Shown here: positions 1 to 64,000 of the stretch, piece by piece
How positions within the stretch are numbered: the first letter of the stretch is position 1
Layout of the letters: each line of letters begins with the position of its first letter
Made by a program: the position numbers and the translations under genes
Notes under the pieces: generated by a model
Databases searched by the model: none
The model's input: the letters and a program-made list of their open reading frames with translations, nothing else
What the model was told of the DNA's origin: nothing
Assembly (NCBI GenBank): GCA_964587835.1
Contig: CAZPMN010000004.1
Location: 14,351-78,350 of the forward strand
Direction: 5' to 3'
DNA length: 64,000 bases
From: an uncultured bacterium
Lineage (GTDB): Bacteria; Auribacterota; Erginobacteria; Erginobacterales; Erginobacteraceae

Positions 1-1722
1 AAGATTTATACCGGTCCCAACCCCCCGCAGTCGGCGGCCCTCTGCCTGGCGATCGATCCCTCCAACCCGGACGCGATCTTTGCCGGCACCTTCTCCGGCC
101 TGGCCCGTACCCTGGACGGGGGCCAGACTTGGGACCGTCCGCCCGGCCGGATCGCCAATATGGTGATCACCCGGATCGCCGTGCATCCCTTTGACTCCCG
201 GATCGTGCTGGCGGGAACCGCCGGCTATGGAATATTCAAGAGCACCGACGGCGGGAGCGAGTGGAACCAGGTGCTCAATCGGGCCGGGGCTGGGGCCAAC
301 CGGGTGCTCTCAATCAGGTTCGCCTCCTCCCAGCCGGAGGTGATCTACGCCGGCACGGCCAGTGGGATCTACAAGAGCCTGGACGGCGGAGAGAGCTGGG
401 ATCCGGCCACCGGGATGGGACTCTCGCCCACCGTGCTGGTCCGTGACCTGGTTGTCTCCCCGATCAACCCCGACCAGGCGATTGTCGCCGGCGACCAGGG
501 TGTCTTCGGGACCGTCGACGGCGGACAGCTCTGGAGGAAGATCGCCTTCGGGACCGATTTCAACGGGAGCCGCTTTCTCGCCTTCGACCCCCTCGATCCG
601 GCCACGGTCTGGCTGCTCACCTCCAGCCGGGCTTTTCGGAGCGCTGCTCCCGATCTGCTCGATCTCTCCGATGGGGCGGAGCAGTCGTTGGCCGCCTGCG
701 GCGAGATCACGCTGAACGGAGAGGAACGCCACCGGATCTCCATCGAGAAGATCGACGAGGAGACGGGCGAGGTCACGGTCAGTATTCAGTCGGAACCGCG
801 GATCCTTACCCTCAAGGTCGGGGAGACCGCCGCGGTCGATCTGACCGGAGACGGGAACGAGGACCTCAACCTGACTCTGGAAAGCTTGGAAGGGGGTGTG
901 CCTCGCTTTCGACTCTGCCGGATCGCTCCCGAGCTGAGTGGTGAGGAGGCCGAGACGGCCGAGCTCATCCCCCCCGATCAGGTAACCTGCCTGGAGGACC
1001 TCGAGCCTTACTTCCGGATGGAGCCTACCTGGGTCGAGGTCCAGCAGGCCGCCGCCCGCTGGGCGGAAGTCCACCCGGAGAAGATCGCTGCCTGGCGGGC
1101 CGGGGCTTCTTGGAGAGCCCTCTTCCCAGAGGTCCAGCTGGACTACGACAACCGGGACCGGAGACGGGAGGATTACGAACAGGAGGAGGAGTACAGCTAC
1201 TCCCGGGATATTGAAGAGAGCTGGGAGGAGGCGGAGAGCTTCTCCTACGAAGAGCGGATCCAGTATCAAACCGCCTACACCGCGGGGACTTATGAAATCT
1301 TCCGCCGCGACAACGAGATCAATGACCATCAGCAATCCTGGGAAGAGTCCTATTCGACCGGTTACGGGGAGGGAGAGGAATACCAGGATACCGTCACCAT
1401 CCGAGATAATGACGAGAAGTCCTGGGGAATCCAGCTCGAGTGGGAATTGGGCGACTTCCTCTTCAACATCGATCAGGTCCGGATCAGCAGCGAGGTCCGC
1501 CGCTTGGTGGAACTGCGCCAGGACGTGGTTGAGCAGGTCAGCCTCTACTACTTCGACCGGAGGACCGCCCGGATCGATATGATCCTCAACCCGCCCGCCG
1601 ACCCCTTCTCCCGGGTCGAAATGCTTTTGCGGATCCAGCAGCTGGATGCCAGTCTCGACGCAATGACCGGGGGTTACTTCTCCCAGACAATCAAGGAGCG
1701 GGAACAGAACTGCCGACGTTGA
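1..1722 (+). CDS. BNR/Asp-box repeat (beta-propeller) protein, 5'-partial (frame open from nt 1); its C-terminal ~230 aa domain is paralogous to the next gene
   Basis: Frame 1 is open from nt 1 into track ORF 160..1722. Repeated S-x-D-G-G-x-x-W motifs (TLDGGQTW, STDGGSEW, SLDGGESW, TVDGGQLW). The C-terminal region (EPTWVEVQQAAARWAEVHPEKIAAW...RRLVELRQDV...TGGYFS) aligns with ORF 1842..2729. Confidence 0.7.
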   Translation, partial: KIYTGPNPPQSAALCLAIDPSNPDAIFAGTFSGLARTLDGGQTWDRPPGRIANMVITRIAVHPFDSRIVLAGTAGYGIFKSTDGGSEWNQVLNRAGAGANRVLSIRFASSQPEVIYAGTASGIYKSLDGGESWDPATGMGLSPTVLVRDLVVSPINPDQAIVAGDQGVFGTVDGGQLWRKIAFGTDFNGSRFLAFDPLDPATVWLLTSSRAFRSAAPDLLDLSDGAEQSLAACGEITLNGEERHRISIEKIDEETGEVTVSIQSEPRILTLKVGETAAVDLTGDGNEDLNLTLESLEGGVPRFRLCRIAPELSGEEAETAELIPPDQVTCLEDLEPYFRMEPTWVEVQQAAARWAEVHPEKIAAWRAGASWRALFPEVQLDYDNRDRRREDYEQEEEYSYSRDIEESWEEAESFSYEERIQYQTAYTAGTYEIFRRDNEINDHQQSWEESYSTGYGEGEEYQDTVTIRDNDEKSWGIQLEWELGDFLFNIDQVRISSEVRRLVELRQDVVEQVSLYYFDRRTARIDMILNPPADPFSRVEMLLRIQQLDASLDAMTGGYFSQTIKEREQNCRR

Positions 1723-1841
1723 TCGGAAAATATTTTCTGCGAAATAGAGAGTCAGTGTCTGATGAGAGGGGTCCTGGGCAGGGGATAATTCGCTTAATCA
1801 ATATGGCAAATTCGCGTAATTCGCAGTCAAAGGAGGCCGAT

Positions 1842-2729
1842 ATGTCCTTGAGGAATGTCATCCGCCCCTCGGTGGTGGTGCTCTTCACTATCCTGGTCCT
1901 GGTCAACCTCGGCGCCAGGAAAAAGAAATCCCCCGCGCCGGTGACCCTCTCCTGGAGCGGAGGGGGTTATTCCTCCACCCTGCCGGTGATTGAGAATATG
2001 GCCGATATGGAAGCTCTCTTCGCCCACGAGCCGACCTACCGGGAGATCCAGCAAGCGGCGATGCGGTTCGCCGAGGTCCACCCGGAGAAGATCGCCGCCT
2101 GGCGACAGGGGGCGTCCCTGAGGGCATTCCTCCCCGACATCCGCTACGACTACGACTGGGAAGACAGTACCGAGAAATACCTCCGGGAGCGGTGGGAGAC
2201 CAGTTATTCCCGTGATTACGGCTACGAGTACGGGGAGGCCTATACCACGGAGGACAACTATAACTACCAGTATGAGCAGCACGATACCATCCCCCCAACC
2301 GATACCGCCTGGACGCTCCGCGAGCAGTGGACCACCGCCGACAACAGCGGCTGGTCGAGCGAGGTGAGTTACGACCGGTCCACCGGGGATGAATACCTGA
2401 AGGAGGTCCGGGATCGTTCCGAACGGGATACCCGCTGGCGACTCCGGCTGGAGTGGGATCTGCGGGATTTTATCTATAATGAAGACCAGCGCCGAATCAG
2501 CGCGGAAGCCCGCCGGCTGGTCGAACTCCGCCAGGACGTCCTCCAGGAGATTAACACCTATTTCTTCGACCGCCGCCGGGCCCAGATCGAGATGCTCTAC
2601 TCTCCCCCGTCGGACGTCCGCGCCCGGATCGACCTCCAGCTCCAGATCGCCCGGGTGACCGCCAGTATCGACGCCCTGACCGGCGGCTACCTCTCCGCGG
2701 CCCTGGAGAAGGCCGAGGAAAAGAAGTAA
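1842..2729 (+). CDS. N-terminally membrane-anchored/secreted protein carrying the same conserved C-terminal domain as the upstream BNR protein (unknown function)
   Basis: ATG 1842 is preceded by AAGGAGG (1829-1835, 6-nt spacing). N-terminus MSLRNVIRPSVVVLFTILVLVNLGARKKK looks like a signal-anchor. Shared motifs with the upstream gene: EVHPEKIAAWR, RRLVELRQDV, TGGY. Confidence 0.6.
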   Translation: MSLRNVIRPSVVVLFTILVLVNLGARKKKSPAPVTLSWSGGGYSSTLPVIENMADMEALFAHEPTYREIQQAAMRFAEVHPEKIAAWRQGASLRAFLPDIRYDYDWEDSTEKYLRERWETSYSRDYGYEYGEAYTTEDNYNYQYEQHDTIPPTDTAWTLREQWTTADNSGWSSEVSYDRSTGDEYLKEVRDRSERDTRWRLRLEWDLRDFIYNEDQRRISAEARRLVELRQDVLQEINTYFFDRRRAQIEMLYSPPSDVRARIDLQLQIARVTASIDALTGGYLSAALEKAEEKK

Positions 2730-2763
2730 CGGGCCCGGCCAAACGGATCCGTCTCCAACCGCG

Positions 2764-3231
2764 ATGGGGTTATTCTCCTCGAATGTCGTCCTCCTCACCA
2801 TCCTTCTCCGGCTTTTGACCGACACCTCTCTGGCCGGCTTGGAGCGGGATCAATTCATCCAGGAAGGCCGGTACTGGCGCCAGCGCGCCCAGTCGGCCCC
2901 CCGCGCTTCCTACCGGAAGATCCACTTTTACGAGAAATCCCTGGCTGCCGACCCGGCGGTCGGTGCCACCCACCTGGAGTTGGCTGAAGTCTATTACGAA
3001 CTGGCCATTTCTTACGGGCATCGGGACCTCTTCGAGCGAGCCCTGGAGTCGCTCACCGCCGCCCTCGAGGTTGACCCGGGATTGGCCGCCGCTCACTACC
3101 GTCGGGGGACCATCCATTTTCTCCTCGGCGACTTCACGGCCAGCCGCCGGGAACTGGAGGCGGCCCGCCGCCTCGATCCCTCCTACCGGTCGGCCGAGAG
3201 CGGACTGCGGAGGCTGGGAGAGGTTCAATAG
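2764..3231 (+). CDS. TPR repeat protein
   Basis: TPR-like helical repeats (YYELAISYGHRDLFERALESLTAALEVDPGLAAAHYRRG...); hydrophobic N-terminus. Confidence 0.6.
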   Translation: MGLFSSNVVLLTILLRLLTDTSLAGLERDQFIQEGRYWRQRAQSAPRASYRKIHFYEKSLAADPAVGATHLELAEVYYELAISYGHRDLFERALESLTAALEVDPGLAAAHYRRGTIHFLLGDFTASRRELEAARRLDPSYRSAESGLRRLGEVQ

Positions 3232-3267
3232 TCGGGCTGTCCCGGTCCCGGAGAGCGGGTGAGAATT

Positions 3268-3945
3268 ATGCGGAAATCCCTGCAATGCTGTCAAAAGTTC
3301 TTCTCCCCCCCGGTGATTTCGGGCATTGTTTTCCTGGCGATTCTCCCTTCTCTCCGGGCCGGTCCCCCGGTCGATATCAATACCGCCGGGGTCGAGGAAC
3401 TCCAGACTCTTCCCGGGATCGGCCCCGCGCTGGCGAAGAGGATCATCATCGACCGCGAAGCTAACGGCCCCTTCCAAGAGCCTGAAAAAATAACCCGGGT
3501 CTTCGGGATCGGGGACGCCCGCTACCGGGAGATTCAGGACCTGATCACAGCCGGCCGGGTCGCGGTGCCGGTCAACCGGGCGCCCCCGCCCGACCGGGTC
3601 AACCTCAACACCGCCACCCAGGAGCAGCTGGAGACCTTGCCCGGGATCGGCCCCGTCCTTGCCCGCCGGATTATCGACTACCGGGAAAAAGAAGGCGGTT
3701 TCAAGCGGACGGAAGACCTGACGGCGGTCCGCGGGATCGGGCCCAAGACCTTTGCGAGCCTGAAAAACCTGGTTACCGTTTACGGCCAGGCCCTGGAACA
3801 AGTTGTCGCTCCCGGCGGCCCCGGGCCCCGGATCTCCGTTTCCCAGGATCTGAAGTGCTGGCGCTGCGGCCATACCTTCCAGGTGGAGGGATCCGTCAGG
3901 TCCGGGACCTGCCCCTCCTGCGGCGCCCCCTGGCGGGCCCGCTAA
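3268..3945 (+). CDS. comEA: ComEA-like DNA-binding protein with two helix-hairpin-helix modules and a C-terminal CxxC...CxxC zinc ribbon
   Basis: Two copies of the LxxLPGIGPxLAxRII HhH motif ([24 protein letters not shown]; [28 protein letters not shown]). C-terminal CWRCGH...CPSCG. RBS GGAGAG lies 13 nt upstream of ATG 3268 (the track alternative GTG is at 3259). Confidence 0.7.
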
Positions 3946-3953
3946 TAAACAAA

Positions 3954-3981
3954 GTAGGGGCGAGGCATGCCTCGCCCCTAC
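3954..3981. terminator. Perfect 28-nt palindrome (12-bp GC-rich stem, CATG loop) 9 nt after the comEA stop; candidate terminator hairpin, but without a clear U-tract
   Basis: gtaggggcgagg catg cctcgcccctac read directly at 3954-3981; downstream sequence is not T-rich. Confidence 0.35.
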
Positions 3982-4004
3982 CGCGACGATGATAATGATT
4001 TCTC

Positions 4005-4781
4005 GTGAGCGAGGTTGAGAAATACCGTTGCCTGGTAACCGCGCCGGACCTGGTTTCGGCCCGGGTCCGGCTCCGAGAGAGCAATTTGTTGGTCCAGGCG
4101 GACCGCGATCTTGCCCGGGAGGCCCGTTCGGTCCTCGGGCGGCGTCGGGGCGAGATTGAGGAGTATCTGTACCGGAATCCGGAGTGGGGCAGGAGTATGG
4201 TACCTATCCCGGAGCGGGGCGATGCTCCGGAAATAGTCAGGGCGATGTCCCGGGCCTCCGCGGCCTGCGGGGTCGGGCCGATGGCGACCGTGGCCGGCGC
4301 CCTGGCCTGGTTCGTGGGGCGGGAACTCTCCGCCCGTTCCGGCGAGGTAATCGTCGAGAACGGGGGCGATATCTACCTGGACCGTCGCCGAGAGAGGACG
4401 ATCCTGGTCTGGCCCGGGTCCGGGGAAATTTTTCCGGTCCGGGTCGGAATTAAAGTCCCCGTTTCTTCCTTACCGGCCGGGGTGGCGGCCTCTTCGGGCT
4501 CCTTCGGCCGGTCCTTAAGCTGGGGGAAGGTGGCGGTGGCGGTGGTGGTGGCGGTTGATTCACTGATTGCTGACGGAGCGGCTACTGCACTGGGAAATCG
4601 GGTCCCTGACGCCGCCGAGGCGACAATGGAAACCGCCCTGGAGTCGGTGATGGCCATCCCCGGCGTGACCGGGGGCCTGGTCCTCTGCCGGGGGATTCTG
4701 GCCGCTCGGGGGGATATCGAACTGGTCGACCTGGCCGCGGGGTCAGGGAAACAAGATACTTTGCGGGATGAGGGGAACTGA
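4005..4781 (+). CDS. Conserved hypothetical protein (resembles the UPF0280/ApbE-like family; assignment tentative), GTG start
   Basis: Gly/Ala-rich core (ACGVGPMATVAGALAWFVGREL...VENGGDIYL). Codon usage is consistent with neighbours. GTG at 4005. Confidence 0.45.
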   Translation: MSEVEKYRCLVTAPDLVSARVRLRESNLLVQADRDLAREARSVLGRRRGEIEEYLYRNPEWGRSMVPIPERGDAPEIVRAMSRASAACGVGPMATVAGALAWFVGRELSARSGEVIVENGGDIYLDRRRERTILVWPGSGEIFPVRVGIKVPVSSLPAGVAASSGSFGRSLSWGKVAVAVVVAVDSLIADGAATALGNRVPDAAEATMETALESVMAIPGVTGGLVLCRGILAARGDIELVDLAAGSGKQDTLRDEGN

Positions 4782-4807
4782 AGGCAGAAATTAGTAAAAA
4801 AAATCTG

Positions 4808-4835
4808 GTGACAATCCCTCTCTCCGTGGTATGCT
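4808..4835 (+). promoter_or_regulatory. Candidate sigma70-type promoter (GTGACA-N16-TGgTATGCT, extended -10) in the lower-GC spacer upstream of the 4967 gene
   Basis: Read at 4808-4835. Followed by RBS AAGGAG 8 nt before ATG 4967. Confidence 0.3.
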
Positions 4836-4966
4836 TTAATTACGGGGGATTAGGCTATTTTCTTCTCGGGATTATGCCGATCCAGGTAAAGGGAAATGGT
4901 CTGAATCAGATTTAATCGCCCCGGCATAATTTTAATTTCCAGATACTCAGAAAAAGGAGCAGGGCC

Positions 4967-7213
4967 ATGTCAGGATCTGCCAGGCACCTCCGGTCAACCA
5001 GCCGTGCCCTCTGGGCTGTCACCTCGCTTTGCTTGACTCTCATTCTCCTTCATCCCGGGGGAGCGCGGGGTCAAGCATTAATCAACGAAGGTTTCGACGC
5101 CTGGCCGACCAAGCCCGCCGGCTGGACTTTCAACGGCATCGCCGACGGCGATATATATACCACGGCGACGAATTATGGCCTGGCCTCTCCATCGCTCAAG
5201 CTGGATGCGAGCGGTGATTATATCACCACCGCCTCCTTCGCCGATCCCCAGGAGCTCTCCTTCTGGATCAAGGGGCAGGGGACCGCCGGATCGAGCAGTC
5301 TCCTGGTCGATGAATACTATTTCCCTAATTGGAACCGGATGACCGAGATCGTCCCCCTGCCCCTGACGGGTACGGATATCTCCGGCCTCCTCTTCAACCC
5401 TTCCGCCACCCTGGTCCGGTTCAGTTACAATCAGGATACCGGCGACCTGGCCTTTGACGATGTCCTGGTAACCGGCCTGGCCCCGACCCCCACGGCCTCC
5501 CCCACCCCCACCCTGACCCCGGATATCTACACCTCGCCTACCGCGAGCCCGACTCCACCGGTTATTTGCGAGGGCTTTGACGATTTCAAGGAACCGAACT
5601 GGGTGGTTCCGGCCGGCTGGACCTTCGTTGACATCACCGACAACTGGACGCAATCAGGGTATTATGGTGTGGCCTCTCCTTCGGTCAAGCTGGACAGCTC
5701 GGAACAGATCCTCTATACCGATACGATTTACCGTCCTTCCGAATTTACCTTCTGGTTGAAGGGTCAGGGCTCGGCCGGCAGCTGCACACTCTTTATTGAC
5801 GAATATTATTTCGGCTCGCCCGACGGCTGGTCGGAAGTCACGGCGATCAGTCTCTTCAATACCTGGTCGGCGGGGACCGTTCTTGGGCCCTATCCGCTGG
5901 ATTATCTGACCACCGAATTGTGGTTTTCCTTCCTTAGGGATGACGGCACCGACTGGACCCTGGCCCTGGACGATGTCTGTATCTACCAGGCCGAGGCCTC
6001 TCCCACGGTCACTCCGCCACCGCCGCCGTCCCCTTCGCCCACCCGGACCCCGCTACCCCCCACGCCCACCCCGATCTCCCGGCCCGGGCCGATCACCGGG
6101 CGGGTTTATGATCGGGTGACCGGAGTCGGGATTGCCAACGTCTATGTGGTGGCCCTGCCGGTGGACGCTCCCCGCCCGGACGGGGACCTGACCGACTCCC
6201 GCGGATACTACCGGATTGACGGTCCCCCCGGGGGGACGCTGGACGCCGGGATTTATAAGGTTTTCTGCTCCGCGGTCGAGGGTTTCGGGATCCGCCGCTA
6301 CCGGGACCAGTTTTACAACCAGAAAGACAGCGTGGAGGTGGCGGACCTGGTTGCTTCCAACAGCGCCGGCATCAACTTTCCGCTATATCGGGTTGGAGTC
6401 TATCCGACTCCGACCCTGCCCCCTTCCCCTCCGCCCACCCCGACTCCCATCCTGCGCATCTATACGGTCCGGGTTCTCAGCGGAGACTACGACGGAGACG
6501 GGTCGGCGGAGATCGCCGTCTTCCGACCTGCTTCGGGGTTCTGGGCGGTGCGGGGTTTAACCCGGGCCTATTACGGCCGTTCGGGCGATATCCCGGTCAG
6601 CGGGGATTATACCGGCGACGGTCTGTCGGAGATCGCCGTCTTCCGGCCTTCCTCCGGCCTCTGGGCGGTGAGGACGATCACCCGGTGTTATTACGGCCGT
6701 TCAGGAGATATCCCGGTCCCCGGAGATTACGACGGGGACGGGACGGCGGATGTCGCCGTCTTCCGCTCCTCCTCGGGGCTCTGGGCGATTCGAGGATTGA
6801 CCCGAGCTTACTTCGGCCGGGACGGGGACCATCCCATCCCCGGCGATTACAGCGGGGACGGGCAGTCCGATCTGGCCGTCTTCCGCGGTTCCTACTACGG
6901 CCTCTGGGCGGTTCGAGGATTGACCCGAGCTTATTTCGGCCGGGGCGGGGATCATCCCATCCCCGGCGATTACAGCGGGAACGGGCAGGCCGATCTGGCC
7001 GTCTTCCGCGGCACCTACGGGCTCTGGGCGGTCCGGGGATTGACCCAGATATATCACGGTCAGGAAGGCGATATCCCGGTCCCGGCCGGCTACCGCGGGG
7101 CGGTTTCCGCGGAAATCGCCGTCTTTCAGGAAAAGACCGGCCTCTGGAAGATCCGGGGCGTGACCCGGGTTTATTTCGGTCGTCCCGGGGCCGACCTCCC
7201 GGCGACCAGGTGA
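4967..7213 (+). CDS. Large secreted modular protein: signal peptide, two copies of a ~140-aa unknown domain, Pro/Thr linkers, a CarboxypepD_reg-like domain, and 6 FG-GAP-like ~40-aa repeats
   Basis: N-terminal signal peptide (LWAVTSLCLTLILLHPGGARG). Internal duplication (EGFDAWPTKPAGWTF...FWIKGQG... versus EGFDDFKEPNWVVPAGWTF...FWLKGQG...). Linkers PTPTASPTPTLTP. ITGRVYDRVTGVGI motif. Repeats GDYDGDGxxEIAVFRPSSGLWAVRGLTRAYYGRSGDIPVP x6. Confidence 0.8.
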   Translation: MSGSARHLRSTSRALWAVTSLCLTLILLHPGGARGQALINEGFDAWPTKPAGWTFNGIADGDIYTTATNYGLASPSLKLDASGDYITTASFADPQELSFWIKGQGTAGSSSLLVDEYYFPNWNRMTEIVPLPLTGTDISGLLFNPSATLVRFSYNQDTGDLAFDDVLVTGLAPTPTASPTPTLTPDIYTSPTASPTPPVICEGFDDFKEPNWVVPAGWTFVDITDNWTQSGYYGVASPSVKLDSSEQILYTDTIYRPSEFTFWLKGQGSAGSCTLFIDEYYFGSPDGWSEVTAISLFNTWSAGTVLGPYPLDYLTTELWFSFLRDDGTDWTLALDDVCIYQAEASPTVTPPPPPSPSPTRTPLPPTPTPISRPGPITGRVYDRVTGVGIANVYVVALPVDAPRPDGDLTDSRGYYRIDGPPGGTLDAGIYKVFCSAVEGFGIRRYRDQFYNQKDSVEVADLVASNSAGINFPLYRVGVYPTPTLPPSPPPTPTPILRIYTVRVLSGDYDGDGSAEIAVFRPASGFWAVRGLTRAYYGRSGDIPVSGDYTGDGLSEIAVFRPSSGLWAVRTITRCYYGRSGDIPVPGDYDGDGTADVAVFRSSSGLWAIRGLTRAYFGRDGDHPIPGDYSGDGQSDLAVFRGSYYGLWAVRGLTRAYFGRGGDHPIPGDYSGNGQADLAVFRGTYGLWAVRGLTQIYHGQEGDIPVPAGYRGAVSAEIAVFQEKTGLWKIRGVTRVYFGRPGADLPATR
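6482..7213 (+). repeat. Six tandem ~120-nt (40-aa) FG-GAP-like coding repeats (GDYxGDG..AVFRPSSGLWAVRG.TR.YFGR.GD.PVP)
   Basis: Periodicity visible directly at protein and DNA level. The same module recurs at 9672-10421 in the next gene. Confidence 0.7.
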
Positions 7214-7322
7214 GTTCCCGGCGCGCCCCAGCTATATTTGGCGGGGGTTCGGTATTGCCGTTCAGGAAGTCGGCTATGGAGCAGTCGCGGCCTCGCAAGG
7301 AACGACCAGAGGAGAGCTAATT

Positions 7323-10300
7323 ATGAATCGATCTCGGATTAAGAAGAAGGCGATTAGGTCTCTGGCCGCCCTGGCGGTCGCCTCTATCTTGACTTTTTCC
7401 CCGGGTCTGGCTGCTGCTCAGGCTGATATCCTCCCCTTCCAACCGGGCGACACCCTGGAGGAGATCCGCTACAAGATAGATTACAACGGTTACAGCTTCA
7501 CCGTGGAAGAGAACCGGATCTTTGGCTTGCCCGCCGAGGAGAAGGCTGCCCTCTTCAGCCGCCACCTTCCCCTCCATCCCCGTCGCTACAGTGTCAACGA
7601 CGAGATCGGGCCTCTGGCTCGGCATCTGGAAAAACAAGCGCTTCCCGATAGTTTCGACTGGCGGGATTACAACGGTACCGGTCGGGACTATATCGGGCCG
7701 GTCCGGGACCAGGGCAACTGCGGATCCTGTTACGCCTTCGGCGCGGCGGCCGCCGCCGAGGGTACCTATAACTACGCCAAGGGAAGATTCGGCGACAACC
7801 GGGCGGAATTCTCCGAGGCCTTCATCGCTTTCTGCCTGGACGACCATTACGAAGGATTCGCCGGCTGCGGCGGGGCCGATTACGACTACGATGAGCTGCA
7901 GGCCCTGGTCGATTACGGGATCTGCAGCGCCGCCGAATATCCCTATATGGATTATCAACAGCTCTGCCCTTTCGGCACCTACCCGGAGCTGACCAAGTTC
8001 AACTCCTGGCACCGGATCCCCTGCGGCGACATCGAAGCGATCAAGACTGCGATTATGACCTACGGGGTGGTCGATGCCGCAGTGTATGTCGGGGAGGCCT
8101 TCCAGGCTTACGCCAGCGGGGTTTACGAGGATGAGAATACCGACTGCTACTCCTCCCCCTGTTACTACACCCCGACCAACCACGCAATATCCCTGGTCGG
8201 CTGGGACGACAACCCCCCGGAGGGGGGAGGGGGGTGTTGGATTCTGCGCAACTCCTGGGGAGAGGATTGGGGCGAGGACGGATATATGCGGTTGCGCTAT
8301 GACGCCGCCCGGGTCTCCTGCGAGTGCTCCTATCTGATCTACGAGGAACCCCGGGGCGGCCCGCTTAGAATCGCCACCTTCAATGTCAGCGTCTGGGGAT
8401 CGATCCCTGGGGTGGAGACGAAGAGAACCTTCCAGGGCCTGTTACCGGACATCGCCCTCTTACAGGAGTGGGGGATGGCCGACGGGGCCCACCTGGGTTA
8501 CGTCGAGGAAGCCTTTGGACCGGATTTTTACTACTATCTTGGCTGGGCTCCCGGGGCCGCGATCAACCGGGAGCAGAATAACGGGGTGGTCAGCCGGTGG
8601 TTCATTCAGACCTGCGGGGACTGGCGGGATCCGACCGGGCCGTCCAACCGGGCCGCCTTCGCCTGGGCTGAGATCGACCTTCCCGGGCAGAACGATCTGC
8701 TGGCCGTCTCCGTACACCTGAAGGCGGGAGACTCCCTGGACGAGCGGGCCGAACGGGAAGCACAGGCCAACGCGATCAAGGACTATGTGGAAGATTACCA
8801 GACCGCCACGGGCTTTGACGGTTATGTCGTGGTCGCGGGGGACCTGAATTTTATGAGCATCGTCCAGGACGCGGCCGCCCTTTCCGTTTTTGAGAGTTTC
8901 CTCGAGGCAACCGATCATCGCCCGGCCGATCACACAGGCAACCAAAATACCAACTCCAACCGGGAAAGGCCTTACGACTGGCTGATGCCCAACGCATTGC
9001 TCAACAGCAGACATGCCGATCTGACCATCGGCAGCGGCGATTATATCTACCCGGAAGGGCTCGTCTTCGATAGCGACGTCTTCTGGTTCGAGGGGGGGGC
9101 TCCTTACCCGGCTCCGGCCTACGGCACCGAACTCTGGAACCTGCCCCCGGTCCGTTACGGAGACAGCCACAGCGGGGTGACCGACCATATGGCGGTGATG
9201 AAGGCGTTCGAGGCCCTGCCCGAACCCACTCCAACCCCGCTGGCTACCCGGACCCCACAGCTGGCGCCCACCCCCGTGGCGGTGCTGGGGCCGATCCGCG
9301 GTCGGGTCTATGACCGGGTGACGGGGGCGGGGATTTCCGGGGTTCATGTGCTGGCGTTGGGAAGCGGGGGGAGCGCGGGCGGATTATCCGGATCCAACGG
9401 CTGGTACCAGACCCGGGACCTGAGCGCCGGAACCTACGTCGTCTACGCCGACACCTTCGGCCAGCCCGATTACCGCCCGCAGTATTACGACCAGAAAGAT
9501 GAAGAGGGTCAGGCCACCCTGGTCGTTTCCAATTCCTCAGGAATCAATTTTCCGCTCTACCGTCGTTGGGCTTATCCCACCCCACCGCCGCCTCCCACCC
9601 CCCCCCGAGGTCCCTCGCCGACACCGCCTCCGCCGCCGACCCCGGACTGGCTTCCCTCCTGGATTGACAGTGCCGATTATGATGGCGATGGGGTCAGCGA
9701 GATCGGGATCTTCCGCCCCTCCAGCGGGCTCTGGGCGATCCGGGGCCTGACCCGGGTTTATTTCGGGAGGTCCGGTGACCTGCCCGTTCCGGGAGATTAT
9801 ACCGGGGATGGGACCTCCGACATCGCCGTCTTCCGGCCCTCCTCCGGCCTCTGGGCGATCCGGGGTTCGACCCGCGCGTATTTTGGCCGCCGCGGCGATC
9901 TGCCGGTCCCGGGGGACTACGGCTCCGCCGGCCGGGCCGGTATCGCCGTCTTCCGGCCCTCGTCAGGGCTCTGGGCGATCCGGAGTTTGACCCGGATTTA
10001 TTTCGGCCGTTCCGGCGATCTCCCGGTGCCCTATAATGAAAGCGGGGAGAAGAAGATAGCGGTCTTCCGGCCCCCATCCGGCCTCTGGGCGGTCCGGGGA
10101 TCAACCCGGGTTTACTTCGGTCGTTCCGGTGATATCCCGGTTCCCGGCCTGGCCACCAACCCCTCCGGTACGGTGCAGCTGGGATTTTTCCGGGAGGCAT
10201 CGGGCCTCTGGGCGGTTCGGGAAACAACCAGGGTTTATTACGGACGATCCGGCGACCGGCCGCTAGTGGTCAACCCTGTCGGACCGGTCCAGCTGGGAGT

Positions 10301-10421
10301 CTTCCGGGATGGGTCGGGGCTGTGGGCGATCCGGGGGACGACTCGGGCTTACTTCGGCCGGTCCGGCGATCTGCCGGTCTCCGGGCTGTCCATCAACCCC
10401 TCAGCCGCCAGCAGTCTTTAA
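7323..10421 (+). CDS. Secreted multidomain protein: papain-like C1A cysteine peptidase, an endonuclease/exonuclease/phosphatase (EEP) domain, a CarboxypepD_reg-like domain, a Pro-rich linker, and ~6 FG-GAP-like repeats
   Basis: Signal peptide (LAALAVASILTFSPGLAAAQA). C1 motifs QGNCGSCYAFGAAAAAEG (Cys), NHAISLVGWDD (His), WILRNSWGEDWGEDGYMRL (Asn/Trp). EEP motifs LRIATFNVSVWGS, VVAGDLNF, GVTDHMAV. IRGRVYDRVTGAGI. Repeats as in the previous gene. Confidence 0.85.
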   Translation: MNRSRIKKKAIRSLAALAVASILTFSPGLAAAQADILPFQPGDTLEEIRYKIDYNGYSFTVEENRIFGLPAEEKAALFSRHLPLHPRRYSVNDEIGPLARHLEKQALPDSFDWRDYNGTGRDYIGPVRDQGNCGSCYAFGAAAAAEGTYNYAKGRFGDNRAEFSEAFIAFCLDDHYEGFAGCGGADYDYDELQALVDYGICSAAEYPYMDYQQLCPFGTYPELTKFNSWHRIPCGDIEAIKTAIMTYGVVDAAVYVGEAFQAYASGVYEDENTDCYSSPCYYTPTNHAISLVGWDDNPPEGGGGCWILRNSWGEDWGEDGYMRLRYDAARVSCECSYLIYEEPRGGPLRIATFNVSVWGSIPGVETKRTFQGLLPDIALLQEWGMADGAHLGYVEEAFGPDFYYYLGWAPGAAINREQNNGVVSRWFIQTCGDWRDPTGPSNRAAFAWAEIDLPGQNDLLAVSVHLKAGDSLDERAEREAQANAIKDYVEDYQTATGFDGYVVVAGDLNFMSIVQDAAALSVFESFLEATDHRPADHTGNQNTNSNRERPYDWLMPNALLNSRHADLTIGSGDYIYPEGLVFDSDVFWFEGGAPYPAPAYGTELWNLPPVRYGDSHSGVTDHMAVMKAFEALPEPTPTPLATRTPQLAPTPVAVLGPIRGRVYDRVTGAGISGVHVLALGSGGSAGGLSGSNGWYQTRDLSAGTYVVYADTFGQPDYRPQYYDQKDEEGQATLVVSNSSGINFPLYRRWAYPTPPPPPTPPRGPSPTPPPPPTPDWLPSWIDSADYDGDGVSEIGIFRPSSGLWAIRGLTRVYFGRSGDLPVPGDYTGDGTSDIAVFRPSSGLWAIRGSTRAYFGRRGDLPVPGDYGSAGRAGIAVFRPSSGLWAIRSLTRIYFGRSGDLPVPYNESGEKKIAVFRPPSGLWAVRGSTRVYFGRSGDIPVPGLATNPSGTVQLGFFREASGLWAVRETTRVYYGRSGDRPLVVNPVGPVQLGVFRDGSGLWAIRGTTRAYFGRSGDLPVSGLSINPSAASSL
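9672..10421 (+). repeat. ~6 tandem FG-GAP-like 40-aa coding repeats, homologous to 6482-7213
   Basis: ADYDGDGVSEIGIFRPSSGLWAIRGLTRVYFGRSGDLPVP and following units. About 75% nt identity to the units in the upstream gene. Confidence 0.7.
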
Positions 10422-10493
10422 TCCGGTCGAGGAAAAATTTTGGCCATTTCCGGCTTCATCACGCCCGGTATTCGGGGATAAACCTTGGGGAGA

Positions 10494-10535
10494 AACCCCG
10501 GCCGCCGATCGGCCGGGGTTTCTTTTTCTGGTTTT
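10494..10535 (+). terminator. Rho-independent terminator after the 7323..10421 gene
   Basis: 11-bp GC stem aaccccggccg / cggccggggtt (loop ccgat) followed by tctttttctggttttctt. Confidence 0.7.
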
Positions 10536-10543
10536 CTTCGGTG

Positions 10544-11308
10544 ATGATCACCATCGCACATCGAGGGTTTTCCGCGGCCGCACCTGAAAATACGCTGGCG
10601 GCCTTCAGCAGGGCGATCCAGGCGGGATCGGATCTGGTCGAGATGGATCTTCGGCTCAGCCGGGACGCTCAGGTGATAGTTTTTCACGATCGCGAGCTTG
10701 ACCGGACCACCGATGGCGAAGGGCCGGCGGGGGAGAGGACCCTGGCCCAATTGAAGGAACTGGACGCCGGTTCCTGGTTCTCGCCGGAATTTGCCGGCGA
10801 GAAGATCCCTACCCTGGATGAGGTGCTGGAACTCTTCGCGCCGACCCGGACTGGGCTTTACCTGGAGCTGAAGATCGACCGGGGAGAAGAAAACGTTCGG
10901 GAGGAGCTGGTACCCCGGGTTCTGAATGTCCTGGCCGGCAGAGCGGTTCCGGAGCGGCTGTTTCTGGCTTCCTTTGATCATCCCGCTCTCCGCCTGGTTC
11001 GTTCCCTGGGCCCGGGACTCCCGACCGGCTTGATCTTCGGGGAGAAAGAGATCTGGGATCTTCTTCCCACGGGGGAACTGACCGGGCTGGATGTGCTCTC
11101 CGCCCGCTGGAATATTGTTACCGCCGCCCGGGTTGAAAAGGCCCGGAGGGCGGGGAAGGAGGTCTGGGCCTGGACCGTCAACCGGCGGGCGGAACTGGAT
11201 TCAGTCCGGGCCGCCGGGGTAGATGGGGTGGCCGGCAACGACCCGGACTGGCTCCGGAGGAATATTATCCTGCCAGATGAAAATTCACCACCGAGGAAAG
11301 GCAAATGA
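10544..11308 (+). CDS. ugpQ: Glycerophosphodiester phosphodiesterase (GDPD family)
   Basis: MITIAHRGFSAAAPENTLAAFSRAIQAGSDLVEMDLRLSRDAQVIVFHDRELDRTTDG is the classic GDPD N-terminal HR(G)...E.D...D...V.HD signature. An in-frame ATG sits after the terminator; the track ORF 10322.. extends upstream through the terminator. Confidence 0.8.
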   Translation: MITIAHRGFSAAAPENTLAAFSRAIQAGSDLVEMDLRLSRDAQVIVFHDRELDRTTDGEGPAGERTLAQLKELDAGSWFSPEFAGEKIPTLDEVLELFAPTRTGLYLELKIDRGEENVREELVPRVLNVLAGRAVPERLFLASFDHPALRLVRSLGPGLPTGLIFGEKEIWDLLPTGELTGLDVLSARWNIVTAARVEKARRAGKEVWAWTVNRRAELDSVRAAGVDGVAGNDPDWLRRNIILPDENSPPRKGK

Positions 11309-12660
11309 GAAAGATATTATTCCTGCTGCTGATCGGGGGGTTGATCTTCACGTCCTCCGCCGCTTCCCAGACCCGCTGGATGCGGCTCCATCCCGACGTT
11401 TCCTGGCGGTACCTGGAGCGCTGGGAGAAGGAGCACCAGTGGCTGACGCCGGCCCGGGCCGGCCGGCTCCACTTCCAAAAGCACGAAGTGGGGAGGGCGC
11501 GCCAATTGCTGGAGGAGGCGGTGAAAGAGGGAGCCGGGGACGGGCGACTGCTCTATGAACTTGGTTACAGCTGCCGTCTCCAGGGTGATGATGAGGCTGC
11601 CCTCGGCTATCTTCGGCAGGCTGCCCAAGCGCTGGCCCGGGATAATCCCGGCCACCTCTATCATTTCAACGCCCTCTATCTCTCCGGGATAATCCTCGAA
11701 GAGAGCGGGGATGAGGAAGAGGCCCTGGCCCTTTATTCCTCCGCGCTCGAACTCCGGCCGGAGATATCCGCTCTCCGTCACCGCCGGGCCTATCTCCTGG
11801 CCCGAAAGGGGGAATCGTCCGCTGCCCGGAAGGAGATCGGGCGGCTCCTGGAACAGGAGCCGGAATCGGGAACCGCCCTCTACCTGGCCGGTCTTCTGGC
11901 CCTGGAAGACGAAGACTACTCGACCGCCGAGACGTATCTGGAGAGGGCCCTTCAGGCCGGGTTTGATCCAGCCCCGACCCACTACGCCCTGGGGCGGCTG
12001 GCTGCTCTCCGGGATGATCCTGCCCGGGCCTTCCGGCAATACGAGAGCGCGCTGGCGGCCGATCCGCACCATCGGGATGCGCTGATAGCAGTGGCCAATC
12101 TCTCTTACCGGGAAGACGACCTGGAACGGGCGAGGGAGTATTTTGGGCTTCTCTCCGAACTGGAGCCGGACCGGGCCCGCTGGCACTACAATCTGGGCGT
12201 GATCTACCGGGATCTCGGGTTGAGCGATCTCTCCCGGCGTTCCTTGGACGAGGCCCGGCGCCTCGATCCGGATATTCTCTCCTCATCCCGGAGGGCGGGG
12301 GAGGATTCCGAACTGCTGGCCCGGGCGGGGGAGAGGCTGGAAGCGGGGGAGTACCGGGAGGCGGCCCAACTTTACCGACAGTCCCTGGCCGAGGACCCAT
12401 TCTTTATCCCCGCCCATTTCAACCTGGCGGTCGCCTACCGCCGGACCCGGCAGGGGAGGAGATCCCTCCGGCAGTACGAGCGGCTGCTGAGGATCGAACC
12501 CGATTACAGCCCGGCTCGTCTCAATGCCGGGATTATCGCGGTGGAACTGAAGGATCGTCCGTCTGGCGCCCTCCACCTCAGGAGATACCTAAACCTGGAA
12601 CCGGATTCTCCCCAGGCCGATCTCGCCCGGCGCTATCTCCGCGATATGCGCGGCTGGTAA
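11305..12660 (+). CDS. Secreted TPR repeat protein
   Basis: Signal peptide MRKILFLLLIGGLIFTSSAASQ; multiple TPR units (ALYSSALELRPE..., AFRQYESALAADPHH..., ARLNAGIIAVE...). Confidence 0.7.
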   Translation: MRKILFLLLIGGLIFTSSAASQTRWMRLHPDVSWRYLERWEKEHQWLTPARAGRLHFQKHEVGRARQLLEEAVKEGAGDGRLLYELGYSCRLQGDDEAALGYLRQAAQALARDNPGHLYHFNALYLSGIILEESGDEEEALALYSSALELRPEISALRHRRAYLLARKGESSAARKEIGRLLEQEPESGTALYLAGLLALEDEDYSTAETYLERALQAGFDPAPTHYALGRLAALRDDPARAFRQYESALAADPHHRDALIAVANLSYREDDLERAREYFGLLSELEPDRARWHYNLGVIYRDLGLSDLSRRSLDEARRLDPDILSSSRRAGEDSELLARAGERLEAGEYREAAQLYRQSLAEDPFFIPAHFNLAVAYRRTRQGRRSLRQYERLLRIEPDYSPARLNAGIIAVELKDRPSGALHLRRYLNLEPDSPQADLARRYLRDMRGW

Positions 12661-12712
12661 TAATTCTTCCCGCTTTGTCGTAATCCCGGGGTGGGGGTGG
12701 GTATATTCCGCA

Positions 12713-12754
12713 TTTTAAATTCTCCCGGCCCTGACGGGCCGGGAGAATTTAAAA
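12713..12754. terminator. Bidirectional rho-independent terminator between convergent genes
   Basis: Perfect 15-bp stem aaattctcccggccc tgac gggccgggagaattt, flanked by tttt on the left and aaaa on the right. It directly abuts the stop (12755-12757) of the minus-strand nuclease gene. Confidence 0.75.
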
Positions 12755-14536
12755 TCATTCGTACTCGGCGGCGGCCCGGGCCTCCTCCTCGGAATCAACG
12801 TACTCCATTGTCCGGATCGAGGAGTCGCCCATGATCTCCGATTTCAGGGGACAGGTCTCGAGGATATCACAGTTGCGGCAGTACTTGTTCTTCTTCGGCG
12901 GGAAGTGAGGGCTCTCCTCTCCGGCCGGGGGAGGGGATTCCTGGTAGAGCCGGACCTTTTCCTTGATCTCGGCCGCCACCGAGTCGATCGCCGCCACCAC
13001 CTCCGGGATGTCTTCCTCTCTCCGGGTGGTGACCATCCGCTCATCGAAGTTGGTCATCAGCAGGGAGAGCTGCTTGATCTTCAAGCCGAAAAGCGTCTGA
13101 CAGGCCCAGAAGTAGATGGTCAGCTGATCGTCCTCATCGACCGCCTCCTGGCTCCTTCTGGTCGGCTCGGTCTTGTAATCCAGGATCTCGTAGGTGCCGT
13201 CGTCCAGTTCGTCGATCCGGTCGATGAATCCGGTCATCACCGCGTTTTTTCCCAGAGGGACCTCGAAATAAGCTTCAATCGCCCAGGCCGGCTTGAATTT
13301 TCCGTCGGCGCAGTAGTGTCGATGGTAGCGGGTGATCTGGTCCACCCCCTGTTGGTAATATTTTTCCTTCTCCGCCTCGTCCCGGTACCCTTCCAGGTGG
13401 TTGTTAAAAGCCTCATCCCAGAGGGTGAGCAGGTGCTTGAGCGACCCCTTCCGATCCCCCTGGGGATCGTAATAGTTCTCAAAAGCCTCGTGGATCGCGG
13501 TGCCGAAGGAGAAGAAGGGTTTGGCTACCCGGCTGAAGCGGCCGTCGAGGTAGGAGCTTTTCCAGGCCCGGGGACAGCGCTTGTAGAGACTGAGTTTGGA
13601 ATAACTGAGCCGGAGTCGTTCCCGGAAGACTTCCGGGGTCTCGTCGGCCACCTCCCGCGGGGTTACCGGCCAGGCCGGGCAGACCTCCAGGTATTCGCAG
13701 GTGCTGCAGAGGGCCCCTTTTTCGGCCAGGGCCGCCGGATCATCCCGCCGCCGGAGTGCGGGAATGATCCGTCCCAGGAGCCCGAGGAGGGGATCGCGGC
13801 CCTTGGCCAGGGCGGCGATATTCTCGGCGGTCTCGTCGATCAGGCTGGAGACCTGCTTGATATCCTCGGCCGTCGGCGTGACCGTTACCTTCCGATTGGC
13901 CCGGAGAAAGTAGAAGCTGACCTTCGATACTTTCCCCTCCAGCCTCTTGTGGGCATTCGCCCCCAAATAAATGATGATCGCCTGGGGGTCCCGGGCGAGT
14001 TCAACCGGTTCTAATACGTTCTTGCCCGTCTTGTAGTTGATGACTTCATAGGTCCCGTCCGGGAGCAGGTCGACCCGGTCGGCCCGAGTGCTGACAAAAC
14101 ACTTTTTGGTCTTGGCCTTGACAAAGAGGCTTAAATACTTCACGTCGTGCTTCTCAGACGAGAATGTCCGGTAAAAATCGTTCAGGATACTTTCGGCCAG
14201 GGCTCGGTACTGCTTTTCCTCCCCGGCGTTCTGGTAGCCGGAAGAATCCCAGTTCCGGTCGAGGAGATTAAGCAGGAAGTCCCGGGAGGGGAGGGGAGTA
14301 TTCCCCTCCTTGTGAAAATATTCCAGGGCGTCGTGCAGAGACTTGTAAAAACTGAGACCGGCCCCAGGGCGGGGAGCGGCCGGTGCTTGGTCGATCTGGG
14401 CCAGCTTGTATTTCAGGGGACACTGAAGAAAGGTCTTGATCTTTCCCAGGGATAGCTTGATCGCCTCCATCTCTCCCTCCTTCGGGGAATAGGCGGCGGC
14501 GCCGCCGGATTTGTCTTCTACCTGTCGCCTTTCCAA
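12755..14536 (-). CDS. Tandem-duplicated PD-(D/E)XK nuclease (two Cas4/RecB/AddB-like nuclease domains, each with a 4-Cys Fe-S type motif)
   Basis: Domain 1: CPLKYK...DGTYEVINYKTGK...CSTCEYLEVCP. Domain 2: CPRAWK...DGTYEILDYKTE...CRNCDILETCP. The D..E.(D/N)YK motif and the C...CxxC..C pattern occur twice. Confidence 0.75.
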   Translation of the reverse strand: MERRQVEDKSGGAAAYSPKEGEMEAIKLSLGKIKTFLQCPLKYKLAQIDQAPAAPRPGAGLSFYKSLHDALEYFHKEGNTPLPSRDFLLNLLDRNWDSSGYQNAGEEKQYRALAESILNDFYRTFSSEKHDVKYLSLFVKAKTKKCFVSTRADRVDLLPDGTYEVINYKTGKNVLEPVELARDPQAIIIYLGANAHKRLEGKVSKVSFYFLRANRKVTVTPTAEDIKQVSSLIDETAENIAALAKGRDPLLGLLGRIIPALRRRDDPAALAEKGALCSTCEYLEVCPAWPVTPREVADETPEVFRERLRLSYSKLSLYKRCPRAWKSSYLDGRFSRVAKPFFSFGTAIHEAFENYYDPQGDRKGSLKHLLTLWDEAFNNHLEGYRDEAEKEKYYQQGVDQITRYHRHYCADGKFKPAWAIEAYFEVPLGKNAVMTGFIDRIDELDDGTYEILDYKTEPTRRSQEAVDEDDQLTIYFWACQTLFGLKIKQLSLLMTNFDERMVTTRREEDIPEVVAAIDSVAAEIKEKVRLYQESPPPAGEESPHFPPKKNKYCRNCDILETCPLKSEIMGDSSIRTMEYVDSEEEARAAAEYE

Positions 14537-14682
14537 CCTCCGGTTGAAGAGGCGAAGAATTTATAGTAGCACGGAGGAATCGCCGAAGAAAGATTAATTT
14601 GAATTGAACCGAGGAAGGATTGTGCTAATCTTATCGGCTGGCTGTGGTTTCCCTGCCGGGGCCGCCTCCGGTAACGGCTGCT

Positions 14683-16068
14683 ATGAAGGCAAATCTTCCC
14701 CACAAAAAGATTAACGCCCCCCGGGTGATCATGCTTTACTTCGCCGGGGCGATTCTGGTCGGGACGTTGTTCCTGATCCTTCCCTTCTCGACCCGCCCCC
14801 CCGGTCCGATGCATCCGGTGGACGCGCTCTTCACGGCCGCTTCCGCCGTCTGCGTGACCGGTCTGATCGTGGTCGATACCGGAACTTTTTTCACTCCCTT
14901 CGGGCAAACGGTGATTTTGATCCTGATCCAGCTCGGCGGGCTGGGGATTATGACCATGTCCACCTTCTTCCTGATCATGCTCCGGAGGCGCCTGACCCTG
15001 AAAGACCGCCTGGTCCTTAGGGACACCCTGGGGGAGAAGAAGATATCCGGCCTCCCCTCCCTGATCATCCTGATCGTCGGGATGACCGTTTTCCTGGAAA
15101 CCCTGGGGGGAATCTTCCTTTCCTGGAGGTTTTACCGGTTTTACGGATATCCCCTCGGTCGTTCCCTGGCCCATGGCTTCTTCCATTCCATTTCTGCTTT
15201 CTGCAACGCCGGTTTTGCTCTCTATTCCGACAGCCTGACTCGCTTTGCCGGCGACGGAGTGGTGATCGCGATTATGGGGGGGCTGATCCTACTCGGAGGA
15301 TTCGGTTTCGTAGTCTGGTTCAATCTGACCCATTTCTACTTCTGGCGCCGGGATCGTCTCCGCCGGGGCCAGATCCGCCTCCAGACCCGGATCGTGCTGG
15401 GAATCAGCGGGATCCTCCTGCTGGTAATGTTTTTCATCTTCCTGGGGGTGGAGTGGGATAATACCCTCCGGGGAAGATCGTTGGCGGAGAAATTGCTCTC
15501 CTCGTTCTTTCACGCCGTTACCCCCCGGACAGCCGGTTTTAATACCCTCCCGGTCTCCCGGATGCTCCCGGCAACGCTCTGGCTAATGATTATCATGATG
15601 TTTATCGGTGCTTCTCCCGGCAGTACCGGAGGCGGGATCAAGACTGTGACTTTTGCCGTGATTCTAGCCTCGGTCTATCGAATGGTGACCGGGCGCGATC
15701 AGATCCTGCTGGGAAAGAAGCGCATTGTTGAGGAGACGGCGGTCAAGGCGATCAGTATCGCCGTCCTCTCGCTGGCCCTGATCCTGACCTCGACTGGGCT
15801 CTTACTCCTGCTGGAAAGCCCCAGGGTTGGGGAGGTCTGCCGGACCGGCTATCTGGGAGAGATTTTCTTTGAGACCGTATCCGCTTTTGGGACGGTGGGA
15901 CTCTCAACCGGGGTGACCCCTGACCTGTCTTACCCGGGCAAACTGGTGATCATCGTAACGATGTTTCTCGGCCGGATCGGTCCGTTGACTCTTGCCCTCC
16001 TGGTTGGCCGGTACCGCCGATCGCGGCGGTCGATCCGCTACCCCCAGGAAGCGGTGATGGTTGGTTGA
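14683..16068 (+). CDS. trkH: Trk/Ktr-type potassium uptake membrane subunit (TrkH/KtrB family)
   Basis: Multiple M1-P-M2 repeats with selectivity-filter-like glycines (AVCVTGLIVVDTG, LIQLGGLGIMT, FCNAGFALYS, STGGGIKTVTFA). Start uncertain: track start 14644; ATGs at 14683 and 14731. Confidence 0.8.
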   Translation: MKANLPHKKINAPRVIMLYFAGAILVGTLFLILPFSTRPPGPMHPVDALFTAASAVCVTGLIVVDTGTFFTPFGQTVILILIQLGGLGIMTMSTFFLIMLRRRLTLKDRLVLRDTLGEKKISGLPSLIILIVGMTVFLETLGGIFLSWRFYRFYGYPLGRSLAHGFFHSISAFCNAGFALYSDSLTRFAGDGVVIAIMGGLILLGGFGFVVWFNLTHFYFWRRDRLRRGQIRLQTRIVLGISGILLLVMFFIFLGVEWDNTLRGRSLAEKLLSSFFHAVTPRTAGFNTLPVSRMLPATLWLMIIMMFIGASPGSTGGGIKTVTFAVILASVYRMVTGRDQILLGKKRIVEETAVKAISIAVLSLALILTSTGLLLLLESPRVGEVCRTGYLGEIFFETVSAFGTVGLSTGVTPDLSYPGKLVIIVTMFLGRIGPLTLALLVGRYRRSRRSIRYPQEAVMVG

Positions 16069-16189
16069 ACAAGGTTGCGCCCGGGATAAACCCGTCTCGA
16101 CCCGCCGGGAGGATGGAGAGAGAGAAGGGGGCGTCTGGTTGCCATCGATTCTTTCTGACCAACTTCGCGGCGGATATGCTATTATTACG

Positions 16190-16216
16190 GTAAAATTTTC
16201 CGGAGGAAAATTTTAC
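16190..16216 (+). promoter_or_regulatory. Perfect 12-bp inverted repeat (GTAAAATTTTCC gga GGAAAATTTTAC) overlapping the trkA Shine-Dalgarno, 1 nt before the ATG; candidate operator or RBS-sequestering hairpin
   Basis: Read directly at 16190-16216 with ATG at 16218. A related motif, GAAAAATTTTAC inside a 10-bp AT palindrome, recurs at 16903-16928 after the trkA stop. Confidence 0.4.
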
Positions 16217-16217
16217 A

Positions 16218-16904
16218 ATGAAACAATTCGTTGTTATCGGGGCCGGCCGCTTCGGTTCCGCGGTGGCCGTTACCCTGGCCCAGAAGGGGAAACAGGTGTT
16301 GGTCCTGGACAAGGATGAGCAGACGGTCCAGAGGATGAGCGAGATCGTTACCGAGGCAATGCAGATCGATGTCGCCGACCCCAGTTCACTGGCCGGTTTG
16401 GAACTAGGAGAGATGGACGTGGCCGTGGTCGGGATCGGCGGCAATCTGGAGGCCTCCATCCTGACCACCCTCCAGCTCAAGGAGATGGGGGTAAAGACGG
16501 TGGTGGCCAAGGCCAAGACCAATGCCGATAAGAAGATCCTCAGCCGGATCGGAGCCGACCGGATTGTCTTTCCGGAGCGGGATATGGGGATTCGCGTTGC
16601 CAACTCCCTGATCTCGCCGACCATATTCGACTATATCCAGGTCTCGCCCGGCTTCGGGATCGTGGAGACGAAAGTCCCTGAAGCCATCCGGGGACAGACC
16701 CTGGCCGAGGCCAATATCCGTTCCCGGTTTGGGATTGATATCGTCGCTATTCACCGCCGGGCGCCACAGCTGGACAAGAATGGACAATCGGAATTGAAAG
16801 CAACCCTCCTGATCGCTCCCGAAGCCTCCGAGGTGCTGGGGGAGAATGACAACCTGGTCATCATCGGGGAAGAGGGAAAGATCGAAAAGTTCAAATCTCT
16901 TTAA
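16218..16904 (+). CDS. trkA: Trk/Ktr NAD-binding regulatory subunit (TrkA-N plus TrkA-C)
   Basis: MKQFVVIGAGRFGSAVAVTLAQKGKQVLVLDKDEQ is a Rossmann GxGxxG fold, followed by a C-terminal TrkA-C-like region. Confidence 0.85.
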   Translation: MKQFVVIGAGRFGSAVAVTLAQKGKQVLVLDKDEQTVQRMSEIVTEAMQIDVADPSSLAGLELGEMDVAVVGIGGNLEASILTTLQLKEMGVKTVVAKAKTNADKKILSRIGADRIVFPERDMGIRVANSLISPTIFDYIQVSPGFGIVETKVPEAIRGQTLAEANIRSRFGIDIVAIHRRAPQLDKNGQSELKATLLIAPEASEVLGENDNLVIIGEEGKIEKFKSL

Positions 16905-16935
16905 AATTTTTCTCTCGAAAAATTTTACTATCGTG

Positions 16936-17253
16936 ATGAGCAAAATTCGTTTTTTCCATCGCAAGGAGAAGAAACTCCTGGAGAGGCTTGAACGGGAGCC
17001 CCAGTCCCCGGAAAACTATCTCCTCCTGGGCAAGCTCTATTTTCTCAACTCCGATTACTCGCGGGCTGCCCGGATTTATGAAAACGGCTTGAAGATTGCC
17101 CCCCGGGACAAATCCCTGCTCTTCAACTATGCGGTCACCCGGGAAGCCCAGCAGGACCTGGAAGGCGCCAAGGAGATGTTCCTCGAGATCCTCTCCATCG
17201 ACCCCAATGACCTCTCCGCCCAGGAACATCTCGACAGGCTCACCGATTTCTAA
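16936..17253 (+). CDS. Small TPR-like protein
   Basis: LLLGKLYFLNSDYSRAARIYENGLKIAPRDKSLLFNYAVTREAQQDLEGAKEMFLEILSIDPNDL. Internal ATG chosen; the track start 16846 overlaps trkA. Confidence 0.5.
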   Translation: MSKIRFFHRKEKKLLERLEREPQSPENYLLLGKLYFLNSDYSRAARIYENGLKIAPRDKSLLFNYAVTREAQQDLEGAKEMFLEILSIDPNDLSAQEHLDRLTDF

Positions 17254-17277
17254 CCCGGTGATTTTTCTCTCCTTGTT

Positions 17278-18051
17278 ATGAACTCAGCGGCGGCTTATTC
17301 CGGATTCCATCATCCGGGACCGCCGACTCCGGCCGTACGGACCCTGCTGACGATCAATGTCGTCTCTTTCCTGATCGGGCAGCTGGGAGGGGAGAGGGGC
17401 TTCTACGATCTCTTCGGGCTTACGGTCCCCGACGTCTTCAGCCATTTCCGAATCTATCAGTTTGTCACCTATCTCTTCGTCCACGGCGGCACCCTCCATC
17501 TGCTCTTCAATATGCTGATCCTCTTCTTCTTCGGGAGGGCGCTGGAGGCTTACTGGGGAACCAGGTATTTTCTTCGCTACTACTTCATCTCCGGGATCGG
17601 GGCCGGGATCTGTTCAATCCCCTTTATCTGGGGGGAGGGGGTCCCGCTGGTCGGTGCCTCGGGAGCGCTCTTCGCCCTCCTGATTGCTTTTGGAGTCCTC
17701 TTTCCGGATCGAGTGGTCACCTTCCTCCTCTTTTTTGTCATCCCGGTCCGGATGCGGGCCCGGCAGATGGTGGTGATCTTCGTCGGCCTGGAACTTCTCT
17801 TCCTCCTCAATCGGGATGGGGGAGGGGGGATAGCTCACTTCGCCCACCTGGGAGGTGCCCTGGTCGGGTTTCTCTATCTGCAATGGCCCCGATGGCGGCA
17901 AAGCATCTTTTTCCGGAAGCACCCGGTCGAACCGCGGATTTCCTATCGTGAGGAGTTGGACGCCGTCCTGGAAAAACTGGCCCGGGAAGGTTGGGGGGGA
18001 TTAAGCGAGGAAGAAAGGGGTTTTCTCCACGACTCCCGGCATAATCTTTGA
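17278..18051 (+). CDS. Rhomboid family intramembrane serine protease
   Basis: Six TM segments with GASGALFALL (catalytic Ser in GxSG) and AHLGGALVGFLY (catalytic His). Confidence 0.8.
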   Translation: MNSAAAYSGFHHPGPPTPAVRTLLTINVVSFLIGQLGGERGFYDLFGLTVPDVFSHFRIYQFVTYLFVHGGTLHLLFNMLILFFFGRALEAYWGTRYFLRYYFISGIGAGICSIPFIWGEGVPLVGASGALFALLIAFGVLFPDRVVTFLLFFVIPVRMRARQMVVIFVGLELLFLLNRDGGGGIAHFAHLGGALVGFLYLQWPRWRQSIFFRKHPVEPRISYREELDAVLEKLAREGWGGLSEEERGFLHDSRHNL

Positions 18052-18074
18052 CCCGGTATCGAGCAGGTATCTTT

Positions 18075-19202
18075 ATGTTCATCCGAACTCTGATGCTGAT
18101 TGCCTTCCTGACCGGTTTGGTCTGCCGGATTTCGCTTTCGGCTCCATCCCCCGGGGAAAAATGGGCTCAGCTGATTGAGCAGGCCTCGGCGCGGGGGGAA
18201 TACGGACTCGCCCTTGATTACCTCAGCCGGCTGGAGAGTTGCGAGCCGTCCAACCCCTCGCTGCGGCCGGCCCGGATCGAACTGCTCCAGTCCCTGGGCG
18301 CCCGGTACTATCAAGACCGGGATTTCCTCCGGGCCCGGGAGACCTATCTCCAGGCCCTGGACCTGGATCCGAGAAATTTCGGAGTCCTGAAGATGCTGGG
18401 AGAGATCGCCTACTACTCTCAGGAGCTGGAGGAGGCCGCCGATTACTGGAGCGAGGCCTTGAATCTTCAATCCGGTGATCGGGAACTGAGTCGGCTCCTG
18501 AAACAGCTGCGGCGGGAAGCGGCGGTGGAATCGGGTCTGGATGCCTCAGTGCTGGCCAACTTCGATATCCGCTATACCTCCAGTTCTAACTCCTATCACA
18601 TCAAGGAGATCGAAGACTGGCTGATGGAGGCCTACCGGGAGATCGGCTACGACTTCAAATACTACCCCGGCCGCCCGGTCGTGGTCCTCCTCTACACCCC
18701 GGAGGAGTTCTCCCGCGTCCGGTCCACCCCCTCCTGGGTCGGTGCCCTTTATGACGGCAAGGTTCGGCTGCCGGTCAGCGGAGACCACCTCTCTCCCCGC
18801 GACATCAAGAAGATACTCTGGCACGAATATACCCACGCCGTGATCAATGATATCACCGCCAACAACTGTCCGCGCTGGCTTCATGAGGGTCTGGCCCAGT
18901 ACCAGGAGTTCAAGGTAGATCCGGCGGGCGTGCCCGAACTGGACCGACGCCCCGATCGGTTGATTCCGCTCGATCAACTGGACCGGGCCTTCGGCTTCGA
19001 TCAGGACCCGGGCCGGGTCAGCCGCGCTTACCAACAGGCCTACTCCCTGGTTGATTACCTGCTCGGCCGCTACGGATTCTGGCGGCTCAACACCATCTTC
19101 GAGGAACTCCGGCGGGGGACTCCCTGGCGGGCGGCTTTTGAGCAGGAGCTGCTCCTACCGGTGGCCGATCTGGAAAGGGAATGGCTCGAGGAGATCCGGT
19201 GA
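18075..19202 (+). CDS. Secreted TPR-containing protein with a C-terminal HExxH putative zinc-metallopeptidase-like domain
   Basis: Signal peptide MFIRTLMLIAFLTGLVCRISLSA; TPR-like helices; WHEYTHAVINDI (HExxH) followed by a conserved E (WLHEGLAQY). Confidence 0.55.
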   Translation: MFIRTLMLIAFLTGLVCRISLSAPSPGEKWAQLIEQASARGEYGLALDYLSRLESCEPSNPSLRPARIELLQSLGARYYQDRDFLRARETYLQALDLDPRNFGVLKMLGEIAYYSQELEEAADYWSEALNLQSGDRELSRLLKQLRREAAVESGLDASVLANFDIRYTSSSNSYHIKEIEDWLMEAYREIGYDFKYYPGRPVVVLLYTPEEFSRVRSTPSWVGALYDGKVRLPVSGDHLSPRDIKKILWHEYTHAVINDITANNCPRWLHEGLAQYQEFKVDPAGVPELDRRPDRLIPLDQLDRAFGFDQDPGRVSRAYQQAYSLVDYLLGRYGFWRLNTIFEELRRGTPWRAAFEQELLLPVADLEREWLEEIR

Positions 19203-20077
19203 AGACCGTCGTAATCATCAACCCCACCGCCAGCCGGCTTCCCCCGGTTAAGAAGTTGCGCCGGCTGGAAAGAGAGCTGGCCCGGAGGAAGTTCCCGGTT
19301 ACGGTTTTCCGGACCGGCGGACCGCTGGAAGCGGTGGAACTGACCCGGAAGGCGGTGGAGGAGGGGAGTGAACTGGTGATCTCGATCGGGGGGGACGGCA
19401 CGCTGAACGAGGTGATCAATGGGATGGTTGGAACTTCCGCCCGGCTGGGGATTATCCCGGCGGGTTTAAGCAACGTTCTGGCTCGGGAATTGGAGATCCC
19501 CGACGACTTCGACCGGGCCCTGGCCGCTCTCCTCTACGGTCGAACCCGCCGGATCGATCTCGGCCTGATCAACGGCCGTTACTTTTCGATCATGGTCAGT
19601 GTCGGGCTGGACGCGGAAGCCGTCCGGATCGTCAACCCGACCGCCAAGCGCTTTCTCCGGCGCTATGCCTATCATTTGGCCGGTTTCCAGGCGCTGGCCT
19701 TCTTTCGCCCGCCGGCGTTCACCATCCTGGTGGACGGGGAAAAAAAACTTTCCGGCCGGGCCGCGGTAATCTCCAATTCCCGTTATTACGGCGGCCCCCA
19801 TCAGATTACCCCCGCCGCTCGGGCCGATGACGGGTTGCTTCATTGCTGTGTCTTCAAGCAGGGTAAACGCCGGGATTACGCCCGCTATTTCTGGGGGGTA
19901 CTGCGGAAGTCCCACCACCGTTTCGCCGACGTGCTCTTCACCACGGGGCGAACCGTGGAGATCAATACCCCGGGGCTGCCCATTCAAGCCGATGGTGATT
20001 ACGTGGGTCGGACCCCGGCCCGGATCCGGATTTTGCCCGGCCGGCTGGCGGTAGTGGTTCCGGGAAAAAACGAATAA
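19199..20077 (+). CDS. Diacylglycerol kinase catalytic domain family lipid kinase (YegS/DagK-like)
   Basis: VIINPTAS...VISIGGDGTLNEVINGM is the DAGK_cat GGDGT motif. GTG 19199 overlaps the TGA of the upstream gene (GTGA), with GAGGAG 6 nt upstream. The track ATG at 19181 would overlap by 22 nt. Confidence 0.75.
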   Translation: MKTVVIINPTASRLPPVKKLRRLERELARRKFPVTVFRTGGPLEAVELTRKAVEEGSELVISIGGDGTLNEVINGMVGTSARLGIIPAGLSNVLARELEIPDDFDRALAALLYGRTRRIDLGLINGRYFSIMVSVGLDAEAVRIVNPTAKRFLRRYAYHLAGFQALAFFRPPAFTILVDGEKKLSGRAAVISNSRYYGGPHQITPAARADDGLLHCCVFKQGKRRDYARYFWGVLRKSHHRFADVLFTTGRTVEINTPGLPIQADGDYVGRTPARIRILPGRLAVVVPGKNE

Positions 20078-20111
20078 AATTGTCCCGTCCCCGTCTAACC
20101 GGTAAAGGGTG

Positions 20112-20696
20112 ATGGAATATCCCGAAGACCTGGAACTGGTCCGTCGCTGTCAGAATGGGGATGTAGATTCGTTCCGGGGGCTGGTCGAGAAATACCAGGA
20201 GCGGCTCTATCTCCTGGTCTACGGAATAGTCCTCAACCGGGAAGAGGCCCGGGATTTAGTCCAGGAAGCATTCCTGAAAGCTTATCGATCCCTGGGAAAT
20301 TTCCGTGGGGAGTCGGGGTTTTACACCTGGCTCTACCGGATAGCCTTCAACTTGGCCCTGGACGAGAAGAGGAAGCGGGCCGGCCGGGAAACGATGGAGT
20401 ACGACGACTCCCGTAAAATCGACCCGGCTGCCGCCCCGGCCGGAATGCCTCCCCGCCCGGACCGCGCTCTCCTGGGCCGAGAGCTGCAGGAGGCGTTGCA
20501 CCGCGGCCTGAAGGAGCTTTCTCCGGTGCAGCGGGCAGCTATTGTTTTTCGGGAGTGGGAGGGGATGAGTTACGAGGAGATATCCCGCCAGATGCGCTGT
20601 TCCCGGGGCACGGTGATGTCCCGCCTGCATTACGCCCGGGAGAAGCTGCGGGAGGGCCTGCGTCCTTACCTGAGAGGCGCGGAATCAGGGGAATGA
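20112..20696 (+). CDS. ECF-type RNA polymerase sigma factor
   Basis: Region 2 (RLYLLVYGIVLNREEARDLVQEAFLKAYRSLGNFRGESGFYTWLYRIAFNLALD) and region 4 (LSPVQRAAIVFREWEGMSYEEISRQMRCSRGTVMSRLHYAREKLRE). Confidence 0.85.
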   Translation: MEYPEDLELVRRCQNGDVDSFRGLVEKYQERLYLLVYGIVLNREEARDLVQEAFLKAYRSLGNFRGESGFYTWLYRIAFNLALDEKRKRAGRETMEYDDSRKIDPAAAPAGMPPRPDRALLGRELQEALHRGLKELSPVQRAAIVFREWEGMSYEEISRQMRCSRGTVMSRLHYAREKLREGLRPYLRGAESGE

Positions 20697-21184
20697 CGAG
20701 AATGAGCAGACCGAACCCGATTTGTCGGAAGATGGAGAAACTTCTCGGCGCCTATTGCGACGAGGAGCTCTCTCCGTCCGCGGCCGGGAAGTGCGAGCGG
20801 CACTTGCGTTCTTGTTCCCGCTGCCGGCAGCTGGTCCGGGATTACCGGATGCTGAGTCATGACCTGGACCGGTTCGGCCGGCAGGTGGGGGAGGGGGGAG
20901 ATTGCTCGCTCTGGCCGGCGATCCGGGCCGGTCTCCTGGAAGAGAGGGATGCTCAAAGATCCCCCGGATCAGGAAAGGTATTCGCCCGGATCCTCCGTCC
21001 GACCTGGGTCGGTTTGGCCCTGAGCGCGGCGGCCGGCCTGATCCTGTTCTTCTCCGGGGTCTTCAGCACCGAGAGGCTTCCGGCCAATTACTGCCGAATT
21101 GAATCGATCTCCACCCCCGAACACAACTTGTTGATCCACCGCGGCCAGAGCGACGGGCTGACCATCATCTGGCTGACCGAGTGA
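20693..21184 (+). CDS. Anti-sigma factor (zinc-finger HC2-type, single TM)
   Basis: ATG overlaps the sigma stop (ATGA). CRKME...HLRSCSRCRQL Cys/His cluster; TM segment WVGLALSAAAGLILFFSGVF. Confidence 0.7.
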   Translation: MTRMSRPNPICRKMEKLLGAYCDEELSPSAAGKCERHLRSCSRCRQLVRDYRMLSHDLDRFGRQVGEGGDCSLWPAIRAGLLEERDAQRSPGSGKVFARILRPTWVGLALSAAAGLILFFSGVFSTERLPANYCRIESISTPEHNLLIHRGQSDGLTIIWLTE

Positions 21185-21192
21185 GGAAAATC

Positions 21193-21636
21193 ATGAAATC
21201 GACTTCCGGCTTGATCCTCTTGCTTCTGGCGGCATTGCTCACCCCGGTCCCGAGTTCGGGTGAGACAATGGAGGTAACCATCGATGTCCTCGAGCCGACC
21301 GACCGGCCCGGCGAACTTCCCCCGGGGCTGAGATACCTGGAGGAGACGATGAGCCGATCGCCGCTGAAATACCAGAACTATCTCAACCTGGCCACGGCCT
21401 TCCGGCAGATCCCTTTGGGCTGGGAAGAAACGATCCGGTTCCATCTCCGGCAGGATCTGAAATTAGTAATTATTCCTAATAAGCTGGAAGCCAGCCTGGT
21501 CCGGTTCCACCTCCGGCTTTGGTCCGATGGCCGGTTAATCCTCGACTCCGAATTGTCCCTGGCCCGGCGGGGGACGGTGATGATCGGCGCTCCCGGAACC
21601 CCCAACCTGATCATAGCCGTCTCTGAAGGGTTTTGA
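21193..21636 (+). CDS. Hypothetical secreted protein, third gene of the ECF sigma cassette
   Basis: Signal peptide MKSTSGLILLLLAALLTPVPSSG; GAGGA RBS 5 nt upstream of ATG 21193. Confidence 0.5.
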   Translation: MKSTSGLILLLLAALLTPVPSSGETMEVTIDVLEPTDRPGELPPGLRYLEETMSRSPLKYQNYLNLATAFRQIPLGWEETIRFHLRQDLKLVIIPNKLEASLVRFHLRLWSDGRLILDSELSLARRGTVMIGAPGTPNLIIAVSEGF

Positions 21637-21953
21637 TCATCATAACTGGAAATATCTCCCATCCGGACCGAAAGATCCGCACATCTTATCCCCAGGTTAT
21701 CCACACGGGCATAATTCCAGGTCATATTGCCCTCTGCCGCAAACAGTAACGCCACTGGACCCCTTATCTGCCCCGTATGCCTAAGTTTACATAAGGAACC
21801 TTATCATAACCAGTGTCAGATTAGGAAATATGGAAAATTCCGGGCTTCTGGGTTTGCTGGAAACTGCGGGCGTTCAGACTGGATTGAGACTGGGGGTACT
21901 TGCCGGCGGTGGCCAGGCTGAAGACGTATTGCGGGGAGCAAAAAATAGGTTGC

Positions 21954-22036
21954 GCGTCATTGCGAGGAGCGCAGCGACGAAGCAATCTCAACTTGCTGAC
22001 CAGGAAGAGATTGCTTCGCTGCGCTCGCAATGACGT
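21954..22036. repeat. Head-to-head pair of the GAGATTGCTTCG...CGCAATGAC palindromic repeat element forming an ~83-nt imperfect hairpin between convergent genes; likely terminator of the minus-strand kinase/HTH operon
   Basis: gcgtcattgcgaggagcgcagcgacgaagcaatctc - 17 nt - gagattgcttcgctgcgctcgcaatgacgtc. An A-run precedes it on the plus strand, which is a U-run after the hairpin on the minus transcript. Confidence 0.6.
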
Positions 22037-22068
22037 CGTTCGGAAATACAAACAATATGCTGGCCTGA

Positions 22069-22287
22069 TTAATAACTCTTAGCATTCCTCCGGTCCAGCC
22101 ACTCCTGGATCAGGATGGCCTTCCCCGGTTTGGGGAGTGCGCGCCGCCGGAGCCAGCGGTAGACCGTGTCCCGGGAGACTCCCGCCGCCCGCGCCAGGCC
22201 GGCCATATTGGCGTCAAAACCGCGGTGTCGTTCCCAGTAGGCGATCAGCCGCTCGGTGATTGAGAGGGATTGAGAGGAATCGTCCAT
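22069..22287 (-). CDS. Small helix-turn-helix DNA-binding protein, translationally coupled to the upstream sensor kinase
   Basis: LARAAGVSRDTVYRWLRRRALP is an HTH-like segment. Its start overlaps the stop of the kinase gene. Confidence 0.55.
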   Translation of the reverse strand: MDDSSQSLSITERLIAYWERHRGFDANMAGLARAAGVSRDTVYRWLRRRALPKPGKAILIQEWLDRRNAKSY

Positions 22288-24314
22288 TATGATCGGCTGG
22301 TTTCCGGGGCCGTGGGAAGGGTGAAGGTTATGGTCGTCCCCTGCCCCGGACGGCTAAAGACCGTGATCGTCCCCCCGTGTTCCTCCACGATCTTCCTGGC
22401 CAGGGTCAGTCCCAGGCCCATACCGCTCCGATGGCCTCCTTCGGGTGGCTCTCCCTGCCAGAATTTATCGAAGATTTTCGCCTGGGCCTCGCTGGGGATT
22501 CCCGGCCCCCGGTCGATTACCTGGAATTCAACCAGTGACCGGTTCCGGCCCCGCCGGGCCCGCAGACGGATAATTCCCCCCTCGGGACTGAACTTGACCG
22601 CGTTATCGAGCAGGCTGACTAAAACCTGGGTGGCACTGTCCTCGTCGGCGCGGATCAAGGGCAGGTCCTCGGGAACGTCCACCTCGATCCGGATCTTTCT
22701 CTCCCCGGCTGCGGACTCCATCAACCGGGCGCCTTGACGGAGGAGATTGGGAACCGACACTTCGGAGAGTTTGAGTTCTCTCTCCTGGTGCTGGGCGGCG
22801 AAGAAGAGCATCTTTTCGATCAGAGCGGTCAACCGCTCCAGGCTCTTGACCGAAACTTCCAGCCCCTCCCGCTGCAGGTCGGAGAGTTTGCCCAGTTTCT
22901 CCTCCAGCATTAGATGGAGATATCCGGTCATCGAGACCAAGGGCGTTCTCAGCTCCTTGCTGATGGAGGTAATGAATTCCGCTTTCAGGTTATCGAGTCC
23001 CTTTAACTTCTGATGGGCGTCCCGCAGACTGGCCAGACTCTCCCTCAGGTCGGAGAGGAGGTAGATCCCCTCGACCGCCCGGGCCAGTTCGTCGGCCAGG
23101 CTCTGGCAGATGAACTGGACCTCCCGATCCCGGCTGGAACGGTCCCGGAAACCGGCATAGAGCACGCCCAGAGCTCGGCCCTTGACCAGGAGTGGCATTG
23201 CTATCGACGAAGAGATGTCCCGTTCTTTCAGATAGAGGCTGAACCCGTCGCGGGCCGCGATTAAATTAGAGGGGACTTCCCGGAAAGCCGCTTCCTTGCG
23301 TGTCACCACCTCGGCCACCGGTGTCTCCGGCAGGGTGAAGAGGGTGCCCCGGGCTTCCTCGGGGGCGGGTTCGGGGATGAGGCGATGATAGACGAACTGA
23401 TCCCGGGGGTGGTCCTTCCCGCCCCGGCCCACCAGGGCGATCCCCAGTTCGTACCAGGGCCAGAGCGGGGCGTGGAGGAGCTCCTTTCGCGTCTCCCGGA
23501 TGGCCTGGTCGAGGTTACGGATTGCGTTAAGGTTGTGGGAGACCCGGCCCAGGAAGGCGAGGGTCAGGATCTTCCGGTGGAGGTTGTCCCTCATCCGTTC
23601 AATGCTTCCGGCGAGCCGCCCCACCTCGTCCTTCCCGGTAACGTTTAGAGGCCGGTCGAGAATCCCCTCCCCCATCTCCCGGGTCTTCTCCGTCAGTCGC
23701 GTCAGCGGGCGGGTGACGGAGTGGATCAGGGCCCAGGTCAGGAGCAGGAAGATCACTGTAATCGTTGCGGTGAAGTAAATCTGGAGGCGGATCAGCCGAT
23801 TCTCGATAAGCGCGATACCCTCCCGGGAGATCCCCAGATAGATCCGGCCGATTTTTCCCACCGGGTCGTCCAGCACGATATCCTGTTCCTGGTGATGGAC
23901 CCTCTCGGGTGGATAGGGTGGCTGGCCGTCGAACATTCTCTGCAATTGTCCGGAGGTGAGGCCGGTCTGGGTCACCTCGTCCCGGGGGCCGACGATGGCG
24001 GCGTAGCGGACATTATCCTGTCCGGCGGCGAAGTTGACGTACTGTTCCAGGAGCCGGTTGTCAACGTCGAAGAACCCCTGGTAAGCCGCGCTGATCGCCA
24101 CAATCTGGCCCATCGTTTGGGCCATCTCTCCGGCACCCGCGCTCAGGGCTCCACGCAGGTGGCGGATGGAGATCCAGGTGGTGATGATCGAGACGCAGAG
24201 GATCACGCTGAGCACCAGCAGGCCCAGTCGGGCGCCGAGATTGAGCTTGATCCGGTCGGTTTCCGACCGGACCGGGAAAAGCAGAGCGGGGGTCGATTTG
24301 CCTGAGGTTGCCAT
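22287..24314 (-). CDS. Sensor histidine kinase (TM, HAMP, GAF, HisKA, HATPase_c)
   Basis: HAMP (LTRLTEKTREMGEGILDRPLNVTGKDEVGRLAGSIERMRDNL); H-box (AEFITSISKELRTPLVSMTGYLHLM); ATPase N/G boxes (LLDNAVKFS, VIDRGPGIP, GMGLGLTLARKIVEEHGG). Confidence 0.85.
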   Translation of the reverse strand: MATSGKSTPALLFPVRSETDRIKLNLGARLGLLVLSVILCVSIITTWISIRHLRGALSAGAGEMAQTMGQIVAISAAYQGFFDVDNRLLEQYVNFAAGQDNVRYAAIVGPRDEVTQTGLTSGQLQRMFDGQPPYPPERVHHQEQDIVLDDPVGKIGRIYLGISREGIALIENRLIRLQIYFTATITVIFLLLTWALIHSVTRPLTRLTEKTREMGEGILDRPLNVTGKDEVGRLAGSIERMRDNLHRKILTLAFLGRVSHNLNAIRNLDQAIRETRKELLHAPLWPWYELGIALVGRGGKDHPRDQFVYHRLIPEPAPEEARGTLFTLPETPVAEVVTRKEAAFREVPSNLIAARDGFSLYLKERDISSSIAMPLLVKGRALGVLYAGFRDRSSRDREVQFICQSLADELARAVEGIYLLSDLRESLASLRDAHQKLKGLDNLKAEFITSISKELRTPLVSMTGYLHLMLEEKLGKLSDLQREGLEVSVKSLERLTALIEKMLFFAAQHQERELKLSEVSVPNLLRQGARLMESAAGERKIRIEVDVPEDLPLIRADEDSATQVLVSLLDNAVKFSPEGGIIRLRARRGRNRSLVEFQVIDRGPGIPSEAQAKIFDKFWQGEPPEGGHRSGMGLGLTLARKIVEEHGGTITVFSRPGQGTTITFTLPTAPETSRS

Positions 24315-24317
24315 AAC

Positions 24318-25388
24318 CTATCTGACCGGACCCCAGCGGCGGGGAGGCCAATACTTGAAAAAAACATTGCCCTGCAGGAACTTTTCCGGGACGAATCCCC
24401 AGTAACGGCTGTCCCGGCTGTTGGTGCTGTTATCTCCCAGCACGTAATAGTAGTCCTGCTCCAGGGTATAACTGGTTCGGGGGCGGCCGTCGATATAGAC
24501 GACCCCGTCCCGAATCTCCAGTTCCTTTCCGTCGTGGAGAACCAGGTTTTCCCAGGCCCTGCGGTTCCTGGGGTCGAGGGAGATCTCCATTCCCCGGGCC
24601 GGGACGGTGAACCTCTGTCCGGTCATCCCCCAGAGCGGCCCCCCCTCCGGTGAAAAGTCGACGTTGCGATAATAAACCTTCTCCATCTCCGGGGTGGAGA
24701 CCACTTGTCCGTCGGCCCAGATCTTTCCCGCGCGGATCTCGATCGTCTCCCCCGGCAGCCCCACCAGCCGCTTGACGTAGTCGATGGCTACGTCTTCCGG
24801 GTAATGAAAGACCACGATATCCCCCCTCCGGGGTTGGTGCAGTGCGGGCAGCTGAAGGTAAGGGAGCAGGATCGAGGTGAAGGGGATCCGGTCGGGTGTT
24901 TTGGCCCCGTAGATGAATTTATTGACCAGGATCTTGTCTCCAATATGTTCCAGTTTCAGCCGGCTTCCGTCGTAAGGGCAGGTCTTCTGGTCGTATCTTC
25001 CCTCCCGGCCGCAGGAAGGACAGACTTTCTTTACCCCGAGCAGGGTCGGGGTCATCGAACCGGTGGGAATCTTGAAGGGTTCAACGACGGCGGTCCGGAT
25101 CAGGAAGACCATTACCAGGGCGAAGATAATCGACTCGGCCCACTCCCGGAAAACTCCCTTCCGCAGCCGGGCCAGATCCCCCTGCAGGATTTCGGAGAGT
25201 TTCTTCAGGCGGGCTCGTCTTTGCCGGATATCCCCCTTCCGGCGGACCTCTCTCAGGCTGACCTCGGCCTTGCGCAGTTTTTCAGCGGCCTCGGCGGAGA
25301 GCTTTTTCTTCCTATGCCGCCTGATCCAGCGGGCGGCTTTTAGGGCCTTGCGGATTTCCCGGTTCAGTTTTCTCTCTTCTCGGCTCAT
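24318..25388 (-). CDS. lepB: Signal peptidase I (S26) with an ~80-aa basic N-terminal extension and an internal CxxC...CxxG zinc-ribbon-like insertion
   Basis: IPTGSMTPTLL (catalytic Ser), VKRLVGLPGETIEI (Lys), YVLGDNSTNSRDSRYWGFV. Insertion CPSCGREGRYDQKTCPYDGSRL. Confidence 0.8.
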   Translation of the reverse strand: MSREERKLNREIRKALKAARWIRRHRKKKLSAEAAEKLRKAEVSLREVRRKGDIRQRRARLKKLSEILQGDLARLRKGVFREWAESIIFALVMVFLIRTAVVEPFKIPTGSMTPTLLGVKKVCPSCGREGRYDQKTCPYDGSRLKLEHIGDKILVNKFIYGAKTPDRIPFTSILLPYLQLPALHQPRRGDIVVFHYPEDVAIDYVKRLVGLPGETIEIRAGKIWADGQVVSTPEMEKVYYRNVDFSPEGGPLWGMTGQRFTVPARGMEISLDPRNRRAWENLVLHDGKELEIRDGVVYIDGRPRTSYTLEQDYYYVLGDNSTNSRDSRYWGFVPEKFLQGNVFFKYWPPRRWGPVR

Positions 25389-25816
25389 CGATTTCCCGCT
25401 TCCGAATCCAGGTAATTCTGCAGGATCAGCTGGGCGGCCAGCCGGTCGGATTCCACCTTCCGCCGTGCCCGGCTCAGGTCACCCTCCAGCATCGCCTGCT
25501 CGGCGATTTTCGAAGTCAGGCGTTCATCCCGGAAGATTACCGGCAGCTCCAGGACAGCCTCCAGGCGCCTGCCCAGCCTTCGAGCCCGGCGGGTCCCCTC
25601 CCCTTCCGATCCGTCCATCCGCAGGGGAAGGCCGATCACTATCCGGGTCACCTCCAACTGCCGGGCCGTCTCGGCGATTTGGCGGATCGCTTCTCCGGTT
25701 GAATGTACCTCGATCGTCTTCAGGCCCTGGGCGGTAATCCCCAGCGGGTCGCTGACCGCCAGTCCGATCCGCTTTTCCCCGGTATCAATACCGAGTATTC
25801 TCGTTATTCCGTTCAA
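25385..25816 (-). CDS. ruvX: YqgF/RuvX-like Holliday junction resolvase / pre-16S rRNA nuclease
   Basis: ILGIDTGEKRIGLAVSDPLGITAQGL N-terminal signature; about 140 aa. Confidence 0.8.
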   Translation of the reverse strand: MNGITRILGIDTGEKRIGLAVSDPLGITAQGLKTIEVHSTGEAIRQIAETARQLEVTRIVIGLPLRMDGSEGEGTRRARRLGRRLEAVLELPVIFRDERLTSKIAEQAMLEGDLSRARRKVESDRLAAQLILQNYLDSEAGNR

Positions 25817-25826
25817 GGCCAGTAAC

Positions 25827-26900
25827 TTAGAGATATTTTCTTTGTCGGGGATTCCGGCGGATCCGCTCCACCAGTTTCTTTACATCTTGGGCCTGCTGCC
25901 GGGGACAGACCAGGACCGCGTCGTCGGTCGCTACCACCACCAGATCGGAGACCCCGACCAGTCCGATCAGGGGCCCCGTGCTGACCCCGAGGCAGTTGAA
26001 ACTTTCGTGAACGCTCAGCTCCCCCCTTCCCCGGTTTCCGTGACCGTCCGGAGAGAGATACTTGGTCAGGGCGGCCCAGGAACCTACATCGTCCCAGGCA
26101 AAGTCGGCGGCGGTGACCAGGACCTCCCGGTGCTTCTCCATAATTCCGTAATCGATGGAGACCGCGGGAAGTCCGGGGTAGACCCGGCGCAGGAAAGCCT
26201 CCCTTTGTCCGGCCGGGAGATTCCGAAGGGGTCTTAGTTTCCGGGCGACCTGGGGGAGGTGTTCCTCCAGGGCCCGGTCGATGGCCGGGAAGGACCAGAC
26301 AAAGATTCCGCTGTTCCAGGTATAGAGCGGGCTCTGGATCAGTCGGCCGGCCCGGCGCGCGTCCGGCTTCTCGATGAAACGATCCACCCGGTGGAATTCA
26401 CTTCCGCTGAAGCTGCCGACCTTCTTTCCCCGTCTGATGTATCCGTAACCGGTGGCGGGAAAGGTCGGAGTGATGCCGATGGTGACCAGGGCACCGGTTT
26501 CGTCCGCGGCGGCCGCCGCCGCCCGAAGCAGTTTCTGGAATTCCCGCTTCGGGGAGATGACGTGGTCGGCGGGCAGAATGACCATCACCGCCTCCGGATC
26601 CTCCCGGGCGATGGCGTAAGCGGCGAGGGCGACGCAGGGGGCGGTATTTTTCCCCATCGGTTCCTTTAAGATGTGGTTTTTCGGGATCTGGGGCAGCAGG
26701 CCGCGGATGGCTCCAGCCTGGTCGGAGGTGGTGACTACCCAGGTCCGTGACTCGTCGACCAGCGGCCGGAGACGGGCTGCGGTCTGTTCGATCATCGACT
26801 TGCGCCCGACGATCTGCAAAAGTTGCTTGGGGGTCGCCTGCCGGCTGAGCGGCCAGAACCGCTCTCCGCTACCCCCGGCCATGATAACTCCGTGAATCAT
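25827..26900 (-). CDS. manC: Mannose-1-phosphate guanylyltransferase (sugar nucleotidyltransferase domain)
   Basis: MIHGVIMAGGSGERFWPLSRQATPKQLL... nucleotidyltransferase G-loop. Internal ATG chosen (the track ORF 25827..26987 has a non-conserved N-terminal extension). Confidence 0.8.
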   Translation of the reverse strand: MIHGVIMAGGSGERFWPLSRQATPKQLLQIVGRKSMIEQTAARLRPLVDESRTWVVTTSDQAGAIRGLLPQIPKNHILKEPMGKNTAPCVALAAYAIAREDPEAVMVILPADHVISPKREFQKLLRAAAAAADETGALVTIGITPTFPATGYGYIRRGKKVGSFSGSEFHRVDRFIEKPDARRAGRLIQSPLYTWNSGIFVWSFPAIDRALEEHLPQVARKLRPLRNLPAGQREAFLRRVYPGLPAVSIDYGIMEKHREVLVTAADFAWDDVGSWAALTKYLSPDGHGNRGRGELSVHESFNCLGVSTGPLIGLVGVSDLVVVATDDAVLVCPRQQAQDVKKLVERIRRNPRQRKYL

Positions 26901-26983
26901 AACTGGTCTTCCCCGGTTCGGTTGAAAAGGGCTGACCTTATCGGAAATTGCGGGAGGGCGCCAGTAAATCTTTTCCTGGTCTC

Positions 26984-27709
26984 TCATCTCCCGGGGCGGG
27001 GAGATGGGATATCTTCCGCCGGTCCACCGAGAGATACGATTAGTTTTTCCAGCTCTCCGATCATAGTCAGCGGCTCCATCAGGATGGCGTCTTCGGAGAA
27101 ATGGATGACCGTCCAGCCTCGTTTTCTCAGCCAGCGGTCCCGCAAGCGGTCCTGCTGCTTCCGGGACGGTTGCTGGTGCCAGCGGCTATGATCGCACTCC
27201 AGGGCGATCCTGCCCTTCTGGCAGAAGATGGCGAAGTCGAGTCGGAACCGGCATCTTCGGCCTTCCCTGACCGCGAACTGGAAGCGGGCCGGTATCCCGG
27301 CGGCGTCAAGGGCCCTCCGGGCGATCTCTTCCAGGGGAGGGATGGCGAAGAGTTGGCCGATCTCCCGTGCCCGTAGGAGCCGGGAGAGGGTGGTGTAGGC
27401 GAAAGCCAGCCGGCGACGGAGCCGGTTCTGGACCGGCGGAGAGAGCTTTTTCCGCTCACCGAGTTCAAGTTTCCAATACCATTCCCCCGCTCGCAGATGA
27501 TCCGGCTCCCCGGGCAGGAGGCTGGCCCGCCGCCGTCTGGTGACCTTGGCGATCGGAGCGTACCAGCTGATTCGACCGCCTTCCCTCCCGCAGCGCTGGG
27601 TGGCGTAGAGAGCCAGATATTCCGCCCGCCGCCGCAGGCGGATCCGGGCGGGAATCCGGTACCAACCGTCCCTCACCGCCCTCTCCAGATCGTCTTTCCT
27701 CCTGACCAC
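26984..27709 (-). CDS. DUF559 (Vsr-like endonuclease fold) domain protein; start uncertain
   Basis: C-terminal FRLDFAIFCQKGRIALECDHSRWHQQPSRKQQDRLRDRWLRKRGWTVIHFSEDAI matches the DUF559 pattern. The track ORF extends to 27907 with an Arg/Pro-rich N-terminus overlapping the SBP gene by 92 nt. GTG at 27709 proposed. No ATG is available. Confidence 0.5.
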   Translation of the reverse strand: MVRRKDDLERAVRDGWYRIPARIRLRRRAEYLALYATQRCGREGGRISWYAPIAKVTRRRRASLLPGEPDHLRAGEWYWKLELGERKKLSPPVQNRLRRRLAFAYTTLSRLLRAREIGQLFAIPPLEEIARRALDAAGIPARFQFAVREGRRCRFRLDFAIFCQKGRIALECDHSRWHQQPSRKQQDRLRDRWLRKRGWTVIHFSEDAILMEPLTMIGELEKLIVSLGGPAEDIPSPRPGR

Positions 27710-27815
27710 CCCGATCAGGACGGTTCCCTGCTCTGTCTTGTCTGGGGAAGGAAATAAGCTTCCGGCCCTCCGGGCCGCCACAGGCGGCCGGGAGCCGCGT
27801 CCCCGACGGAAACGG

Positions 27816-29090
27816 TCAGCGGAGCCAGAGTTCGCCCTTGCGGAGGGCCGTCTCCAGGGATTCCCGGGGGGTGGACTTGCCGAGCAGGGCCGCCTTGACC
27901 GCGTCATTCAGATACTCCCGGATTTGGAGCCAGCGGGCCATTCTCGGTTCAAAGAAGGCCCATTCCATCTCCTCGACGGGGACCCGGCTGTCGGGCCGTC
28001 TCTGGAACTCCTCCCGCATCATCTCCAGTTCGAGGGAGGACCGCCGGATCGGCACGTAGCCGGTCCGCAGGGCCCAGCGGGCCGAATTCTCGGAATTGGT
28101 GAACCACTTGATGAATTCCCAGGCCGCTTGCTGGCGCCGGAGGGAGGAGCGGGAGAAGATCACGATGTTGGTCCCGTAGACCAGGGAACCCCGTTTCTGG
28201 CGGGCCGGGAGGGGGGCGATCCCCCAATCGAATTTGAGTTGCTTCCGCATGAAGGTTCTCGAGACGCAGGAGGCCACAATCATCGCCGTCTCGCCGGCGG
28301 CGAAATCCACCTGGTGCTGATAACCGCTGAGGTAAAAATCAGCGATCCGCTCCTTCCGAACCAGGTCAACCAGGAACTGGAGGGCCTCATCGCCTTGGGG
28401 CGAGGCAAAGAGCATCTCCTGGTCGGCCGGGTCGAAGATCTCCCCCCCGTTTTGAACCAGGAGACACTCGAAGTAGGTGGCGTGATCAGTGAATTTGAAG
28501 CCCCACTGGTTCGGCTGGCCGTCCCCGGTCAGATCCCGGGTCAGGACCCGGCAGGCTTCGGAGAATTCCGCCCAGGTCTCCGGCGGCCGGTCCGGGTTGA
28601 GCCCGGCCCGCCGGAAGAGATCCTTGTTGTAGTAGAGAACGGGGACCGATTTGTTAAAGGGGAGCGACATCAGTCTTCCCCCGTAGTGGCTGTTCTCAAC
28701 CAATACCGGGAAGAAATCCTCCTCCAGTTCTTGTTTGAAGTCGTCGGAGGCGAGTTCCCCCAGGTCGACCAGGGCCTCCCCCCCCATCAGGGTCGAGATC
28801 CAGGCTTCGTAGGCCTGGGCCAGATCGGGCTGGTTCCGGGCGACGATCGAGGCCAGGATCTTTTGTTTCAGGGCTTCGTAGCTGCCCATGCTCTGGGATT
28901 TGACGAAGATGTCGGGATGGGCGGCGTTGAACTCGTCTATCAGTTCATTGAGTACCTCCCCCAGCGGCCCTCCCATTGCGTGCCAGAAGCGTAAGGTTAT
29001 TTTTTCTTCCATCTTTTCGTCCGTTCCTTCGGAACAGCCGAAAAATGAAAGAAAAAAGATTAAAAAGATCAGGGAGACAAGATTTCTCAT
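27816..29090 (-). CDS. ABC transporter substrate-binding lipoprotein (carbohydrate, family 1 SBP)
   Basis: Lipobox LIFLIFFLSFFGCSEG; SBP_bac_1-like sequence. Internal ATG 29090 chosen; the region upstream of it (29091-29161) is AT-rich and intergenic. Confidence 0.8.
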   Translation of the reverse strand: MRNLVSLIFLIFFLSFFGCSEGTDEKMEEKITLRFWHAMGGPLGEVLNELIDEFNAAHPDIFVKSQSMGSYEALKQKILASIVARNQPDLAQAYEAWISTLMGGEALVDLGELASDDFKQELEEDFFPVLVENSHYGGRLMSLPFNKSVPVLYYNKDLFRRAGLNPDRPPETWAEFSEACRVLTRDLTGDGQPNQWGFKFTDHATYFECLLVQNGGEIFDPADQEMLFASPQGDEALQFLVDLVRKERIADFYLSGYQHQVDFAAGETAMIVASCVSRTFMRKQLKFDWGIAPLPARQKRGSLVYGTNIVIFSRSSLRRQQAAWEFIKWFTNSENSARWALRTGYVPIRRSSLELEMMREEFQRRPDSRVPVEEMEWAFFEPRMARWLQIREYLNDAVKAALLGKSTPRESLETALRKGELWLR

Positions 29091-29161
29091 GGTGCAATAA
29101 TGAAGAATCTGGTTCATTAGGATTTTTTTCAGGATGAAATTTTCGCAGAAAACTTCATCTA

Positions 29162-30475
29162 TCAACCTTTCATTCCGGAGCGGGTGATCCCCTCGACAAA
29201 ATGCTTCTGGGCCAGGAAGAAGATGACCAGGAGGGGAAGGACCGAGAAGGTGGAGGCGGCCATCAGAAGTTCCCAGTCGGTGCCGCTTTCCTGGTTGAAG
29301 ACCGCCAACCCGACCTGGAGCGGCCGCATCTCCGGAGTATTGGTCATCACCAGCGGCCAGAGGAGTTGGTTCCAGATCATGATAAAGGTAAAAAGCGATA
29401 CGGTCAGGATCACCGGGGCGGAGACCGGGAGGACGATCTGGAAGAGAGTCCGCAGCCGTCCGCAGCCGTCGATGCTGGCGGCGTCGAAGAGGTCCTGGGG
29501 TAGGGTCTCGAAATGCTGCCGCATAAAGTAGATGCCGAAGACCGCCCCCAGAAACGGGACCACCAGGGCGGCATAGGTGTTGACCCAGCCCAGCCAGGAG
29601 ATGATGGCGTAGTTGGGGATCAGGATTACCTGGCTGGGGATCATCATCGTGGCCAGGAGAAGAAGGAAGAGCGGTTCCTTGAGGGGAAACTTCATCCGGG
29701 CGAAGGCGTAGGCGGCCAGGGCTGAGGTGATCACCTGCCCGATGGTGACCAGAACGGAGACCAGCACGCTGTTGAAGAAGTAGCGGGCGAAGGGAGCCGC
29801 CTGCCAGGCTTTCTTGAAGTTCTCCCAGAGAAACCGTCTCCGGATGATCCGATCCCGGGAAACCGCGGTTACCTCTCCCCTCCTCTCTCCGGCCAGGATG
29901 ACCACCGGGACGGGTCGGGAGGGTTCAACCGCCTGCCCGGCGATCCGCCCGAGGTTCTCCCGGAGCCGCTCAAGTTCGTCCAGGAACCGCGCGCGGGCCG
30001 GGGGGGAAAGAATTTCCGGGATCCCGGAATCCCGCAGCCGGCGGTCGGCTTCATCGCTCAGGGCGGATATCCTCTTCTCGACCGCTTCGGGGGGACGGTA
30101 CCGGTTGAAGAACTTCTCGATCTCCAGCCGGAGGAAGCTGAAGGTATTGGTCAGGGTCGCCCGCAGCTCCGTCCGTCCCCTGATCTCACTGCCGATCGCC
30201 CCCGCGATTTCCCCTTCCCGAGCGGAGATCTCCCCCTCCAGGTCGAGGGAGAGGGCAAACTCCACCTGCTCCGGTTTTCCCTCCACTTCGATGTACTTCT
30301 TGGCTTCCGGGATCAGGGATACTCTCGCCGCCAGGACTTCCAGCGAGGACTTGAAAGAGGTGCTGATCATCCAGATAAAGGGGAAGACCATCGTCAAACT
30401 TCCCGCCAACAGGACCAGGTAGATCAGGAGCCGGGGGGAGATGATCTTGCCTTGGCTGGTTAATTGCTTCATCAC
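29162..30475 (-). CDS. Carbohydrate ABC transporter permease (MalG-like) with a large periplasmic insertion
   Basis: EAA loop DAASIDGCGRLRTLFQIVLPVSAPVI; multiple TMs. About 150-aa insert after TM1. Confidence 0.8.
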   Translation of the reverse strand: MMKQLTSQGKIISPRLLIYLVLLAGSLTMVFPFIWMISTSFKSSLEVLAARVSLIPEAKKYIEVEGKPEQVEFALSLDLEGEISAREGEIAGAIGSEIRGRTELRATLTNTFSFLRLEIEKFFNRYRPPEAVEKRISALSDEADRRLRDSGIPEILSPPARARFLDELERLRENLGRIAGQAVEPSRPVPVVILAGERRGEVTAVSRDRIIRRRFLWENFKKAWQAAPFARYFFNSVLVSVLVTIGQVITSALAAYAFARMKFPLKEPLFLLLLATMMIPSQVILIPNYAIISWLGWVNTYAALVVPFLGAVFGIYFMRQHFETLPQDLFDAASIDGCGRLRTLFQIVLPVSAPVILTVSLFTFIMIWNQLLWPLVMTNTPEMRPLQVGLAVFNQESGTDWELLMAASTFSVLPLLVIFFLAQKHFVEGITRSGMKG

Positions 30476-30490
30476 TGGTCGCTTTCCCGC

Positions 30491-31381
30491 CTAACTCTCG
30501 TAGGCGGCCTTTTTGCCGAGGACCTTCTTCTGTAGCACTGTCAGAAAGAGGATAATGAAGAAGAGCACGTAGGCGATCGCGCAGGCGTAGCCGAAGAGGT
30601 TGTTATTGAAGGCGGTCCGATAGAGGTAGAAAACCCCTGTGGTGGTGGATTGGAGCGGCCCGCCGCCGGGGGTGAGGATAAAGACCGGAACGAACATCTG
30701 GAAGGAAAAGATGGTGGAGATGGTGAGGAGGAAGAGCGTGGTCGGAAAGAGGAGCGGCCAGGTGATGAAACGGAACTTGGCCAGGGCGTTGGCCCCGTCG
30801 ATATCGGCGGCTTCGTAGTAGGAGGAGTTGATGTCCAGCAGCCGGGTCAGGAAGATCAGGATATTGAAGCCCATTGTCTTCCAGACAATGAAGAGGATGA
30901 TCGCGACCCGGGCCCAGGTGGGGTCCTGGAGCCACCGGATCTCACCGGGATCGGCCCCGAAGAGGGATCCGACGGCGTTGATGACCAGGTTGAGCAGTCC
31001 CCGGGGCTGAAGGATCCAGCGCCAGACAATGGCGATGGCGGTCATCGAGGCTATGTAGGGTATGAAGAAGGCGGTCCGAAAGAAACCGAGGCCGCGAATC
31101 TTCTTGCTCAACAGGACCGCCACCAGAAGGGAAAGGCCGAGTCCGAAGACGATTGATCCCAGGGAGAAGATGGCGGTATTGAGGAGGGAGAGGAGGAATT
31201 CCGAATCCTGAATGAGGATCAGGTAGTTTCTCAGGCCGATAAACTCGGAGGGGGAGACCATATCCCAGCGGAAGAAGCTGAGATAGAGGGCGTAGAACAT
31301 CGGGAGAATGAGAAAGACCAGGATCACCACGAAGGCGGGGAGGATGTAGAGCAAAGGACTGAATTTCGCGAGTCTGCTCAT
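30491..31381 (-). CDS. Carbohydrate ABC transporter permease (MalF/UgpA-like)
   Basis: EAA loop EAADIDGANALAKFRFITWPLLFPT; six TMs. Confidence 0.8.
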   Translation of the reverse strand: MSRLAKFSPLLYILPAFVVILVFLILPMFYALYLSFFRWDMVSPSEFIGLRNYLILIQDSEFLLSLLNTAIFSLGSIVFGLGLSLLVAVLLSKKIRGLGFFRTAFFIPYIASMTAIAIVWRWILQPRGLLNLVINAVGSLFGADPGEIRWLQDPTWARVAIILFIVWKTMGFNILIFLTRLLDINSSYYEAADIDGANALAKFRFITWPLLFPTTLFLLTISTIFSFQMFVPVFILTPGGGPLQSTTTGVFYLYRTAFNNNLFGYACAIAYVLFFIILFLTVLQKKVLGKKAAYES

Positions 31382-31392
31382 GGTCAGCTCAC

Positions 31393-31420
31393 CGCTTACT
31401 GCTTACTGCTTACTGCTTAT
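31393..31420. repeat. Heptanucleotide tandem repeat (plus strand cgcttac tgcttac tgcttac tgcttat; minus strand aagcagt aagcagt aagcagt aagcggt) spanning the stop of gene 31410..33272; gives stops in all three frames on the coding strand
   Basis: Read directly: four 7-nt units. The TAA of the upstream gene lies inside a unit, and TAA/TGA recur in all three frames across the 29-nt spacer before the next start (31381). Confidence 0.6.
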
Positions 31421-33272
31421 CGTCCTCCCCCACCCTCGCCGCCCGTTCCCGATGATAGGCGGCCAATCCCACGTCACCCGCAGCCTCAAAATAGAAGGCG
31501 AGGTTCTTCCGGTCTCGAACCGAGTTCGGATTGAGTTCCACCGCCCGTTGGAGGTGGTGGTAAAGCTGCTGGTTCTCGCCCTCTTCCCGGCTAGGGTCCG
31601 CCAGCAAGGAATGGGCCCGCCAGGAAATGGGGTCAATGGCCAGCGCACTCTGTCCTGCTTCCCGGGCCCGTTGCCGCTCACCCTGTTCCAGGTACAGACT
31701 GCAGAGGCGCAGGTCGGGTTCGGGGCTGTACGGCTCCCTCTCTTTCGCCTTCCGGTAGTGTCGTTCCGCCGCCGCCGGATCTCCTTTGTCCGCGGCGATC
31801 GATCCCAGGACCAGTTCAGCCCCCGCGAGTTCGGGATGAAGTGTCAGCGCCTGTTCCGCCAGTTTCCGGGCCTGGGTTGCCTTCCCCTCCATATTCGCCT
31901 TTTGTGCCCGAAAGAGCAAGCGATTTGTCTCGGAGCGCATCTCCACCCGGTGCCGGGAACGGGTGGCGAGGACCAGGAAGGGAAGCAGGATGGCCGCCGC
32001 GGCTACCCGCTTCATCCTCCGTTCCCTCAGGGAGCGCCAGAGAAAGATGATCGTTCCGGCCGCCGGGACGGCCAGGGCCGGAACCATCAGCAGCCGGCTT
32101 CTCCCCCGGAAGAAGAAAATGATTATCGCTGCCGCCTGGGCTGCCAGGTAGAAGAAGAACGGCTGCCCGGCCGGGCGTTGCCGGCAGAGAAGGAAGATGC
32201 CCAGCAGGGCCGGGGGGAGAATTATTCCGAAGCAGAGCAGCGGCAGACCGAAGAGCCTCCAGGCTTTCCCGGCCTCGGCCTCGGTGCCGAGATCGAAATA
32301 TTCCCGGGGGCTGAAGATCAGTCGGAACTTCCTGCCCAAAAGTCGCAGCTCCTCCCCGGGATGGTTGGTCAGGTAAAGCCATCCTTCCCGGAACCAGAAA
32401 CGGGAAACCCCGGCGGCATCCAGTTCCCGGCCGGTCCGTCTCTCGGCTTCCCGGCGGCTGTCGGTGATGATCCCGGTGGCTGAGGGGGTGAGGAAGAGCG
32501 GCGTTCGGAAACCACCGTTGGCCTCCGGATTGTTCCCGATATAGAAATTGATCCCCGAATGGGCGGTCAGGAGGACCGGCCCCCTGGACCTCCGACTGTT
32601 TCGGGCCGCGTACGGCAGCAGAACCGCCAGGATGCCGATGACGGTCAAAACCTCTCTCCAGAACAGTGCTGGTCCCCTCCCCCGCTCCCGGGGGATCCGG
32701 AAGAGGATCAGGAGAAGGGCGAAGAGCAAATTGCCGGGGGCGAAGATCGACGCCAGTCCGAGGAGAAATCCGCCGACCAACCAGGACAGGAGGTGTCCGG
32801 ACTTGGGCAGGTATGTCCACCAGGCCAGGGCGAGCAGGGAGAAGAAGAGGGCCGGGCCGGTCGGAAGCAGCCGGTTCTCAAAAAAGATGATCGGACCGTA
32901 GAAGACCACGATCAGCCCAGCCAGCAACCCTCCCCCCGGCCCCAATAATTTCCGGCCGATCAGGAAGGTCAACCCGCAGCCCAGTCCGCCCAGAAGGGCT
33001 TGAAAGGCCCAGACCAGTTTAGGACGTCTCCCCGCCGTTCGGTAGATGGTCGTCAGCAGGCTCGGATAACCGGGAAGGGCGTAAATTTCTCCCGGAAAGA
33101 ACGACCGCCCGGCCGCGTGAGCCGCGGCCAGGCGGTCGTAGTTGTACTCGTCCATCCCGGCGGGGAAGTCGTACCGGTTGGGATCAAACGCCCGCTCCGC
33201 CTGGAAAGCCCCCCGGACTGCTAACCCCAGCAGGGACACCGCCAGGAAGATCAGGATGTTCCTCTTCTCCAA
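31410..33272 (-). CDS. GT-C fold membrane glycosyltransferase (GT39/GT83, PMT/ArnT-like, with DE motif) fused to C-terminal TPR repeats
   Basis: N-terminal polytopic region with MDEYNYDRL (DE motif in loop 1) and many TMs. C-terminal TPR units (ARKLAEQALTLHPELAGAELVLGSIAADKGDPAAAERHYRKAKEREPYSPEPDLRL...). Confidence 0.7.
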   Translation of the reverse strand: MEKRNILIFLAVSLLGLAVRGAFQAERAFDPNRYDFPAGMDEYNYDRLAAAHAAGRSFFPGEIYALPGYPSLLTTIYRTAGRRPKLVWAFQALLGGLGCGLTFLIGRKLLGPGGGLLAGLIVVFYGPIIFFENRLLPTGPALFFSLLALAWWTYLPKSGHLLSWLVGGFLLGLASIFAPGNLLFALLLILFRIPRERGRGPALFWREVLTVIGILAVLLPYAARNSRRSRGPVLLTAHSGINFYIGNNPEANGGFRTPLFLTPSATGIITDSRREAERRTGRELDAAGVSRFWFREGWLYLTNHPGEELRLLGRKFRLIFSPREYFDLGTEAEAGKAWRLFGLPLLCFGIILPPALLGIFLLCRQRPAGQPFFFYLAAQAAAIIIFFFRGRSRLLMVPALAVPAAGTIIFLWRSLRERRMKRVAAAAILLPFLVLATRSRHRVEMRSETNRLLFRAQKANMEGKATQARKLAEQALTLHPELAGAELVLGSIAADKGDPAAAERHYRKAKEREPYSPEPDLRLCSLYLEQGERQRAREAGQSALAIDPISWRAHSLLADPSREEGENQQLYHHLQRAVELNPNSVRDRKNLAFYFEAAGDVGLAAYHRERAARVGEDDKQ

Positions 33273-33608
33273 TTACGCTTCCGGAGTCACTTCTCCGCCG
33301 GAGGTCTTACCCGGGGCGAGATTCTCCCGGATTGTATTCAGGTTCTCGGCGATCCGAAAGATGACGATGATCAGTTCCAGGTAGATCCTGGCCAGCAGCA
33401 TCATAACCAGGTAGATCACCGGGGAGAGGATTAAGAAGATCAATCCCATCCACCAGGATTCGCTGGCAAACCCGGTGATAATCATCACAATAACCCAGAT
33501 CCCCACTCCGACCATGGCCAGACCGAGCAGGAACTTGATCACCTTGGTGGTGACAAAATCCGAAAATGAGAAATCAAATATTGTCCTCAGAAAGCCTTTT
33601 TCCTGCAT
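33273..33608 (-). CDS. DUF4282-like small membrane protein
   Basis: LRTIFDFSFSDFVTTKVIKFLLGLAMVGVGIWVIVMI...ARIYLELIIVIFRIAENL. Confidence 0.55.
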   Translation of the reverse strand: MQEKGFLRTIFDFSFSDFVTTKVIKFLLGLAMVGVGIWVIVMIITGFASESWWMGLIFLILSPVIYLVMMLLARIYLELIIVIFRIAENLNTIRENLAPGKTSGGEVTPEA

Positions 33609-33652
33609 CGCCGATCCTCCTTGGTTTGGCCCGCGAAACCGATCGGGCCGGT

Positions 33653-34063
33653 TTAGGGGTTGACGTTGGTCAGGGACATAGTATCAAAATCTATCCGCCG
33701 GTAGTAGCAATTTCTTGCTTCTCCGAGGCGGTTTTTCGTATGGCAGATCCCTCCCCGGCGGGGCCGGACCCGGTAGAGGAGCGAGTTCTGCTCGCAGTTA
33801 ACGTAGGCCTCCACCAGCTCGAAGGTCTCCCCCGAGGTCTTGCCCTTCTCCCAGAGTTTGTTGCGGGAGGTGGACCAGAGAACCAGGGAGCGGGAAGCGA
33901 ATGACTTTCTCATCGCCTCCTCGTTGGTGTAGGCGACCAGGATCACCTCCCCGGTCCCGATATCCTGGACCGCCACCGGAATTACGTCCGGGCAATTCTC
34001 CGATACCTTCCGGATCTTGCCGAAATCCAGTTTCAGTTCCTTCCCTTCCTCCAGTTCCTTCAC
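33653..34063 (-). CDS. hisI: Phosphoribosyl-AMP cyclohydrolase
   Basis: LVLWSTSRNKLWEKGKTSGETFELVEAYVNCEQNSLLYRV...ICHTKNRL...CYY signature. GTG start with AAAGGAG RBS. Confidence 0.8.
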   Translation of the reverse strand: MKELEEGKELKLDFGKIRKVSENCPDVIPVAVQDIGTGEVILVAYTNEEAMRKSFASRSLVLWSTSRNKLWEKGKTSGETFELVEAYVNCEQNSLLYRVRPRRGGICHTKNRLGEARNCYYRRIDFDTMSLTNVNP

Positions 34064-34080
34064 AATTTCTCCTTTGCCGT

Positions 34081-34140
34081 CACTGCTTACCGCTTACTGC
34101 TCACTGCTTCCCGATTACTGATTGCCGATTACTGATTACT
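34081..34140. repeat. Degenerate heptad tandem repeats filling the hisA-hisI spacer (minus strand: TAATAAG TAATCAG TAATCGG CAATCAG TAATCGG GAAGCAG TGAGCAG TAAGCGG TAAGCAG TGA...)
   Basis: Read directly at 34081-34140: about 8 units of 7 nt. The hisA stop lies inside the array, and there are multiple TAA/TGA in all frames on the coding (minus) strand. Confidence 0.6.
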
Positions 34141-34867
34141 TATTACCCGCCGCCGCCCGGATCGCTTCCGACAAATCCAGCGTCCCCGCGTAGATCGCCT
34201 TCCCGGTGATAACCCCGGCCAGCCCTTTTCTTTCCAGTTTCTTCAGGTTGCGGATGTCTTCCAGGTTGGAGACCCCCCCGGCGGCGATAACCTGCAATCC
34301 GGTCTGTTCCAGAAAATTCTCCAGCGCGGTTAGGTTCGGCCCCTCCAGTGTCCCGTCGGCGGTGGTGTCGGTGTGGATGACCAGGGTGAAGCCGATCTTC
34401 TTCAGGTCTTGGCCCAGATCCTCCGCCTTCAGTTCGGTCTTCTCCTCCCAGCCCCGGACCATCACTCTCCCGTCCCGGGCGTCGATCGAGGGAATGACCC
34501 GGTCCCGGAATTCCCGGTGGATCTCCACCAGGAAATCGGGGTCGTTAACCGCCCTGCTGCCCACGATCACCCGGTTCACTCCCCCGGCCAGGAGCGTCTC
34601 GATCGTCTCCGGGTTCCTCACTCCACCCCCCAGTTCTACCGGGATGGAGACAGCGGAGATAATCTCCCTCACGGCCTTGAGGTTGCGAGGCTCCCCGGCA
34701 AAGGCCCCGTCGAGATCGACCACGTGGAGGAACTCCGCCCCTTCCCCCGCCCATCTCCGGGCCATCGCGGCCGGGTCCTCGGAGTAGACCGTCTCCCGAT
34801 CCGCCTTTCCCTGGTAAAGCCGGACGCAGCGCCCGGATTTAATATCGATTGCCGGCAGTATGATCAT
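34136..34867 (-). CDS. hisA: ProFAR isomerase (1-(5-phosphoribosyl)-5-[(5-phosphoribosylamino)methylideneamino]imidazole-4-carboxamide isomerase)
   Basis: MIILPAIDIKSGRCVRLYQG...VDLDGA...VELGGGVR...IAAGGVSNLEDI are HisA/HisF TIM-barrel signatures. Confidence 0.85.
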   Translation of the reverse strand: MIILPAIDIKSGRCVRLYQGKADRETVYSEDPAAMARRWAGEGAEFLHVVDLDGAFAGEPRNLKAVREIISAVSIPVELGGGVRNPETIETLLAGGVNRVIVGSRAVNDPDFLVEIHREFRDRVIPSIDARDGRVMVRGWEEKTELKAEDLGQDLKKIGFTLVIHTDTTADGTLEGPNLTALENFLEQTGLQVIAAGGVSNLEDIRNLKKLERKGLAGVITGKAIYAGTLDLSEAIRAAAGNK

Positions 34868-34874
34868 AGTTCTG

Positions 34875-34902
34875 TTTACTGCTCACTGCTTACCGCTCAC
34901 TG
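34875..34902. repeat. Four heptad units (minus strand CAGTGAG CGGTAAG CAGTGAG CAGTAAA) exactly filling the hisB-hisA spacer
   Basis: Plus strand tttactg ctcactg cttaccg ctcactg at 34875-34902, between the hisB stop (34913-34915) and the hisA ATG (34865-34867). Confidence 0.6.
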
Positions 34903-34912
34903 TTCCCCGACC

Positions 34913-35503
34913 CTACATCTTCCCCTTGGTCGAAGGCACCCCCTTGACCCGGGGATCAATCTCCACCGCCTCCCGCAGGGCCCGGCCCAGCCCCTTGAAG
35001 ACCGCTTCGATGGTGTGATGGACGTCCTCCCCGTAAAGGACGTTGATATGGAGGGCGAAGCGGCCCTCGGCGGTGAGGGCGCGAAAGAATTCCTTGAAGA
35101 GTCCGACGTTGAAATCCCCGATCTTGATCCGGCGGATTTTTGGGTTGTAGACCAGGAAACTCCGTCCCCCGATATCCACCGCCACCCCCGCTAGGGCCTC
35201 GTCCATCGGCAGGGAGGCCGACCCGTACCTGGCGATTCCCTGCTTCTCTCCCAGGGCCTGCAAGAGAGCCCGGCCCAGGCAGATCCCCAGGTCCTCGACC
35301 GTGTGATGATAATCCACCTCGAGGTCGCCCCGCGCCTTGACCTTGAGGTCAAAAAGGCCGTGGCGGCCGAAGAGTTCCAGCATATGATCGAAGAAAGGGA
35401 TCCCCGTATCGATCGCCGTCTTCCCCTCGCCGTCCAGGTTCAGCTGAATGGATATATCAGTCTCTTTGGTCTTTCTCTGCACCCGGGATAATCTTTTCTT
35501 CAT
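34913..35503 (-). CDS. hisB: Imidazoleglycerol-phosphate dehydratase
   Basis: RKTKETDISIQLNLDG...IPFFDHMLELFGRHG...DYHHTVEDLGICLG are IGPD metal-binding motifs. ATG 35503 has an AAGGA RBS; the track GTG is at 35509. Confidence 0.85.
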   Translation of the reverse strand: MKKRLSRVQRKTKETDISIQLNLDGEGKTAIDTGIPFFDHMLELFGRHGLFDLKVKARGDLEVDYHHTVEDLGICLGRALLQALGEKQGIARYGSASLPMDEALAGVAVDIGGRSFLVYNPKIRRIKIGDFNVGLFKEFFRALTAEGRFALHINVLYGEDVHHTIEAVFKGLGRALREAVEIDPRVKGVPSTKGKM

Positions 35504-35518
35504 AATCACCGTTCCTTT

Positions 35519-35546
35519 TAACCCGATTTATTCATAAATCGGGTTA
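35519..35546. promoter_or_regulatory. Perfect 13-bp inverted repeat (TAACCCGATTTAT tc ATAAATCGGGTTA) immediately upstream of the hisB RBS, in the 168-nt hisC-hisB spacer
   Basis: Read at 35519-35546. Not followed by a U-tract on either strand, so an operator or RNA hairpin is more likely than a terminator. Confidence 0.35.
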
Positions 35547-35593
35547 GTAAGCTCCCACTGGTCTTGCCGAACCACTGCCGGAATACCGGCACT

Positions 35594-35642
35594 TGGAAAT
35601 TGGATATTCCTTGTTGGATATTGGATATTCAGATATTCAATA
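35594..35642. repeat. TTGGATA-type heptad direct repeats (about 6 units) in the hisC-hisB spacer
   Basis: ttggaaa ttggata ttccttg ttggata ttggata ttcagata ttcaata read at 35594-35642. Confidence 0.45.
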
Positions 35643-35671
35643 ATCCTCCACCGGGGTGCCACATCTGAAAA

Positions 35672-36724
35672 TCAACCCTGGTCCGATAAAATCTCGCGGA
35701 TCGCCCCGGTCAGCAGGTCCATCTGCTCCGGGGTCCCGATACTGATCCGGATAAACTCTTGCAAGCGCGGAGTATCGAACCAGCGGACCAGGATCTTCCG
35801 TTCGAAGAGGGCCTCGTACAACTCCCCCGCTCTCCCCTCCGGCGGCCGTCCGAGGAGGAAGTTCGCCCCGGAGGGAATTACCCTGAATCCCAGATCAACC
35901 AGGGTATTCGCCAGGCGCTCCCTCTCCGCCACTATCCGAGCCGTGGTCTCCTGGAAATACTCCCGGTCGGCCAGGGCGGCGGCGGCGGCGGCGGCCGAGA
36001 CGGCGTTGAGGTTGTAGGAGTCCTTGACCTTCATCATCCCGGAGACGACCTCCTCCGAGGCGAAGGCGTAACCGACCCGCAATCCCGCCAGGGAGTAAGA
36101 CTTGGAGCAGGTCCGGGTGACCAGAAGGTTGGGGAAGTCGAGCAGCAGGGGGAGGGAGCTCTCCTCGGCGAAATCGACGTAGGCCTCGTCCACCAGCACC
36201 ATCCCTTCGGTCTTCCGGAGAAGACGCTCGATCGCCGCGATCGGGTAGATGGTGCCGGTAGGGGAGTTGGGCGAGGCGATCAGCTTGATCGCGGCCTTCG
36301 CCCCGAAAAACTCCTCGGGGAGTCCGAAGTCCTCATCAAGTTCATAAGCCGCCGGCTTTGCTCCCTGGATCCGAGCCAGGACCCCGAAGAGGCTGTAGGA
36401 GGGGGTCGGGAAGGCGACCCGGTCTCCTTCCCCGGCAAAGCAGCGCAGGGCCATCGCCAGCAGTTCGTCGGAACCGTTGCCGGCGATAATCCGTTCCACC
36501 GGGAGGCCGTAAACCTCGGCGATCACCTCTCTCAGCCGGACGGAGAGGGGATCGGGATAAAGGCGCAGGCTGTCCTCCCCGGTCTTCCGGATCGCCGCGG
36601 CCGCTCCGGGGGCGGGGGGATAGGGATTCTCGTTGGTGTTGAGCTTGACAAATCCCCCGCCCTTCGGCTGGAACCCGGGCTGGTATGGTTCCAGCCCGTC
36701 TATGTTGTTCCTGAACCAGTTCAT
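35672..36724 (-). CDS. hisC: Histidinol-phosphate aminotransferase
   Basis: Class II aminotransferase: LNTNENPYPP N-terminus; Lys region TCSKSYSLAGLRVGY. Confidence 0.85.
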   Translation of the reverse strand: MNWFRNNIDGLEPYQPGFQPKGGGFVKLNTNENPYPPAPGAAAAIRKTGEDSLRLYPDPLSVRLREVIAEVYGLPVERIIAGNGSDELLAMALRCFAGEGDRVAFPTPSYSLFGVLARIQGAKPAAYELDEDFGLPEEFFGAKAAIKLIASPNSPTGTIYPIAAIERLLRKTEGMVLVDEAYVDFAEESSLPLLLDFPNLLVTRTCSKSYSLAGLRVGYAFASEEVVSGMMKVKDSYNLNAVSAAAAAAALADREYFQETTARIVAERERLANTLVDLGFRVIPSGANFLLGRPPEGRAGELYEALFERKILVRWFDTPRLQEFIRISIGTPEQMDLLTGAIREILSDQG

Positions 36725-36772
36725 AAGTTTTCGCGCAGATACGGCAGGCCAGGCATTCCTGTCTGACCTAGT

Positions 36773-38047
36773 TTAATCTGTCATTTTTACGCTTCGAGTA
36801 TTAAGTCGGACCCGGACGGAGAGGAGGTGGTTATCGAGCCCTTCCAACTCCGCCAGCGTTTCCAGAGCCGAAAAATCATTCTTCAGCGCCCGCCTCGTGT
36901 AACGGAGCAGGCTGCTCTTCTTGAGAAAGTCATTGACCGTCAGGGGCGAGGAGAAACGAGCCGCTCCCCCGGTGGGGAGGACGTGACTGGGGCCAGCGAC
37001 ATAGTCTCCCGCCGCCACCGGGCTCAGCTCCCCGATGAAGATCGCCCCGGCGTTCCTGATCCGAGCCAGCGCGGCTTCCGGGGCGGACGTCATAATCTCC
37101 AGGTGCTCGGGGGCGATCCGGTTGACCAATTCAATACCCTCTTTCAGGCTCCGGACCCGGACCAGAAAAATTCCTTCGCGTTTCCCGCCGCCCCCCGCTC
37201 TTGCGACCTCTTCCGCCACCGCCGCCGCCAGACGCTTGGAAGTGGTGATCAGGATCGCCGCTCCGCCCGGCCCGTGTTCGGCCTGGGCCAGGAGATCGGC
37301 GGCGATATGGTCCGGCGCGGCCTTCCCGTCGGCCAGGATCGCCACCTCGCTCGGCCCGGCCAGGCTGTCGATCCCCACCACTCCGAAGACCTCCTTCTTG
37401 GCCAGGGTGACGTAGATATTCCCCGGTCCAGCGATCAGATCAACTCTTGGGATCGTCCGGGTACCGAAGGCCAGGGCGGCCACCGCCTGAGCCCCCCCGA
37501 TCCTATAAATCTCCCTGATCCCCAAAAAATCAGCGGTGGCCAACAGGTAGGGGTTAACGGTCCCGGACTTTCCCGGCGGGGTAACGATCACGATCCTCCG
37601 AACCCCGGCCAGCCGGGCCGGGACCACGGCCATCAAAACCGTCGAGACCAGCGGCGCCCTCCCCCCGGGGACGTAAATCCCCGCCGACTCCACCGGGGTG
37701 ACCCGTTCCCCCCACTCCAGTCCGTCCCCCCTTCCCCGCCGCCAGGACTTCTCCCGAATTGGGCGGTAAAACCTGGAGATATTCCTCTCCGCCCGCCGCA
37801 GAGCAGCCCGCAGCTTCGGGGTCAGGGACTTTCGGGCTTTTTGCATCTCGGCCGGGGAGACCGCAAAGGACTTGAGCCTCACCCCGTCAAAGGCCAGGGT
37901 GTACTCCCGCAGGGCCGCGTCACCCCGCTCCTGCACCTCCCCGACGATCTTTCGCACCGCCGCAACCTTCTCCGGCGGAAAGGCCGCCCCCTCCATCCAC
38001 CGGAGTAGCTTCTCCCCGGCTGACTTGTTGTACTCAATTACCTTCAT
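36773..38047 (-). CDS. hisD: Histidinol dehydrogenase
   Basis: HisD signatures (GIYVPGGRAPLVSTVLM, AGPSEVAILAD, QAEHGPGG, HLEI). Confidence 0.85.
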   Translation of the reverse strand: MKVIEYNKSAGEKLLRWMEGAAFPPEKVAAVRKIVGEVQERGDAALREYTLAFDGVRLKSFAVSPAEMQKARKSLTPKLRAALRRAERNISRFYRPIREKSWRRGRGDGLEWGERVTPVESAGIYVPGGRAPLVSTVLMAVVPARLAGVRRIVIVTPPGKSGTVNPYLLATADFLGIREIYRIGGAQAVAALAFGTRTIPRVDLIAGPGNIYVTLAKKEVFGVVGIDSLAGPSEVAILADGKAAPDHIAADLLAQAEHGPGGAAILITTSKRLAAAVAEEVARAGGGGKREGIFLVRVRSLKEGIELVNRIAPEHLEIMTSAPEAALARIRNAGAIFIGELSPVAAGDYVAGPSHVLPTGGAARFSSPLTVNDFLKKSSLLRYTRRALKNDFSALETLAELEGLDNHLLSVRVRLNTRSVKMTD

Positions 38048-38072
38048 AACTGTTTGTGAAAGTTATACTTAA

Positions 38073-38648
38073 TTAATGACTGCCTTTTAGCTTCCGGATC
38101 AGGGCCAGTTTGAGCATATGGGTGATCACCACGTGGACGTCCTCGACCTCCTCGTAGGAGGAGCTTTTAACCACGATCGGGATGGTGGCCAGAGAGGCCA
38201 GCTGGCCTCCCCCCTTTCCGGTCAGGCCGATGACGATCGCCCCGGCCTCGCGGCCATACTCTGCCGCCCGCAGGACGTTGGGCGAGTTACCGGAGGCGGA
38301 GAGGGCCATCACCACGTCCCCCCTCTTCAGATAGTTCTTCAGCGGTTCGACGAAGACCTTCTCGTAACTGTCGTCGTTGGCCCAGGCGGTCAGCAACGGC
38401 GCGCAGTCGTTGAGGCAGAAGGCCTTCACCCGGGGCTCGCCCTCGACGATACAACCCTTGACCAGGTCGCAGACGAAGTGGGAGGAGGCGGCGGCGCAGG
38501 CCCCGTTGCCGAAGGCGAAGATCTGATTCCCTTTCCTGACCGCTTCTTCCAGGGCCTCGACCGCCCGCTCCATCTCGGGGAAGGGAAGCTCGCTCAAACA
38601 CTGCCGGATCCGTTCGCTGTAATTTCTTAAGAATTCATCCATCCTCAT
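38073..38648 (-). CDS. gmhA: SIS-domain sugar-phosphate isomerase, phosphoheptose isomerase-like
   Basis: FAFGNGACAAASSHFVCDL and SASGNSPNVL motifs; 192 aa. ATG overlaps the upstream gene's TGA (ATGA). The track ORF to 38807 has an Arg/Gly-rich artefactual extension. Confidence 0.7.
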   Translation of the reverse strand: MRMDEFLRNYSERIRQCLSELPFPEMERAVEALEEAVRKGNQIFAFGNGACAAASSHFVCDLVKGCIVEGEPRVKAFCLNDCAPLLTAWANDDSYEKVFVEPLKNYLKRGDVVMALSASGNSPNVLRAAEYGREAGAIVIGLTGKGGGQLASLATIPIVVKSSSYEEVEDVHVVITHMLKLALIRKLKGSH

Positions 38649-40315
38649 TTCTCTCCCGGGCCCGATTTCCGGACCTCTTCCTTGATCCGCTGGATATGTC
38701 CCCTCCCCATCCCCTTGACCTCGCAGCCGAGTTCGAAGTAGCGGCGGATCTCGGCGTCGGAGAGGATGCCGAAACAGTCGATCACCGCGATCGGTCGCCC
38801 CGCCCATCCAACTATCTTCTCCGGGACAAGACCGAGGTATTGCTGGTGTGGGACCGCCAGGATCAGGCCGTCGGCCCCTTTTAGCAAGGCCTCGAGTTCC
38901 TTGCCGACCCGGAGTTCGGTCAGTCCGTCCTGGTTCCGGAAGAACCGGGCCCAGGAGTGGCCGGGGGCGGGGTAGGTATCCTGCTTCTCGAACTCGTACC
39001 AGTGCTCGAGGTAAGGGTCGTGGACCTTCATCTCGGCTCCCATCTCGGTCAATTTGCGGACCACCAGCTCGCTCCCTGAATAACGGCTGTCGCCGACGTC
39101 CTGGCGGTAACTCGCTCCGCAGATCAGGATCGATTTTCCGGCGACGTTCTTGCCCATATTCCGCAGAGCGTCCCGGGTCAGCTCGGCGGCGTGAAGGGCC
39201 CGGGTGTCGTTGATGTCGATGGCGGTGGGGGTGATCTTAAAGAGGCTGTCGCCGTCGGCGAAACCGAGAATATGTTTGTAGGCCCAGTAGCCCAGCCCCC
39301 CGTCCTTGGGCAGGCAGTAGCCGCCGATCCCGGGGCCGGGGAAAATGATATTACTGTGGGTGGGCCGCATCTTGATCGCCTTGATCACCTTGATCAGGTC
39401 GACCCCGTTGCGCTCGGCGAAGAGCGACCACTCGTTGAGGAAAGCCAGGATGGCCGCCCGGTAGGAGTTTTCGACGATCTTAGTCGTCTCCGATTCGATC
39501 GGTCGGTCCATCACCGTCAGTGGAAAGTCTGCGGTGTTGAGGACCTCCCGGAGAAACTTCTCCACCCTCCGGCGGGCTTCGTTCTCGCAGCCTGAGCAGA
39601 CCCGCCAGAAGTCCTGGATGCTGGCCACGTAGTCCCGCCCGGGCATCACCCGCTCGAAACTGTGGGCTAGGAGAGGTATGCTCTCTAATCCCCGTTCCTC
39701 AAAAGCCCTCTTCAGAATCGGCCAGGCCACGAACTCGGTGGTCCCGGGGGCGACCGTGGTCTCGATCAGGACCAGGCAGTCGGGCCGGATGTAGCGGCCG
39801 ATGGTCTTCATCGTTGCCTCCAGGGCGGCCATATCGGCCTCCCCGGAACGCATGTTGCCCAGCTCTTTTTTGGAAAAGTCGCACTGGACATCGACCACCA
39901 CGCAGTCGGCCAGGGCGAGGCACTCGCTGTTGTAGGTGGCGGTCAGGGTCCCGGCCTCGAGGACGCAGTGCCGGATCAGGCGGTCGACTTCGGGGTCCTC
40001 GGCTTTGACCGGGGATTCGCCCCGGTTGAGCAGCGGGATCTTCCAGTAACTGCGGACCGAGGGCCGTTGGCAGCCGATCACGAATTTGCTGTGTTCCCCC
40101 GATTCGTCCCGGGCGTCGGCCACGATCGCTGCCATCACCGCCCCGACGAATCCCACCCCCATCACCACCACCACCTCCCTCCCCTCCCGCCGGGCGGCGT
40201 CGGCCAGTTGGCGCACCCGGTTCAGTTCACCCGCGTATTCCCCCGGCTCTGGAAGGGTAAACTTCTCCCCGGAGGGACTGGCCGAGAAATTCAGCTTTGG
40301 TTTATCTTCAGGCAT
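38645..40315 (-). CDS. Nucleotide-sugar dehydrogenase (UDP-glucose/GDP-mannose dehydrogenase family) with ~45-aa N-terminal extension
   Basis: VVVMGVGFVGAVMAAIVA (NAD-binding); GPGIGGYCLPKDG (catalytic Cys); C-terminal UDPG_MGDP_dh_C-like. Confidence 0.8.
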   Translation of the reverse strand: MPEDKPKLNFSASPSGEKFTLPEPGEYAGELNRVRQLADAARREGREVVVVMGVGFVGAVMAAIVADARDESGEHSKFVIGCQRPSVRSYWKIPLLNRGESPVKAEDPEVDRLIRHCVLEAGTLTATYNSECLALADCVVVDVQCDFSKKELGNMRSGEADMAALEATMKTIGRYIRPDCLVLIETTVAPGTTEFVAWPILKRAFEERGLESIPLLAHSFERVMPGRDYVASIQDFWRVCSGCENEARRRVEKFLREVLNTADFPLTVMDRPIESETTKIVENSYRAAILAFLNEWSLFAERNGVDLIKVIKAIKMRPTHSNIIFPGPGIGGYCLPKDGGLGYWAYKHILGFADGDSLFKITPTAIDINDTRALHAAELTRDALRNMGKNVAGKSILICGASYRQDVGDSRYSGSELVVRKLTEMGAEMKVHDPYLEHWYEFEKQDTYPAPGHSWARFFRNQDGLTELRVGKELEALLKGADGLILAVPHQQYLGLVPEKIVGWAGRPIAVIDCFGILSDAEIRRYFELGCEVKGMGRGHIQRIKEEVRKSGPGEK

Positions 40316-40480
40316 GGGGTCAACCTCATTGGCATTGCCGGCTTAAGGTTTTCACAGTAATCGCGCGTGCGGTCCTCCCCCGGTCTTTGTCCGAAAGACC
40401 AGACTGACCGGCAGTATAATCTAACTGAACCCTCCAGGCAAACAAGAATAGACCTCCCCCTCACCCCGGAGAAGGTAAGT

Positions 40481-42190
40481 TCACCCCGGCGAGTTCGGGG
40501 AGAGAAGTATCCGCCATCCCGGATCAAGGGGGGAAGCCCGCCGACGGTAGACGGTGACGGTCAGGCCGAGATCGGGAAAGTCCCGGCTGCGCCAGGTCTC
40601 AACCAACCCCCGCCGGGCCGCTTCCTCCACGATTTTTCGGGGCCGGTCTACGCGATCTCCCAGCATACTCTGGTTGGAAAGGGTGAGATAGGGCGAGTCG
40701 GGATGTATCCGGAGGACGGCGAAAAAGGCGCAGCGGGGATCTAGATTCCCCACAATTGTTCGCCGTTGGACCAGCCCATGCCATTGCCAGAGGTGGGCTG
40801 AGGCGCAGTTGAGCTGGAAGAGGACCGCCAGGGGATACCCGGGTTTGGTGTTGTTCCAGATAAAATCAAGCACATCCTCCACACTATTCGATCCCAAGCG
40901 GTCGCCGTGCTTCGGCGAGAGGATGTTCTTCGGCTGGTAGATGAAATCCGGGTAGCGGGCCAGGCCGAAAAAGGCTTTCCGGGGCACCCTCTTCGGGGCC
41001 GGTAGGTTGAGCGAGCCCAGGGCGTTGTTTCCGATGATCCGGACGTATTCCGGGAGCCGGGGGAGATCCCCGGCGAGAAGGATCAACCAAACCAGGACGG
41101 TCAGGCGCACGGTCCGGCGATGCAACTGCCGTACCAGGTCGGCCAGGAAGAGGGCGGTCAGGAGGAAGAGGGCCGCCACTGCGGGGGTGGCGATGAACCG
41201 TTCCTGGAGGTTGGGGCTGCGGGCGATCGGAAGCAGGCTTCCCCAGAAGAGGAGGAAGAGAAGCCGGACTCTGAGGTCCCGCCATCTCCGGGCGGCCCAA
41301 ATCAGTCCGCCCAGGTAGGCGGGGAAGAGCCAGGGGGAGAAGGAGTAGGCGGTGAGCAGGGCCCGGGGATAATAGAGAACCCGGTCGCTCATCTCCAGGT
41401 GGAGGAAATCCCATCCGCTGGTCTCGCTTATCCGGTAGAGGATGATGTTGATCTTATCCCCGGCATTTCCTCCGGCCAGCCAGAGAAGCCAGACGCCGGC
41501 GAATGCCGCCGCAAGGATCCAGATCCGATTTAATTCCGCCCGGCATCGCTCGCGGTCCTTCTTTGACAATATGATGCTCAGCCAGAATATGACCAGGCTG
41601 AATCCGAAGAAGATGGCGTAGATGTACTTGGTGAAGTAGAGCAGGGAAAGAAAGACCCCGGCGACGATATACCATATCGGCCGCTGCCCGTCCCGGGCGG
41701 TCAGGTAGGCCAGCAGGGCCGCCAGGGTCAGGAACGTCCCCAGAGATTCGGCCATCGCCGTCCCCGCCAGGTAGCAGAAGAGCGGAGAAAAAACCAGGAG
41801 CCCGGCCGCGATCATCCCGGCCCCTGCACGACCGAAAGAGGCTGCCTTCCGGCCCGTCAGGTAGATGAGGAAGACCGCCCCGACGTTCATCACCAGGCTC
41901 ATAAACCGGGCGGCCTGGTAGGTATATCCCCCGATCAGCAGGAAGACCGAGGAAACCCAGTAATGGAAAAAGGGCCAGTAGATCTGCCGGTTGGTCAGGT
42001 TCCAGAAACCGGCGAAATCTAACTCACTGAGCTGCTCGGCCATCGCCAGGCTGATCAGGGAACGGTGCGCCTCGTCCCAGCCGAACGGCCCCTGGGGCCG
42101 AATCAGGTATAGGTAAATAAAAACTCCCTGCAGAATAATCGCAGATAAAACCGCTGTAATGGCTATGCGGCTGCTGAAGCCCGTTTTCAT
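40481..42190 (-). CDS. GT-C fold polytopic membrane glycosyltransferase (GT39/GT83, ArnT/PMT-like)
   Basis: 12+ TMs; GWDEAHRSL (DE motif) in the first loop; overall ArnT/PMT-like topology. Confidence 0.65.
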   Translation of the reverse strand: MKTGFSSRIAITAVLSAIILQGVFIYLYLIRPQGPFGWDEAHRSLISLAMAEQLSELDFAGFWNLTNRQIYWPFFHYWVSSVFLLIGGYTYQAARFMSLVMNVGAVFLIYLTGRKAASFGRAGAGMIAAGLLVFSPLFCYLAGTAMAESLGTFLTLAALLAYLTARDGQRPIWYIVAGVFLSLLYFTKYIYAIFFGFSLVIFWLSIILSKKDRERCRAELNRIWILAAAFAGVWLLWLAGGNAGDKINIILYRISETSGWDFLHLEMSDRVLYYPRALLTAYSFSPWLFPAYLGGLIWAARRWRDLRVRLLFLLFWGSLLPIARSPNLQERFIATPAVAALFLLTALFLADLVRQLHRRTVRLTVLVWLILLAGDLPRLPEYVRIIGNNALGSLNLPAPKRVPRKAFFGLARYPDFIYQPKNILSPKHGDRLGSNSVEDVLDFIWNNTKPGYPLAVLFQLNCASAHLWQWHGLVQRRTIVGNLDPRCAFFAVLRIHPDSPYLTLSNQSMLGDRVDRPRKIVEEAARRGLVETWRSRDFPDLGLTVTVYRRRASPLDPGWRILLSPNSPG

Positions 42191-43275
42191 TTGCCTTGAG
42201 TCTCAATGAATTCACTGAATGGGACGAATGACTTGCCCTTAACCAAGGGATAATAATGGCGCATAAAATCTCGGTTAACAGCGGTCAAGCACTCGCCGCC
42301 ATACTGGTTGAACCAGTTCAGTTTCAGCGCCCGGTTCCGAATCTTCTCGAGGGGCTCTTTGAAGATATTGCCGAAGACGATATGCATAAAGGGGCACCCG
42401 CAGACATCCCCGTAAGGGGTAAAGTAGAGTACTTCCTTGAGGGCGGGACAGCCCCAGCCCCCATAGTTATTATCAAGGTCTCGGACCACGAATGGGTAGT
42501 TCTTCCGCAGGCGGTAGTAATAATCGCGGTCCTCCTGAGAGAGCATAACTTCCGGGTTCCCGGTCCAGTAACCGAGCGGTCGGGCATAGATGGTCTCCAG
42601 CATAATCCTGTTCCGATGTGAGTAGTCTAAAATCTTCTTCAGTCCCTCCGAGTAAAGATTATCCTTGTGCACCGTGGTGTTGATAACAATCTTGATCTTA
42701 TGCTTCCGGCAGAGCTCGATGTCCTCCATTATTTTGGCGTAGCTACCCGGGTGGTTGCGGAACCGGTCGTGTTCTTCGGCGATGCCGCTGTCCACGCTGA
42801 AGTAGAGGGTATCTATGCCTGTTGAGGCCAGCTTTTCAATGGTTGGTTCGTCGAGGAGGGAGCCGTTGGTTGTAATGATAATGTGGTTTCTCCGCGGGCG
42901 GAAAGCCTCAATGATATCGAAGATGTCTTTACGGATGAACGGTTCCCCACCCTGGAGAGAGAAGACCACTGCCCCGAGTCTTTCCATCTCACGGCAGACC
43001 CTTCGGTAGTCGTCAATCGTCATCACCCGGCGCGGTATGGGACTCTTCAGATTTTCCGCGTAACAATGCGAACAACGGAAGTTGCAGGCATATGTGATAG
43101 CGAAATCAGCCCCCCGAAGGTTGAATTTTTTGATCCCAAGAAGCCTCCAGAATTTGGCCCGGACCAGGTTCCGGACCAATCGGAGCAGGAACATCGGTTT
43201 TCTCCAGTGGAACCCGTATTTGACAATGACGTAAAGACGAAAATAGACTCTTTTAAAAATGTTCATATCTTTCAA
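42187..43275 (-). CDS. Radical SAM protein with C-terminal SPASM/twitch-type Cys cluster
   Basis: ITYACNFRCSHCYA (CX3CX2C), FSLQGGEPFIRKD, C-terminal GGWGCPALKEVLYFTPYGDVCGCPF. Start TTG at 43275 or ATG at 43266. Confidence 0.75.
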   Translation of the reverse strand: MKDMNIFKRVYFRLYVIVKYGFHWRKPMFLLRLVRNLVRAKFWRLLGIKKFNLRGADFAITYACNFRCSHCYAENLKSPIPRRVMTIDDYRRVCREMERLGAVVFSLQGGEPFIRKDIFDIIEAFRPRRNHIIITTNGSLLDEPTIEKLASTGIDTLYFSVDSGIAEEHDRFRNHPGSYAKIMEDIELCRKHKIKIVINTTVHKDNLYSEGLKKILDYSHRNRIMLETIYARPLGYWTGNPEVMLSQEDRDYYYRLRKNYPFVVRDLDNNYGGWGCPALKEVLYFTPYGDVCGCPFMHIVFGNIFKEPLEKIRNRALKLNWFNQYGGECLTAVNRDFMRHYYPLVKGKSFVPFSEFIETQGK

Positions 43276-43290
43276 TCCAATCGTTCATGG

Positions 43291-44328
43291 TTAGTGTTTC
43301 TGGACAAATCCGACTAGCGTCCCAGCGACGCGGCTGATCTCCCCTGCTCCGTAGCCGATGTGGGTCAGGCAGATAGCCAGGAATACATGAAGTACCAAAC
43401 GCGGTCTACCAGCCCGGAATGCGGACCAGATACTTTGGGCCAGAACCAAGGGAAAGTATAATAAGGGTGCAAAAAAATATGCTCGAAAAAAGCCAAGGCC
43501 GGAGAGAACCAAGGCAATCACCAATAGCGCTGGTAACGCGTAGGCCAGGTTCAGCATTTCCGGATGCCGGACCAGAAGAGTCCCCCGGGCGCGGCCGTAT
43601 CTCAACATATTTCTCCACCAGCTCTTTGGAGAAGGGCGATACTTGTGAAATACCATTGGCCGGGGATCGTAGAAAAGCCTCCGACCGAACCTCAGGATCC
43701 GATAGGAGAACTCAGCATCCTCCCCCTCGCTCTTCAGCTCTTCATCGAAGTAGCCGAGCTCCTTGAAAAGAGCTTTTTCGTAGATAACGTTAAGCGTCGG
43801 CAGATCGACCACGTTTTTCTTCCGCTTAAGGTTTTTCCCACTCACCCTCCCCCCGCTGGCTAGATAGGTATTGAGTCCAATCTTCACCGCTATGGCGAAG
43901 TCACCGGCCTCCTCCGGGATCAATGCCGGGCCGCCGACAGCAGCGACCTGATTATCCGCAGCGGTCGCTTCCCGCCAAGCCAGGACCAAGTTTGCGATCC
44001 ATTCCGGGGGGACCACGCAGTCGGCGTCGGTAAAGGCGACCAGTCCGAACCGGGCTTGCCGAACTCCGGTATTCCGGGCCGCCGCGGTGCCCCTCTTCGG
44101 CTCCCGGACGTACCGAATCCGCCGATCCCGCTTTGCATAGGATTCAATGATGGGAATTGTCCCGTCGGTGGAGTCTCCGTCCACCACTAGGACCTCATAG
44201 TCCCCGGCCCGGTAGCTCTGGCCCAGGAGGGATTCCAGGCAGGCGGCGATGTTCTCCCTCTCGTTGTAGCTGACCACGATGATGGAGACATTCATTCCGG
44301 ACTGGTTGTCGGCACCGGGGTGATTCAT
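43291..44328 (-). CDS. Family 2 glycosyltransferase with C-terminal TM region
   Basis: VSIIVVSYNERENI...YEVLVVDGDSTDGT...FTDADCVV are GT2 DxD/ED motifs. ATGA overlap with the upstream gene. Confidence 0.8.
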   Translation of the reverse strand: MNHPGADNQSGMNVSIIVVSYNERENIAACLESLLGQSYRAGDYEVLVVDGDSTDGTIPIIESYAKRDRRIRYVREPKRGTAAARNTGVRQARFGLVAFTDADCVVPPEWIANLVLAWREATAADNQVAAVGGPALIPEEAGDFAIAVKIGLNTYLASGGRVSGKNLKRKKNVVDLPTLNVIYEKALFKELGYFDEELKSEGEDAEFSYRILRFGRRLFYDPRPMVFHKYRPSPKSWWRNMLRYGRARGTLLVRHPEMLNLAYALPALLVIALVLSGLGFFRAYFFAPLLYFPLVLAQSIWSAFRAGRPRLVLHVFLAICLTHIGYGAGEISRVAGTLVGFVQKH

Positions 44329-45785
44329 CTTTTCGGCCGTACCCGTTCGCGGAGCAGATAGCGGAGGTATTTGGCGGCGGATCGGATGGTCCTCCGTCCC
44401 TCGGCCGGGTGGGTGAACAGCTGGACCAATTTTTTGATCATGTAGCGAAGGTTAAAGTGGTAACGGCGGTAGGCCCGCTCGCAAAAATCCTCCAGTTCTT
44501 CCCGGGAAAGCCCGGGGAAATCCAGGACACAGTTGTGAGCGAGGGCCGGCGTCAGCCACTGTCGGTAATCCTCTGTCAGGAGATAATCGTTCTCCTTGGC
44601 CCAGTGGTAGGCCTCGGTCCCCGGGTAGACGATCAGGGGATAGAACTGCATACTGTCGCAGTCCAGCTCTTTCGCCAGCCGGAAACTCTTCTCCAGGGTT
44701 TCCCGGGTCTCCCCGGGGAGCCCGGCGATCAGGCAGCCGTGGACCAGGAGCCCGGCCCGTTTCGCGTCCCGGGCGAACCGGGGGTAATCGGCCGCCCGCA
44801 GATTTTTCTTCATCCCGTCGAGAATCGCCTGTTCCCCGCTCTCGAAACCTACGGTCACCAGGCGGCATCCGGCCGCCTTCATCAGCGCCATCAGCTCGTA
44901 GTCCAGGTCGGCCCGAACATTGCAGTACCACTTGAGGCGGTTTCCCCGGTCGATCAGCAAACGGCAGAATTTCTCCACCCGCGTCCGGTCGATGGTAAAG
45001 GTGTCATCCTCGATCCCGATTTCACGGACCTCGGGGAGTTGCTCCGCCACGTAGGAAAACTCGGCGGCGATATTCTCCGGACTTCGGATCCGGTACCGGT
45101 GTCCGTGAAATACCTGGGGATAGACACAGTAGAAACAGCGGTGGGGGCAGCCGCGGCCGGTGATGATCATTACCATCGGGTAATCGGCGGCGGCGAAATA
45201 GTAATTCCGGACGTCGAGGTGCTTTTTATAAACCTCGCTTAGAAAGGGAAGCGAATCAAGATCTTCAATATATTTCCTCGGGCCGGTGTTCCGAGTTGAG
45301 GATCCTTCCCGCAGGACCAGGCCGCTTACGGAGGAAGGGCTCCCCCCGGCCTGAAGGCAGGCCGCTAGGTCCCGAAGGGTATAGTCATATTCGCCGATGG
45401 CCACCGCCTCCACCCCGGCATTCAAGTTCAGGGTTGCTTCCGGGAGCGCCGAGGGATGTGTCCCGACCAGTACCGTATAACTTGAGGGATGCCGGTCCTT
45501 GATCATCCCGGCTACCCCGACGTCATTGTAGATGCTCGGGGTGCTGGTATTAACCACCGCCAGTTCCGGAGTGAACCCATCGATCCGAGCCATAGTTTCC
45601 CCGACGTCGATACCCTCGGCGGGAGCGTCCAGGAGCAAGATCTGATGTTTTTCTCTCTCCAGCACTCCGGCGGCGAAGGCCAGCCAGAAGGGATAATAGA
45701 GCGTCCCCCCCTTGGTTACAGCCGGACTCCGCTGCTCCCGGGAATAGCGGGGATGGAAGGGGGGGTTGAGAAGGAGGATCTTCAT
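44325..45785 (-). CDS. B12-binding domain radical SAM protein
   Basis: MKILLLNPPF... cobalamin-binding-like N-domain (VLVGTHPSALPEA), then ITGRGCPHRCFYCVYPQ (CX3CX2C). Confidence 0.8.
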   Translation of the reverse strand: MKILLLNPPFHPRYSREQRSPAVTKGGTLYYPFWLAFAAGVLEREKHQILLLDAPAEGIDVGETMARIDGFTPELAVVNTSTPSIYNDVGVAGMIKDRHPSSYTVLVGTHPSALPEATLNLNAGVEAVAIGEYDYTLRDLAACLQAGGSPSSVSGLVLREGSSTRNTGPRKYIEDLDSLPFLSEVYKKHLDVRNYYFAAADYPMVMIITGRGCPHRCFYCVYPQVFHGHRYRIRSPENIAAEFSYVAEQLPEVREIGIEDDTFTIDRTRVEKFCRLLIDRGNRLKWYCNVRADLDYELMALMKAAGCRLVTVGFESGEQAILDGMKKNLRAADYPRFARDAKRAGLLVHGCLIAGLPGETRETLEKSFRLAKELDCDSMQFYPLIVYPGTEAYHWAKENDYLLTEDYRQWLTPALAHNCVLDFPGLSREELEDFCERAYRRYHFNLRYMIKKLVQLFTHPAEGRRTIRSAAKYLRYLLRERVRPKR

Positions 45786-46438
45786 TTCCGCGCCTGGATG
45801 ATGATATCCGCCCGGAGCAGATGATGGAAGACCCAGTTGACAGCCGGGGGAAAACGATATACACAGCTGCTCTTCCGGGTGGAAATAACCCGGAAATAGC
45901 GGCCGACCAGTCGCCGGAACCGGGCGACAGTTAATTCCCTTTCGTGGGTATGGTCACGGATCAGCAACTTGTAGAGCAGGTTGCAGGCCGCGTACTTCAT
46001 ATTGGTCCCGATGACCAGGATCCCTCCCGGTTTCAGGACGCGGTGCAGTTCTTTCAGCAGCCTTTCCTGATCCCGGGTATGTTCTATCACGTTATAGCAG
46101 AGTATCCGGTCGAAGGAATCGCTCCTGAAGCTCAATCTGAACAGATCTTCCCGGAGGAGATCAAGCTCGGGATACTGTCTTTTGGCCAGTTTGAGCGCGG
46201 CGGCCGAGAAGTCTACCCCTACCCCCCTACTCCCCGGCGTGCAGACATAGTCCAGGAGGTATCCGATCCCGGTTCCGGCGTCCAGAACGATATCCCCTGC
46301 CCTGGGGTCTAATAATCTCTTGCTCCAGTAAAAACTGGGAATGGTATCCAGATCGTAAGCCGGGAGAGCTCCGTGGTGGCTTTGATAATACCCCTCGGTA
46401 TAGGCCTCGGGGTAGCTTCTCCGGCTTCGATCTTTCAT
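45782..46438 (-). CDS. Class I SAM-dependent methyltransferase
   Basis: DIVLDAGTGIGYLLDY (motif I), VLKPGGILVIGT. ATG 46438 chosen; the track ORF to 46957 has an Arg/Gly/Pro-rich extension. Confidence 0.7.
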   Translation of the reverse strand: MKDRSRRSYPEAYTEGYYQSHHGALPAYDLDTIPSFYWSKRLLDPRAGDIVLDAGTGIGYLLDYVCTPGSRGVGVDFSAAALKLAKRQYPELDLLREDLFRLSFRSDSFDRILCYNVIEHTRDQERLLKELHRVLKPGGILVIGTNMKYAACNLLYKLLIRDHTHERELTVARFRRLVGRYFRVISTRKSSCVYRFPPAVNWVFHHLLRADIIIQARK

Positions 46439-46449
46439 ATTCAACCCAT

Positions 46450-47850
46450 TCAGCGGGGAGACACCGCTTCCCGGAGCACGTTCCAGAGCGCCCCGGTCAG
46501 CTGAACCAGACGTCGGGGGGACTTGAGCTCTCCCACCAGGGAGAGGATATATCCGGGCCGGAGGTAAAATCTCAGGTAGGCCCGGCGGACCAGCGCCCGG
46601 ATTCTTCCGGCCGAGAGGTTTCCCTCCCAGATCCGGTAGACCCCTTCGCCAAAACTGAACCTGGTATAGGCGGCCTTCTCCGATCCGGCCATCTCTTCCA
46701 GCTCGGTCCCGGGAAAGATGACGGTTCCGCCCCAGCTGGTGGTATAGGGGCGGAGGTGGAGAGCGAGGGCGATCGACCGTTCCACGGTCTCCTCCGTCTC
46801 CCCGGGGAGGCCGATCATAAAGTAGGCGTGGGTCTTGATCCCCGCCTTCCGGGTCCAGGCAAAGGCTTCCTCCACCTGTCTTAAATTGTATCCCTTTTTG
46901 GCGGTATCCAGTACCTCCTGGGAGCCGGACTCCACGCCGTAGGAGATCAGCCAGCACCCCGCCTCTTTCATCAAGCCGAGCAGTTCGGGGTTGACCAGGT
47001 CCACCCGGGTGGTGCAGGACCAGGCGATCCGGATGCCCTCTTCCAGCAGCCGGTGGCAGAAGGTCTGAGCCCAGTCTTGCTTCAGGGTCAGGTTGTCATC
47101 ATAGAAATGCAGTTCCTTTACCCCATAGTCGGTCTGGAGTTTTCTGATCTCCTCGATAACGTTCCTTGAACTTCGATAGCGGATAGTCTTGCCGAAGGCG
47201 GCTCGGGAGCAGTAGACGCATTGGAAGGGACAGCCCCGGGTCGCCATAATGCTCGAGTAGGTTCCGTATCTTCCGTAGGGGGGGTGGGTCCGGTAGCGTC
47301 TCCAGGGAAATAGGTGGCGGGCCGGGAAGGGGATCTGGTCGAGATCCTTTAAGAAGCCCCGCGGAGGGGTCAGACGAACCGCTCCCTCCTCTCGGTAGGC
47401 TATCCCCCTGACCTTGGAGAGGGGAAGTTCTCCCCGCAGAACTCGGAGTATCTCCAGCAGAGTCTCCTCTCCTTCTCCCGCCACTGCCAAAGAGAGCCCG
47501 GGGTTCTCATCCAGGCACTCCCGGGGACGCGCCGAGGCGTGCACCCCTCCCAGAATGACCTCTGCCTCGGGGGCCGCCGCTCGAGCTATCTTGATAGCTT
47601 TTTGTGCCTGAGGGTAGACCGGGCTCATCGCCGTGACTCCGACCAGTCGGGGACGATACTCCCGGATCTGCCGCCTGATTTCTTCCTCGCTCAACCGGTC
47701 GGCCCAGGCGTCGATCACCCGGACCGGATAGCGATTTTTCTCTAAGATCGCGGCCAGGTAGGCCAAACCCAGCGGTAGAACCGGGTAGGAACCCTGAGCT
47801 GGTGGGTTGACCAGCAGGACCTTGAGTTGTTCCGGATCCGGCACGCTCAC
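46450..47850 (-). CDS. B12-binding domain radical SAM protein
   Basis: LKVLLVNPPAQ...VILGGVHASARPRE (B12-binding-like), MATRGCPFQCVYCS (CX3CX2C). GTG 47850 overlaps the upstream TGA (GTGA). Confidence 0.8.
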   Translation of the reverse strand: MSVPDPEQLKVLLVNPPAQGSYPVLPLGLAYLAAILEKNRYPVRVIDAWADRLSEEEIRRQIREYRPRLVGVTAMSPVYPQAQKAIKIARAAAPEAEVILGGVHASARPRECLDENPGLSLAVAGEGEETLLEILRVLRGELPLSKVRGIAYREEGAVRLTPPRGFLKDLDQIPFPARHLFPWRRYRTHPPYGRYGTYSSIMATRGCPFQCVYCSRAAFGKTIRYRSSRNVIEEIRKLQTDYGVKELHFYDDNLTLKQDWAQTFCHRLLEEGIRIAWSCTTRVDLVNPELLGLMKEAGCWLISYGVESGSQEVLDTAKKGYNLRQVEEAFAWTRKAGIKTHAYFMIGLPGETEETVERSIALALHLRPYTTSWGGTVIFPGTELEEMAGSEKAAYTRFSFGEGVYRIWEGNLSAGRIRALVRRAYLRFYLRPGYILSLVGELKSPRRLVQLTGALWNVLREAVSPR

Positions 47851-49214
47851 GCCTCCCGTCGCAAGAGTTGCTCGAGATAGATACCCGCGAAGAAAAATAG
47901 CATGGGCATACCGGTCATAAAGGCCCGGCTGGCGGTGTTTCCGACGTACTTGGAAAAGGAGCTGAAGACAAATGGTGCGGCGGTCACCGCCAATGTGAGC
48001 AGTACCGAGGGGTAGAGGATGGAGAACTCCTTTCGCTGGATGAAGAAGAAACCTGACAACAGGATCGGAAGAAATACCATCCAGAAGATGTTGAAGTTGC
48101 CCGCATCGAAGAGGTAATGCCCGAAGGCACGAAATGTCTCCGGGTGGAACTCCGGCGCCCGGTCCTGGGGCGCCAGCCCCAGCATAATCGAACGACTCCA
48201 CTTCAGCCAGAACCAGGGGATATTCGGCAAGAGAACGATCGAGAGCCAGAGAAGGGAATTTTTCATGATCCGGATGATCTTCCACCCCTTCGCCATCTGT
48301 CCCAGGAATAGCAGGGGGATCGCCCCGGCGGCTCCCAGAACCATCATCTCTTCCTTGACCCCCAGCCCGACCGCGCCGAAGGAGGCGGAAAGAATAAGAT
48401 AAATCGTCCTCTCCTCCCTAATCCAACGGTAGAGGTAGGCCGTTGCCCCCAGGAAGTATAAACCGATCACAATATCGAAGTAGGCAAATCCGGCGCTGAA
48501 GACCAGCAGGGGCAGGCTAAGAAGTCCGTATGTGAGCGGGAAGGCCACCGCTGTGGAGAGAAATGGGCGGAGACAGTAATAGAAGACAAGTCCCAGGCAG
48601 AGGTAATAGAAGAAAGTGTTGGAATTGACCAGTCGGTCCGACCACCGGTTCAGTGAGAGCCCGATCCAGGTCTTGAAGAGGGGGATCCCGTTGGGGTAGT
48701 GAGGGTTTTTGGCCCCGAGAAAATCCGGATGGCTTTCGTCGAGTATTATCGATTTGTGATGGTAATAAACTTTGCCTTTCAGGTTCCAGAAGGAGACGCT
48801 GTCGTCAAAGTAGGTGGGACTGACGGCGATGGTGTACGAGATGGAGGCGAGTTTTCCGGCCAGGAGAACGCCCAGGAATATCGCCAGGTATCTTCCGCTC
48901 TTGCCCTGATCGGAAAGCGCCCCGGGCTGCAGCGGAAGACCTTCCACCTTGCCTGCCCGCCGCCGTCGCGTCAGCCCTGCCAGGAGCAGGCAAGGCCAGA
49001 AAGCCGCCGAGGAAGTCCAGAAAGTCAGAGGCAGGCCGAGAAACCCCAGGTAAAACATAAAGTAAGTAAGCACGCCGCTGCCCAGGGCGAACCCAAGTGC
49101 CCACCTCTCCCCGGCGGCTAACTGAACCTTGCCCCGTTCCAGGAGAACGATCAGGCAATACCCGATAACTGTGGGGACGGCGTAAGCCAGGAGTAATCTT
49201 AAGATGGTGAGCAC
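47847..49214 (-). CDS. Polytopic membrane protein (about 12 TMs), putative glycan polymerase/ligase or GT-C-like; function unknown
   Basis: Hydrophobicity pattern only; no diagnostic motif recognised. Confidence 0.45.
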   Translation of the reverse strand: MLTILRLLLAYAVPTVIGYCLIVLLERGKVQLAAGERWALGFALGSGVLTYFMFYLGFLGLPLTFWTSSAAFWPCLLLAGLTRRRRAGKVEGLPLQPGALSDQGKSGRYLAIFLGVLLAGKLASISYTIAVSPTYFDDSVSFWNLKGKVYYHHKSIILDESHPDFLGAKNPHYPNGIPLFKTWIGLSLNRWSDRLVNSNTFFYYLCLGLVFYYCLRPFLSTAVAFPLTYGLLSLPLLVFSAGFAYFDIVIGLYFLGATAYLYRWIREERTIYLILSASFGAVGLGVKEEMMVLGAAGAIPLLFLGQMAKGWKIIRIMKNSLLWLSIVLLPNIPWFWLKWSRSIMLGLAPQDRAPEFHPETFRAFGHYLFDAGNFNIFWMVFLPILLSGFFFIQRKEFSILYPSVLLTLAVTAAPFVFSSFSKYVGNTASRAFMTGMPMLFFFAGIYLEQLLRREA

Positions 49215-49218
49215 GGTG

Positions 49219-50358
49219 CTATTCCCTTCCGGCTTTGATCTCCATAATGCTGAGCAAGAAGGAGGAGAAAATTGTTTGCGTTCCGATTATGACGAACGTC
49301 AGGCCGAGGATCGCCAGCCGCAGTTCGTAGATAGCCCCGGCGAGGGCGAAAAATTTGACCAGGAGGTAGACCAGGATTGCGAAGCCGCCGGCGGCGATCA
49401 CCGTTCCCAGGATCACTCCGCGATGGAGATTGAATTTCCGGTAAAACCCCTCGATGAAGGGGTCGCTGATGATCTTCTCCTGGTAACTGTAGGCCTTGGC
49501 ATACAAACCCAAATTTATGATCTGGTAGCCGAGGATGGCCAGGAGGCTTCCCAGGACCATAAAGTGCTGGTCGTAGCCGTGGCCGCCGATCCAGATCGGC
49601 CCCCGCAGCAGTGCCAGCAGGGGGATGAAACCCAGGACCAGCAGTACCGTACCCGGAACCAGGAAGAGGTGGGTGGGACTGTACATCAGCATAAAGCGCA
49701 GGTGCCGGAAGCCGTCGGGGAGCGGCCGGAGATGGGGCTTTCTCTCCCCGGGGGAGTGGTGAAGGGTGATTGGGACCTCTCTGATCTTCAGCCCGAGGAG
49801 GGAGGCCTTGATCACCATCTCGGAGGCAAACTCCATCCCGGGCGTTTTGAGCTTCATCCGTTCAAAAGCCTCCCGGGTGAAGGACCTCATTCCGCAATGG
49901 GCGTCGCCGATTTGAGTCTTGTAGATGAGGTTGAGAAAAGTGGAGAGGAAGGGATTCCCAATATGCCGGTTGGCCCAGGGCATCGCCCCCGGCTCGATCT
50001 CCCCCTTCAGGCGGTTTCCGATCACCATATCGTAGCCTTCCCGCAGCGGGGTGATGAACCTCTCCAGGTCGGTGAAGTCGTAGGTATCGTCGGAATCACC
50101 GATGATGATGTACCGGCCGTTCGCTTCCGGGATCCCGCCGAGATAGGCGGCGCCGTATCCCTTTCTTCCCACCGGCACGACCCTGGCCCCGGCCGATCGG
50201 GCGATCTCTTTCGAGCCGTCGGTGGAGCCGTTGTCGGCCACGATCACCTCCCCGGCAATTCCCAGTTCTTCCAGGGTGGAGAGAGCCTTCCTGACGCAGC
50301 TGCCGACAGTGGCTGCTTCGTTGAGACAGGGCATAACTACTGAAACTTCAGGGGTCAT
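49219..50358 (-). CDS. GT2 polyprenyl-phosphate sugar synthase-like glycosyltransferase (DPM1/GtrB/ArnC-like) with C-terminal TMs
   Basis: VSVVMPCLNEAATV...VIVADNGSTDGS...IIIGDSDDTYD are GT2 motifs, plus two C-terminal TM helices typical of GtrB/ArnC. Confidence 0.8.
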   Translation of the reverse strand: MTPEVSVVMPCLNEAATVGSCVRKALSTLEELGIAGEVIVADNGSTDGSKEIARSAGARVVPVGRKGYGAAYLGGIPEANGRYIIIGDSDDTYDFTDLERFITPLREGYDMVIGNRLKGEIEPGAMPWANRHIGNPFLSTFLNLIYKTQIGDAHCGMRSFTREAFERMKLKTPGMEFASEMVIKASLLGLKIREVPITLHHSPGERKPHLRPLPDGFRHLRFMLMYSPTHLFLVPGTVLLVLGFIPLLALLRGPIWIGGHGYDQHFMVLGSLLAILGYQIINLGLYAKAYSYQEKIISDPFIEGFYRKFNLHRGVILGTVIAAGGFAILVYLLVKFFALAGAIYELRLAILGLTFVIIGTQTIFSSFLLSIMEIKAGRE

Positions 50359-51548
50359 CAGTCTACCTCGTCTTCCCGGAAGATAAAGGAGTCGGCTTCA
50401 AGCCGGGAGCGGATTGAACCCGGTCGGGAGATAAAGCGCTTGCCGGTTTCATCCCGGCGGACCAGGCGGCGGGTCTCCGGGTCAAACCGGATCTGGGGGT
50501 TTTGATAGACCGCATGGTAAGGAATTTTTTCCCCGGGAAGGTAACGGTTCCAGGTGGAGGATTTGATGCCCCGGGGATAGAGGAAATACTGGATCCGGCA
50601 GTCGAAGGGCCACATCGGCGTCGAGTAGAAATTATACCGGACCGTCTTCGGGATGACCTCCCGGCAGAGATCGACGAAGCCGTAGAAATTTCCCAGGGCC
50701 GGGAAAGTCTTCTCTCCCGGCGGCGGCTTGACATAAGAATCGTGGATTCCTTTTATGGTCTGGTATTGGCTGTAGCTCTCCCGGACATCGTAGAGCACCC
50801 AGACCGCAAGCAGAATTAGCGCGGTCCGCAGGACGATCCGGCTCCGCCCCTTGCCCCGGGACCGAATATAGAAGATCGCCGCTGCCAGGAATACCGCTAT
50901 CGCCAGGATATTCAGCCAGCTGACGAATGACTTGCCGAAAATTCTCGGGCCGTTCAGCGAATTGATCGACCCCAGGTTCAACCTCCGGGGCAGGAGAAAT
51001 TCCCGCCACTGGTCGGCAAGGTAAAGTGCAAGGGAAAACGGCCTGATCTCTATGGAATCGATCTCCACCCAGCCGGGGCGGCCCCCGAAGGCCAGTCCCA
51101 GCCTCCCGGCCTCTCCGGCCGGAGAGATCCAGAAAGTATGAAAGTTGGCGTCGAGGGGAGGTTGAACAGGATCCGAAACCGGAACCATCAAGCCATCCCG
51201 GTCCTGTCCGAGGATCAGGAAGTTGCGGGGAGACTGGATCCGGAGGCGTACCCTCAGATAAGCTTTCGCCTCGGTCGGTGGCGCCGGATCCGCCGGCGGG
51301 TAGAGCTGGAACCTTTCTCCTCCCAGCACCTGAAGCCCTGCCGGAACCGGGCCTCCGGCCTCGATCCCCTCCCCTCTCCAGCCGGCGAAATCCCGGCCGG
51401 TTTCGAATATCCGGGGAGCGGACTCCCCGGCTGGGGCGGACGTTAAGGGGAAGATCAGCAGTCCGACCCCGGCGAGGACAGCCAGGGCCGATTGGTTTCC
51501 CAGTGTCAATTCTTTCAAGACAAACCGCCCGATTACGATTGTGGACAA
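50358..51548 (-). CDS. Hypothetical membrane-anchored/secreted protein (TTG start)
   Basis: N-terminal hydrophobic segment, internal TM; no recognisable domain. Confidence 0.45.
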   Translation of the reverse strand: MSTIVIGRFVLKELTLGNQSALAVLAGVGLLIFPLTSAPAGESAPRIFETGRDFAGWRGEGIEAGGPVPAGLQVLGGERFQLYPPADPAPPTEAKAYLRVRLRIQSPRNFLILGQDRDGLMVPVSDPVQPPLDANFHTFWISPAGEAGRLGLAFGGRPGWVEIDSIEIRPFSLALYLADQWREFLLPRRLNLGSINSLNGPRIFGKSFVSWLNILAIAVFLAAAIFYIRSRGKGRSRIVLRTALILLAVWVLYDVRESYSQYQTIKGIHDSYVKPPPGEKTFPALGNFYGFVDLCREVIPKTVRYNFYSTPMWPFDCRIQYFLYPRGIKSSTWNRYLPGEKIPYHAVYQNPQIRFDPETRRLVRRDETGKRFISRPGSIRSRLEADSFIFREDEVD

Positions 51549-51573
51549 AATGGCTTTTGCTTCTCAACAGGTT

Positions 51574-51619
51574 GAGATTGCTTCGGCCCCTCCGCTTCGC
51601 TTCGGGCCCTCGCAATGAC
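51574..51619. repeat. Copy B of the GAGATTGCTTCG...CTCGCAATGAC palindromic repeat element (46 nt), 26 nt upstream of the start of gene 50358..51548
   Basis: gagattgcttcggcccctccgcttcgcttcgggccctcgcaatgac read directly. Confidence 0.6.
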
Positions 51620-51829
51620 CAAAAATTGGCAAAATTGACAATTGCCGGACAGCCTCACCAGCCCGTGGATATGTCCGTAAATCATCCATTTATTGTTTAG
51701 GATAAATCGCGGAAGTCGGGTTAACCCAGGTTACACTTTGCGTTCCGGGCAGAAATGTAACAGTTTTTCTGGGGGCCCGCAAACAGTAAGACCGTGCCTT
51801 TGCCGGTCCGACTTCGGATGAAGATGAAT

Positions 51830-53860
51830 TCAGGGAACAGTCAGCGCGGTGGGAAGGTAGAGGATCTGATGCTGGTCAAGCAGCTGATCGGGTGAGATCC
51901 CCCAGATCCGGGGGAGGTAGTTGAGGGCCATTGCGGTGTCGAAGTGGCGGTAAAAAGCAGCCGATGCCTCCGGGGGAAGCCTCAGCCCCTGTTTCCGGCT
52001 CAGGCCGAGCAGGTACAGGTCCCAGGTACCGGGGGCCGGGTCTTCCGGGAAGAGGATGTTGGCCCGGATCCGGACCGTTTCCCCTTCCCGCCAGCGGTTG
52101 GTCGGGTACACCCGGTAGGGAGCCATCAGGAACTGCTGGATCACCCGGTCGGGGGCGTTTCGGTTGACCAAGCGGACGACAAAGAGGATATCGTCCAGAG
52201 GTGTCTGTGCCGCCCGAAGATCGGCTGAGAATTCCAGGACTGGGAAGCCGAGCTCCTCCCGCGTTAGCGCCTGGGCCAGGCCGAACTCCAGGCCCGGGAA
52301 CCCCGCCGCCGGCCGGAAGTTCCCCTCCCCCGCCGGGACCGTTTGGACCACCCCGGGGGCGAAGCTCTCCCCCCGCCGGAAGAGGGTCAGGGAGTTGACC
52401 GTCGCCGCCAGCTCCCACTTCCCCTCCCGGAGAAAGGCGTTGACCGCCCGGTCTCCGCCAGGGGTGTAGAAGTCGTAGAAGGTCAGCCAGTCGTTGAAGT
52501 CGGCCAGGATATATTCCGCCCTCTCCCCCATCACCTTCACGTGGCCGGCCCAGTCCGGACGCCGCGAGGATGCATAAAGGTGGTAGAAGAAGAACATCTG
52601 CGGGCGGCTGGAGAGCTTCGGCGTGAACTCGAAGGTGGCCGCCACCGGGGCCGGAGGGGGAATAGTTTCCAACATCGTCTCCCGGACAGCGTCCTCGGGG
52701 GCAAACCGCCAGCCCGGGAACTGCTCTCCCAGCCGGGGGACGGGGCCGAAACTCCAGGCCGTGAACAGGGAGATCAGGACAATCGCCGCCGCCAGGTGCG
52801 GGCCCCTCCCCCGCAACGACCGCCACTTGAGCAGGTTCCCCAGGCCGAGGGCGGCGGAGGCAAAGACCATCGGGGTGATGATCGAGGAGTACTGGTAACG
52901 GATGGAGAAGTGGCTGAACCGCTCCGAGAGCAGCCCCTCGGCCGTCGAGATCAGCACCATCAGGAGGCCGGAGGGCGAGAAGAGGGGCAGCAGGCCCACC
53001 GGGGAGATGAGCTGCCAGAGATAGGTGAGCTTGGGACCGGTCAGGACACCCCCCAGGACGTATCCTGGCCGGGTGGCCAGGGTGAGGAGGATCCGCCCCG
53101 GGGAGTCCCCCAGCCAGCCGAAGAACGACTCCACCATCTGCGGACTCTCCACCGGGGCCGGAACCGCCAGACTGGGGATCAAACCCTCGCAGAGATAGAA
53201 CCAGGCCGGGCCGGCCAGGAGCGGCACCAGGGCCCAGCGGTAGAGGGACCAGAAACCTTCCCGGCCTTCCCGGCGCACGGTGATCAGGGCGTAGACCCCG
53301 AGGGCGAAGACGGGGATGGCGACATCCTGTCGCACCGAGAGGGCCGCCGCCACGAAAGCCAGGTACCACCCCCATCGCCTGCCCTGGAGAAAGTAAAATG
53401 CATAGAGCAGCAGGGGCGTGGCGAAGGCGATCGGGTGGAACTCAAAGAGGTTGACGTGCTGGAGGGCGGGATAAGCCAGGTAGGCGAAGGTCAGCGCCAG
53501 ACCCGGGAGAGCTCCGGTCCGCCTCCGGGCGATCAGAAAGACCGCCCCGGCCCCGGAGGCCAGGGCGACGGACTGGAGGACGAGGAGCAGGGGCGGACCG
53601 GGCCAGACCAGGTAGAGCGGCAGGAGGGGCAGCAGGATAAACCACTTGTGCCCGCTGAGCAGGGCGGCCGTCCCGTACTCCGGCGAGACCAGCACCCCGT
53701 GGCCGGCGTTGAAGACGGTCTGGTTGATCGCCGCCAGGTCCATATCGTGGAAGGAGAAGGACCGGTAGCGCACCAAGGCGATTGCCGAAAATACGGCGGC
53801 ATAGACCGCTATCAGCGTCAGAATCGGCAGGATAACCTTCCAATTACGTTTAATTTTCAC
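51830..53860 (-). CDS. DUF2079-like large polytopic membrane protein
   Basis: N-terminal YRSFSFHDMDLAAINQTVFNAGHG resembles the DUF2079 signature; many TMs. Confidence 0.55.
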   Translation of the reverse strand: MKIKRNWKVILPILTLIAVYAAVFSAIALVRYRSFSFHDMDLAAINQTVFNAGHGVLVSPEYGTAALLSGHKWFILLPLLPLYLVWPGPPLLLVLQSVALASGAGAVFLIARRRTGALPGLALTFAYLAYPALQHVNLFEFHPIAFATPLLLYAFYFLQGRRWGWYLAFVAAALSVRQDVAIPVFALGVYALITVRREGREGFWSLYRWALVPLLAGPAWFYLCEGLIPSLAVPAPVESPQMVESFFGWLGDSPGRILLTLATRPGYVLGGVLTGPKLTYLWQLISPVGLLPLFSPSGLLMVLISTAEGLLSERFSHFSIRYQYSSIITPMVFASAALGLGNLLKWRSLRGRGPHLAAAIVLISLFTAWSFGPVPRLGEQFPGWRFAPEDAVRETMLETIPPPAPVAATFEFTPKLSSRPQMFFFYHLYASSRRPDWAGHVKVMGERAEYILADFNDWLTFYDFYTPGGDRAVNAFLREGKWELAATVNSLTLFRRGESFAPGVVQTVPAGEGNFRPAAGFPGLEFGLAQALTREELGFPVLEFSADLRAAQTPLDDILFVVRLVNRNAPDRVIQQFLMAPYRVYPTNRWREGETVRIRANILFPEDPAPGTWDLYLLGLSRKQGLRLPPEASAAFYRHFDTAMALNYLPRIWGISPDQLLDQHQILYLPTALTVP

Positions 53861-54672
53861 TGGGAATTATATCCCGGGAGTCTTCGGGGGGGATCCCCGG
53901 AGAGCGCGGGTTTTTGTGCTATCAATAAAGATTCCCAGGGCTTGCTATAAATATTTATGAATCCGGTTTCCGACATCATCCTTCTTATCTTAATCGGGTT
54001 GCTTAACCACACTGCATCAGAGTCATCAGAGATGTATGTTTCTTCGTCGATTTGGGGATCAAGATAAAGAGGCATCTTCGATCTGGTCAGCCAGGAAAAC
54101 ATCTCTCTGAGAGCGGTTCCGGGCATTACCTTGAAGATTAGTTGGGCGTAGAGAAGATAAATAAAACCTTTCGGTTTAAGTATCCGGTATATCTGTTGAA
54201 TAAGCTGTTCCGGGTAAATTGTGTGTTCAATGAAAAATCTTGATATGACCAGATCCGCAAATTCTGGAGGTAATTGCGGATTGATTGCATCCATTCTGCG
54301 GAAATCAATATTGTTATGGTCTGGGGAGATGAGTCGCCCGGCATATTCACCAAGATCGATTGCCCAGATCCGTTTATGCGGAAGATGGGTCGATATGGCG
54401 ACAGGCAGATCACCGGCTCCGCAGCCGAGATCAACGATGTTATTTGCTTCCCGGCAGAGTTCCAGGAAAGATTTACGCCGGCACATATCTTGCCATATAT
54501 CTCGGGATTCAAGGGTGGAAAAATAACGATCAGCCTGATGGGATTGATAATATTCGCGCACCTTTTGATCTATCGCCTTCGGCTGATTACCGATATACCG
54601 CCGCAATCTTCTTCCCCGCATAGCCTGGAGTAACCGGACGGCCGGGTTGGGTGTCTTTTTCGGGGTAGTCAT
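53857..54672 (-). CDS. Class I SAM-dependent methyltransferase
   Basis: VDLGCGAGDLPVAIS (motif I), ILKPKGFIYL (motif III-like). Confidence 0.7.
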   Translation of the reverse strand: MTTPKKTPNPAVRLLQAMRGRRLRRYIGNQPKAIDQKVREYYQSHQADRYFSTLESRDIWQDMCRRKSFLELCREANNIVDLGCGAGDLPVAISTHLPHKRIWAIDLGEYAGRLISPDHNNIDFRRMDAINPQLPPEFADLVISRFFIEHTIYPEQLIQQIYRILKPKGFIYLLYAQLIFKVMPGTALREMFSWLTRSKMPLYLDPQIDEETYISDDSDAVWLSNPIKIRRMMSETGFINIYSKPWESLLIAQKPALSGDPPRRLPGYNSQ

Positions 54673-54723
54673 TGCTTCTGAATCAGTGGCGCTGGATTAA
54701 ATTATCCAAGGGGGATGAAGCGA

Positions 54724-55446
54724 TTAATTCCCATCCTCCTTGGTTGGATGATAGAGGACGAAACGGTAAAACAAGGATTTAGGCAGAAAAATATTCCCCA
54801 ACCCATCAATGAGCAGACCGACCGGAATGGTTATCAGCCAGATCGGGAGATATCGCAAGGGAGTCTTCAGGACCAGGGGACTGAAATATAGCAACCCCAG
54901 ATGAAGGAGGAATCTTCCCGGCCCTTCCCGCCAGTTTCCAATTCCCAGTTGGCTGGCCGAGGTCCGCTTTCTTCGGAAGGTGAAAAAAAACTCCAGATGC
55001 CCCAGAAACCCCTTTCTCCTCTTTTCCGCGAGGTCAAATCCGTGCTGCCTCATCAGTTCTTCTAACTCGTTCTCTCCGAAGACTCGGACGTGGTGAATCT
55101 CCAAGGGATAGGAGGGGCGGAGGCGGGCCAGCCATTCTTCCGACTTCCAATAGGGAACCTCGGCGATCACTTCTCCCCCGGGTTTGAGACAACGGCGGAT
55201 CTCTCCCAGGGCAGCATCTAGGTCGTCAATATGCTCGAGCACGTCTCGGGCTTCTATCGCGTCAAAAACCCCGTCTCTGAACCCTAACCGCTCACCGCTC
55301 ATAGCCAGGAAAATCAATTTGGGATAGCGCCGGGCGGCGATGTCGAGATCGAGGAGGGAGATATCGACCCCGAATACAATTTTTCTCCGGGAAAGAAGCG
55401 AGGTGTTGTAGCCCTGCCCGCAGCCCAGTTCGAGAACCTTTTTCAT
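54724..55446 (-). CDS. Class I SAM-dependent methyltransferase with C-terminal TM segment
   Basis: VLELGCGQGYNTSLL (motif I), VFDAIEARDVLEHI, CLKPGGEV. Confidence 0.7.
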   Translation of the reverse strand: MKKVLELGCGQGYNTSLLSRRKIVFGVDISLLDLDIAARRYPKLIFLAMSGERLGFRDGVFDAIEARDVLEHIDDLDAALGEIRRCLKPGGEVIAEVPYWKSEEWLARLRPSYPLEIHHVRVFGENELEELMRQHGFDLAEKRRKGFLGHLEFFFTFRRKRTSASQLGIGNWREGPGRFLLHLGLLYFSPLVLKTPLRYLPIWLITIPVGLLIDGLGNIFLPKSLFYRFVLYHPTKEDGN

Positions 55447-55489
55447 CCTCGCAATGACAAGGCGCTGTATTTTGAGTTCCGGGTAAAAT

Positions 55490-56467
55490 TCAGCCGCGGA
55501 ATTTCAGGGACTGCCGGGTCCTCAGGTAGGCCCGCCATTTCCCGACTACCAGCCGGGTCCGCTCCAGATATTCCCGGTCACTGAGTACTCTCTGGTTTTG
55601 AACCCTGGTGTGCTCCCGGGCGATATCTCTCCAGGAGAGGAGATTATCCAGCCAGGCTCTACAGTAAGCTTCCCGGACGGTCTGGAGCTGGGCGGCCAGA
55701 AGCAGATAACCGACCTCAAGGCAATTAACCAGGAGGTAGATTGGGATGATCAGGAAGAGAGTGGGATAGGAATAATTCTTCAAAACACTCCGTATATTGT
55801 TTCTTTCCCCGAGGTATCTCCTTTGAATGGTCCAGGTCGGGACTCCTCCCCCGGTCAGATGGTAAAAGCGGCAGCCGTCGGCCGGATAAACCTCCTCTCC
55901 GAGCAGTAAGGCCCGCCAGCAGAGATCGATCTCCTCGTGGAAGATAAACATCTTCTCGTCAAAGCCGCCCAGCCGGGCGAATAGCTTGCTGGAGATGATG
56001 AAGGCACAGCCGGGAGCCGTGCAGGACTTGCCCTCCCGGAAGGAACACCCATAGCCGAGAAAGTCAAAACCGTCGCGCTGGCCGATAAAAAGCTGCCCGT
56101 CATAGCTATACTCCCGAGCGGCGATGATCCCGGCCAGGGGGTTGTCCGCGATGAACCTGGAGAGTTCCCGGACGAAGTCCTGCGCCAGCCTGGCGTCGTT
56201 GTTCAGGAAGACCAGGTACCCCCCCTGGGCGAGTTTCGCGGCCGCGTTATTGGCCCCGGTGTAGCCGAGGTTCTCTTCCAGGGCCAGCACCTCCACCTCG
56301 GGATAGTTCTCCCGGACAAACTCCTTCGATCCGTCGGAGGAGTTGTTGTCGGCCAGGATCACCTCATAGTTGTCGGTGTTCTGGCTCCGGATGGATTGAA
56401 AACAGGGGCCGAGAAACTCCTTCCCGTTCCAGTTGAGAACGATGATGCTGATCAGGGGATCTTTCAT
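55490..56467 (-). CDS. Family 2 glycosyltransferase
   Basis: ISIIVLNWNGKEFL...YEVILADNNSSDGS...FLNNDARL. ATG 56467 with RBS GGATGGAGAG; the track ORF reads on through the upstream repeat element. Confidence 0.8.
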   Translation of the reverse strand: MKDPLISIIVLNWNGKEFLGPCFQSIRSQNTDNYEVILADNNSSDGSKEFVRENYPEVEVLALEENLGYTGANNAAAKLAQGGYLVFLNNDARLAQDFVRELSRFIADNPLAGIIAAREYSYDGQLFIGQRDGFDFLGYGCSFREGKSCTAPGCAFIISSKLFARLGGFDEKMFIFHEEIDLCWRALLLGEEVYPADGCRFYHLTGGGVPTWTIQRRYLGERNNIRSVLKNYSYPTLFLIIPIYLLVNCLEVGYLLLAAQLQTVREAYCRAWLDNLLSWRDIAREHTRVQNQRVLSDREYLERTRLVVGKWRAYLRTRQSLKFRG

Positions 56468-56568
56468 GGACTCTCCATCCTCCGTCGCCGGAAAACTATA
56501 GCAATCCCGCCCGTTTTGGGATAGTTTTTCCCTGAATTTGATAGCTGTTTCGATCCAGGCAGCGAGTT

Positions 56569-56615
56569 GAGATTGCTTCGTCGGCCAGAAAGCTTTCGGG
56601 CCTCCTCGCAATGAC
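56569..56615. repeat. Copy C of the GAGATTGCTTCG...CTCGCAATGAC palindromic repeat element in the divergent promoter region between the GT2 gene (minus) and the rSAM gene (plus)
   Basis: gagattgcttcgtcggccagaaagctttcgggcctcctcgcaatgac read directly. A partial terminus-like gattcgcaatgatacc recurs at ~56663. Confidence 0.6.
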
Positions 56616-56672
56616 GTGCAACCTATTTTATACTATCCTCAGTGACATTCTTTCCGGACACGATGATTCGCA

Positions 56673-57704
56673 ATGATACCGCTCTATAAGACCTGGCTGA
56701 TCCAGATCGAGATCACCAACGCCTGCACCTTCCAGTGCGCCAACTGCACCCGGTACGTCGGCCATCACCGCCAGCCCTACTTTATGGGGCTGAAAGAGAT
56801 CGAGCGGGCGGTCGACTCCCTGGAAGGCTTCGGGGGCGGGATCGGGATTATGGGTGGCGAGCCCACCCTCCACCCGGAGTTTCCCCGGATCTGCGAACTG
56901 CTCCGGAAGAAGGTCCCCCCGGAGAAATGCGGGATCTGGACCTCGGGCTACCGGTGGAATGAATACCGGGACCTGATCAAGGAGACCTTCAAATACGCCG
57001 TCAGCTTCAACGACCACAGCGATCCCAAGCAGAAGCACCAACCGGTCTTCGTTGCCATCGACGAGGTGATTCGGGACAAGGATCTGATGTGGGACCTGAT
57101 CGATCACTGCTGGGTCCAGGAGACCTGGTCTCCCTCGATCAACCCGAAGGGGGCCTTCTTCTGCGAGGTGGCGGCGGCGATGGATCTCTTTCTCGATGGT
57201 CCCGGCGGTTACCCGGTGGAGAAAGGCTGGTGGATCCGGGACCCGGAACACTTCCGCGACCAGGTTGAGCGTTACTGTCGCCGGTGCGGGGCGGCCCTGC
57301 CGATGCAGTGCGCCTCCAACCGGGATGCCGCCGACCTGATCTCTCCGGGCAATCTCGAGTTGTTTAAGAAGCACGGTTCGCCCAAGGTTCTCCAGGGCCG
57401 GTACCGGCTATTTTCCGAGCCGATGGACGACCGGGTCCGGGAGTTGCAGAAGGAGTGGGCTCCCCAGAATTACCTGGGGGTCCGGACCGGTCGGATGATC
57501 AAGAAGATCCTGCCTCTCCGGCACATCCTGCTCTTTCTCGGGGAATTCAAGCGGAAGAAGGATCTCAAACTGGACGAACTCTGGCTCCTCAACCGGGGAA
57601 CCTATAACACCCGGCGGGTCTGGGTCCGGATCAAGCGGAAGCTATTCGAGACCAAGCCGCCTCCGGAGATGTTTCCCCCGGTCCCCGTTCGGAAGGCCAA
57701 GTGA
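56673..57704 (+). CDS. Radical SAM domain protein
   Basis: IQIEITNACTFQCANCTRY (CX3CX2C), GIMGGEPTLHPEF. Confidence 0.7.
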   Translation: MIPLYKTWLIQIEITNACTFQCANCTRYVGHHRQPYFMGLKEIERAVDSLEGFGGGIGIMGGEPTLHPEFPRICELLRKKVPPEKCGIWTSGYRWNEYRDLIKETFKYAVSFNDHSDPKQKHQPVFVAIDEVIRDKDLMWDLIDHCWVQETWSPSINPKGAFFCEVAAAMDLFLDGPGGYPVEKGWWIRDPEHFRDQVERYCRRCGAALPMQCASNRDAADLISPGNLELFKKHGSPKVLQGRYRLFSEPMDDRVRELQKEWAPQNYLGVRTGRMIKKILPLRHILLFLGEFKRKKDLKLDELWLLNRGTYNTRRVWVRIKRKLFETKPPPEMFPPVPVRKAK

Positions 57705-58687
57705 AACCCCTGGTCTCCGCGATCATCCCCGCCCACGGCCGCGTTTCCCCGGTCCTGGCCTGCCTGAATTCCCTCTCCGCCTCTGATTACGACCGTCTGG
57801 AGATCATCGTCGTGGACGACTGCTCCCCGGAGAACATCTCGGCCCGGGTGGCGGCGGAATTCCCCTCGGTCCGGACGGTGCGGCTGCCGGAGAACCGGGG
57901 GGCCGCCGGGGCGAGGAACGAGGGGATGCGCCACGCCCGGGGAGAGTACTTCTTCTTTGTCGACAGCGATGTCCTGGTCGAAAGCAACACCCTGGGACTC
58001 CTGGTCGAGGCCGCCGCCCGCGAGCCGGCTTGCGGTGCAATCGGTCCGGTGGTCCGCTACCGCTCCAGTCGTCGGACCTACTTCGTCCGGACCCGGATCG
58101 ACCTGGATACCGGCCGGACCTATTACGACCGGGAGCTTCCCCGGGAGGGCGGGGTGCTGGAGACGCACCATATCCCCTGCCTCTGGCTGGTCGCCCGGAA
58201 GGTGGTCGAGAAGGTAGGGATAATGGATCCGATCTACCGGACTTACTACGAGGAATCGGACTGGCAGGGCCGGATGGGCCGGGCGGGGTTCCGGAACCTG
58301 GTCTGTCTCTCCGCCGCCGCCGATCACGATGTCCCGGACAGCCGGGGCATCGCCGGGATCCTCGCCGGGATGTCCGCGGGGGATCCGGACAAGGCGGTTT
58401 ACCACCTCTACCACCTGGCAAGAAACCGGACCATCTTTATGAAGAAGTTCGCCGGGCGGCTCCAGTACCTCCGGTTCCTCTTTCTCTACAACCAGCTCTT
58501 CTTCCTCTATTACTCCTTCAGGCTGATCTCCCGGTCCGGGCCGGCCTTTGCCGGCGCCTACCTCCGCGGTTTCCTCCGCGGGCTGTTCGATGCCCGCCGG
58601 GTCGCCCGGATCGTCAAGGGGACGGAAGACCGGGAGAGGCTTCCGCTTCCGCCCCTTTCCGGATCAAGTCCCCCCTCCTCCGTCTGA
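57701..58687 (+). CDS. Family 2 glycosyltransferase
   Basis: VSAIIPAHGR...LEIIVVDDCSPEN...FFFVDSDVLV. GTG overlaps the upstream TGA. Confidence 0.8.
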   Translation: MKPLVSAIIPAHGRVSPVLACLNSLSASDYDRLEIIVVDDCSPENISARVAAEFPSVRTVRLPENRGAAGARNEGMRHARGEYFFFVDSDVLVESNTLGLLVEAAAREPACGAIGPVVRYRSSRRTYFVRTRIDLDTGRTYYDRELPREGGVLETHHIPCLWLVARKVVEKVGIMDPIYRTYYEESDWQGRMGRAGFRNLVCLSAAADHDVPDSRGIAGILAGMSAGDPDKAVYHLYHLARNRTIFMKKFAGRLQYLRFLFLYNQLFFLYYSFRLISRSGPAFAGAYLRGFLRGLFDARRVARIVKGTEDRERLPLPPLSGSSPPSSV

Positions 58688-59368
58688 ACCGTTCCGGGCA
58701 GCGCCCGCCTCCACAAAGTAGGTTGACCAGCCGCGCTTCCGCCGGTATTCCCGACCCCGCCCTGCCTCCAGGAATTCCTTCCCCGGAACCTCGCGGCGCG
58801 CCAGCCACTTGCAGGGGTAGAAGAGGAGCATACTTAAGACCTCGAAGAATCCGCCGGCGGACCAGACCCGGAGGGGCTGAAAGCCGCTTCGGGCCAGTAT
58901 ATTCAGGAGTTTATCGCGGCGGTAATGACGGTGGCCCGCGTACCAGGCGGGGTCGGTCAGGGTTGACCGGAGATCGAATTTGGGCGTCGAGAGCAGGAGC
59001 CGACCGTCGGGCTTGAGAACCCGCCTGACCTCCCGGAGGGATTCGCCGACCGAATCCGTCGCCAGGTGTTCGAGAACCTCCCACATCACCACCAGATCGA
59101 ACCATTCACCTCGGAAGGGCAGCGCGGGAAGCCGGCCCCGGAGGAATTCGGCGCCGGGCACCTCGCGGGCGGCGGCAGCCAGACTTTTCTGGTCCCGGTC
59201 GAGCCCCACCGCCCGACGGCAGCCTACCTTCACCACCCCCGCCTCGAACCAGCCGTTTCCGCAGCCGATGTCAAGGACTGCCTGTTTCGTCAGATCTCCC
59301 GCCGCCGCCACCGATGCCGTGTGCCTTCCCGTCCAGCGGGCGGCGATTGATTCGGAATATCTTTTCAT
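58664..59368 (-). CDS. Class I SAM-dependent methyltransferase
   Basis: VLDIGCGNGWF (motif I), DLVVMWEVLEHL, VLKPDGRLLL. ATGA overlap with the upstream GT2. Confidence 0.7.
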   Translation of the reverse strand: MKRYSESIAARWTGRHTASVAAAGDLTKQAVLDIGCGNGWFEAGVVKVGCRRAVGLDRDQKSLAAAAREVPGAEFLRGRLPALPFRGEWFDLVVMWEVLEHLATDSVGESLREVRRVLKPDGRLLLSTPKFDLRSTLTDPAWYAGHRHYRRDKLLNILARSGFQPLRVWSAGGFFEVLSMLLFYPCKWLARREVPGKEFLEAGRGREYRRKRGWSTYFVEAGAARNGSDGGGGT

Positions 59369-60195
59369 CTCTGTCCGGAGATTGGGGAAGCGAGATAAAC
59401 CAGGCCGACCGCCAGTCTTAGAAAGATCATCCCGCCGGCCAGAAGCGGATGACAGATCAGCTTCTTCCACTTCCTCTCTTCCAGGAATACGCCGAGGTAG
59501 CGATAGTAGAGGCCGAACTGTTTCTTGATCTCGGGGTCTTCTCTCCCCCACTTGGCGATATATTCGGCGAAACCCCGGCTATAGTAACGTTTCTTCGCCA
59601 GATAATGGCGGAGGCAGAACAGGCCCTCGTTGTGGAAGATCACCGCATCGGCGAGTCCTGCCTTTCCGCCGGCCCGGAGCCGGCGGTCAAAGTCCCAGTC
59701 TTCAGGGCCGTTGAGATTTTCGTCGAAACCGCCGATCTTTAGGGCCGCCGCCCGGGGGAAGAACCGGGCGGCATCAATGCAGGTCCCGTCGTAAAAACTT
59801 CGCTCAAAGTCACGGACCTTGATCCAGAACCCCTCCCCGATAATGCGTTCCGGGATATAAAGGCCGGCCAGCCCCTCGCGACTGGACTTCTCCAGGCACT
59901 TCCCGATCAGTCCCTCCCCCAGGACCATATCAGCATCGAGGTAGAGGATGTACCTTCCCCGGGCCTGGGCGATCCCGAAGTTCCGCTGGGCCGAGCGCTC
60001 GGGACCGTGGTCGAAGACCAAATGGGTGAACCGGGAGGCGATCTCCTTGGTCCGATCGGAGGAATCGTTATCAACCACGATGATCTCCAGTTTCTCCCGG
60101 GGGTAGTCCTGGCGGAGAACCGACTCCAGGCAGGAGGCGATGTGCTTCTCCTCGTTCCGGGTGGTAACAACTATCGAGACGTCGATCAGTGCCAT
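59365..60195 (-). CDS. Family 2 glycosyltransferase
   Basis: VSIVVTTRNEEKHI...LEIIVVDNDSSDRT...ILYLDADMVL. Confidence 0.8.
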   Translation of the reverse strand: MALIDVSIVVTTRNEEKHIASCLESVLRQDYPREKLEIIVVDNDSSDRTKEIASRFTHLVFDHGPERSAQRNFGIAQARGRYILYLDADMVLGEGLIGKCLEKSSREGLAGLYIPERIIGEGFWIKVRDFERSFYDGTCIDAARFFPRAAALKIGGFDENLNGPEDWDFDRRLRAGGKAGLADAVIFHNEGLFCLRHYLAKKRYYSRGFAEYIAKWGREDPEIKKQFGLYYRYLGVFLEERKWKKLICHPLLAGGMIFLRLAVGLVYLASPISGQR

Positions 60196-60247
60196 AAATA
60201 GACGATAGCTTCCCTTTCCTGATGTGGCACTCCAACGGAGTGCCACA

Positions 60248-61603
60248 TCATATCAGTACGTTTTTTTCCTCTGACTCTGACTGGGGGTTTATCTCCATCC
60301 CTAGCCCTGTCGGACGCTGGAAGAGGCTCGGGGTGAGGAAGAGAGTTCCCAGGAAAGAGAGGCAGCCGAAGATGTTGAGGATGAGGAGAACCTCCCGCAG
60401 ACCGGGATGCCAGAGATAGATCGCCGCCGCCTGACCCACCGCGGCGATCAGGAGAAACTTGATGAACCGGGTGGAGCCGACCGAGAGGTTGTAGAAAATC
60501 TCCAACCAGAGCAGAGAATAGAAACTCATTGCCAGGGCGAAGAGGCCGACCAGGGAGACAATCTCGGAGTCGGTCTTTCCGGTCAGGATTCCCAAAACCA
60601 GACTCGGAGCCAGCCAGCAGACCGCGGTCGCTGAACCCGAGAGCAGCGCGGCTAGTTTCAAACCCCGGTGGAAGAGGTGGATGCTGGAGGAGTTGATAGC
60701 CTTGAGCGAGGCGGCCTTGGGAAAAACCACCAGGGCCACCGCGGCCGGGAGAAAGAGGATAATCTTCCCCACCATCTGGGCCACCGAGTAGTAGCCCGCT
60801 TCCTGCGGGGAGAAGAAGGCCTTGACCAGGGTAATGTCTATGTTGGTTAGGATGGCGAAAGAGAGCAAGGCCAGCATCGTGGGGATGATATATCGGTAGA
60901 TCGGTCCCATTGTCGGGGAGGGCAGCACCGATGGCAAGGTGCGGCGGCGGAAATATCCCCGGATCAGCCGGACCCCGATCAGGAGCATCAGGGCCGGGGC
61001 GAATAAATAGCCGGAGAGTGCCCCCGCCACTCCGGCTCCGGCCAGAACCAATCCGATTCCGAGAACAAGCTTGGTCAGGGCGTAGGAGACATTGAGGAGG
61101 GCCAGGGGGCTGAACTTCTGGGCCCCCTGGAGAAAGGCCGCCGGGAGGCAGGCGGGCAGGTGGACCGCCACTACCAGGCCCAGGATGTAGAAGAGGCTGA
61201 CGGCGTCAATCTGCTGGGCCCGGGCCAGGGGGCCGGCGGCGATAAAAAAGACCAGCAGGAGTCCTCCCGCTCCGATTCCCAGGTCGCGGCCGGCTCGTTT
61301 CACGGTTGCCGCCGCCATGGCCAGCCTTCCCCGGGCGATCTCCTCGGCGAAGAACCTGGCCAGGGCCGGCTGGATGGCGGCGGTCAGCTGGCCGAAGAAG
61401 ACGGTGAAGACCACCAGGGAGTTGAGGACGCCGTAGTTCTCCACCTCGAGGAGACGGACCATCAGGAGGTGGAAGATGAGGTTGATCACCCCGGCCAGTT
61501 GGGTCCCGGCCATCGTGATCCCGGCGTGGCGGATGAAGTCGTCTCTTAAAATTTTTTTTCCAAAAATTTTAAGATCGAGGATTCTGTTCTTGAAATCTTC
61601 CAT
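60248..61603 (-). CDS. wzx: Polysaccharide biosynthesis protein / Wzx-like flippase (MOP superfamily)
   Basis: About 12-14 TMs, typical PST-family length and architecture. ATG 61603 chosen. Confidence 0.7.
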   Translation of the reverse strand: MEDFKNRILDLKIFGKKILRDDFIRHAGITMAGTQLAGVINLIFHLLMVRLLEVENYGVLNSLVVFTVFFGQLTAAIQPALARFFAEEIARGRLAMAAATVKRAGRDLGIGAGGLLLVFFIAAGPLARAQQIDAVSLFYILGLVVAVHLPACLPAAFLQGAQKFSPLALLNVSYALTKLVLGIGLVLAGAGVAGALSGYLFAPALMLLIGVRLIRGYFRRRTLPSVLPSPTMGPIYRYIIPTMLALLSFAILTNIDITLVKAFFSPQEAGYYSVAQMVGKIILFLPAAVALVVFPKAASLKAINSSSIHLFHRGLKLAALLSGSATAVCWLAPSLVLGILTGKTDSEIVSLVGLFALAMSFYSLLWLEIFYNLSVGSTRFIKFLLIAAVGQAAAIYLWHPGLREVLLILNIFGCLSFLGTLFLTPSLFQRPTGLGMEINPQSESEEKNVLI

Positions 61604-61608
61604 CGATC

Positions 61609-61699
61609 GAGATTGCTTCCTGCCTGCCGGCAAGCGGGCGTCGCCCTTTTGTCGGGGCACGGCATGCCGTGCCCCGACATCGGGCCGGATCGCAATGAC
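61609..61699. repeat. Copy D of the GAGATTGCTTCC...CGCAATGAC palindromic repeat element (91 nt) filling the spacer between the B12-rSAM stop and the flippase start; contains a perfect 28-nt palindrome
   Basis: gagattgcttcc...gtcggggcacggcatgccgtgccccgac...cgcaatgac; perfect palindrome at 61651-61678. Confidence 0.6.
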
Positions 61700-61704
61700 A
61701 GTGT

Positions 61705-63210
61705 CTATTGAAAGTCGCGGAGGTGGCCCCAGACCTTCTTCCCGGCCCGGAGAAAGTATCGGATATCCGACCAGTTTCGGATACTGATGACTTTCCGGGC
61801 CAGGAAGAGGGGATTATAAGCAATCGAGTACATTCCTCGAACCAGTTTCATCAAATCCTTCTCCGGGAAGGGAGTCTTCATCACCGGCCGTTTCATATCA
61901 TAGTTGGGCCAGTCTTCGGTTAGCAGCCAGCCATTCTCCTTACACTCTTGATAGAGGGGGGTTCCAGGATACGGAACCACCACCGTTGCCTGCATCGTAT
62001 AGGCCCAGCCCTTCTTCAACAGGAAGCGACCCAGTTCAAAGGTGTTCCGGGCCTGTTCGTAACTTTCCCAGGGGTAACCGAACATAATCGTGATGTGGGG
62101 ATAGAGGCCGGCCCGGCGGGCATTCCGGCAGGAATCGATGATCGTCTCCACCTTCAGGTTCTTGTTCAGTCGGTCCAGGGTTTCCTGGTTGCCGCTCTCC
62201 AGTCCGAAGAGGAGGAAGCGGAAGCCCGCTTCCTTCATCAGCCGGTAATCATCCGCCGAGGCGGCCCCGAAGCGGAAGTTGCAGTCGAACCCCACCTTCC
62301 GGTTAAAGCCGCGATCCACCGCCCCCCGGCAGAAATCGCGCAGCCATTCGCCCCGGGGGAAGGTCCCGGTATCGTCCATTATCTCCCGGACCGGGTACCG
62401 GCCGGTGATTTGCCCGATCTCGTCGAGAACATTTCCCACCGTCCGGACCCGGAACTTCGGATAGAGTCCGGTCCAACTGCAGAAGGTGCACTTTCCCCAC
62501 CAGCAGTCCCGCCCGCTCATAATGTAGGTCCCCGGAGTCCGTCGATAGTTGCCGTTCCGGTAGGCGTAGAGTTCCCACTTGGTCAGTTCCCGGTCGATGA
62601 AGGGGACTCCATCGAGATCGTGGTTGAGTTGGAAGGGGCCGGTGTTCTTGATCTCTCCGCCGTCGCGGTACCAGATTCCCGCAGGGAGGGAATGGGGTGT
62701 TGGGGAATGGAGAATGGATTTTGGGGAATGGGGAATGGGGAATGGGGAATGGTCCAGAACCCGGCAGAGATCGCGGAGGAGGAAGTCGTAGTCGCCGCCG
62801 GTGAGGACGTAATCGACCGGCGAGTTGGCCAGGGACTCTTCGGGGAGAGCGGTGACGTGGTCACCACAAAGAACAGTAAGCGGTAAGCGGTGAGCGGTAA
62901 GCGGCAACTGCTTGATCTCGCTGATGAGCTTCCAGTGCTCCCGGATCACCGGGGTCTTGGTCTCAAAGACGATCAGATCGGGTTTCTCCCGCTCCAGCAT
63001 CCGGAAGTATGCCTCCCGCTCGATCCCTTCGGCGGCGCAGTCGTTCCAGATCACCCGATAGCCGGCATCGCGGAGCATCGTGGCGGCGGAGGCCGGGACC
63101 ACCGGATAGATGAAGGTCGGCTCGCTGAAGTACTGGAACTGCCGGTTCTGCCCCAGTGTGGGAAACCCCTTGGCTCTATCGAGGGGCGGGTATGAGAAGA
63201 TAATCTTCAC
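61705..63210 (-). CDS. B12-binding domain radical SAM protein carrying two in-frame insertions encoded by heptad tandem repeats
   Basis: MKIIFSYPP... B12-binding-like N-domain; SGRDCWWGKCTFCSW Cys motif; radical SAM core (FGLESGNQETL). Linker residues HSPFPIPHSPKSILHSPTPHS are encoded by ggggaat repeats, and LPLTAHRLPLTVL by cggtaag repeats. Confidence 0.8.
   Translation of the reverse strand: MKIIFSYPPLDRAKGFPTLGQNRQFQYFSEPTFIYPVVPASAATMLRDAGYRVIWNDCAAEGIEREAYFRMLEREKPDLIVFETKTPVIREHWKLISEIKQLPLTAHRLPLTVLCGDHVTALPEESLANSPVDYVLTGGDYDFLLRDLCRVLDHSPFPIPHSPKSILHSPTPHSLPAGIWYRDGGEIKNTGPFQLNHDLDGVPFIDRELTKWELYAYRNGNYRRTPGTYIMSGRDCWWGKCTFCSWTGLYPKFRVRTVGNVLDEIGQITGRYPVREIMDDTGTFPRGEWLRDFCRGAVDRGFNRKVGFDCNFRFGAASADDYRLMKEAGFRFLLFGLESGNQETLDRLNKNLKVETIIDSCRNARRAGLYPHITIMFGYPWESYEQARNTFELGRFLLKKGWAYTMQATVVVPYPGTPLYQECKENGWLLTEDWPNYDMKRPVMKTPFPEKDLMKLVRGMYSIAYNPLFLARKVISIRNWSDIRYFLRAGKKVWGHLRDFQ
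62685..62752. repeat. GGGGAAT-type heptad tandem array (4 perfect units at 62723-62750 plus degenerate flanking units) inside the B12-rSAM coding region
   Basis: ggagggaatggggtgttggggaatggagaatggattttggggaatggggaatggggaatggggaatgg read directly. Confidence 0.6.
62874..62908. repeat. CAGTAAG/CGGTAAG/CGGTGAG heptad array inside the B12-rSAM coding region, same family as the his-operon spacers but stop-bearing orientation on the non-coding (plus) strand
   Basis: cagtaag cggtaag cggtgag cggtaag cggcaac read at 62874-62908. Confidence 0.6.
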
Positions 63211-63294
63211 GAGTAATCAGCACTACCAATGGTTGGAAGGTGGAAGTTTAACATATTTTCCGTGATTGAAATGGCGATTATTCTGATTGTGCTG

Positions 63295-63323
63295 TTGACA
63301 GAAACTCACTATAAGTGTATGTT
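63295..63323 (+). promoter_or_regulatory. Sigma70-like promoter TTGACA-N17-TATGTT upstream of the vapB/vapC pair in a low-GC spacer
   Basis: Read at 63295-63323. RBS GGGAGG lies 8 nt before ATG 63369. Confidence 0.5.
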
Positions 63324-63368
63324 AAGTGTGTTTATCTGAGCAACTATTCAGTTGAAGGGAGGTTGATT

Positions 63369-63611
63369 ATGGCCGTGAAGACCATCACAATCGATATGGA
63401 AGCTTATGAGTTGCTGGCCGCGGAGAAGAACGGGAAAGAATCGTTCAGCCGGGTGATTAAGCGGAAATTGCGGCCGGTACATACTGCGGATAATCTATTG
63501 CGCAATCTTGCTAAGATCGAGTTATCCGACAGCACCCTGGATCGGACTGAAGAAATCATCCGGGCCCGGCGGGACTCCATTGCGGATTCTCCGGTGATAG
63601 AAAAGGAGTAA
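63369..63611 (+). CDS. vapB: Type II antitoxin (VapB-like, small predicted-antitoxin family)
   Basis: MAVKTITIDMEAYELLAAEKNGKESFSRVIKRKL; 80 aa. Its stop is 6 nt before the ATG of a PIN-domain gene. Confidence 0.7.
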   Translation: MAVKTITIDMEAYELLAAEKNGKESFSRVIKRKLRPVHTADNLLRNLAKIELSDSTLDRTEEIIRARRDSIADSPVIEKE

Positions 63612-63617
63612 CCGGCG

Positions 63618-64000
63618 ATGTTTATCGACACTTCCTTATGCATAGATTTGTTGCGGGAACAGAAGAGGCATATTGAAGGCCCGGCGATACGAAAGTTGAA
63701 ATCTCTTCCCGGGGTTGAACTCTTCGCGCCGGTTTTTGTCCTCTGTGAACTTATGGCGGGGGCCTGCCTGTCTGTTGATCCTGCGGGGGAAAAAGAACGG
63801 GTCCAGGCACTCTCCGCGATGCTGACTGTTGTCTATCCGGACTATCCTTTCGCGGATAGTTACGGCGAGACGGAAGCGCAGTTAAGAAAGGCAGGGTTCC
63901 CAATTCCGACGATGGATCTTTTGATCGGGGTTTCCGCCAAAATGCATAACCTGCCCTTAATTACCAGGGACGCGGAACATTTTCAGAGGATTCCCGGTTT
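63618..64000 (+). CDS. vapC: PIN-domain toxin VapC, 3'-partial (runs off the window end)
   Basis: MFIDTSLCIDLL (conserved Asp4)...DLLIGVSAKMHNLPLITRD; no stop before nt 64000, so it is absent from the ORF track. Confidence 0.75.
   Translation, partial: MFIDTSLCIDLLREQKRHIEGPAIRKLKSLPGVELFAPVFVLCELMAGACLSVDPAGEKERVQALSAMLTVVYPDYPFADSYGETEAQLRKAGFPIPTMDLLIGVSAKMHNLPLITRDAEHFQRIPG

Follow-up and report, generated by a model that had tools for sequence, protein, structure and literature searches.

Cas4/AddB-type iron–sulfur nucleases are known as single domains, which either stand alone or have a helicase or Cas1 as their fusion partner. In the solved structures of ACE1, AddB, AdnA/B, Cas4, Dna2 and EXO5, a set of one plus three cysteines binds a [4Fe-4S] cluster, the 'iron staple'. 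AddAB and AdnAB have two nuclease domains, each cutting one strand, and mutating the motif III Asp inactivates RecB, AddA and AddB. Rigden (2005) reportedly described the C-terminal domain of RecC as a degenerate PD-(D/E)XK fold that was kept as an ssDNA channel, an earlier case of a pseudo-nuclease module by which DNA is led to an active nuclease. Both nuclease domains of CinB, a cytoplasmic-incompatibility protein of Wolbachia, are of the PD-(D/E)XK type.

In this paper we looked at a gene for two tandem Cas4/AddB-like domains, which we call N-type and C-type, in the DNA of an uncultured bacterium; the window is the whole stretch of 64,000 nucleotides that was analyzed. A sequence search of the PDB with the whole protein gave no match at E ≤ 1, and its solved relatives were found by fold comparison only, where the best Foldseek matches are the ACE1 ssDNA endonuclease, the nuclease domains of AdnA and AddB, Dna2, Cas4, EXO5 and RecC. 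ACE1, the best of them (E 4e-9, TM relative to target 0.68), has been demonstrated to cut ssDNA as an Fe4S4 endonuclease (PMC12094033). It has the same PD-(D/E)XK core, the D...D-x-K residues, one N-terminal and three C-terminal cysteines and no helicase, yet it is a single domain of ~278 aa, 12–15% identical, that is co-encoded and complexed with a long-A pAgo, whereas in the window protein two such domains follow each other, one of them with a degenerate active site, and no pAgo gene lies close by.

AddB, AdnA and AdnB (PDB 4cej, 3u44, 6ppr) also have RecB-type motifs and the four-cysteine iron staple, and their complexes pair two nuclease domains. However, these domains are fused to SF1 helicase or helicase-like modules and lie on two separate subunits, while the window protein has no helicase module and carries both nuclease-fold domains on a single chain. 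An AddB or RexB protein is expected to open with ~800 aa of helicase-like sequence, to end in a nuclease, to have an AddA partner and to score over the model cutoff. Here the AddB/RexB models stay under their cutoffs (TIGR02786, 59.3 against 486.5 bits; TIGR02774, 11.2 against 718; TIGR03623, 39.1 against 299.6), their matches span the nuclease region only, and no helicase domain is found in the protein or in the adjacent genes. As a further resemblance, AddB is described as having an inactivated helicase domain that was retained for DNA recognition (PMC3321194).

CRISPR Cas4 (for example SSO0001, PDB 4ic1) resembles the window protein in its fold and its Fe–S cysteine pattern, and Cas4 profiles match the C half weakly, under their cutoffs (TIGR00372, 24.5 against 65 bits; PF01930, 10 against 22.7 bits). 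Cas4 differs in being a single domain or fused to Cas1, not to a second Cas4-like domain, and the scanned neighbours of the window gene include no cas gene, with no cas1/cas2 or CRISPR. The nearest relatives by sequence outside the family are UvrD-Cas4-like fusions and other pfam12705 proteins (83–131 bits; PMC5704561), which share a Pfam family with the window protein and in which the catalytic and cysteine set is fully conserved; each of them, though, has one nuclease domain, either fused to an SF1 helicase or stand-alone. RecC chains (RecBCD; PDB 1w36, 8b1t) are found among the fold matches with E about 3e-4, but RecC lost both the catalytic residues and the Fe–S cysteines and works inside a helicase machine, whereas the N-type modules always keep their cysteines. 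CinB has two tandem nuclease domains on one polypeptide (bioRxiv 10.1101/2025.03.04.641471). It differs in being the toxin of a toxin–antidote pair, it is not known to have an Fe–S cysteine set, and its sequence and context are probably unrelated.

The reading that we favor, and hold with slightly more confidence than doubt, is that of a stand-alone ssDNA nuclease, in which the C-terminal domain cuts and the N-terminal domain is an Fe–S pseudo-nuclease that handles DNA; it would take part in ssDNA processing, with ComEC/ComEA as the lead to its pathway.

Gene, start codon and local setting

The open reading frame covers 12755..14536 on the minus strand and has 593 codons opening at a TTG, which is the length that an earlier, sequence-only reading gave to the protein. 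This length has to be revised, as the true start is most likely the ATG at 14470, resulting in 571 aa. The ATG is preferred because it is preceded by AAGGAGGGAGAG, because the product matches the database protein P0001 (100% identity over the full length) and because the orthologues begin at the corresponding Met. The ribosome-binding region (14471..14483, minus strand) is located immediately 5' of the ATG and contributes an AAGGAGG upstream of it; the TTG-initiated extension up to 14536 is probably a 5' leader. With this start, the tandem nuclease CDS, including the stop codon, occupies 12755..14470 (minus strand).

A bidirectional intrinsic terminator, predicted by folding at 12713..12754, is common to the nuclease gene and to a convergent gene for a TPR protein (11305–12660, plus strand). 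It has a perfect 19-bp stem, a 4-nt loop and T/A runs on both sides (dG −40.3 kcal/mol, z −4.8; none of 200 shuffles folds as well). On the other side, the Pfam scan that identified the TPR gene also found the divergent neighbours TrkH (14644–16068) and TrkA (16218–16904). The placing of the gene between a bidirectional terminator and the trk genes was therefore read correctly from the letters, and so was its stand-alone nature, with no helicase or cas gene among the neighbours scanned with Pfam from 3.2 to 19.2 kb of the window. A DNase I-like EEP domain was suspected in a secreted neighbour of 1032 aa and was given no weight (Pfam, 18.7 bits against a cutoff of 24.5; no PDB match).

Domain architecture and structural model

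Both halves of the protein match the Pfam family PF12705 (PDDEXK_1; gathering threshold 22 bits) over its full length, the N half with 84.5 bits (E 1.5e-23, profile positions 2–247 of 247) and the C half with 111.1 bits (E 1.1e-31, positions 1–247 of 247). These matches bear out the previous proposal of a single polypeptide with two tandem Cas4/AddB-like PD-(D/E)XK domains and four cysteines in each; the motifs quoted for it are all present (CPLKYK, EVINYKTG and CSTCEYLEVCP, then CPRAWK, EILDYKTE and CRNCDILETCP). Aligned to one another, the two halves are colinear (24% identity, E 1e-19) and their four cysteines fall in register, and internal duplication is the best explanation for the tandem.

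The N-type domain (aa 3–268; 13667..14464, minus strand) is delimited by PF12705, by the domain HMM parse and by an AF2 pLDDT that is mostly >90. It is followed by an inter-domain linker (aa 269–283; 13622..13666, minus strand), recognized by its conservation and by the AF2 pTM and flanked by the near-invariant residues W267, P271, R285, R287 and S-Y-S-K 289–292. The C-type domain (aa 284–545; 12836..13621, minus strand) rests on its PF12705 match and on a complete RecB-type catalytic set. The C-terminal tail (12758..12835, minus strand) contains a short stretch that is conserved, E-I-x-x-D-x-x-[LI]-R-[ST]-M-[EQ]-[YF], and then an acidic end; I546 and M555 are each found in 57 of the 64 aligned homologues on which all of our conservation figures are based, and the AF2 pLDDT is <50 from aa 560 on. 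This tail may be a docking peptide. The AF2 model of the 571-aa protein is a confident single rigid body (pLDDT 91.1, pTM 0.85), and this pTM suggests a fixed relative orientation of both domains. The model of a 3-domain homologue is alike (pLDDT 88.4, pTM 0.80).

Family and distribution

With its two domains, the window protein represents the shortest layout of a so far undescribed family, (N-type)1–4 plus one C-type. Members with 2, 3, 4 and 5 domains are found in about 63 species of uncultivated bacteria, with about 80 proteins in the databases. By our definition, a member of the family has one or more N-type domains ahead of a single C-type domain, a conserved W...P...R-x-R-L-S-Y-S-K junction and the tail motif given above, and the window protein shows this domain order, junction and tail; the domain HMM parse of P0001 gives N(302)+C(394). 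The sequence-only reading asked for orthologues with the fused architecture, of which >60 were found, and named an already described family of fused double-domain proteins as a refuting condition. Here the answer is divided, since the proteins are already in the databases under generic names ('PD-(D/E)XK nuclease family protein', 'RecB family exonuclease'), and our literature search found no paper that describes tandem Cas4-like proteins. Tandem nuclease-domain proteins are not mentioned in the pfam12705 section of the survey by Hudaiberdiev et al. 2017 (PMC5704561).

The family is chromosomal, the loci examined are not in defence islands, and within each clade its members keep a stable synteny with housekeeping genes. 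No phage or plasmid record has the full-length tandem form, as searched by tblastn against phage and plasmid collections and by an IMG/VR scan. A mobile-element origin was considered and rejected, as the only matches in these searches were distant single-domain proteins and one contig-end fragment.

Gene neighbourhoods

ComEC adjoins the nuclease gene in three deep sublineages, which have a mutual identity of 31–35% and different gene orders. In the largest ComEC-linked group the nuclease gene shares an operon with the gene for a DHH phosphoesterase and is flanked by genes for pyrimidine-nucleoside phosphorylase and cytidine deaminase, with ComEA also beside it. A ComEA-like gene is located 2 kb from the nuclease gene in locus L020, and ComEA adjoins the nuclease in locus L046. 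The window has a homologue of these nuclease-adjacent ComEA proteins (3259..3945, plus strand), a ComEA-like DNA-binding protein that has two HhH repeats and ends in a zinc ribbon of the form CxxC...CxxC (PF12836, 145.9 bits; TIGR00426, 110.7 bits against a cutoff of 53.1). Its gene is about 9 kb from the nuclease gene; it is possibly a loose functional neighbour, and this position could also be a coincidence. ComEC adjacency is absent from the window's own clade and from Riflebacteria. In the window's clade, TrkH/TrkA, a rhomboid protease and TPR proteins are conserved around the gene. A rhomboid gene is also seen within 3–4 kb of the nuclease gene at 16 loci in Auribacterota and Riflebacteria. 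The closest named relatives belong to the phylum Auribacterota, for which the catabolism of DNA was predicted independently (PMC9324843).

These neighbourhoods bear on another reading, that of a housekeeping end-processing nuclease of recombination and repair, similar to AddB or AdnA without the helicase module, which works with an unlinked helicase and is unrelated to uptake. The nuclease domains of AddB and AdnA are indeed among the best sequence-model and fold matches, the nearest outside relatives are UvrD-Cas4 helicase–nuclease fusions, a SNF2 helicase is encoded divergently beside the gene in locus L002, and the chromosomal, syntenic setting looks like housekeeping. Yet the SNF2 gene does not recur elsewhere, and no partner helicase recurs across about 63 loci; the only DNA-related neighbours that recur across deep lineages are ComEC and ComEA, together with DHH in the largest group, and the AddB family models remain far under their cutoffs. 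We regard the repair nuclease as unlikely.

Iron–sulfur cysteines and catalytic residues

The iron staple pattern, one N-terminal cysteine and C-x2-C-x5-C, is present in both domains. The predicted ligands of the N-type domain are Cys17 (14420..14422) and, in CSTCEYLEVC, Cys255, Cys258 and Cys264 (13679..13708); those of the C-type domain are Cys299 (13574..13576) and, in CRNCDILETC, Cys531, Cys534 and Cys540 (12851..12880), all on the minus strand. All eight cysteines are invariant in the 64 homologues, and the N-type set is kept in all 108 parsed N-type domains. By analogy with the solved fold matches that have this ligand pattern, each domain probably binds a [4Fe-4S] cluster.

The catalytic residues behave differently in the two halves. 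A RecB-type active site consists of a motif I His/Glu, a motif II Asp, a motif III (D/E)-x-K and a motif IV Q-x-x-x-Y. The C-type domain has the full set (H327, E331, D417, D420, D431-Y-K433, Q449 and Y453), invariant in 64 of 64 homologues, with the motif III catalytic D431-Y432-K433 encoded at 13172..13180 (minus strand). A lack of catalytic residues in the second half was set beforehand as a refuting test of the sequence-only reading, and they are not missing. In the N domain, the codon at 14036..14038 (minus strand), which aligns with D431, encodes Asn145 (EVI-N-YK) at the metal-binding Asp position of motif III, and the spacing of Q163...Y168 is off by one; H46, E50, D131, K147 and Q163 are still there, and a single residue of the catalytic set, the motif III Asp, is lost. 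The catalytic motif that was claimed for each half is thus complete only in the second one, and the idea of two equivalent nuclease domains does not hold, as N145 is at motif III and, throughout the family, constraint on the catalytic positions of the N half is relaxed.

This relaxation can be followed through the homologues, where the N-half motif III position is D in 24, N in 18, hydrophobic in 14, K in 4 and S in 3, while the N-half His is kept in 22 of 64 and the Gln in 26 of 64. The residue is Asn throughout the window's clade and Lys in its sister group, and the 108 N-type domains, taken from proteins with 2 to 5 domains, likewise combine relaxed catalytic positions with constant cysteines. 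As a control, 151 single-domain relatives have H, D, D, K and Q conserved at 99–100%, and the motif III Asp is found in 99 of 100 single-domain relatives. The mean pairwise identity is 50% for the C half and 31% for the N half, with C above N in 99.5% of 2016 pairs; judged from these alignments, the N half evolves faster than the C half. Since Asn145 replaces the Asp, and since the N-type class keeps its cysteines yet loses catalytic residues, the N domain is likely non-cutting, and from its sequence it is probably a pseudo-nuclease or a DNA-handling module. Asn can still contact a metal ion, and the N domain may have some residual or altered activity. The N-type domain retains the D...D-x-K set in about 40% of the family members, and in those it may be active.

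If both domains were active, the protein would be a covalent two-site enzyme that cuts both strands or cuts at a fixed spacing. The five catalytic residues kept by the N half, the D...D-x-K set that N-type domains retain in 24 of the 64 homologues and, in proteins with 4 or 5 domains, for the most part, and the rigid inter-domain geometry, which would fit two fixed sites, all speak for such an enzyme. Against it are the Asn of the window's whole clade, the Lys of the sister group, which cannot ligate the catalytic metal, and the visibly relaxed N-type positions, next to an Asp that single-domain relatives retain and whose mutation is established to inactivate RecB, AddA and AddB. On balance we find a two-site enzyme rather improbable.

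Proposed function

In the favored reading of a stand-alone ssDNA nuclease, two Cas4/AddB-type domains would be held on one chain by a conserved linker that fixes their arrangement. The C-terminal domain would be the sole complete metal-dependent nuclease (H, E, D, D-x-K, Q-x-x-x-Y), while the N domain would cut barely or not at all and would hold or thread the DNA and offer it to the active site of the C-terminal domain. Going by its closest solved relatives, the protein would cleave ssDNA, or a single-stranded arm where the DNA is tailed or forked, and would not need a fused helicase. The physiology, which is the weakest step, would be intracellular processing or degradation of ssDNA. The most specific lead is that the substrate is DNA imported via ComEC/ComEA, which we suggest because the gene adjoins ComEC in three deep sublineages; we infer both substrate and pathway.

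A position next to ComEC would also fit a defence nuclease, similar to a solo Cas4 or to ACE1, that restricts incoming plasmid, phage or transforming DNA as it enters in single-stranded form. The closest solved structure, ACE1, cooperates with pAgo against invading DNA, and a Cas4-like nuclease acting with RecJ and UvrD lowers RSF1010 transfer in Synechococcus (PMC10653904). PADLOC-DB, however, gives no significant match to a defence component beyond generic Cas4, with scores of at most 31.5 bits for Cas4, 42.5 for the Cas4 part of a Cas1g fusion model and 22 for PprPDDEXK, and as these matches are weak and of the Cas4 type only, we give defence a low weight. The neighbourhoods examined lack the look of defence islands and have neither a pAgo nor a cas gene, the within-clade housekeeping synteny is stable, and the full-length form is absent from the phage and plasmid records searched, so that we consider a defence role very improbable. 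That the tandem is an artefact, two single-domain genes joined by an assembly or frameshift error, has nothing but the rarity of the architecture in its favor and can practically be dismissed, because >60 orthologues have it and the linker is conserved, the uninterrupted architecture being found in about 80 database proteins and in about 63 species-level genomes from independent assemblies.

The ssDNA nuclease reading can be taken a step further, into a more speculative proposal that we consider unlikely. Here, the chain of 2–5 modules would be the cytoplasmic partner of ComEC/ComEA: it would thread the incoming strand, with the N-type modules as spacers or rulers, and the C-type site would chop it into oligonucleotides of defined length, followed by DHH and nucleoside catabolism. 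N-type sites that are still active, if there are any, would join the C-type site in cutting. If this is true, the oligonucleotides would serve as a source of carbon, nitrogen and phosphorus in a dedicated 'DNA as food' pathway of uncultivated anaerobes; alternatively, the outcome would be a built-in limiter of natural transformation.

As a small enzyme that lacks a helicase and is confidently predicted, it readily lends itself to tests in vitro. Every module of the family keeps its cysteines, while catalysis has decayed in each module except the last, and nature has thereby set up an experiment on the Fe–S domain; the candidate non-cutting roles of the iron staple domain are DNA binding, threading and possibly redox sensing. 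The family may be relevant to an old question as well, namely what becomes of the DNA imported by ComEC once it is in the cytoplasm.

Gene Boundaries

The open reading frame placed at 12755..14536 by the sequence-only reading is present on the minus strand and counts 593 codons from its TTG, but the likely product is 571 aa. An in-frame ATG lies at 14470, 22 codons 3' of the TTG, with the ribosome-binding region AAGGAGGGAGAG immediately 5' of it. Translation from this ATG gives a protein that matches P0001, a database entry from a 124-kb NCBI contig, at 100% identity from end to end, and the orthologues all start at the equivalent Met; the coding sequence was therefore taken as 12755..14470, and residues are numbered from this Met. 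Between the TTG and the ATG, in what is probably the 5' leader, lies a GC-only palindrome, GGCGGCGGCGCCGCC (14492..14506), that could fold into a stable hairpin close to the ribosome-binding site.

Directly 3' of the stop codon is a perfect 19-bp inverted repeat with a 4-nt loop and T/A runs on both sides (12713..12754; folding energy -40.3 kcal/mol, z -4.8). Since this hairpin is common to the nuclease gene and a convergent TPR gene (11305..12660), which meet there, it is a bidirectional terminator, as had been proposed. TrkH (14644..16068) and TrkA (16218..16904) are encoded divergently on the upstream side, and beyond them come a small TPR protein, a rhomboid protease (17278..18051) and a TPR/peptidase-MA protein.

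Two Unequal Domains

PF12705 (PDDEXK_1) matches each half end-to-end, the N half scoring 84.5 bits and the C half 111.1 (cutoff 22). The halves align colinearly (24% identity, E 1e-19) with their four Cys in register, so the tandem architecture of the earlier reading stands, with one Cys set per domain; yet the domains are not equivalent, as N145 lies opposite D431. In an alignment of 64 full-length homologues, the C domain has an invariant catalytic set (H327, E331, D417, D420, D431, Y432, K433, Q449 and Y453) and invariant Cys (C299, C531, C534 and C540). The N domain Cys (C17, C255, C258 and C264) are also invariant and D131 and K147 nearly so, but the remaining catalytic positions drift: the motif I His is kept in 22 of the 64 and the motif IV Gln in 26, while the motif III acid is D in 24, N in 18, hydrophobic in 14, K in 4 and S in 3. 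At this last position Asn is found throughout the window protein's clade and Lys in a sister group. The N half is faster-evolving overall, with a mean pairwise identity of 31% against 50% for the C half; in 99.5% of 2016 pairs it is the C half that is better conserved.

The domain junction is nearly invariant (W267, P271, R285, R287 and S-Y-S-K at 289-292), and AlphaFold2, run on the same alignment, confidently predicts a single rigid body (pLDDT 91.1, pTM 0.85). The last Cys is followed by a conserved tail (12758..12835, aa 546-571) with the pattern E-I-x-x-D-x-x-[LI]-R-[ST]-M-[EQ]-[YF], in which M555 is kept in 57 of 64; it ends acidic, is predicted to be disordered from about aa 560, and may be a docking peptide for some partner.

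A PDB sequence search with the nuclease gave no match. Foldseek, run on the model one domain at a time, found ACE1, an Argonaute-associated Cas4-family enzyme (E 4e-9), and also the AdnA nuclease domain, AddB, Dna2, Cas4 SSO0001, EXO5, RecC and MGME1. The NCBIfam AddB, RexB and Cas4 models match the nuclease region only, far under their cutoffs. The PF12705 and fold relatives, together with these scores, place the protein within the PDDEXK_1 / Fe-S 'iron staple' nuclease superfamily and outside both Cas4 proper and AddB.

A Family of Domain Arrays

Orthologues with the fused architecture exist. Searching 1.84 billion cluster representatives with a profile returned ~30 clusters with a complete two-domain match, along with longer proteins in which three or four stretches matched. 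When all collected proteins were parsed with separate HMMs for the N and C halves, one rule emerged: a single C-type domain comes last, preceded by one to four of the N type. Two-domain forms (~70 proteins) have 530-610 aa and three-domain forms (~15, mostly Riflebacteria/Ozemobacteraceae) 766-842 aa; P0123 (1047 aa) is N-N-N-C, and P0122 (1245 aa) and P0121 (1297 aa) are N-N-N-N-C. These last three, from loci L084, L085 and L086, have a separate C...CxxC...C set in every domain, and all five P0121 domains carry the D...D-x-K set. The four Cys are kept in 108 of 108 N-type domains, with the motif III acid variable. A three-domain member is also predicted to be a rigid array (pLDDT 88.4, pTM 0.80).

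Hosts include the PVC-group/Auribacterota (Erginobacter, Euphemobacter and Tritonobacter), among which the nearest relatives are 81-83% identical to the window protein, Riflebacteria, CSSED10-310, Schekmanbacteria, UBP18 and an Elusimicrobia MAG. In P0138 (1138 aa), P0139 (1118 aa) and P0154, one of them named Hydrogenedentota, an N-type domain is split between nuclease core and C-terminal CxxC...C cluster by a largely low-complexity or helical insertion of ~450-600 aa. In a single example, a DUF1848 protein (L084, 7888..8805) directly follows the P0121 gene with overlapping stop and start.

Source annotations read only 'PD-(D/E)XK nuclease family protein' or 'RecB family exonuclease', and our literature searches found no description of a tandem Cas4-like family. 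In its treatment of pfam12705, a Cas4 phylogenomics survey covers only single-domain and helicase-fused forms (Hudaiberdiev et al., 2017; PMC5704561).

Gene Context

Neighbour genes were clustered across 63 loci. The window's clade has a stable synteny (TPR, nuclease, TrkH-TrkA, small TPR, rhomboid), which is functionally uninformative; conserved Riflebacteria neighbours are a lipoprotein, oligopeptidase M3, a rhomboid protease and a HEAT protein. At 16 species loci of Auribacterota and Riflebacteria, a rhomboid gene is no more than 3-4 kb away from the nuclease, in differing arrangements (the window and loci within L005-L012 and L022-L063). One Riflebacteria genome encodes an SNF2-family helicase with DUF3670 (L002, 3904..6726) divergently and directly upstream of a two-domain nuclease; it did not recur in the other loci clustered.

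The informative context comes from three sublineages in which the nuclease gene directly adjoins ComEC; their mutual identity is only 31-35%, and they are as distant from each other as each is from the window protein. The first, CSSED10-310 and relatives (8 species loci), has the order pyrimidine-nucleoside phosphorylase, ComEC membrane part, ComEA, ComEC metallo-beta-lactamase (MBL) part, nuclease, DHH phosphoesterase and cytidine deaminase, tightly spaced or overlapping from ComEC through DHH. The second (L060, L062 and L066) reads Cache/GAF, nuclease, ComEC, x, ComEA, MBL, and the third (L067) nuclease, ComEC. NCBIfam confirms ComEC (MBL ORF, 155.7 bits, positions 438-663 of ComEC_Rec2) and ComEA (HhH domain, 138 bits). 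The CSSED10-310-type ComEC is split into a membrane ORF (DUF4131 + Competence) and an MBL ORF with ComEA between them, as seen at L046, L049, L050, L052 and L061 (about 3200-8000) and at L003 (2463-7004).

L020 shares 60% identity with L005, a locus of the window's clade, and its ComEA-like gene is two genes from the nuclease. The window has such a gene 9 kb away (3259..3945, plus strand; TIGR00426 110.7 bits, cutoff 53.1); its product has two HhH repeat units and an unusual zinc-ribbon-like CxxC...CxxC tail (...CPSCGAPW), also present in its L020 homologue. Two large paralogous secreted proteins on the same strand (4967..7213 and 7323..10421) contain many ~45-aa FG-GAP-like repeats (...DIAVFRPSSGLWAIRGxTRxYFG...); in the second these are joined by a papain-type C1 peptidase domain and, at residues ~345-630, an Exo_endo_phos (DNase I-like) match below cutoff (18.7 bits against 24.5).

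Discussion

ACE1 holds an Fe4S4 cluster and is an ssDNA endonuclease unable to cut duplex DNA (PMC12094033). Because of the Cys ligand pattern and the fold relatives, each domain of the window nuclease would bind one [4Fe-4S] cluster. The C domain would be the nuclease, and the N domain, probably inactive or strongly attenuated, may hold or thread DNA. RecC, whose degenerate nuclease-like domain guides ssDNA, is a precedent for such a DNA-holding domain. By analogy with ACE1, Cas4, AdnA and AddB, the substrate would be ssDNA or the single-stranded arm of tailed or forked DNA, and the cellular role ssDNA processing or degradation. We regard the architecture and the pseudo-nuclease as likely, and the reading as a whole as slightly favoured.

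A repair nuclease working with an unlinked helicase is unlikely. Among the scanned window neighbours there is neither a helicase nor a cas gene, in agreement with the earlier reading. Activity of both sites is somewhat less probable still: the catalytic drift of the N domain is not general to the fold, since 151 single-domain relatives from the same searches keep H, D, D, K and Q at 99-100%. A defence nuclease is very improbable; PADLOC gave Cas4-type matches only, all weak, and the tandem form is absent from the phage and plasmid records searched. The tandem architecture as an assembly artefact is effectively refuted, the family being found in ~63 species among GTDB representatives, every one a metagenome-assembled genome.

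For the preferred role in ssDNA processing, the most specific lead is a link to DNA uptake and catabolism. DNA catabolism in microcompartments, by way of deoxyribose-phosphate aldolase, has been predicted independently for Auribacterota, some of which encode type IV pili (PMC9324843). Applied to the window's organism the ComEC link is tentative, and a multi-module ssDNA-threading nuclease working behind the ComEC channel is a doubtful extension of it. The Cas4/AddB-like domain type and its chemistry are already well known; what appears to be undescribed is that such domains are arrayed in tandem, that modules losing their catalytic residues strictly keep the Fe-S ligands, and that the gene recurs beside ComEC.

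Follow-up and report, generated by a model that had tools for sequence, protein, structure and literature searches.

The stretch of DNA analysed here, a window of 64 kb, carries a family of short palindromic repeats dispersed between its genes. Scanning it with the strict pattern GAGATTGCTTC-N(8-38)-CGCAATGAC gave four exact matches, 21956-21989 on the minus strand and 22007-22034, 51574-51619 and 56569-56615 on the plus strand, and no match was obtained in 100 dinucleotide-preserving shuffles of the window. A fifth copy, 61609-61699 (plus strand with respect to the pattern), has both termini around a core of 71 nt. The interspersed repeat with conserved termini proposed in the initial annotation is thus real, and all four loci listed there were borne out, but an extra half copy, CCTCGCAATGAC at 55447-55458, had been missed. 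In four of the five full units both termini are unchanged, with a GTC tag and a C at the 3' side. The strand that defines the element is the one opposite to the pattern, and reads (C/T)GTC-ATTGC-GAG…variable hairpin…CGAA-GCAAT-CTC. The strands given for the units below refer to this GTCAT strand, which is equivalent to the strand of the Neisseria repeat NTS that is cleaved by Ssn nucleases.

The first locus is a head-to-head doublet. Its left half, unit 1a (21956-21989, plus strand), has the plus-strand sequence GTCATTGCGAGGAGCGCAGCGACGAAGCAATCTC, and its right half, unit 1b (22007-22034, minus strand), is of the minimal 28-nt form and reads GTCATTGCGAGCGCAGCGAAGCAATCTC on the minus strand; both are exact pattern matches. 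Between them lies an unstranded spacer of 17 nt, AACTTGCTGACCAGGAA (21990-22006), at the place where gene-bearing elements have an ssn gene. Solo unit 2 (51574-51619, minus strand, 46 nt), with an apical GGCCC/GGGCC stem, is found between two minus-strand genes, and solo unit 3 (56569-56615, minus strand, 47 nt) between a divergent GT2 gene (start 56467, minus) and a radical-SAM gene (start 56673, plus); these two also match the pattern exactly. Solo unit 4 (61609-61699, minus strand, 91 nt) has intact termini with one change on each inner side (TTCC and GATCGC), a branched, GC-rich insert of 71 nt at the position of the loop, and fills the gap between the stop of a B12-radical-SAM gene (61705) and the ATG of a flippase gene (61603). 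The half unit (55447-55458, minus strand), GTCATTGCGAGG on the minus strand, lacks the inner half and directly adjoins the ATG of a methyltransferase gene, 54724-55446 on the minus strand.

The genes flanking the units encode a histidine kinase, a small HTH protein, a DUF2079 protein, two methyltransferases, GT2 glycosyltransferases, radical-SAM enzymes and a polysaccharide flippase. The repeats had been described as strictly intergenic, and this holds for all units when realistic start codons are used, ATG 56467 for the GT2 gene, in agreement with an independent gene call of 325 aa, and ATG 61603 for the flippase gene. A GIY-YIG profile search of the ORFs in the 64-kb window found no ssn gene. 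All copies in the window are gene-less derivatives: the solo units, the half unit and the doublet with its spacer of 17 nt.

Folding compared with shuffles showed that the doublet, taken as 21950-22040 (91 nt), is one long hairpin of -54.8 kcal/mol (z = -8.1), which agrees with the earlier description of the first locus as two inverted copies in a single hairpin. Solo unit 4 folds with -53.6 kcal/mol (z = -3.8), and the plus-strand folds of the solo units, with z = -1.9 and +0.7, were no better than those of shuffles. In the predicted fold of the plus strand, every window unit has at its base a stem of 5 bp (ATTGC/GCAAT), which is followed by an internal loop and topped by an apical hairpin. 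The termini had been called partly complementary, so that each element would form a long hairpin; there is indeed a hairpin per unit, but the self-complementary part of the termini is only ATTGC/GCAAT, 5 bp, and is followed by the internal loop and the variable apical hairpin. On the defining strand a unit can be divided into an unpaired (C/T)GTC tag, the 5-bp stem, a small internal loop, an apical hairpin that is free in both sequence and length, and an unpaired C(TC) tail.

The conservation of these parts was estimated from 367 copies at loci that had been selected by the partner protein described below, and not by the repeat. Their consensus is (T)GTCATTGCGAG(G)…(C)GAAGCAATC(TC), and the flanks further out are without conservation. 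In these copies the unpaired GTC 5' of the palindrome is conserved to 97% (G), 97% (T) and 95% (C), and no window unit lacks it. The C just 3' of the palindrome (GCAAT-C) is conserved to 97% and is present in all five full window units. The first position of the tag is a T in 64%, the stem starts with AT, and the tail is CTC. The size of a unit ranges from 28 to more than 90 nt and that of the core from 5 to more than 70 nt, the 28-nt minimal unit being the commonest form among 155 copies.

In genome copies that were selected with the pattern, the termini are invariant by construction of the search, and the cores vary widely. A perfect stem of at least 4 bp was found in 44% of the cores of at least 12 nt, as compared to 20% after shuffling, and the 131 cores with such a stem have 89 distinct stem arms, which implies that the structure and not the sequence is conserved in the cores. 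The apical loops are also asymmetric: C(GNA)G triloops on the GTCAT strand account for 78 of 171, and the mirror class for 3. The d(GCGAAGC) hairpin is a classic, very stable DNA mini-hairpin. Judging from the sequences, the triloop asymmetry points to a function of the GTCAT strand as DNA and fits a function in single-stranded form. An RNA UNCG tetraloop on the GAGATTGC strand was considered and rejected; the minimal units cannot close such a loop, and the DNA triloops explain the asymmetry.

A search of a collection of species-representative genomes with the strict pattern found at least 120 loci beyond the window, with 155 copies in them, in more than 20 bacterial lineages. Among the matches listed are Chloroflexota, Desulfobacterota, Alpha- and Gammaproteobacteria, Bacteroidota and Patescibacteria, as well as Omnitrophota, Nitrospirota, Planctomycetota, Firmicutes such as Sporomusa, Cyanobacteria and Atribacterota. 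The pattern was also found in viral contigs, at least 120 loci comprising 1 Mb. None of the comparison loci collected overlaps the window. Among 457 copies, close pairs in the arrangement that also brackets ssn genes (F>R) were found 62 times, the opposite arrangement (R>F) 15 times and tandem pairs 23 times. Since F>R is the commonest, the doublet of the window represents the typical gene-less, REPIN-like form. At most 200 of the 457 copies are in close pairs, and solo units are the majority.

All-against-all clustering of the ORFs within 1 kb of the 155 copies revealed a single small and specific family, a GIY-YIG protein of about 95 aa that was present at three loci. The other clusters were common transporter, regulator and biosynthetic families, and no recurrent transposase or IS-type gene was found near the copies. 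At all three loci the GIY-YIG gene lies exactly between two inverted units, 5'-GTCATTGCGAG…CGAAGCAATCTC, gene, GAGATTGCTTCG…CTCGCAATGAC-3', and in some cases its stop codon overlaps the downstream unit. One of the three loci has sister motifs, GTCATTCTGAG…GAAGAATCTC and GAGATCCTTCG…CTCAGGATGAC. The doublet of the window has the same arrangement as this gene-bearing element, with the 17-nt spacer replacing the gene. Near motif-selected copies such genes are rare, 3 in 823 kb of genome loci and none in the 120 motif-selected viral loci (1 Mb).

The association was also tested in reverse, with 80 metagenome loci taken from more than 558 relatives of 50-72% identity, where the protein was the sole criterion of selection. 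Where enough flank was available, a forward unit was found within 200 nt upstream of the gene in 58 of 79 loci and a reverse unit within 150 nt downstream in 49 of 73. At least one unit was present in 64 of 72 loci, and both in 39 of 72, the background of the motif elsewhere in these loci being 0.31 per kb. De novo counting of 9-mers at the protein-selected loci gave the same picture: TCATTGCGA is present in 58 of the windows upstream of the gene and in 57 of those downstream.

The bracketed proteins are 96-109 aa long and have a single Pfam GIY-YIG domain at residues 4-78 (E about 1e-18). There are at least 8000 homolog clusters, and the best 120 listed are mostly 95-98 aa. This resembles the Ssn proteins, single-domain GIY-YIG enzymes of about 94 aa (CDD cd10448), which bind hairpin repeats and, acting on ssDNA only, cut one strand at a distance of a few nt upstream from the motif (Chenal et al., Nat Commun 2025, PMC11893778). 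In the alignment Y9, Y20 and E67 are invariant, with the same spacings of 11 and 47 residues as Y6, Y17 and E64 of SsnA, the residues mutated by Chenal et al. 2025 (PMC11893778). We collected 120 viral contigs with the exact NTS and ran a profile built from the motif-bracketed proteins on their ORFs. Three NTS-adjacent GIY-YIG ORFs scored 100-105 bits. One of these contigs (L295) has CGTCATTCCCGCGAAGGCGGGAATCCAG, which is the exact published NTS, followed by ssn and an inverted NTS, so the gene is bracketed on both sides. Its protein is 43% identical (E = 5e-25) to a motif-bracketed one (L024), and the homology to Ssn was judged against such NTS-flanked proteins. No Ssn structure was found in a PDB search, where the best match was the UPF0213 protein BH0048 with 35 bits, and no specific model in an NCBIfam search with the associated protein. 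By sequence comparison, the associated protein is an Ssn-type GIY-YIG nuclease.

The repeat itself can be compared with the targets of these enzymes. The Neisseria target NTS is CGTCATTCCCGCGMAVGCGGGAATCYRG, a subset of dRS3, and "Ssn-related motifs" (SRMs) flank ssn genes across phyla (PMC11893778). Like these, the window element is an oriented, intergenic, multi-copy hairpin repeat. Its palindrome starts with ATT, ends with AAT and is preceded by an unpaired GTC and followed by a C, and at gene-bearing loci elsewhere two inverted copies bracket a single-domain GIY-YIG gene of about 95 aa. It is a short (20-50 nt), imperfect hairpin-forming palindrome as SRMs are, with some units above 50 nt, such as 61609-61699. 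In NTS, the three nt 5' of the palindrome control cleavage and the C just 3' controls binding; the identity of the loop does not matter, and the loop can be extended (PMC11893778). The nucleotides found critical by mutagenesis are thus the most conserved ones here (GTC 95-97%, 3' C 97%), and the variable cores match the dispensable and extendable loop.

There are also differences. The stem is ATTGC/GCAAT, 5 bp, as compared to ATTCCCGCG/CGCGGGAAT in NTS, and the short loop is replaced by an internal loop plus an apical hairpin that can have any sequence and length, giving units of 28 to more than 90 nt in total. Changes in the palindrome abolish cleavage by the Neisseria enzyme (PMC11893778), and a cognate enzyme would therefore be required for the window subtype. 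The published degenerate SRM pattern, as transcribed HGTCWYN(0-2)YYVSBRHN(0-5)WNVSBRGN(0-2)RNCYNB, matches NTS test sequences but no ATTGCGAG or ATTCTGAG unit, and its sole match in the window is an unrelated site, 50369-50399. This pattern is an operational search tool and not a conceptual definition. Since it has no match in the window subtype, membership in the SRM class rests on the anatomy of the unit and on the associated protein.

The same class had been described before from the side of the repeats. The CGTC-tagged REP superfamily is defined by a tag of CGTC or TGTC, A-T pairs at the first two positions of the stem, a tail of 3 nt and the predominance of one head-to-head dimer type. 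Its family CGTC-1 is dRS3, and no transposase or other enzyme dedicated to the superfamily emerged (Di Nocera et al., BMC Genomics 2013, PMC3733652). The window element has the unpaired terminal tag, the A-T positions, the 3-nt unpaired tail (CTC), the predominance of one head-to-head dimer type (62 against 15) and the occurrence in several phyla in common with it. However, families CGTC-1 to CGTC-4 have contiguous stems of 8-9 bp, loops of 4-5 nt and a CCA tail, whereas the window element has a 5-bp stem with an internal loop, a variable core and a CTC tail, and consequently it would have to be placed in the superfamily as a family of its own. Neither the text and supplements of Di Nocera 2013 (PMC3733652) nor the remaining literature, as far as it could be searched (the supplementary data of Chenal et al. 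not included), contain the exact sequence; a search with the terminal sequences gave unrelated primers only. The repeat had been presented as novel, without a matching family. This has to be modified, as the kind is known, both as CGTC-tagged REP (PMC3733652) and as SRM/NTS (PMC11893778); the repeats of the window are ordinary representatives of this class and do not make up a new kind. Only the sequence subtype ATTGCGAG, with its ATTGC stem and variable core, appears to be undescribed.

The most probable explanation, in which we have considerable confidence, is that we are dealing with Ssn-related motifs, a class that went under the name of CGTC-tagged REPs before and has Neisseria dRS3/NTS as its best-known member; cleavage of ssDNA by Ssn is the proposed mechanism. 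The assignment as SRM is based on the anatomy of the unit, on the 43% identity between the partner proteins and the NTS-flanked ones, and on the shared Tyr/Tyr/Glu spacing. The GTCAT strand would fold when it becomes single-stranded, during replication, transformation, conjugation or repair, and a single-domain GIY-YIG endonuclease of the Ssn family, about 95 aa, would bind the fold and nick the ssDNA a few nt 5' of GTC; it would act neither on the complementary strand nor on dsDNA or RNA. The gene of the nuclease lies between two inverted units, GTCAT…AATCTC, ssn, GAGATT…ATGAC, and the gene-less units of the window relate to this ssn element as REPs and REPINs do to a RAYT gene. The Ssn system modulates transformation in N. 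meningitidis (PMC11893778). For the subtype of the window we infer ssDNA-specific binding, the position of cleavage and a possible effect on recombination or transformation from the published SsnA biochemistry.

The window copies may be orphans. One can go further and see them as relics, of the SRM class by descent but in a genome without a cognate Ssn, where they would be passive hairpins, recombination substrates or spacers, or have no role at all. The absence of a GIY-YIG ORF from the window agrees with this, as do the copy that is reduced to a half unit, the one with a 71-nt insert, the rarity of ssn genes near copies in genomes and viruses, and the fact that an SsnA homolog is present in 81% of the genomes with more than 200 SRMs, so that some repeat-rich genomes are without one (PMC11893778). 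On the other hand, the exact termini of four of the five full units suggest a recent origin or an ongoing constraint, and the absence of the gene covers 64 kb of the genome only. We therefore find it unlikely that the copies are merely such relics. It is very unlikely that the units act at the level of RNA, as intrinsic terminators, mRNA-stabilising hairpins or small RNAs conserved for their RNA fold. They do fold as RNA too, they are placed between genes of operons, and there is a weak preference for the GTCAT strand to be the sense strand where the neighbouring genes are codirectional, 52 against 30. But no Rfam family was found at the gathering score, a permissive search (E <= 1) gave chance hairpin matches only, a terminator and promoter scan at locus 1 found nothing, and the plus-strand folds of the solo units were, as described above, no better than shuffles. 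Furthermore, a generic hairpin role does not explain termini that are conserved across lineages and tied to one protein gene, and SsnA does not bind RNA (PMC11893778). A secondary effect of the units on transcripts is possible. Among other known elements, attC sites, CRISPR repeats and ribozymes do not fit in consensus, spacing and size, and gave no Rfam match.

The likeness to REP systems deserves a closer comparison, as REP/MITE-like behaviour had been pointed out from the start and the likeness to REPs and REPINs is the right analogy: solo units and head-to-head doublets are found away from a nuclease gene that is bracketed by inverted units. In REP/REPIN systems with RAYT (the REPtron) and in IS200/IS605 elements (Nunvar 2010; Bertels & Rainey 2011), the gene of a nuclease recognising ssDNA hairpins is likewise flanked by inverted repeats, with many dispersed solo units and hairpin-forming doublets in intergenic DNA, and such enzymes are the paradigm for repeats of this kind. 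The architecture could therefore suggest that the repeats are mobilised by a Y1 HUH transposase, as in a classical REP/RAYT or IS200/IS605-type system, but we consider this extremely improbable. The nuclease here is of the GIY-YIG type and not Y1 HUH, the tag is (C/T)GTC and not GTAG, and the termini are near-identical across more than 20 bacterial lineages and not species-specific. No transposase family recurs beside the 155 copies, where the GIY-YIG family was the only small and specific one, and no RAYT flanked by CGTC repeats was found by Di Nocera 2013 (PMC3733652). The chance that the repeats are MITEs that go back to an insertion sequence of the DDE type, or a hot-spot that arose through targeting by an IS110/IS1111-type element, seems just as slight. 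The doublet, 21956-22034, does resemble a miniature element with inverted ends, and IS110-family recombinases are known to target REP-like palindromes, dRS3 among them. Against this, IS-type genes are not recurrent near the copies, the single unit is already the repeat, with fewer than half of the copies in close pairs, and no flanking duplication is evident in alignments of the unit flanks. The GIY-YIG homing endonucleases (I-TevI, Seg proteins) and UPF0213/YhbQ have the catalytic fold and a selfish-element-like gene setting in common with the partner protein. However, this protein has no DNA-binding domain or linker, its genes do not lie in introns, there is little similarity (13-35 bits as compared to 100-105 bits for the NTS-flanked proteins), and the substrate of the Ssn family is ssDNA, not dsDNA (PMC11893778).

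Identification of the repeats as Ssn-related motifs gives a name and a testable partner protein to a repeat that recurs in many uncultured bacteria. The published SRM pattern misses at least the ATTGCGAG subtype and its ATTCTGAG and ATCCTGAG sisters, which means that the prevalence of SRMs and Ssn is probably underestimated. With its 5-bp stem and an apical hairpin that can be exchanged freely, the subtype exemplifies in nature the 'modular loop' that was engineered by the Ssn authors, and it would give a new recognition sequence for ssDNA-cutting tools. What remains of interest is the wide spread over lineages, the escape from the published search pattern, and how the units multiply.

Regarding the last of these, the IS-like and REP/RAYT-like architecture was pointed out by Chenal et al., who did not demonstrate mobility (PMC11893778). 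A possible but rather doubtful reading is that the unit together with the GIY-YIG gene of about 95 aa is an autonomous mobile element working through ssDNA hairpins, i.e. an IS-like class with a GIY-YIG nuclease as its 'transposase', which would move between more than 20 lineages, possibly via phage DNA, and seed REP/REPIN-like solo units and doublets. If so, the near-identical GTCATTGCGAG-type termini across lineages would reflect recent horizontal spread and not ancient conservation. An exact Ssn protein (P0025) found on 24 contigs has the same gene layout in all 10 places shown, the annotated ones being between ABC-transporter genes, and this constancy gives no support for recent transposition. 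The radical-SAM gene beside solo unit 3 allowed a local comparison. An 84%-identical ortholog (L322) has a shorter intergenic region without the unit, and a 70%-identical ortholog has an ssn gene directly upstream, bracketed by the sister motif GTCATCCTGAG…CGAAGGATCTG. These presence/absence differences have no clean boundaries; they suggest turnover and are not proof of it. The nearest named relative of the radical-SAM gene of the window is from a Lentisphaerae MAG, at 61% identity.

The apical loops of the units differ strongly between the two strands. When all copies in the comparison loci L001-L200 were counted, 78 of 171 apical triloops on the GTCAT strand, the defining strand of the unit, were of the C(GNA)G type, as compared to 3 for the mirror class, and either GCGAAGC or GCGCAGC is present in the minimal unit. 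In solo units located between codirectional genes the GTCAT strand was the sense strand in 52 cases and the antisense strand in 30 (L001-L120 and L325-L444), a weak bias towards the sense strand in a tally that builds on crude gene calls. The solo units of the window have the GTCAT strand oriented as in the majority, that is, sense.

Homologous ssn genes, encoding the small GIY-YIG nuclease, were found to be bracketed by the sister families GTCATTCTGAG…CGAAGAATCTC and GTCATCCTGAG…CGAAGGATCTG, which share the form GTCAYYNNGAG…CGAAG…ATC (L060 3930-4470, L324 5270-5900, and L147, L169, L186 and L191). Neither of these two sister motifs occurs in the 64-kb window. At L092 and L115, ends resembling the Neisseria motif NTS (GCGGGAATGAC and ACGGGAATGAC) immediately adjoin units of the ATTGCGAG type, in their 5' flanks, which implies that several subtypes of the Ssn-related motif can share one genome, and even touch.

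Between the upstream unit and the start codon of ssn there is a second conserved element, approximately GAGATTCCTCGCTTCGCTCGGAACAGGCTCCGCAATCTC, often followed by a TATAAT-like box (L121, L135, L160-L163 and L178). It may represent a regulatory or promoter module, or else a further family of repeats. In a related genome, the radical-SAM gene that corresponds to 56673-57704 of the window (an ortholog with 70% identity) has immediately upstream of it a gene for a 119-aa GIY-YIG protein, accompanied by sister motifs (L324 5364-5723). Relative to the radical-SAM gene, this is the position that the solo unit 56569-56615 (-) has in the window. The gene of P0025, one exact 95-aa Ssn protein, has an identical layout in ten metagenome contigs (L445-L454), and in those that are annotated it is flanked by the gene of a BPD_transp_2 permease on one side and that of a Peripla_BP_6 binding protein on the other. 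It is a stably resident copy, and not a jumping one. Dense arrays of 4-6 units inside 1-3 kb were observed at L054 (Caldatribacterium, 2.9 kb) and at L006, L068 and L059 (Chloroflexus), and the cores are nearly identical inside each array; these arrays look like local amplification.

Four of the six units in the window are found within about 10 kb (51500-61800), in a gene cluster of surface-polysaccharide type with DUF2079, methyltransferases, GT2s, radical-SAM enzymes and a flippase. In this single window, the arrangement recalls the reported clustering of NTS near surface-structure genes in Neisseria. Inside this cluster the GC content falls to 0.515 at 54-56 kb. The GC content also goes down to 0.524 at 42001-44000, as compared to about 0.60-0.64 elsewhere.

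The half unit at 55447-55458 (-), GTCATTGCGAGG, leads directly into the start codon (ATG) of the methyltransferase gene, 54724-55446. Its inner half appears to have been replaced or truncated where this gene begins. The unit at 61609-61699 has intact termini and a 71-nt branched insert at the position of the loop, within which GTCGGGGCACGGC and GCCGTGCCCCGAC form a perfect stem of 13 bp. A stop codon (61705) and the following ATG (61603) are separated by just this unit.

Follow-up and report, generated by a model that had tools for sequence, protein, structure and literature searches.

The window analysed here, a stretch of DNA of 64,000 nucleotides, carries on its minus strand a his gene string, followed by genes for a DUF4282 protein, a TPR protein and an ABC permease that belong to the same string (Table 1). 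The gene names hisB, hisA and hisI, assigned in an earlier note from the letters of the sequence, were confirmed by NCBIfam, and the his gene order is the same in relatives. Heptanucleotide units of a CAGTAAG/CGGTAAG/CAGTGAG/TAATCAG family are found on the coding strand in three spacers of this string, that is, between hisB and hisA, between hisA and hisI, and between the TPR protein and ABC permease genes.

Table 1. Heptanucleotide arrays of the window and the genes and spacers in which they lie
Feature	Position	Strand	Description
Array 1, about 9 units	34082..34146	-	TAATAAG TAATCAG TAATCGG CAATCAG TAATCGG GAAGCAG TGAGCAG TAAGCGG TAAGCAG
hisA-hisI spacer, 72 nt	34064-34135	-	Mostly array 1
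Last 3 codons of hisA and TAA stop	34136-34146	-	Within array 1
Tail of hisA-hisI spacer, non-repeat	34064..34081	-	Contains GGAG, the hisI RBS, 5 nt upstream of the GTG start (34063)
Array 2, 45-nt hisB-hisA spacer	34868..34909	-	(CGGGGAA) CAGTGAG CGGTAAG CAGTGAG CAGTAAA (CAGAACT), then hisA ATG
Array 2 core, 4 units	34875-34902	-	Two further degenerate units outside the core
Array 3, 5 units	31388..31422	-	CGATAAG CAGTAAG CAGTAAG CAGTAAG CGGTGAG; covers the TPR gene end, where the TAA stop (31410-31412) forms part of the array as a unit, and the 28-nt spacer leading to the ABC permease ATG (31381)
AATATCC-type period-7 element	35593..35639	-	In the 162-nt hisC-hisB spacer; from TRF, sequence and alignment
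CRGTRAG family	62874..62908	+	Antisense to the B12-radical-SAM gene (61705-63210, minus)
GGGAATG/GGGGAAT array, 9 units	62688..62752	+	63 nt = 21 codons, inside the B12-radical-SAM gene; from TRF, translation and ortholog alignment
his gene string	33653..38047	-	NCBIfam; hosts arrays 1 and 2 and the AATATCC element
hisD	36773-38047	-	NCBIfam
hisC	35672-36724	-	NCBIfam
hisB	34913-35509	-	NCBIfam
hisA	34136-34867	-	NCBIfam
hisI	33653-34063	-	NCBIfam
Downstream genes of the same string	30491..33608	-	
DUF4282 gene	33273-33608	-	
TPR protein gene	31410-33272	-	
ABC permease gene	30491-31381	-	

Tandem heptamers in the his spacers, as claimed in the earlier note, proved to be real. TRF returned period-7 arrays at 34082-34146 (9.3 copies, 75% matches), 34878-34902 (3.6 copies, with a period of 14 also at 34872-34902), 31394-31419 (3.7 copies, 100% match) and 62876-62904 (4.1 copies), and motif counts exceeded those in shuffles. 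Two-unit matches to CRGTRAGCRGTRAG with two or fewer mismatches numbered 23 against 3.03 expected, a count reached in none of the 100 shuffles, and period-7 self-similarity was seen in three to four regions, compared with 0-0.05 in shuffles. The arrays share with the LSSR class of repeats the occurrence of head-to-tail 7-nt copies beyond chance (3.6-9.3 copies by TRF, together with the shuffle comparisons) and a dispersed distribution, with the CAGTAAG family at 31.4, 34.1, 34.9 and 62.9 kb of the 64-kb window and two further period-7 sites. The copies at 31.4 kb (by TRF and motif matches) and the inverted copy within a coding region at 62874-62908, which turned out to be a B12-radical-SAM gene, had been reported in the same note and were both recovered. 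Absent from that note were two heptamer arrays detected by TRF, an AATATCC type at 35593-35629 and a GGGAATG type at 62688-62752 (9.1 copies). A weak match of two to three units within a called ORF at 55284-55304 was taken as chance. In an independent assembly (Logan SRR8186049, locus L001), the spacers are identical to those of the window.

According to the earlier note, the units exactly fill the his spacers, each of them contains a stop triplet, the stop codon of the upstream gene is one of the units, and stops are carried in all three frames. The last point is borne out in each of the three spacers, where the sense stops per frame number 1/2/1 (hisB-hisA), 2/2/2 (hisA-hisI) and 1/1/2 (TPR-permease), and antisense stops number 0/0/0 in two of the three spacers, hisB-hisA among them. 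The other points hold in part. The spacers are largely but not exactly filled, as the first 10 bases between hisB and hisA are non-repeat or degenerate and a 17-nt RBS segment closes the hisA-hisI spacer; of the about nine units after hisA, two (TCGGCAA and TCGGGAA) contain no stop triplet; and the stop codons of hisA and the TPR gene are repeat units, but that of hisB, TAG, lies out of the array register. The hisI RBS and GTG directly follow the array, as had been noted, and this GTG start with a GGAG-type RBS is kept in the relatives L002, L130 and L133. No Shine-Dalgarno motif is located upstream of hisA. A position a few nucleotides upstream of a start that has no canonical RBS, which is the placement of the TAACTGA-type repeats, applies to hisA and the permease gene, whereas hisI is preceded by a GGAG RBS of its own. 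Both the final codons of hisA and its stop are provided by the array, reading GNK-stop in the window and GKQ-stop in L002, and the C-terminus of HisA runs three residues (GNK) past the conserved ...AIRAAG end of its orthologs.

The two arrays inside the B12-radical-SAM gene are in frame, in multiples that preserve the reading frame. In gene sense, 62874-62908 reads (CCGCTTA)(CCGCTCA)(CCGCTTA)(CCGCTTA), which is translated into LPLTAHRLPLT, and 62688-62752 consists of CATTCCC units translated into HSPFPIPHSP...; each encodes a variable loop of the protein, as judged by the ortholog alignment and two DNA sequences. Three of 120 radical-SAM orthologs passed a test for 7-residue protein periodicity, which is too insensitive for arrays of four units. 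The GGGGAAT array at 62722-62752 contains at least four GGGG tracts, making its plus strand a predicted G-quadruplex-type motif, whereas the CAGTAAG family contains no G-tracts, at 7-nt spacing or otherwise. The AATATCC and GGGAATG families have no stops in either orientation. The AATATCC element upstream of hisB, itself free of stop triplets, is conserved in sequence in five lineages, unlike arrays 1-3.

Folding calculations showed that the three spacers are no more folded than their shuffles (z +0.2 to +1.4). No inverted partner of any of the three arrays was found within 29-39 kb, and a promoter and terminator scan returned sites at shuffle level only, with no terminator-like site in the array spacers; on these results, a structured RNA or a terminator was rejected. 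A known RNA element was also rejected after a scan of 29-39 kb with Rfam 15 (E <= 1), in which no relevant family was found and two sub-threshold matches to miRNA models at 29.0 kb were unrelated. The inverted stem arms characteristic of REP/REPIN-like elements, STRR hairpins and intrinsic terminators are lacking at the three arrays and present at many loci of other phyla.

A comparison with orthologous his operons, which the earlier note had recommended, revealed that the number of units and the presence of the arrays differ among relatives. Lineages with 80-84% HisA identity have 2-9 units, other repeat types or nothing at the same sites, and lineages with 66-72% identity have no arrays at these sites. 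The hisB-hisA spacer holds 4-5 units in the window, 8-9 in L130, 5-6 in L131 and L132 and 2-3 in L133 and L134, and in L002, L003 and L125 it holds no units, with REP-like hairpins or inverted octamers present instead. Between hisA and hisI, about nine units in the window correspond to six in L130, six in L131, three in L002, two in L125 and none in L003 and L133. Orthologous sites thus differ both in how many units they contain and in the sequence of the units, as is typical of the LSSR class. Spacers range from 25 to 154 nt among relatives, suggesting that their length is unconstrained, and the arrays appear to come and go quickly between relatives. The CAGTAAG arrays of the sub-clade are direct-only in every lineage examined. 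L125-L128, which represent one related strain in four metagenomes, are identical over 6 kb except for one SNP, showing no variation in array length within the population, and contain only 2-unit heptamer arrays. The HisA of the window itself was found in one sample only, and the metagenome scan otherwise returned nothing above 80% identity. Five or six lineages of the sub-clade have arrays of this family at two or three junctions in common. As a counterpoint to reading the arrays as microsatellites, such sharing of junctions could mean selection, not ancestry with slow decay.

A scan of 185,579 species genomes, from which the following array figures were taken for the matches listed, detected the CAGTAAG family in many phyla and taxa, including Acidobacteriota, Gemmatimonadota, Chloroflexota, Betaproteobacteria and Desulfobacca, where among these matches the arrays usually start at a stop codon and are often inverted, forming hairpins. 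Algivirga pacifica JCM 18326 and Phyllobacterium leguminum ORS 1419 are examples of cultivable organisms rich in arrays among the matches. In the 119 array-bearing loci listed (845 kb), period 7 accounts for 252 arrays and period 14 for 87, compared with 4 for period 6 and 30 for period 8, and about 94 other heptamer families accompany the target family. Among the matches listed, 57 arrays of the target family at gene 3' ends are in the sense (stop-bearing) orientation and 9 in antisense, with 16 more inside ORFs, and 41 of 125 intergenic arrays of the family in other phyla have an inverted partner within 300 nt (for example, in L028, L073, L074 and L077, the last between cbbQ and cbbO). Other heptamer families at gene 3' ends in the same loci divide into 16 sense and 12 antisense, and a general rule of sense stops in all gene-end intergenic heptamer arrays was rejected for lack of bias in these non-target families. 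In viral contigs, tandem triplet stretches of the target numbered 102, and those of two control units of the same composition at least 120 and 58. As control heptamers are about as frequent there, a special conserved sequence spread across phyla was rejected.

STRR (short tandemly repeated repetitive) units of heterocystous cyanobacteria include CCCCAGT (STRR1), CAACAGT (STRR3) and TTGGTCA. A CAGT core is common to STRR1, STRR3 and the units AAGCAGT and AATCAGT found here. The units CAGTAAG, CGGTAAG, CAGTGAG and TAATCAG are themselves none of these STRR units. The cyanobacterial repeats and the present arrays have in common 7-bp units, several families per genome and a location in intercistronic operon spacers, such as that between hupS and hupL (PMC2670836). 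They differ in unit sequence and phylum (Omnitrophota by named homologs here, at about 60% G+C), and STRR sometimes form hairpins, whereas the arrays described here are direct only. Prokaryotic long simple-sequence repeats (LSSR) with 5-11-nt units were surveyed by Mrazek, Guo and Shah (2007; summary in PMC4679880), and in most genomes of that survey no long-SSR class is more abundant than the heptanucleotides, for which polymerase slippage was proposed as the source. In that summary they are likewise tandem, dispersed, mostly intergenic and phylogenetically sporadic, and show the same period-7 excess as the loci here. The survey predates Omnitrophota genomes and, judged from the same summary, apparently holds no CAGTAAG/CAGTGAG family.

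TAACTGA repeats of marine Beggiatoaceae, some Cyanobacteria and Bacteroidetes (MacGregor 2015, PMC4679880) are also stop-bearing heptamers, in 2-6 copies. Like the arrays here, they immediately precede start codons that seldom have a canonical RBS, occur occasionally inside ORFs, flank genes without a functional theme and are found in distant phyla. No unit or rotation of the present family matches TAACTGA, the nearest being TAATCAG, and the emphasis in the marine Beggiatoaceae genome BOGUAY is on the 5' side of genes, whereas it is the upstream stop to which the arrays of the window and of the cross-phylum sample are anchored. The quadruplex-forming GGGAATC or GGGGA(C/T)T repeats of Xanthomonas and Nostoc (Rehm 2015, PMC4692102), often in inverted pairs and variable in length and sequence at the same site, lie between co-oriented ORFs on the coding strand, 50 bp or less from the stop or overlapping it, and vary among close relatives; no regulatory role was found for them. 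The GGGAATG array at 62688-62752 is one base from GGGAATC but is located inside a gene, and the CAGTAAG family, lacking G-tracts, cannot form G4. The heptanucleotide tract upstream of Haemophilus hmw1A (PMC8262952), a phase-variation tract, likewise consists of tandem heptamers, and its copy number changes by slippage. Such contingency SSRs are situated in promoters or 5' coding regions, switch expression and vary within populations, whereas the arrays described here occupy the gap from a stop codon to the following start codon or, within a gene, keep its reading frame, and their flanking genes are housekeeping genes. They are not placed so that gain or loss of units would switch a gene through promoter spacing or reading frame, and no excess of promoter-like sites was found.

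The stop-bearing spacers could be translational insulators or re-initiation pads, in which ribosomes in any frame would stop and an unstructured, purine-rich landing site (via S1 or scanning) would serve a downstream gene that has no Shine-Dalgarno sequence. Stops in all three sense frames, array RNA that is unstructured relative to shuffles, hisA and permease starts 0-7 nt after the array without a canonical Shine-Dalgarno motif, and sense arrays beginning at stop codons in other phyla are consistent with this explanation, and a similar proposal has been published for the TAACTGA repeats. We nevertheless regard it as unlikely: hisA also has no Shine-Dalgarno motif in relatives lacking the array there (L003 and L125), array and spacer length vary 2- to 6-fold among close relatives with hairpin-forming repeats replacing the array in others, and stop-free heptamer families fill equivalent spacers, such as that between two permease genes in L002. 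A counterpoint to the microsatellite reading is that two of the three downstream genes, hisA and the permease gene, have no normal Shine-Dalgarno sequence directly after the array, as is also reported for the TAACTGA repeats, which makes a part in starting translation conceivable. A second explanation would make the arrays multimeric sites for a protein that binds RNA or single-stranded DNA and whose contacts follow a 7-nt register, amounting to a post-transcriptional regulon. HutP, for example, binds UAG triplets spaced 7 nt apart. The units hold C1, G3 and A6 while the other positions drift, the family is spread over unrelated genes (his, TPR and ABC transporter), and S1, Csp or CsrA-like binders were suggested by MacGregor for the TAACTGA arrays. 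Such a regulon is improbable in view of unit numbers and presence that are not conserved, tolerance of the family inverted and translated within a gene, and arrays in other phyla that mostly pair into hairpins; that control heptamers are equally common in tandem also argues against a special recognised sequence. Histidine-specific regulation (an attenuator or HutP/TRAP-like sites) was set aside because the same arrays also adjoin TPR and ABC-transporter genes and because UAA/UGA, rather than UAG, is the triplet that recurs in them.

The inverted partners found in other phyla, the inverted arrays of hexamers and octamers that relatives have in these his spacers, and the STRR hairpins known between hupS and hupL would fit an origin of the arrays by decay, each being what is left of one half of an inverted heptamer array whose hairpin (REP-, STRR- or terminator-like) would stabilise the upstream mRNA or terminate transcription. 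That origin is very improbable, as the three window arrays have no inverted partner and fold at or below shuffle level, their spacers contain no terminator-like site, and CAGTAAG arrays are direct-only in all sub-clade lineages examined. Short-read assemblers can also collapse, expand or mis-join at low-complexity repeats, and the independent Logan contig ends inside the TPR-permease array; therefore, such repeats do break de Bruijn graphs. An assembly artefact is nonetheless scarcely credible, given identical spacers in two assemblies, array lengths of 28-65 nt that are shorter than typical reads, and a gene order across the arrays that is kept in at least six related lineages from different studies with arrays at the same junctions.

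The arrays belong to the already described class of bacterial heptanucleotide microsatellites. They are probably simple-sequence repeats with 7-nt units, one of several such families in this genome, derived by slippage and tolerated as linkers. Slippage is their most likely origin; this origin, the near-neutrality of the arrays and the tolerance argument for their orientation are what we infer. The arrays would arise and change length through slipped-strand mispairing at replication, and would expand in intercistronic spacers until they meet a constraint, namely the upstream coding end on one side and the RBS or start codon on the other. The spacers would look filled because expansion stops only there. 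In the CAGTAAG orientation, three units place a stop in each frame; therefore, an array may overrun the upstream stop and supply a new one, with only two to three residues lost or gained. In the opposite orientation (CTTACTG), which has no stops, arrays would be retained only at a distance from gene ends or as in-frame repeats in tolerant protein loops. Transcribed into mRNA, the arrays would be passive, purine-rich and unstructured linkers that expression of the his operon does not require. The 57:9 orientation bias is read as tolerance rather than function, because an array in this orientation overruns a stop codon harmlessly. The presence of stops in all frames best explains why this orientation is tolerated at coding ends, and does not itself point to a designed stop device. 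The purpose-built, frame-independent stop device that the earlier note had implied for these junctions is unsupported in the light of the variation among relatives, the stop-free heptamer families, the equally common controls and the published SSR class. It counts against this reading that the bias is marked in the target family and not seen in the other families, as given above; tolerance would be expected to bias every heptamer family that bears stops.

There is also a slim chance that CRGTRAG arrays are a widespread cis-element marking the ends of coding regions and read by a conserved factor in a 7-nt register. If so, its design would comprise a stop in every frame and a purine-rich arm first, often followed by an inverted copy, and the his-operon spacers here would be a version with direct repeats only. 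A candidate reader (the ribosome or S1, an RNA chaperone or a nuclease) would then uncouple or re-couple translation of neighbouring cistrons or define mRNA 3' ends.

As heptanucleotide microsatellites, the arrays explain several features of this genome. They account for the non-conserved C-terminal residues of HisA and the TPR protein, which is relevant to annotation, for odd proline/serine/histidine-rich loops that vary among orthologs in a conserved radical-SAM enzyme, and for contig breaks of an independent assembly at these points. To our knowledge, most records of heptanucleotide microsatellites come from cyanobacteria, Xanthomonas, Burkholderia and Beggiatoaceae, and the present results add Omnitrophota (by named homologs) to their hosts, together with cross-phylum examples of one stop-codon-anchored unit family with a clear orientation bias. 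This bias and the in-frame coding arrays provide handles for studying the preference for 7-nt units in bacteria.

Regarding the heptanucleotide repeats of the histidine operon, the 64 kb window contains six arrays of period 7 according to Tandem Repeats Finder (TRF). Four belong to one family of units (CAGTAAG/CGGTAAG/CAGTGAG/TAATCAG, here CRGTRAG), three of them read on the minus, coding strand. Allowing up to two mismatches, the window has 23 matches to the two-unit pattern CRGTRAG CRGTRAG versus 3.03 expected (sd 1.74), 0 of 100 dinucleotide shuffles having as many, and 3-4 regions of period-7 self-similarity were found versus 0-0.05 in shuffles. The earlier note had described such units as filling the spacers on either side of hisA and carrying stops in all three frames, and this observation is confirmed, minor overstatements apart. 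Sense stops per frame are 1/2/1 in the hisB-hisA spacer, 2/2/2 in hisA-hisI and 1/1/2 in TPR-permease, and the antisense strand has zero stops in two of the three spacers. The hisA-hisI array is followed directly by the GGAG ribosome-binding site (RBS) and GTG start of hisI, and the family recurs, as had been reported, at the TPR-permease junction and, inverted, within a B12-binding radical-SAM gene. The view that the upstream stop is itself a repeat unit stands for hisA and the TPR gene but fails for hisB, whose TAG is out of array register because 16 nt separate it from the array's first TGA; two post-hisA units (TCGGCAA and TCGGGAA) contain no stop triplet. The mRNA strand of the three spacers is purine-rich (64-71%). 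An independent assembly contig of the same locus (L001, run SRR8186049) ends at its position 4157, equivalent to ~31388 of the window and thus within the TPR-permease array; arrays of this length can therefore disrupt k-mer assembly graphs, and unit counts in short-read metagenome-assembled genomes call for caution.

Positions and contents of genes and repeat features (L numbers, retrieved loci; gene names from NCBIfam matches and Pfam labels of syntenic contigs; units on the coding strand)
Feature	Locus	Position	Strand	Content or basis
hisD	window	36773-38047	minus	
hisC	window	35672-36724	minus	
hisB	window	34913-35509	minus	
hisA	window	34136-34867	minus	
hisI	window	33653-34063	minus	
DUF4282 gene	window	33273-33608	minus	
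TPR protein gene	window	31410-33272	minus	
ABC permease genes, two	window	30491-31381 and 29162-30475	minus	
Radical-SAM gene	window	61705-63210	minus	
Period-7 arrays	window	31394-31419, 34082-34146, 34878-34902, 35593-35629, 62688-62752, 62876-62904		TRF
TPR-permease junction	window	31388-31422		CGATAAG CAGTAAG CAGTAAG CAGTAAG CGGTGAG CTGACC, then ATG
hisB-hisA spacer, 45 nt	window			4-5 units: GGT CGGGGAA CAGTGAG CGGTAAG CAGTGAG CAGTAAA CAGAACT, then ATG
hisB-hisA	L130			8-9 units: CGGTGAT CGGCAAT CGGTTAT CAGTAAT CGGTAAG CAGTTAG CAGTGAG CGGTCAG ...
hisB-hisA	L131/L132			5-6 units
hisB-hisA	L133/L134			2-3 units
hisB-hisA	L002			REP-like hairpins; heptamers absent
hisB-hisA	L125			inverted pair of octamer arrays (GGAGTAGT...)
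hisB-hisA	L003			unrelated palindrome
hisA end and hisA-hisI spacer, 72 nt	window			~9 units: TAATAAG TAATCAG TAATCGG CAATCAG TAATCGG GAAGCAG TGAGCAG TAAGCGG TAAGCAG TGACGGC AAAGGAGAAATT, then GTG
hisA-hisI	L130 and L131			6 units each
hisA-hisI	L002			3 units, then (GATAGC)n hexamers
hisA-hisI	L125			2 units, then (GATAGC)n hexamers
hisA-hisI	L133			none
hisA-hisI	L003	10830-11371		toxin-antitoxin pair inserted
AATATCC-type element	window	35593-35639		GAATATCCAATATCCAACAAGGAATATCCA
AATATCC-type element	L002	1040-1075		
AATATCC-type element	L003, L130, L131			
Loop 1 array, inverted CRGTRAG	window	62874-62908		CCGCTTA CCGCTCA CCGCTTA CCGCTTA
Loop 2 array, GGGAATG	window	62688-62752		9 units, 63 nt; CATTCCC in gene sense
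G-quadruplex motif	window	62722-62752	plus	TGGGGAATGGGGAATGGGGAATGGGGAATGG
Radical-SAM loop arrays	L129	8281-8315 and 8448-8476		DNA checked
Hexamer/octamer arrays	L125	3568-3686, 4284-4408, 5132-5265, 11819-11970		
Hexamer/octamer arrays	L002	2640-2760		
Large ORFs, two	window	4967-7213, 7323-10421		114-123-nt tandem repeats at 6481-7046, 9709-9994, 10171-10376
Dispersed repeat, core GTCATTGCGAGG	window	21956-22034, 51608-51619, 55447-55458, 56604-56615		all intergenic
Inverted CRGTRAG arrays	L021, L027, L028, L061, L064, L073, L074, L075, L077			species-genome scan
Array-rich viral contigs	L166, L178, L209			IMGVR_UViG_3300039307_000285
Array-rich viral contigs	L148, L187, L211			IMGVR_UViG_2883497546_000001

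The window has a G+C content of ~60%, and the nearest named relatives of its proteins are Candidatus Omnitrophota (Ca. Euphemobacter frigidus, Ca. Tritonobacter lacicola and 'PVC group bacterium'). Syntenic his loci, collected via exact-protein look-ups and a metagenome scan, represent lineages at 66-84% HisA identity, and across them the unit number, sequence and presence of the arrays differ, with spacers of 25 to 154 nt; at 66-72% identity the his spacers are short or unrelated. HisA orthologs share a conserved C-terminus (...AIRAAG), to which the window adds GNK and L002 adds GKQ, both encoded by repeat units, with the following unit supplying the stop. This tail extension, together with unit turnover between relatives, indicates that the arrays are fast-evolving, dispensable and encroaching on the coding end. 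One related strain recovered from four metagenomes (L125-L128) had identical sequences and thus showed no variation within a population, only that strain being sampled. Hexamer (GATAGC, GATACC, GATCCC) and octamer (GGAGTAGT) arrays, often as inverted pairs, lie in the same spacers of relatives, and in L003 (also L004 and L005) the module between hisA and hisI comprises an Unstab_antitox-family antitoxin and a 108-aa partner. Short-period repeats in general seem to settle in the spacers of this clade. Elsewhere in the window, the repeats of 114-123 nt encode units of ~40 residues (GDYNGDGQADIAVFRSSSGLWAVRG...) that look FG-GAP/VCBS-like, and are ordinary coding repeats. The core GTCATTGCGAGG occurs in 5 copies versus 0.32 expected and forms a palindrome (GTCATTGCGAGGAGCGCAGCGACGAAGCAATCTC...) at 21956-22034; this repeat resembles a REP- or MITE-like element of small size.

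In-frame heptamer arrays form two loops of the conserved B12-binding radical-SAM protein in the window and in L129, a locus carrying an ortholog. Loop 1 is translated as LPLTAHRLPLT, and the gene-sense CATTCCC units of loop 2 as HSPFPIP.... In an alignment of 28 orthologs (A1), the protein is hypervariable across Omnitrophota at exactly these two loops, and peptides such as LPLTAHR, STVNRQP, PITDHRS and HSPFPIP, typical of translated heptamers, suggest that the loops of other orthologs may be built likewise. Loop 1 of L129 is (CCGTCAA) x4, equal in length and frame to the CCGCTTA/CCGCTCA array of the window, which suggests unit homogenisation in place. In L002, five GGGGAAT units, of the same family as GGGAATG, fill the permease-permease spacer. 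Within the loop 2 array, the template strand of the gene in the window carries four G4 tracts separated by 3-nt loops, a textbook G-quadruplex motif that differs by one base from the Xanthomonas GGGAATC repeat. Upstream of hisB, the sequence of the AATATCC-type element, and not of its flanking spacer, is kept in five lineages (alignment A2); it is therefore probably under constraint, as an operator, promoter or leader element would be, and no free microsatellite.

A wider scan for unit runs, covering one genome for each of 185,579 species, revealed CRGTRAG arrays in many phyla: at least 119 stretches with three perfect units versus ~17 expected by chance for 596 Gb (arithmetic estimate). The 80 loci listed include Pyrinomonadaceae and other Acidobacteriota, Gemmatimonadota, Chloroflexota, Cyanobacteria, Beta-, Gamma-, Alpha- and Deltaproteobacteria, Verrucomicrobiota, Planctomycetota and Nitrospirae, and no Omnitrophota record. 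Genes around the 119 stretches were called by a simple codon-usage caller (Pfam confirmed 8/8 spot checks). ORF-internal arrays (17/142) are all antisense. At gene 3' ends the stop-bearing strand is sense in 57 versus 9 cases, the first unit usually supplying the stop codon (distances -6, +1 and +8 nt), and at 5' ends 12 arrays are antisense versus 1 sense. An inverted partner lies within 300 nt of 41 of the 125 intergenic arrays, and such pairs fold into long hairpins whose flanking genes are convergent or co-directional, e.g., cbbQ/cbbO in L077. They run from a stop codon through (CAGTGAG)n, a loop and (CTCACTG)n to the next start or a convergent stop, with the stop-bearing arm nearly always first; examples come from Acidobacteriota, Gemmatimonadota, Betaproteobacteria, Desulfobacca, Phyllobacterium and other groups.

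The spacers are probably occupied by heptanucleotide microsatellites that arose by slippage and are passive in expression. An array would expand up to the nearest constraint, so that the spacer looks filled. One with stops in all frames would, on overrunning a stop codon, cost 2-3 residues, as in HisA, and in the opposite orientation translation would run on through the entire array and lengthen the protein; this asymmetry in tolerance would place the stop-bearing orientation at gene ends. Heptanucleotides were the most abundant long simple sequence repeats (SSRs) in most prokaryotic genomes surveyed by Mrazek and co-workers, with polymerase slippage as the proposed cause, as summarised in PMC4679880. 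A role as translational insulator or re-initiation pad is unlikely. MacGregor described TAACTGA repeats directly 5' of starts without normal RBSs in Beggiatoaceae, cyanobacteria and Bacteroidetes, and suggested translational regulation without a test (PMC4679880); Nostoc tracts near start codons have a tentative link to expression, and cyanobacterial STRR heptamers lie between hupS and hupL (PMC2670836). Rehm et al. found no regulatory role for GGGAATC and GGGGAYT repeats, which separate ORFs of the same orientation, either overlap the stop on the coding strand or fall within 50 bp of it, are often inverted and differ in length and sequence between Xanthomonas species (PMC4692102).

A protein-binding array has a low probability. 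Promoter-like and terminator-like sites occurred at shuffle-level numbers, none within the three spacers. That the arrays are decayed halves of hairpin elements, as the inverted pairs of other phyla might suggest, is a little less probable again: inverted repeats scanned in 29-39 kb included none involving the three spacer arrays, the folding energies of the spacers with flanks were at or above the shuffle mean (z = +0.23, +1.05 and +1.44). An Rfam search of the array region matched no family. An assembly artefact is scarcely credible, the spacer sequences of L001 being those of the window. What passive microsatellites explain least well is the family-specific orientation bias, along with the fact that five or six lineages have kept arrays at the same junctions.

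In 845 kb of array-bearing loci, TRF detected 252 arrays of period 7, 87 of period 14, 4 of period 6 and 30 of period 8; ~94 other heptamer families were present, and these lacked a bias towards sense stops at 3' ends (16 vs 12). As a control for unit specialness, viral contigs gave 102 target stretches versus at least 120 for the reversed and 58 for a base-swapped unit. In a few contigs predicted to be viral or proviral, 44-102 kb hold at least a dozen distinct CRGTRAG arrays, which lie on both strands. The literature search found no report of such heptamer repeats in Omnitrophota. The feature is thus real and ordinary in kind, a heptanucleotide SSR class already known, in a new lineage and with a new unit family: certain genomes have a general propensity for 7-nt microsatellites, of which the CRGTRAG family is one common example.
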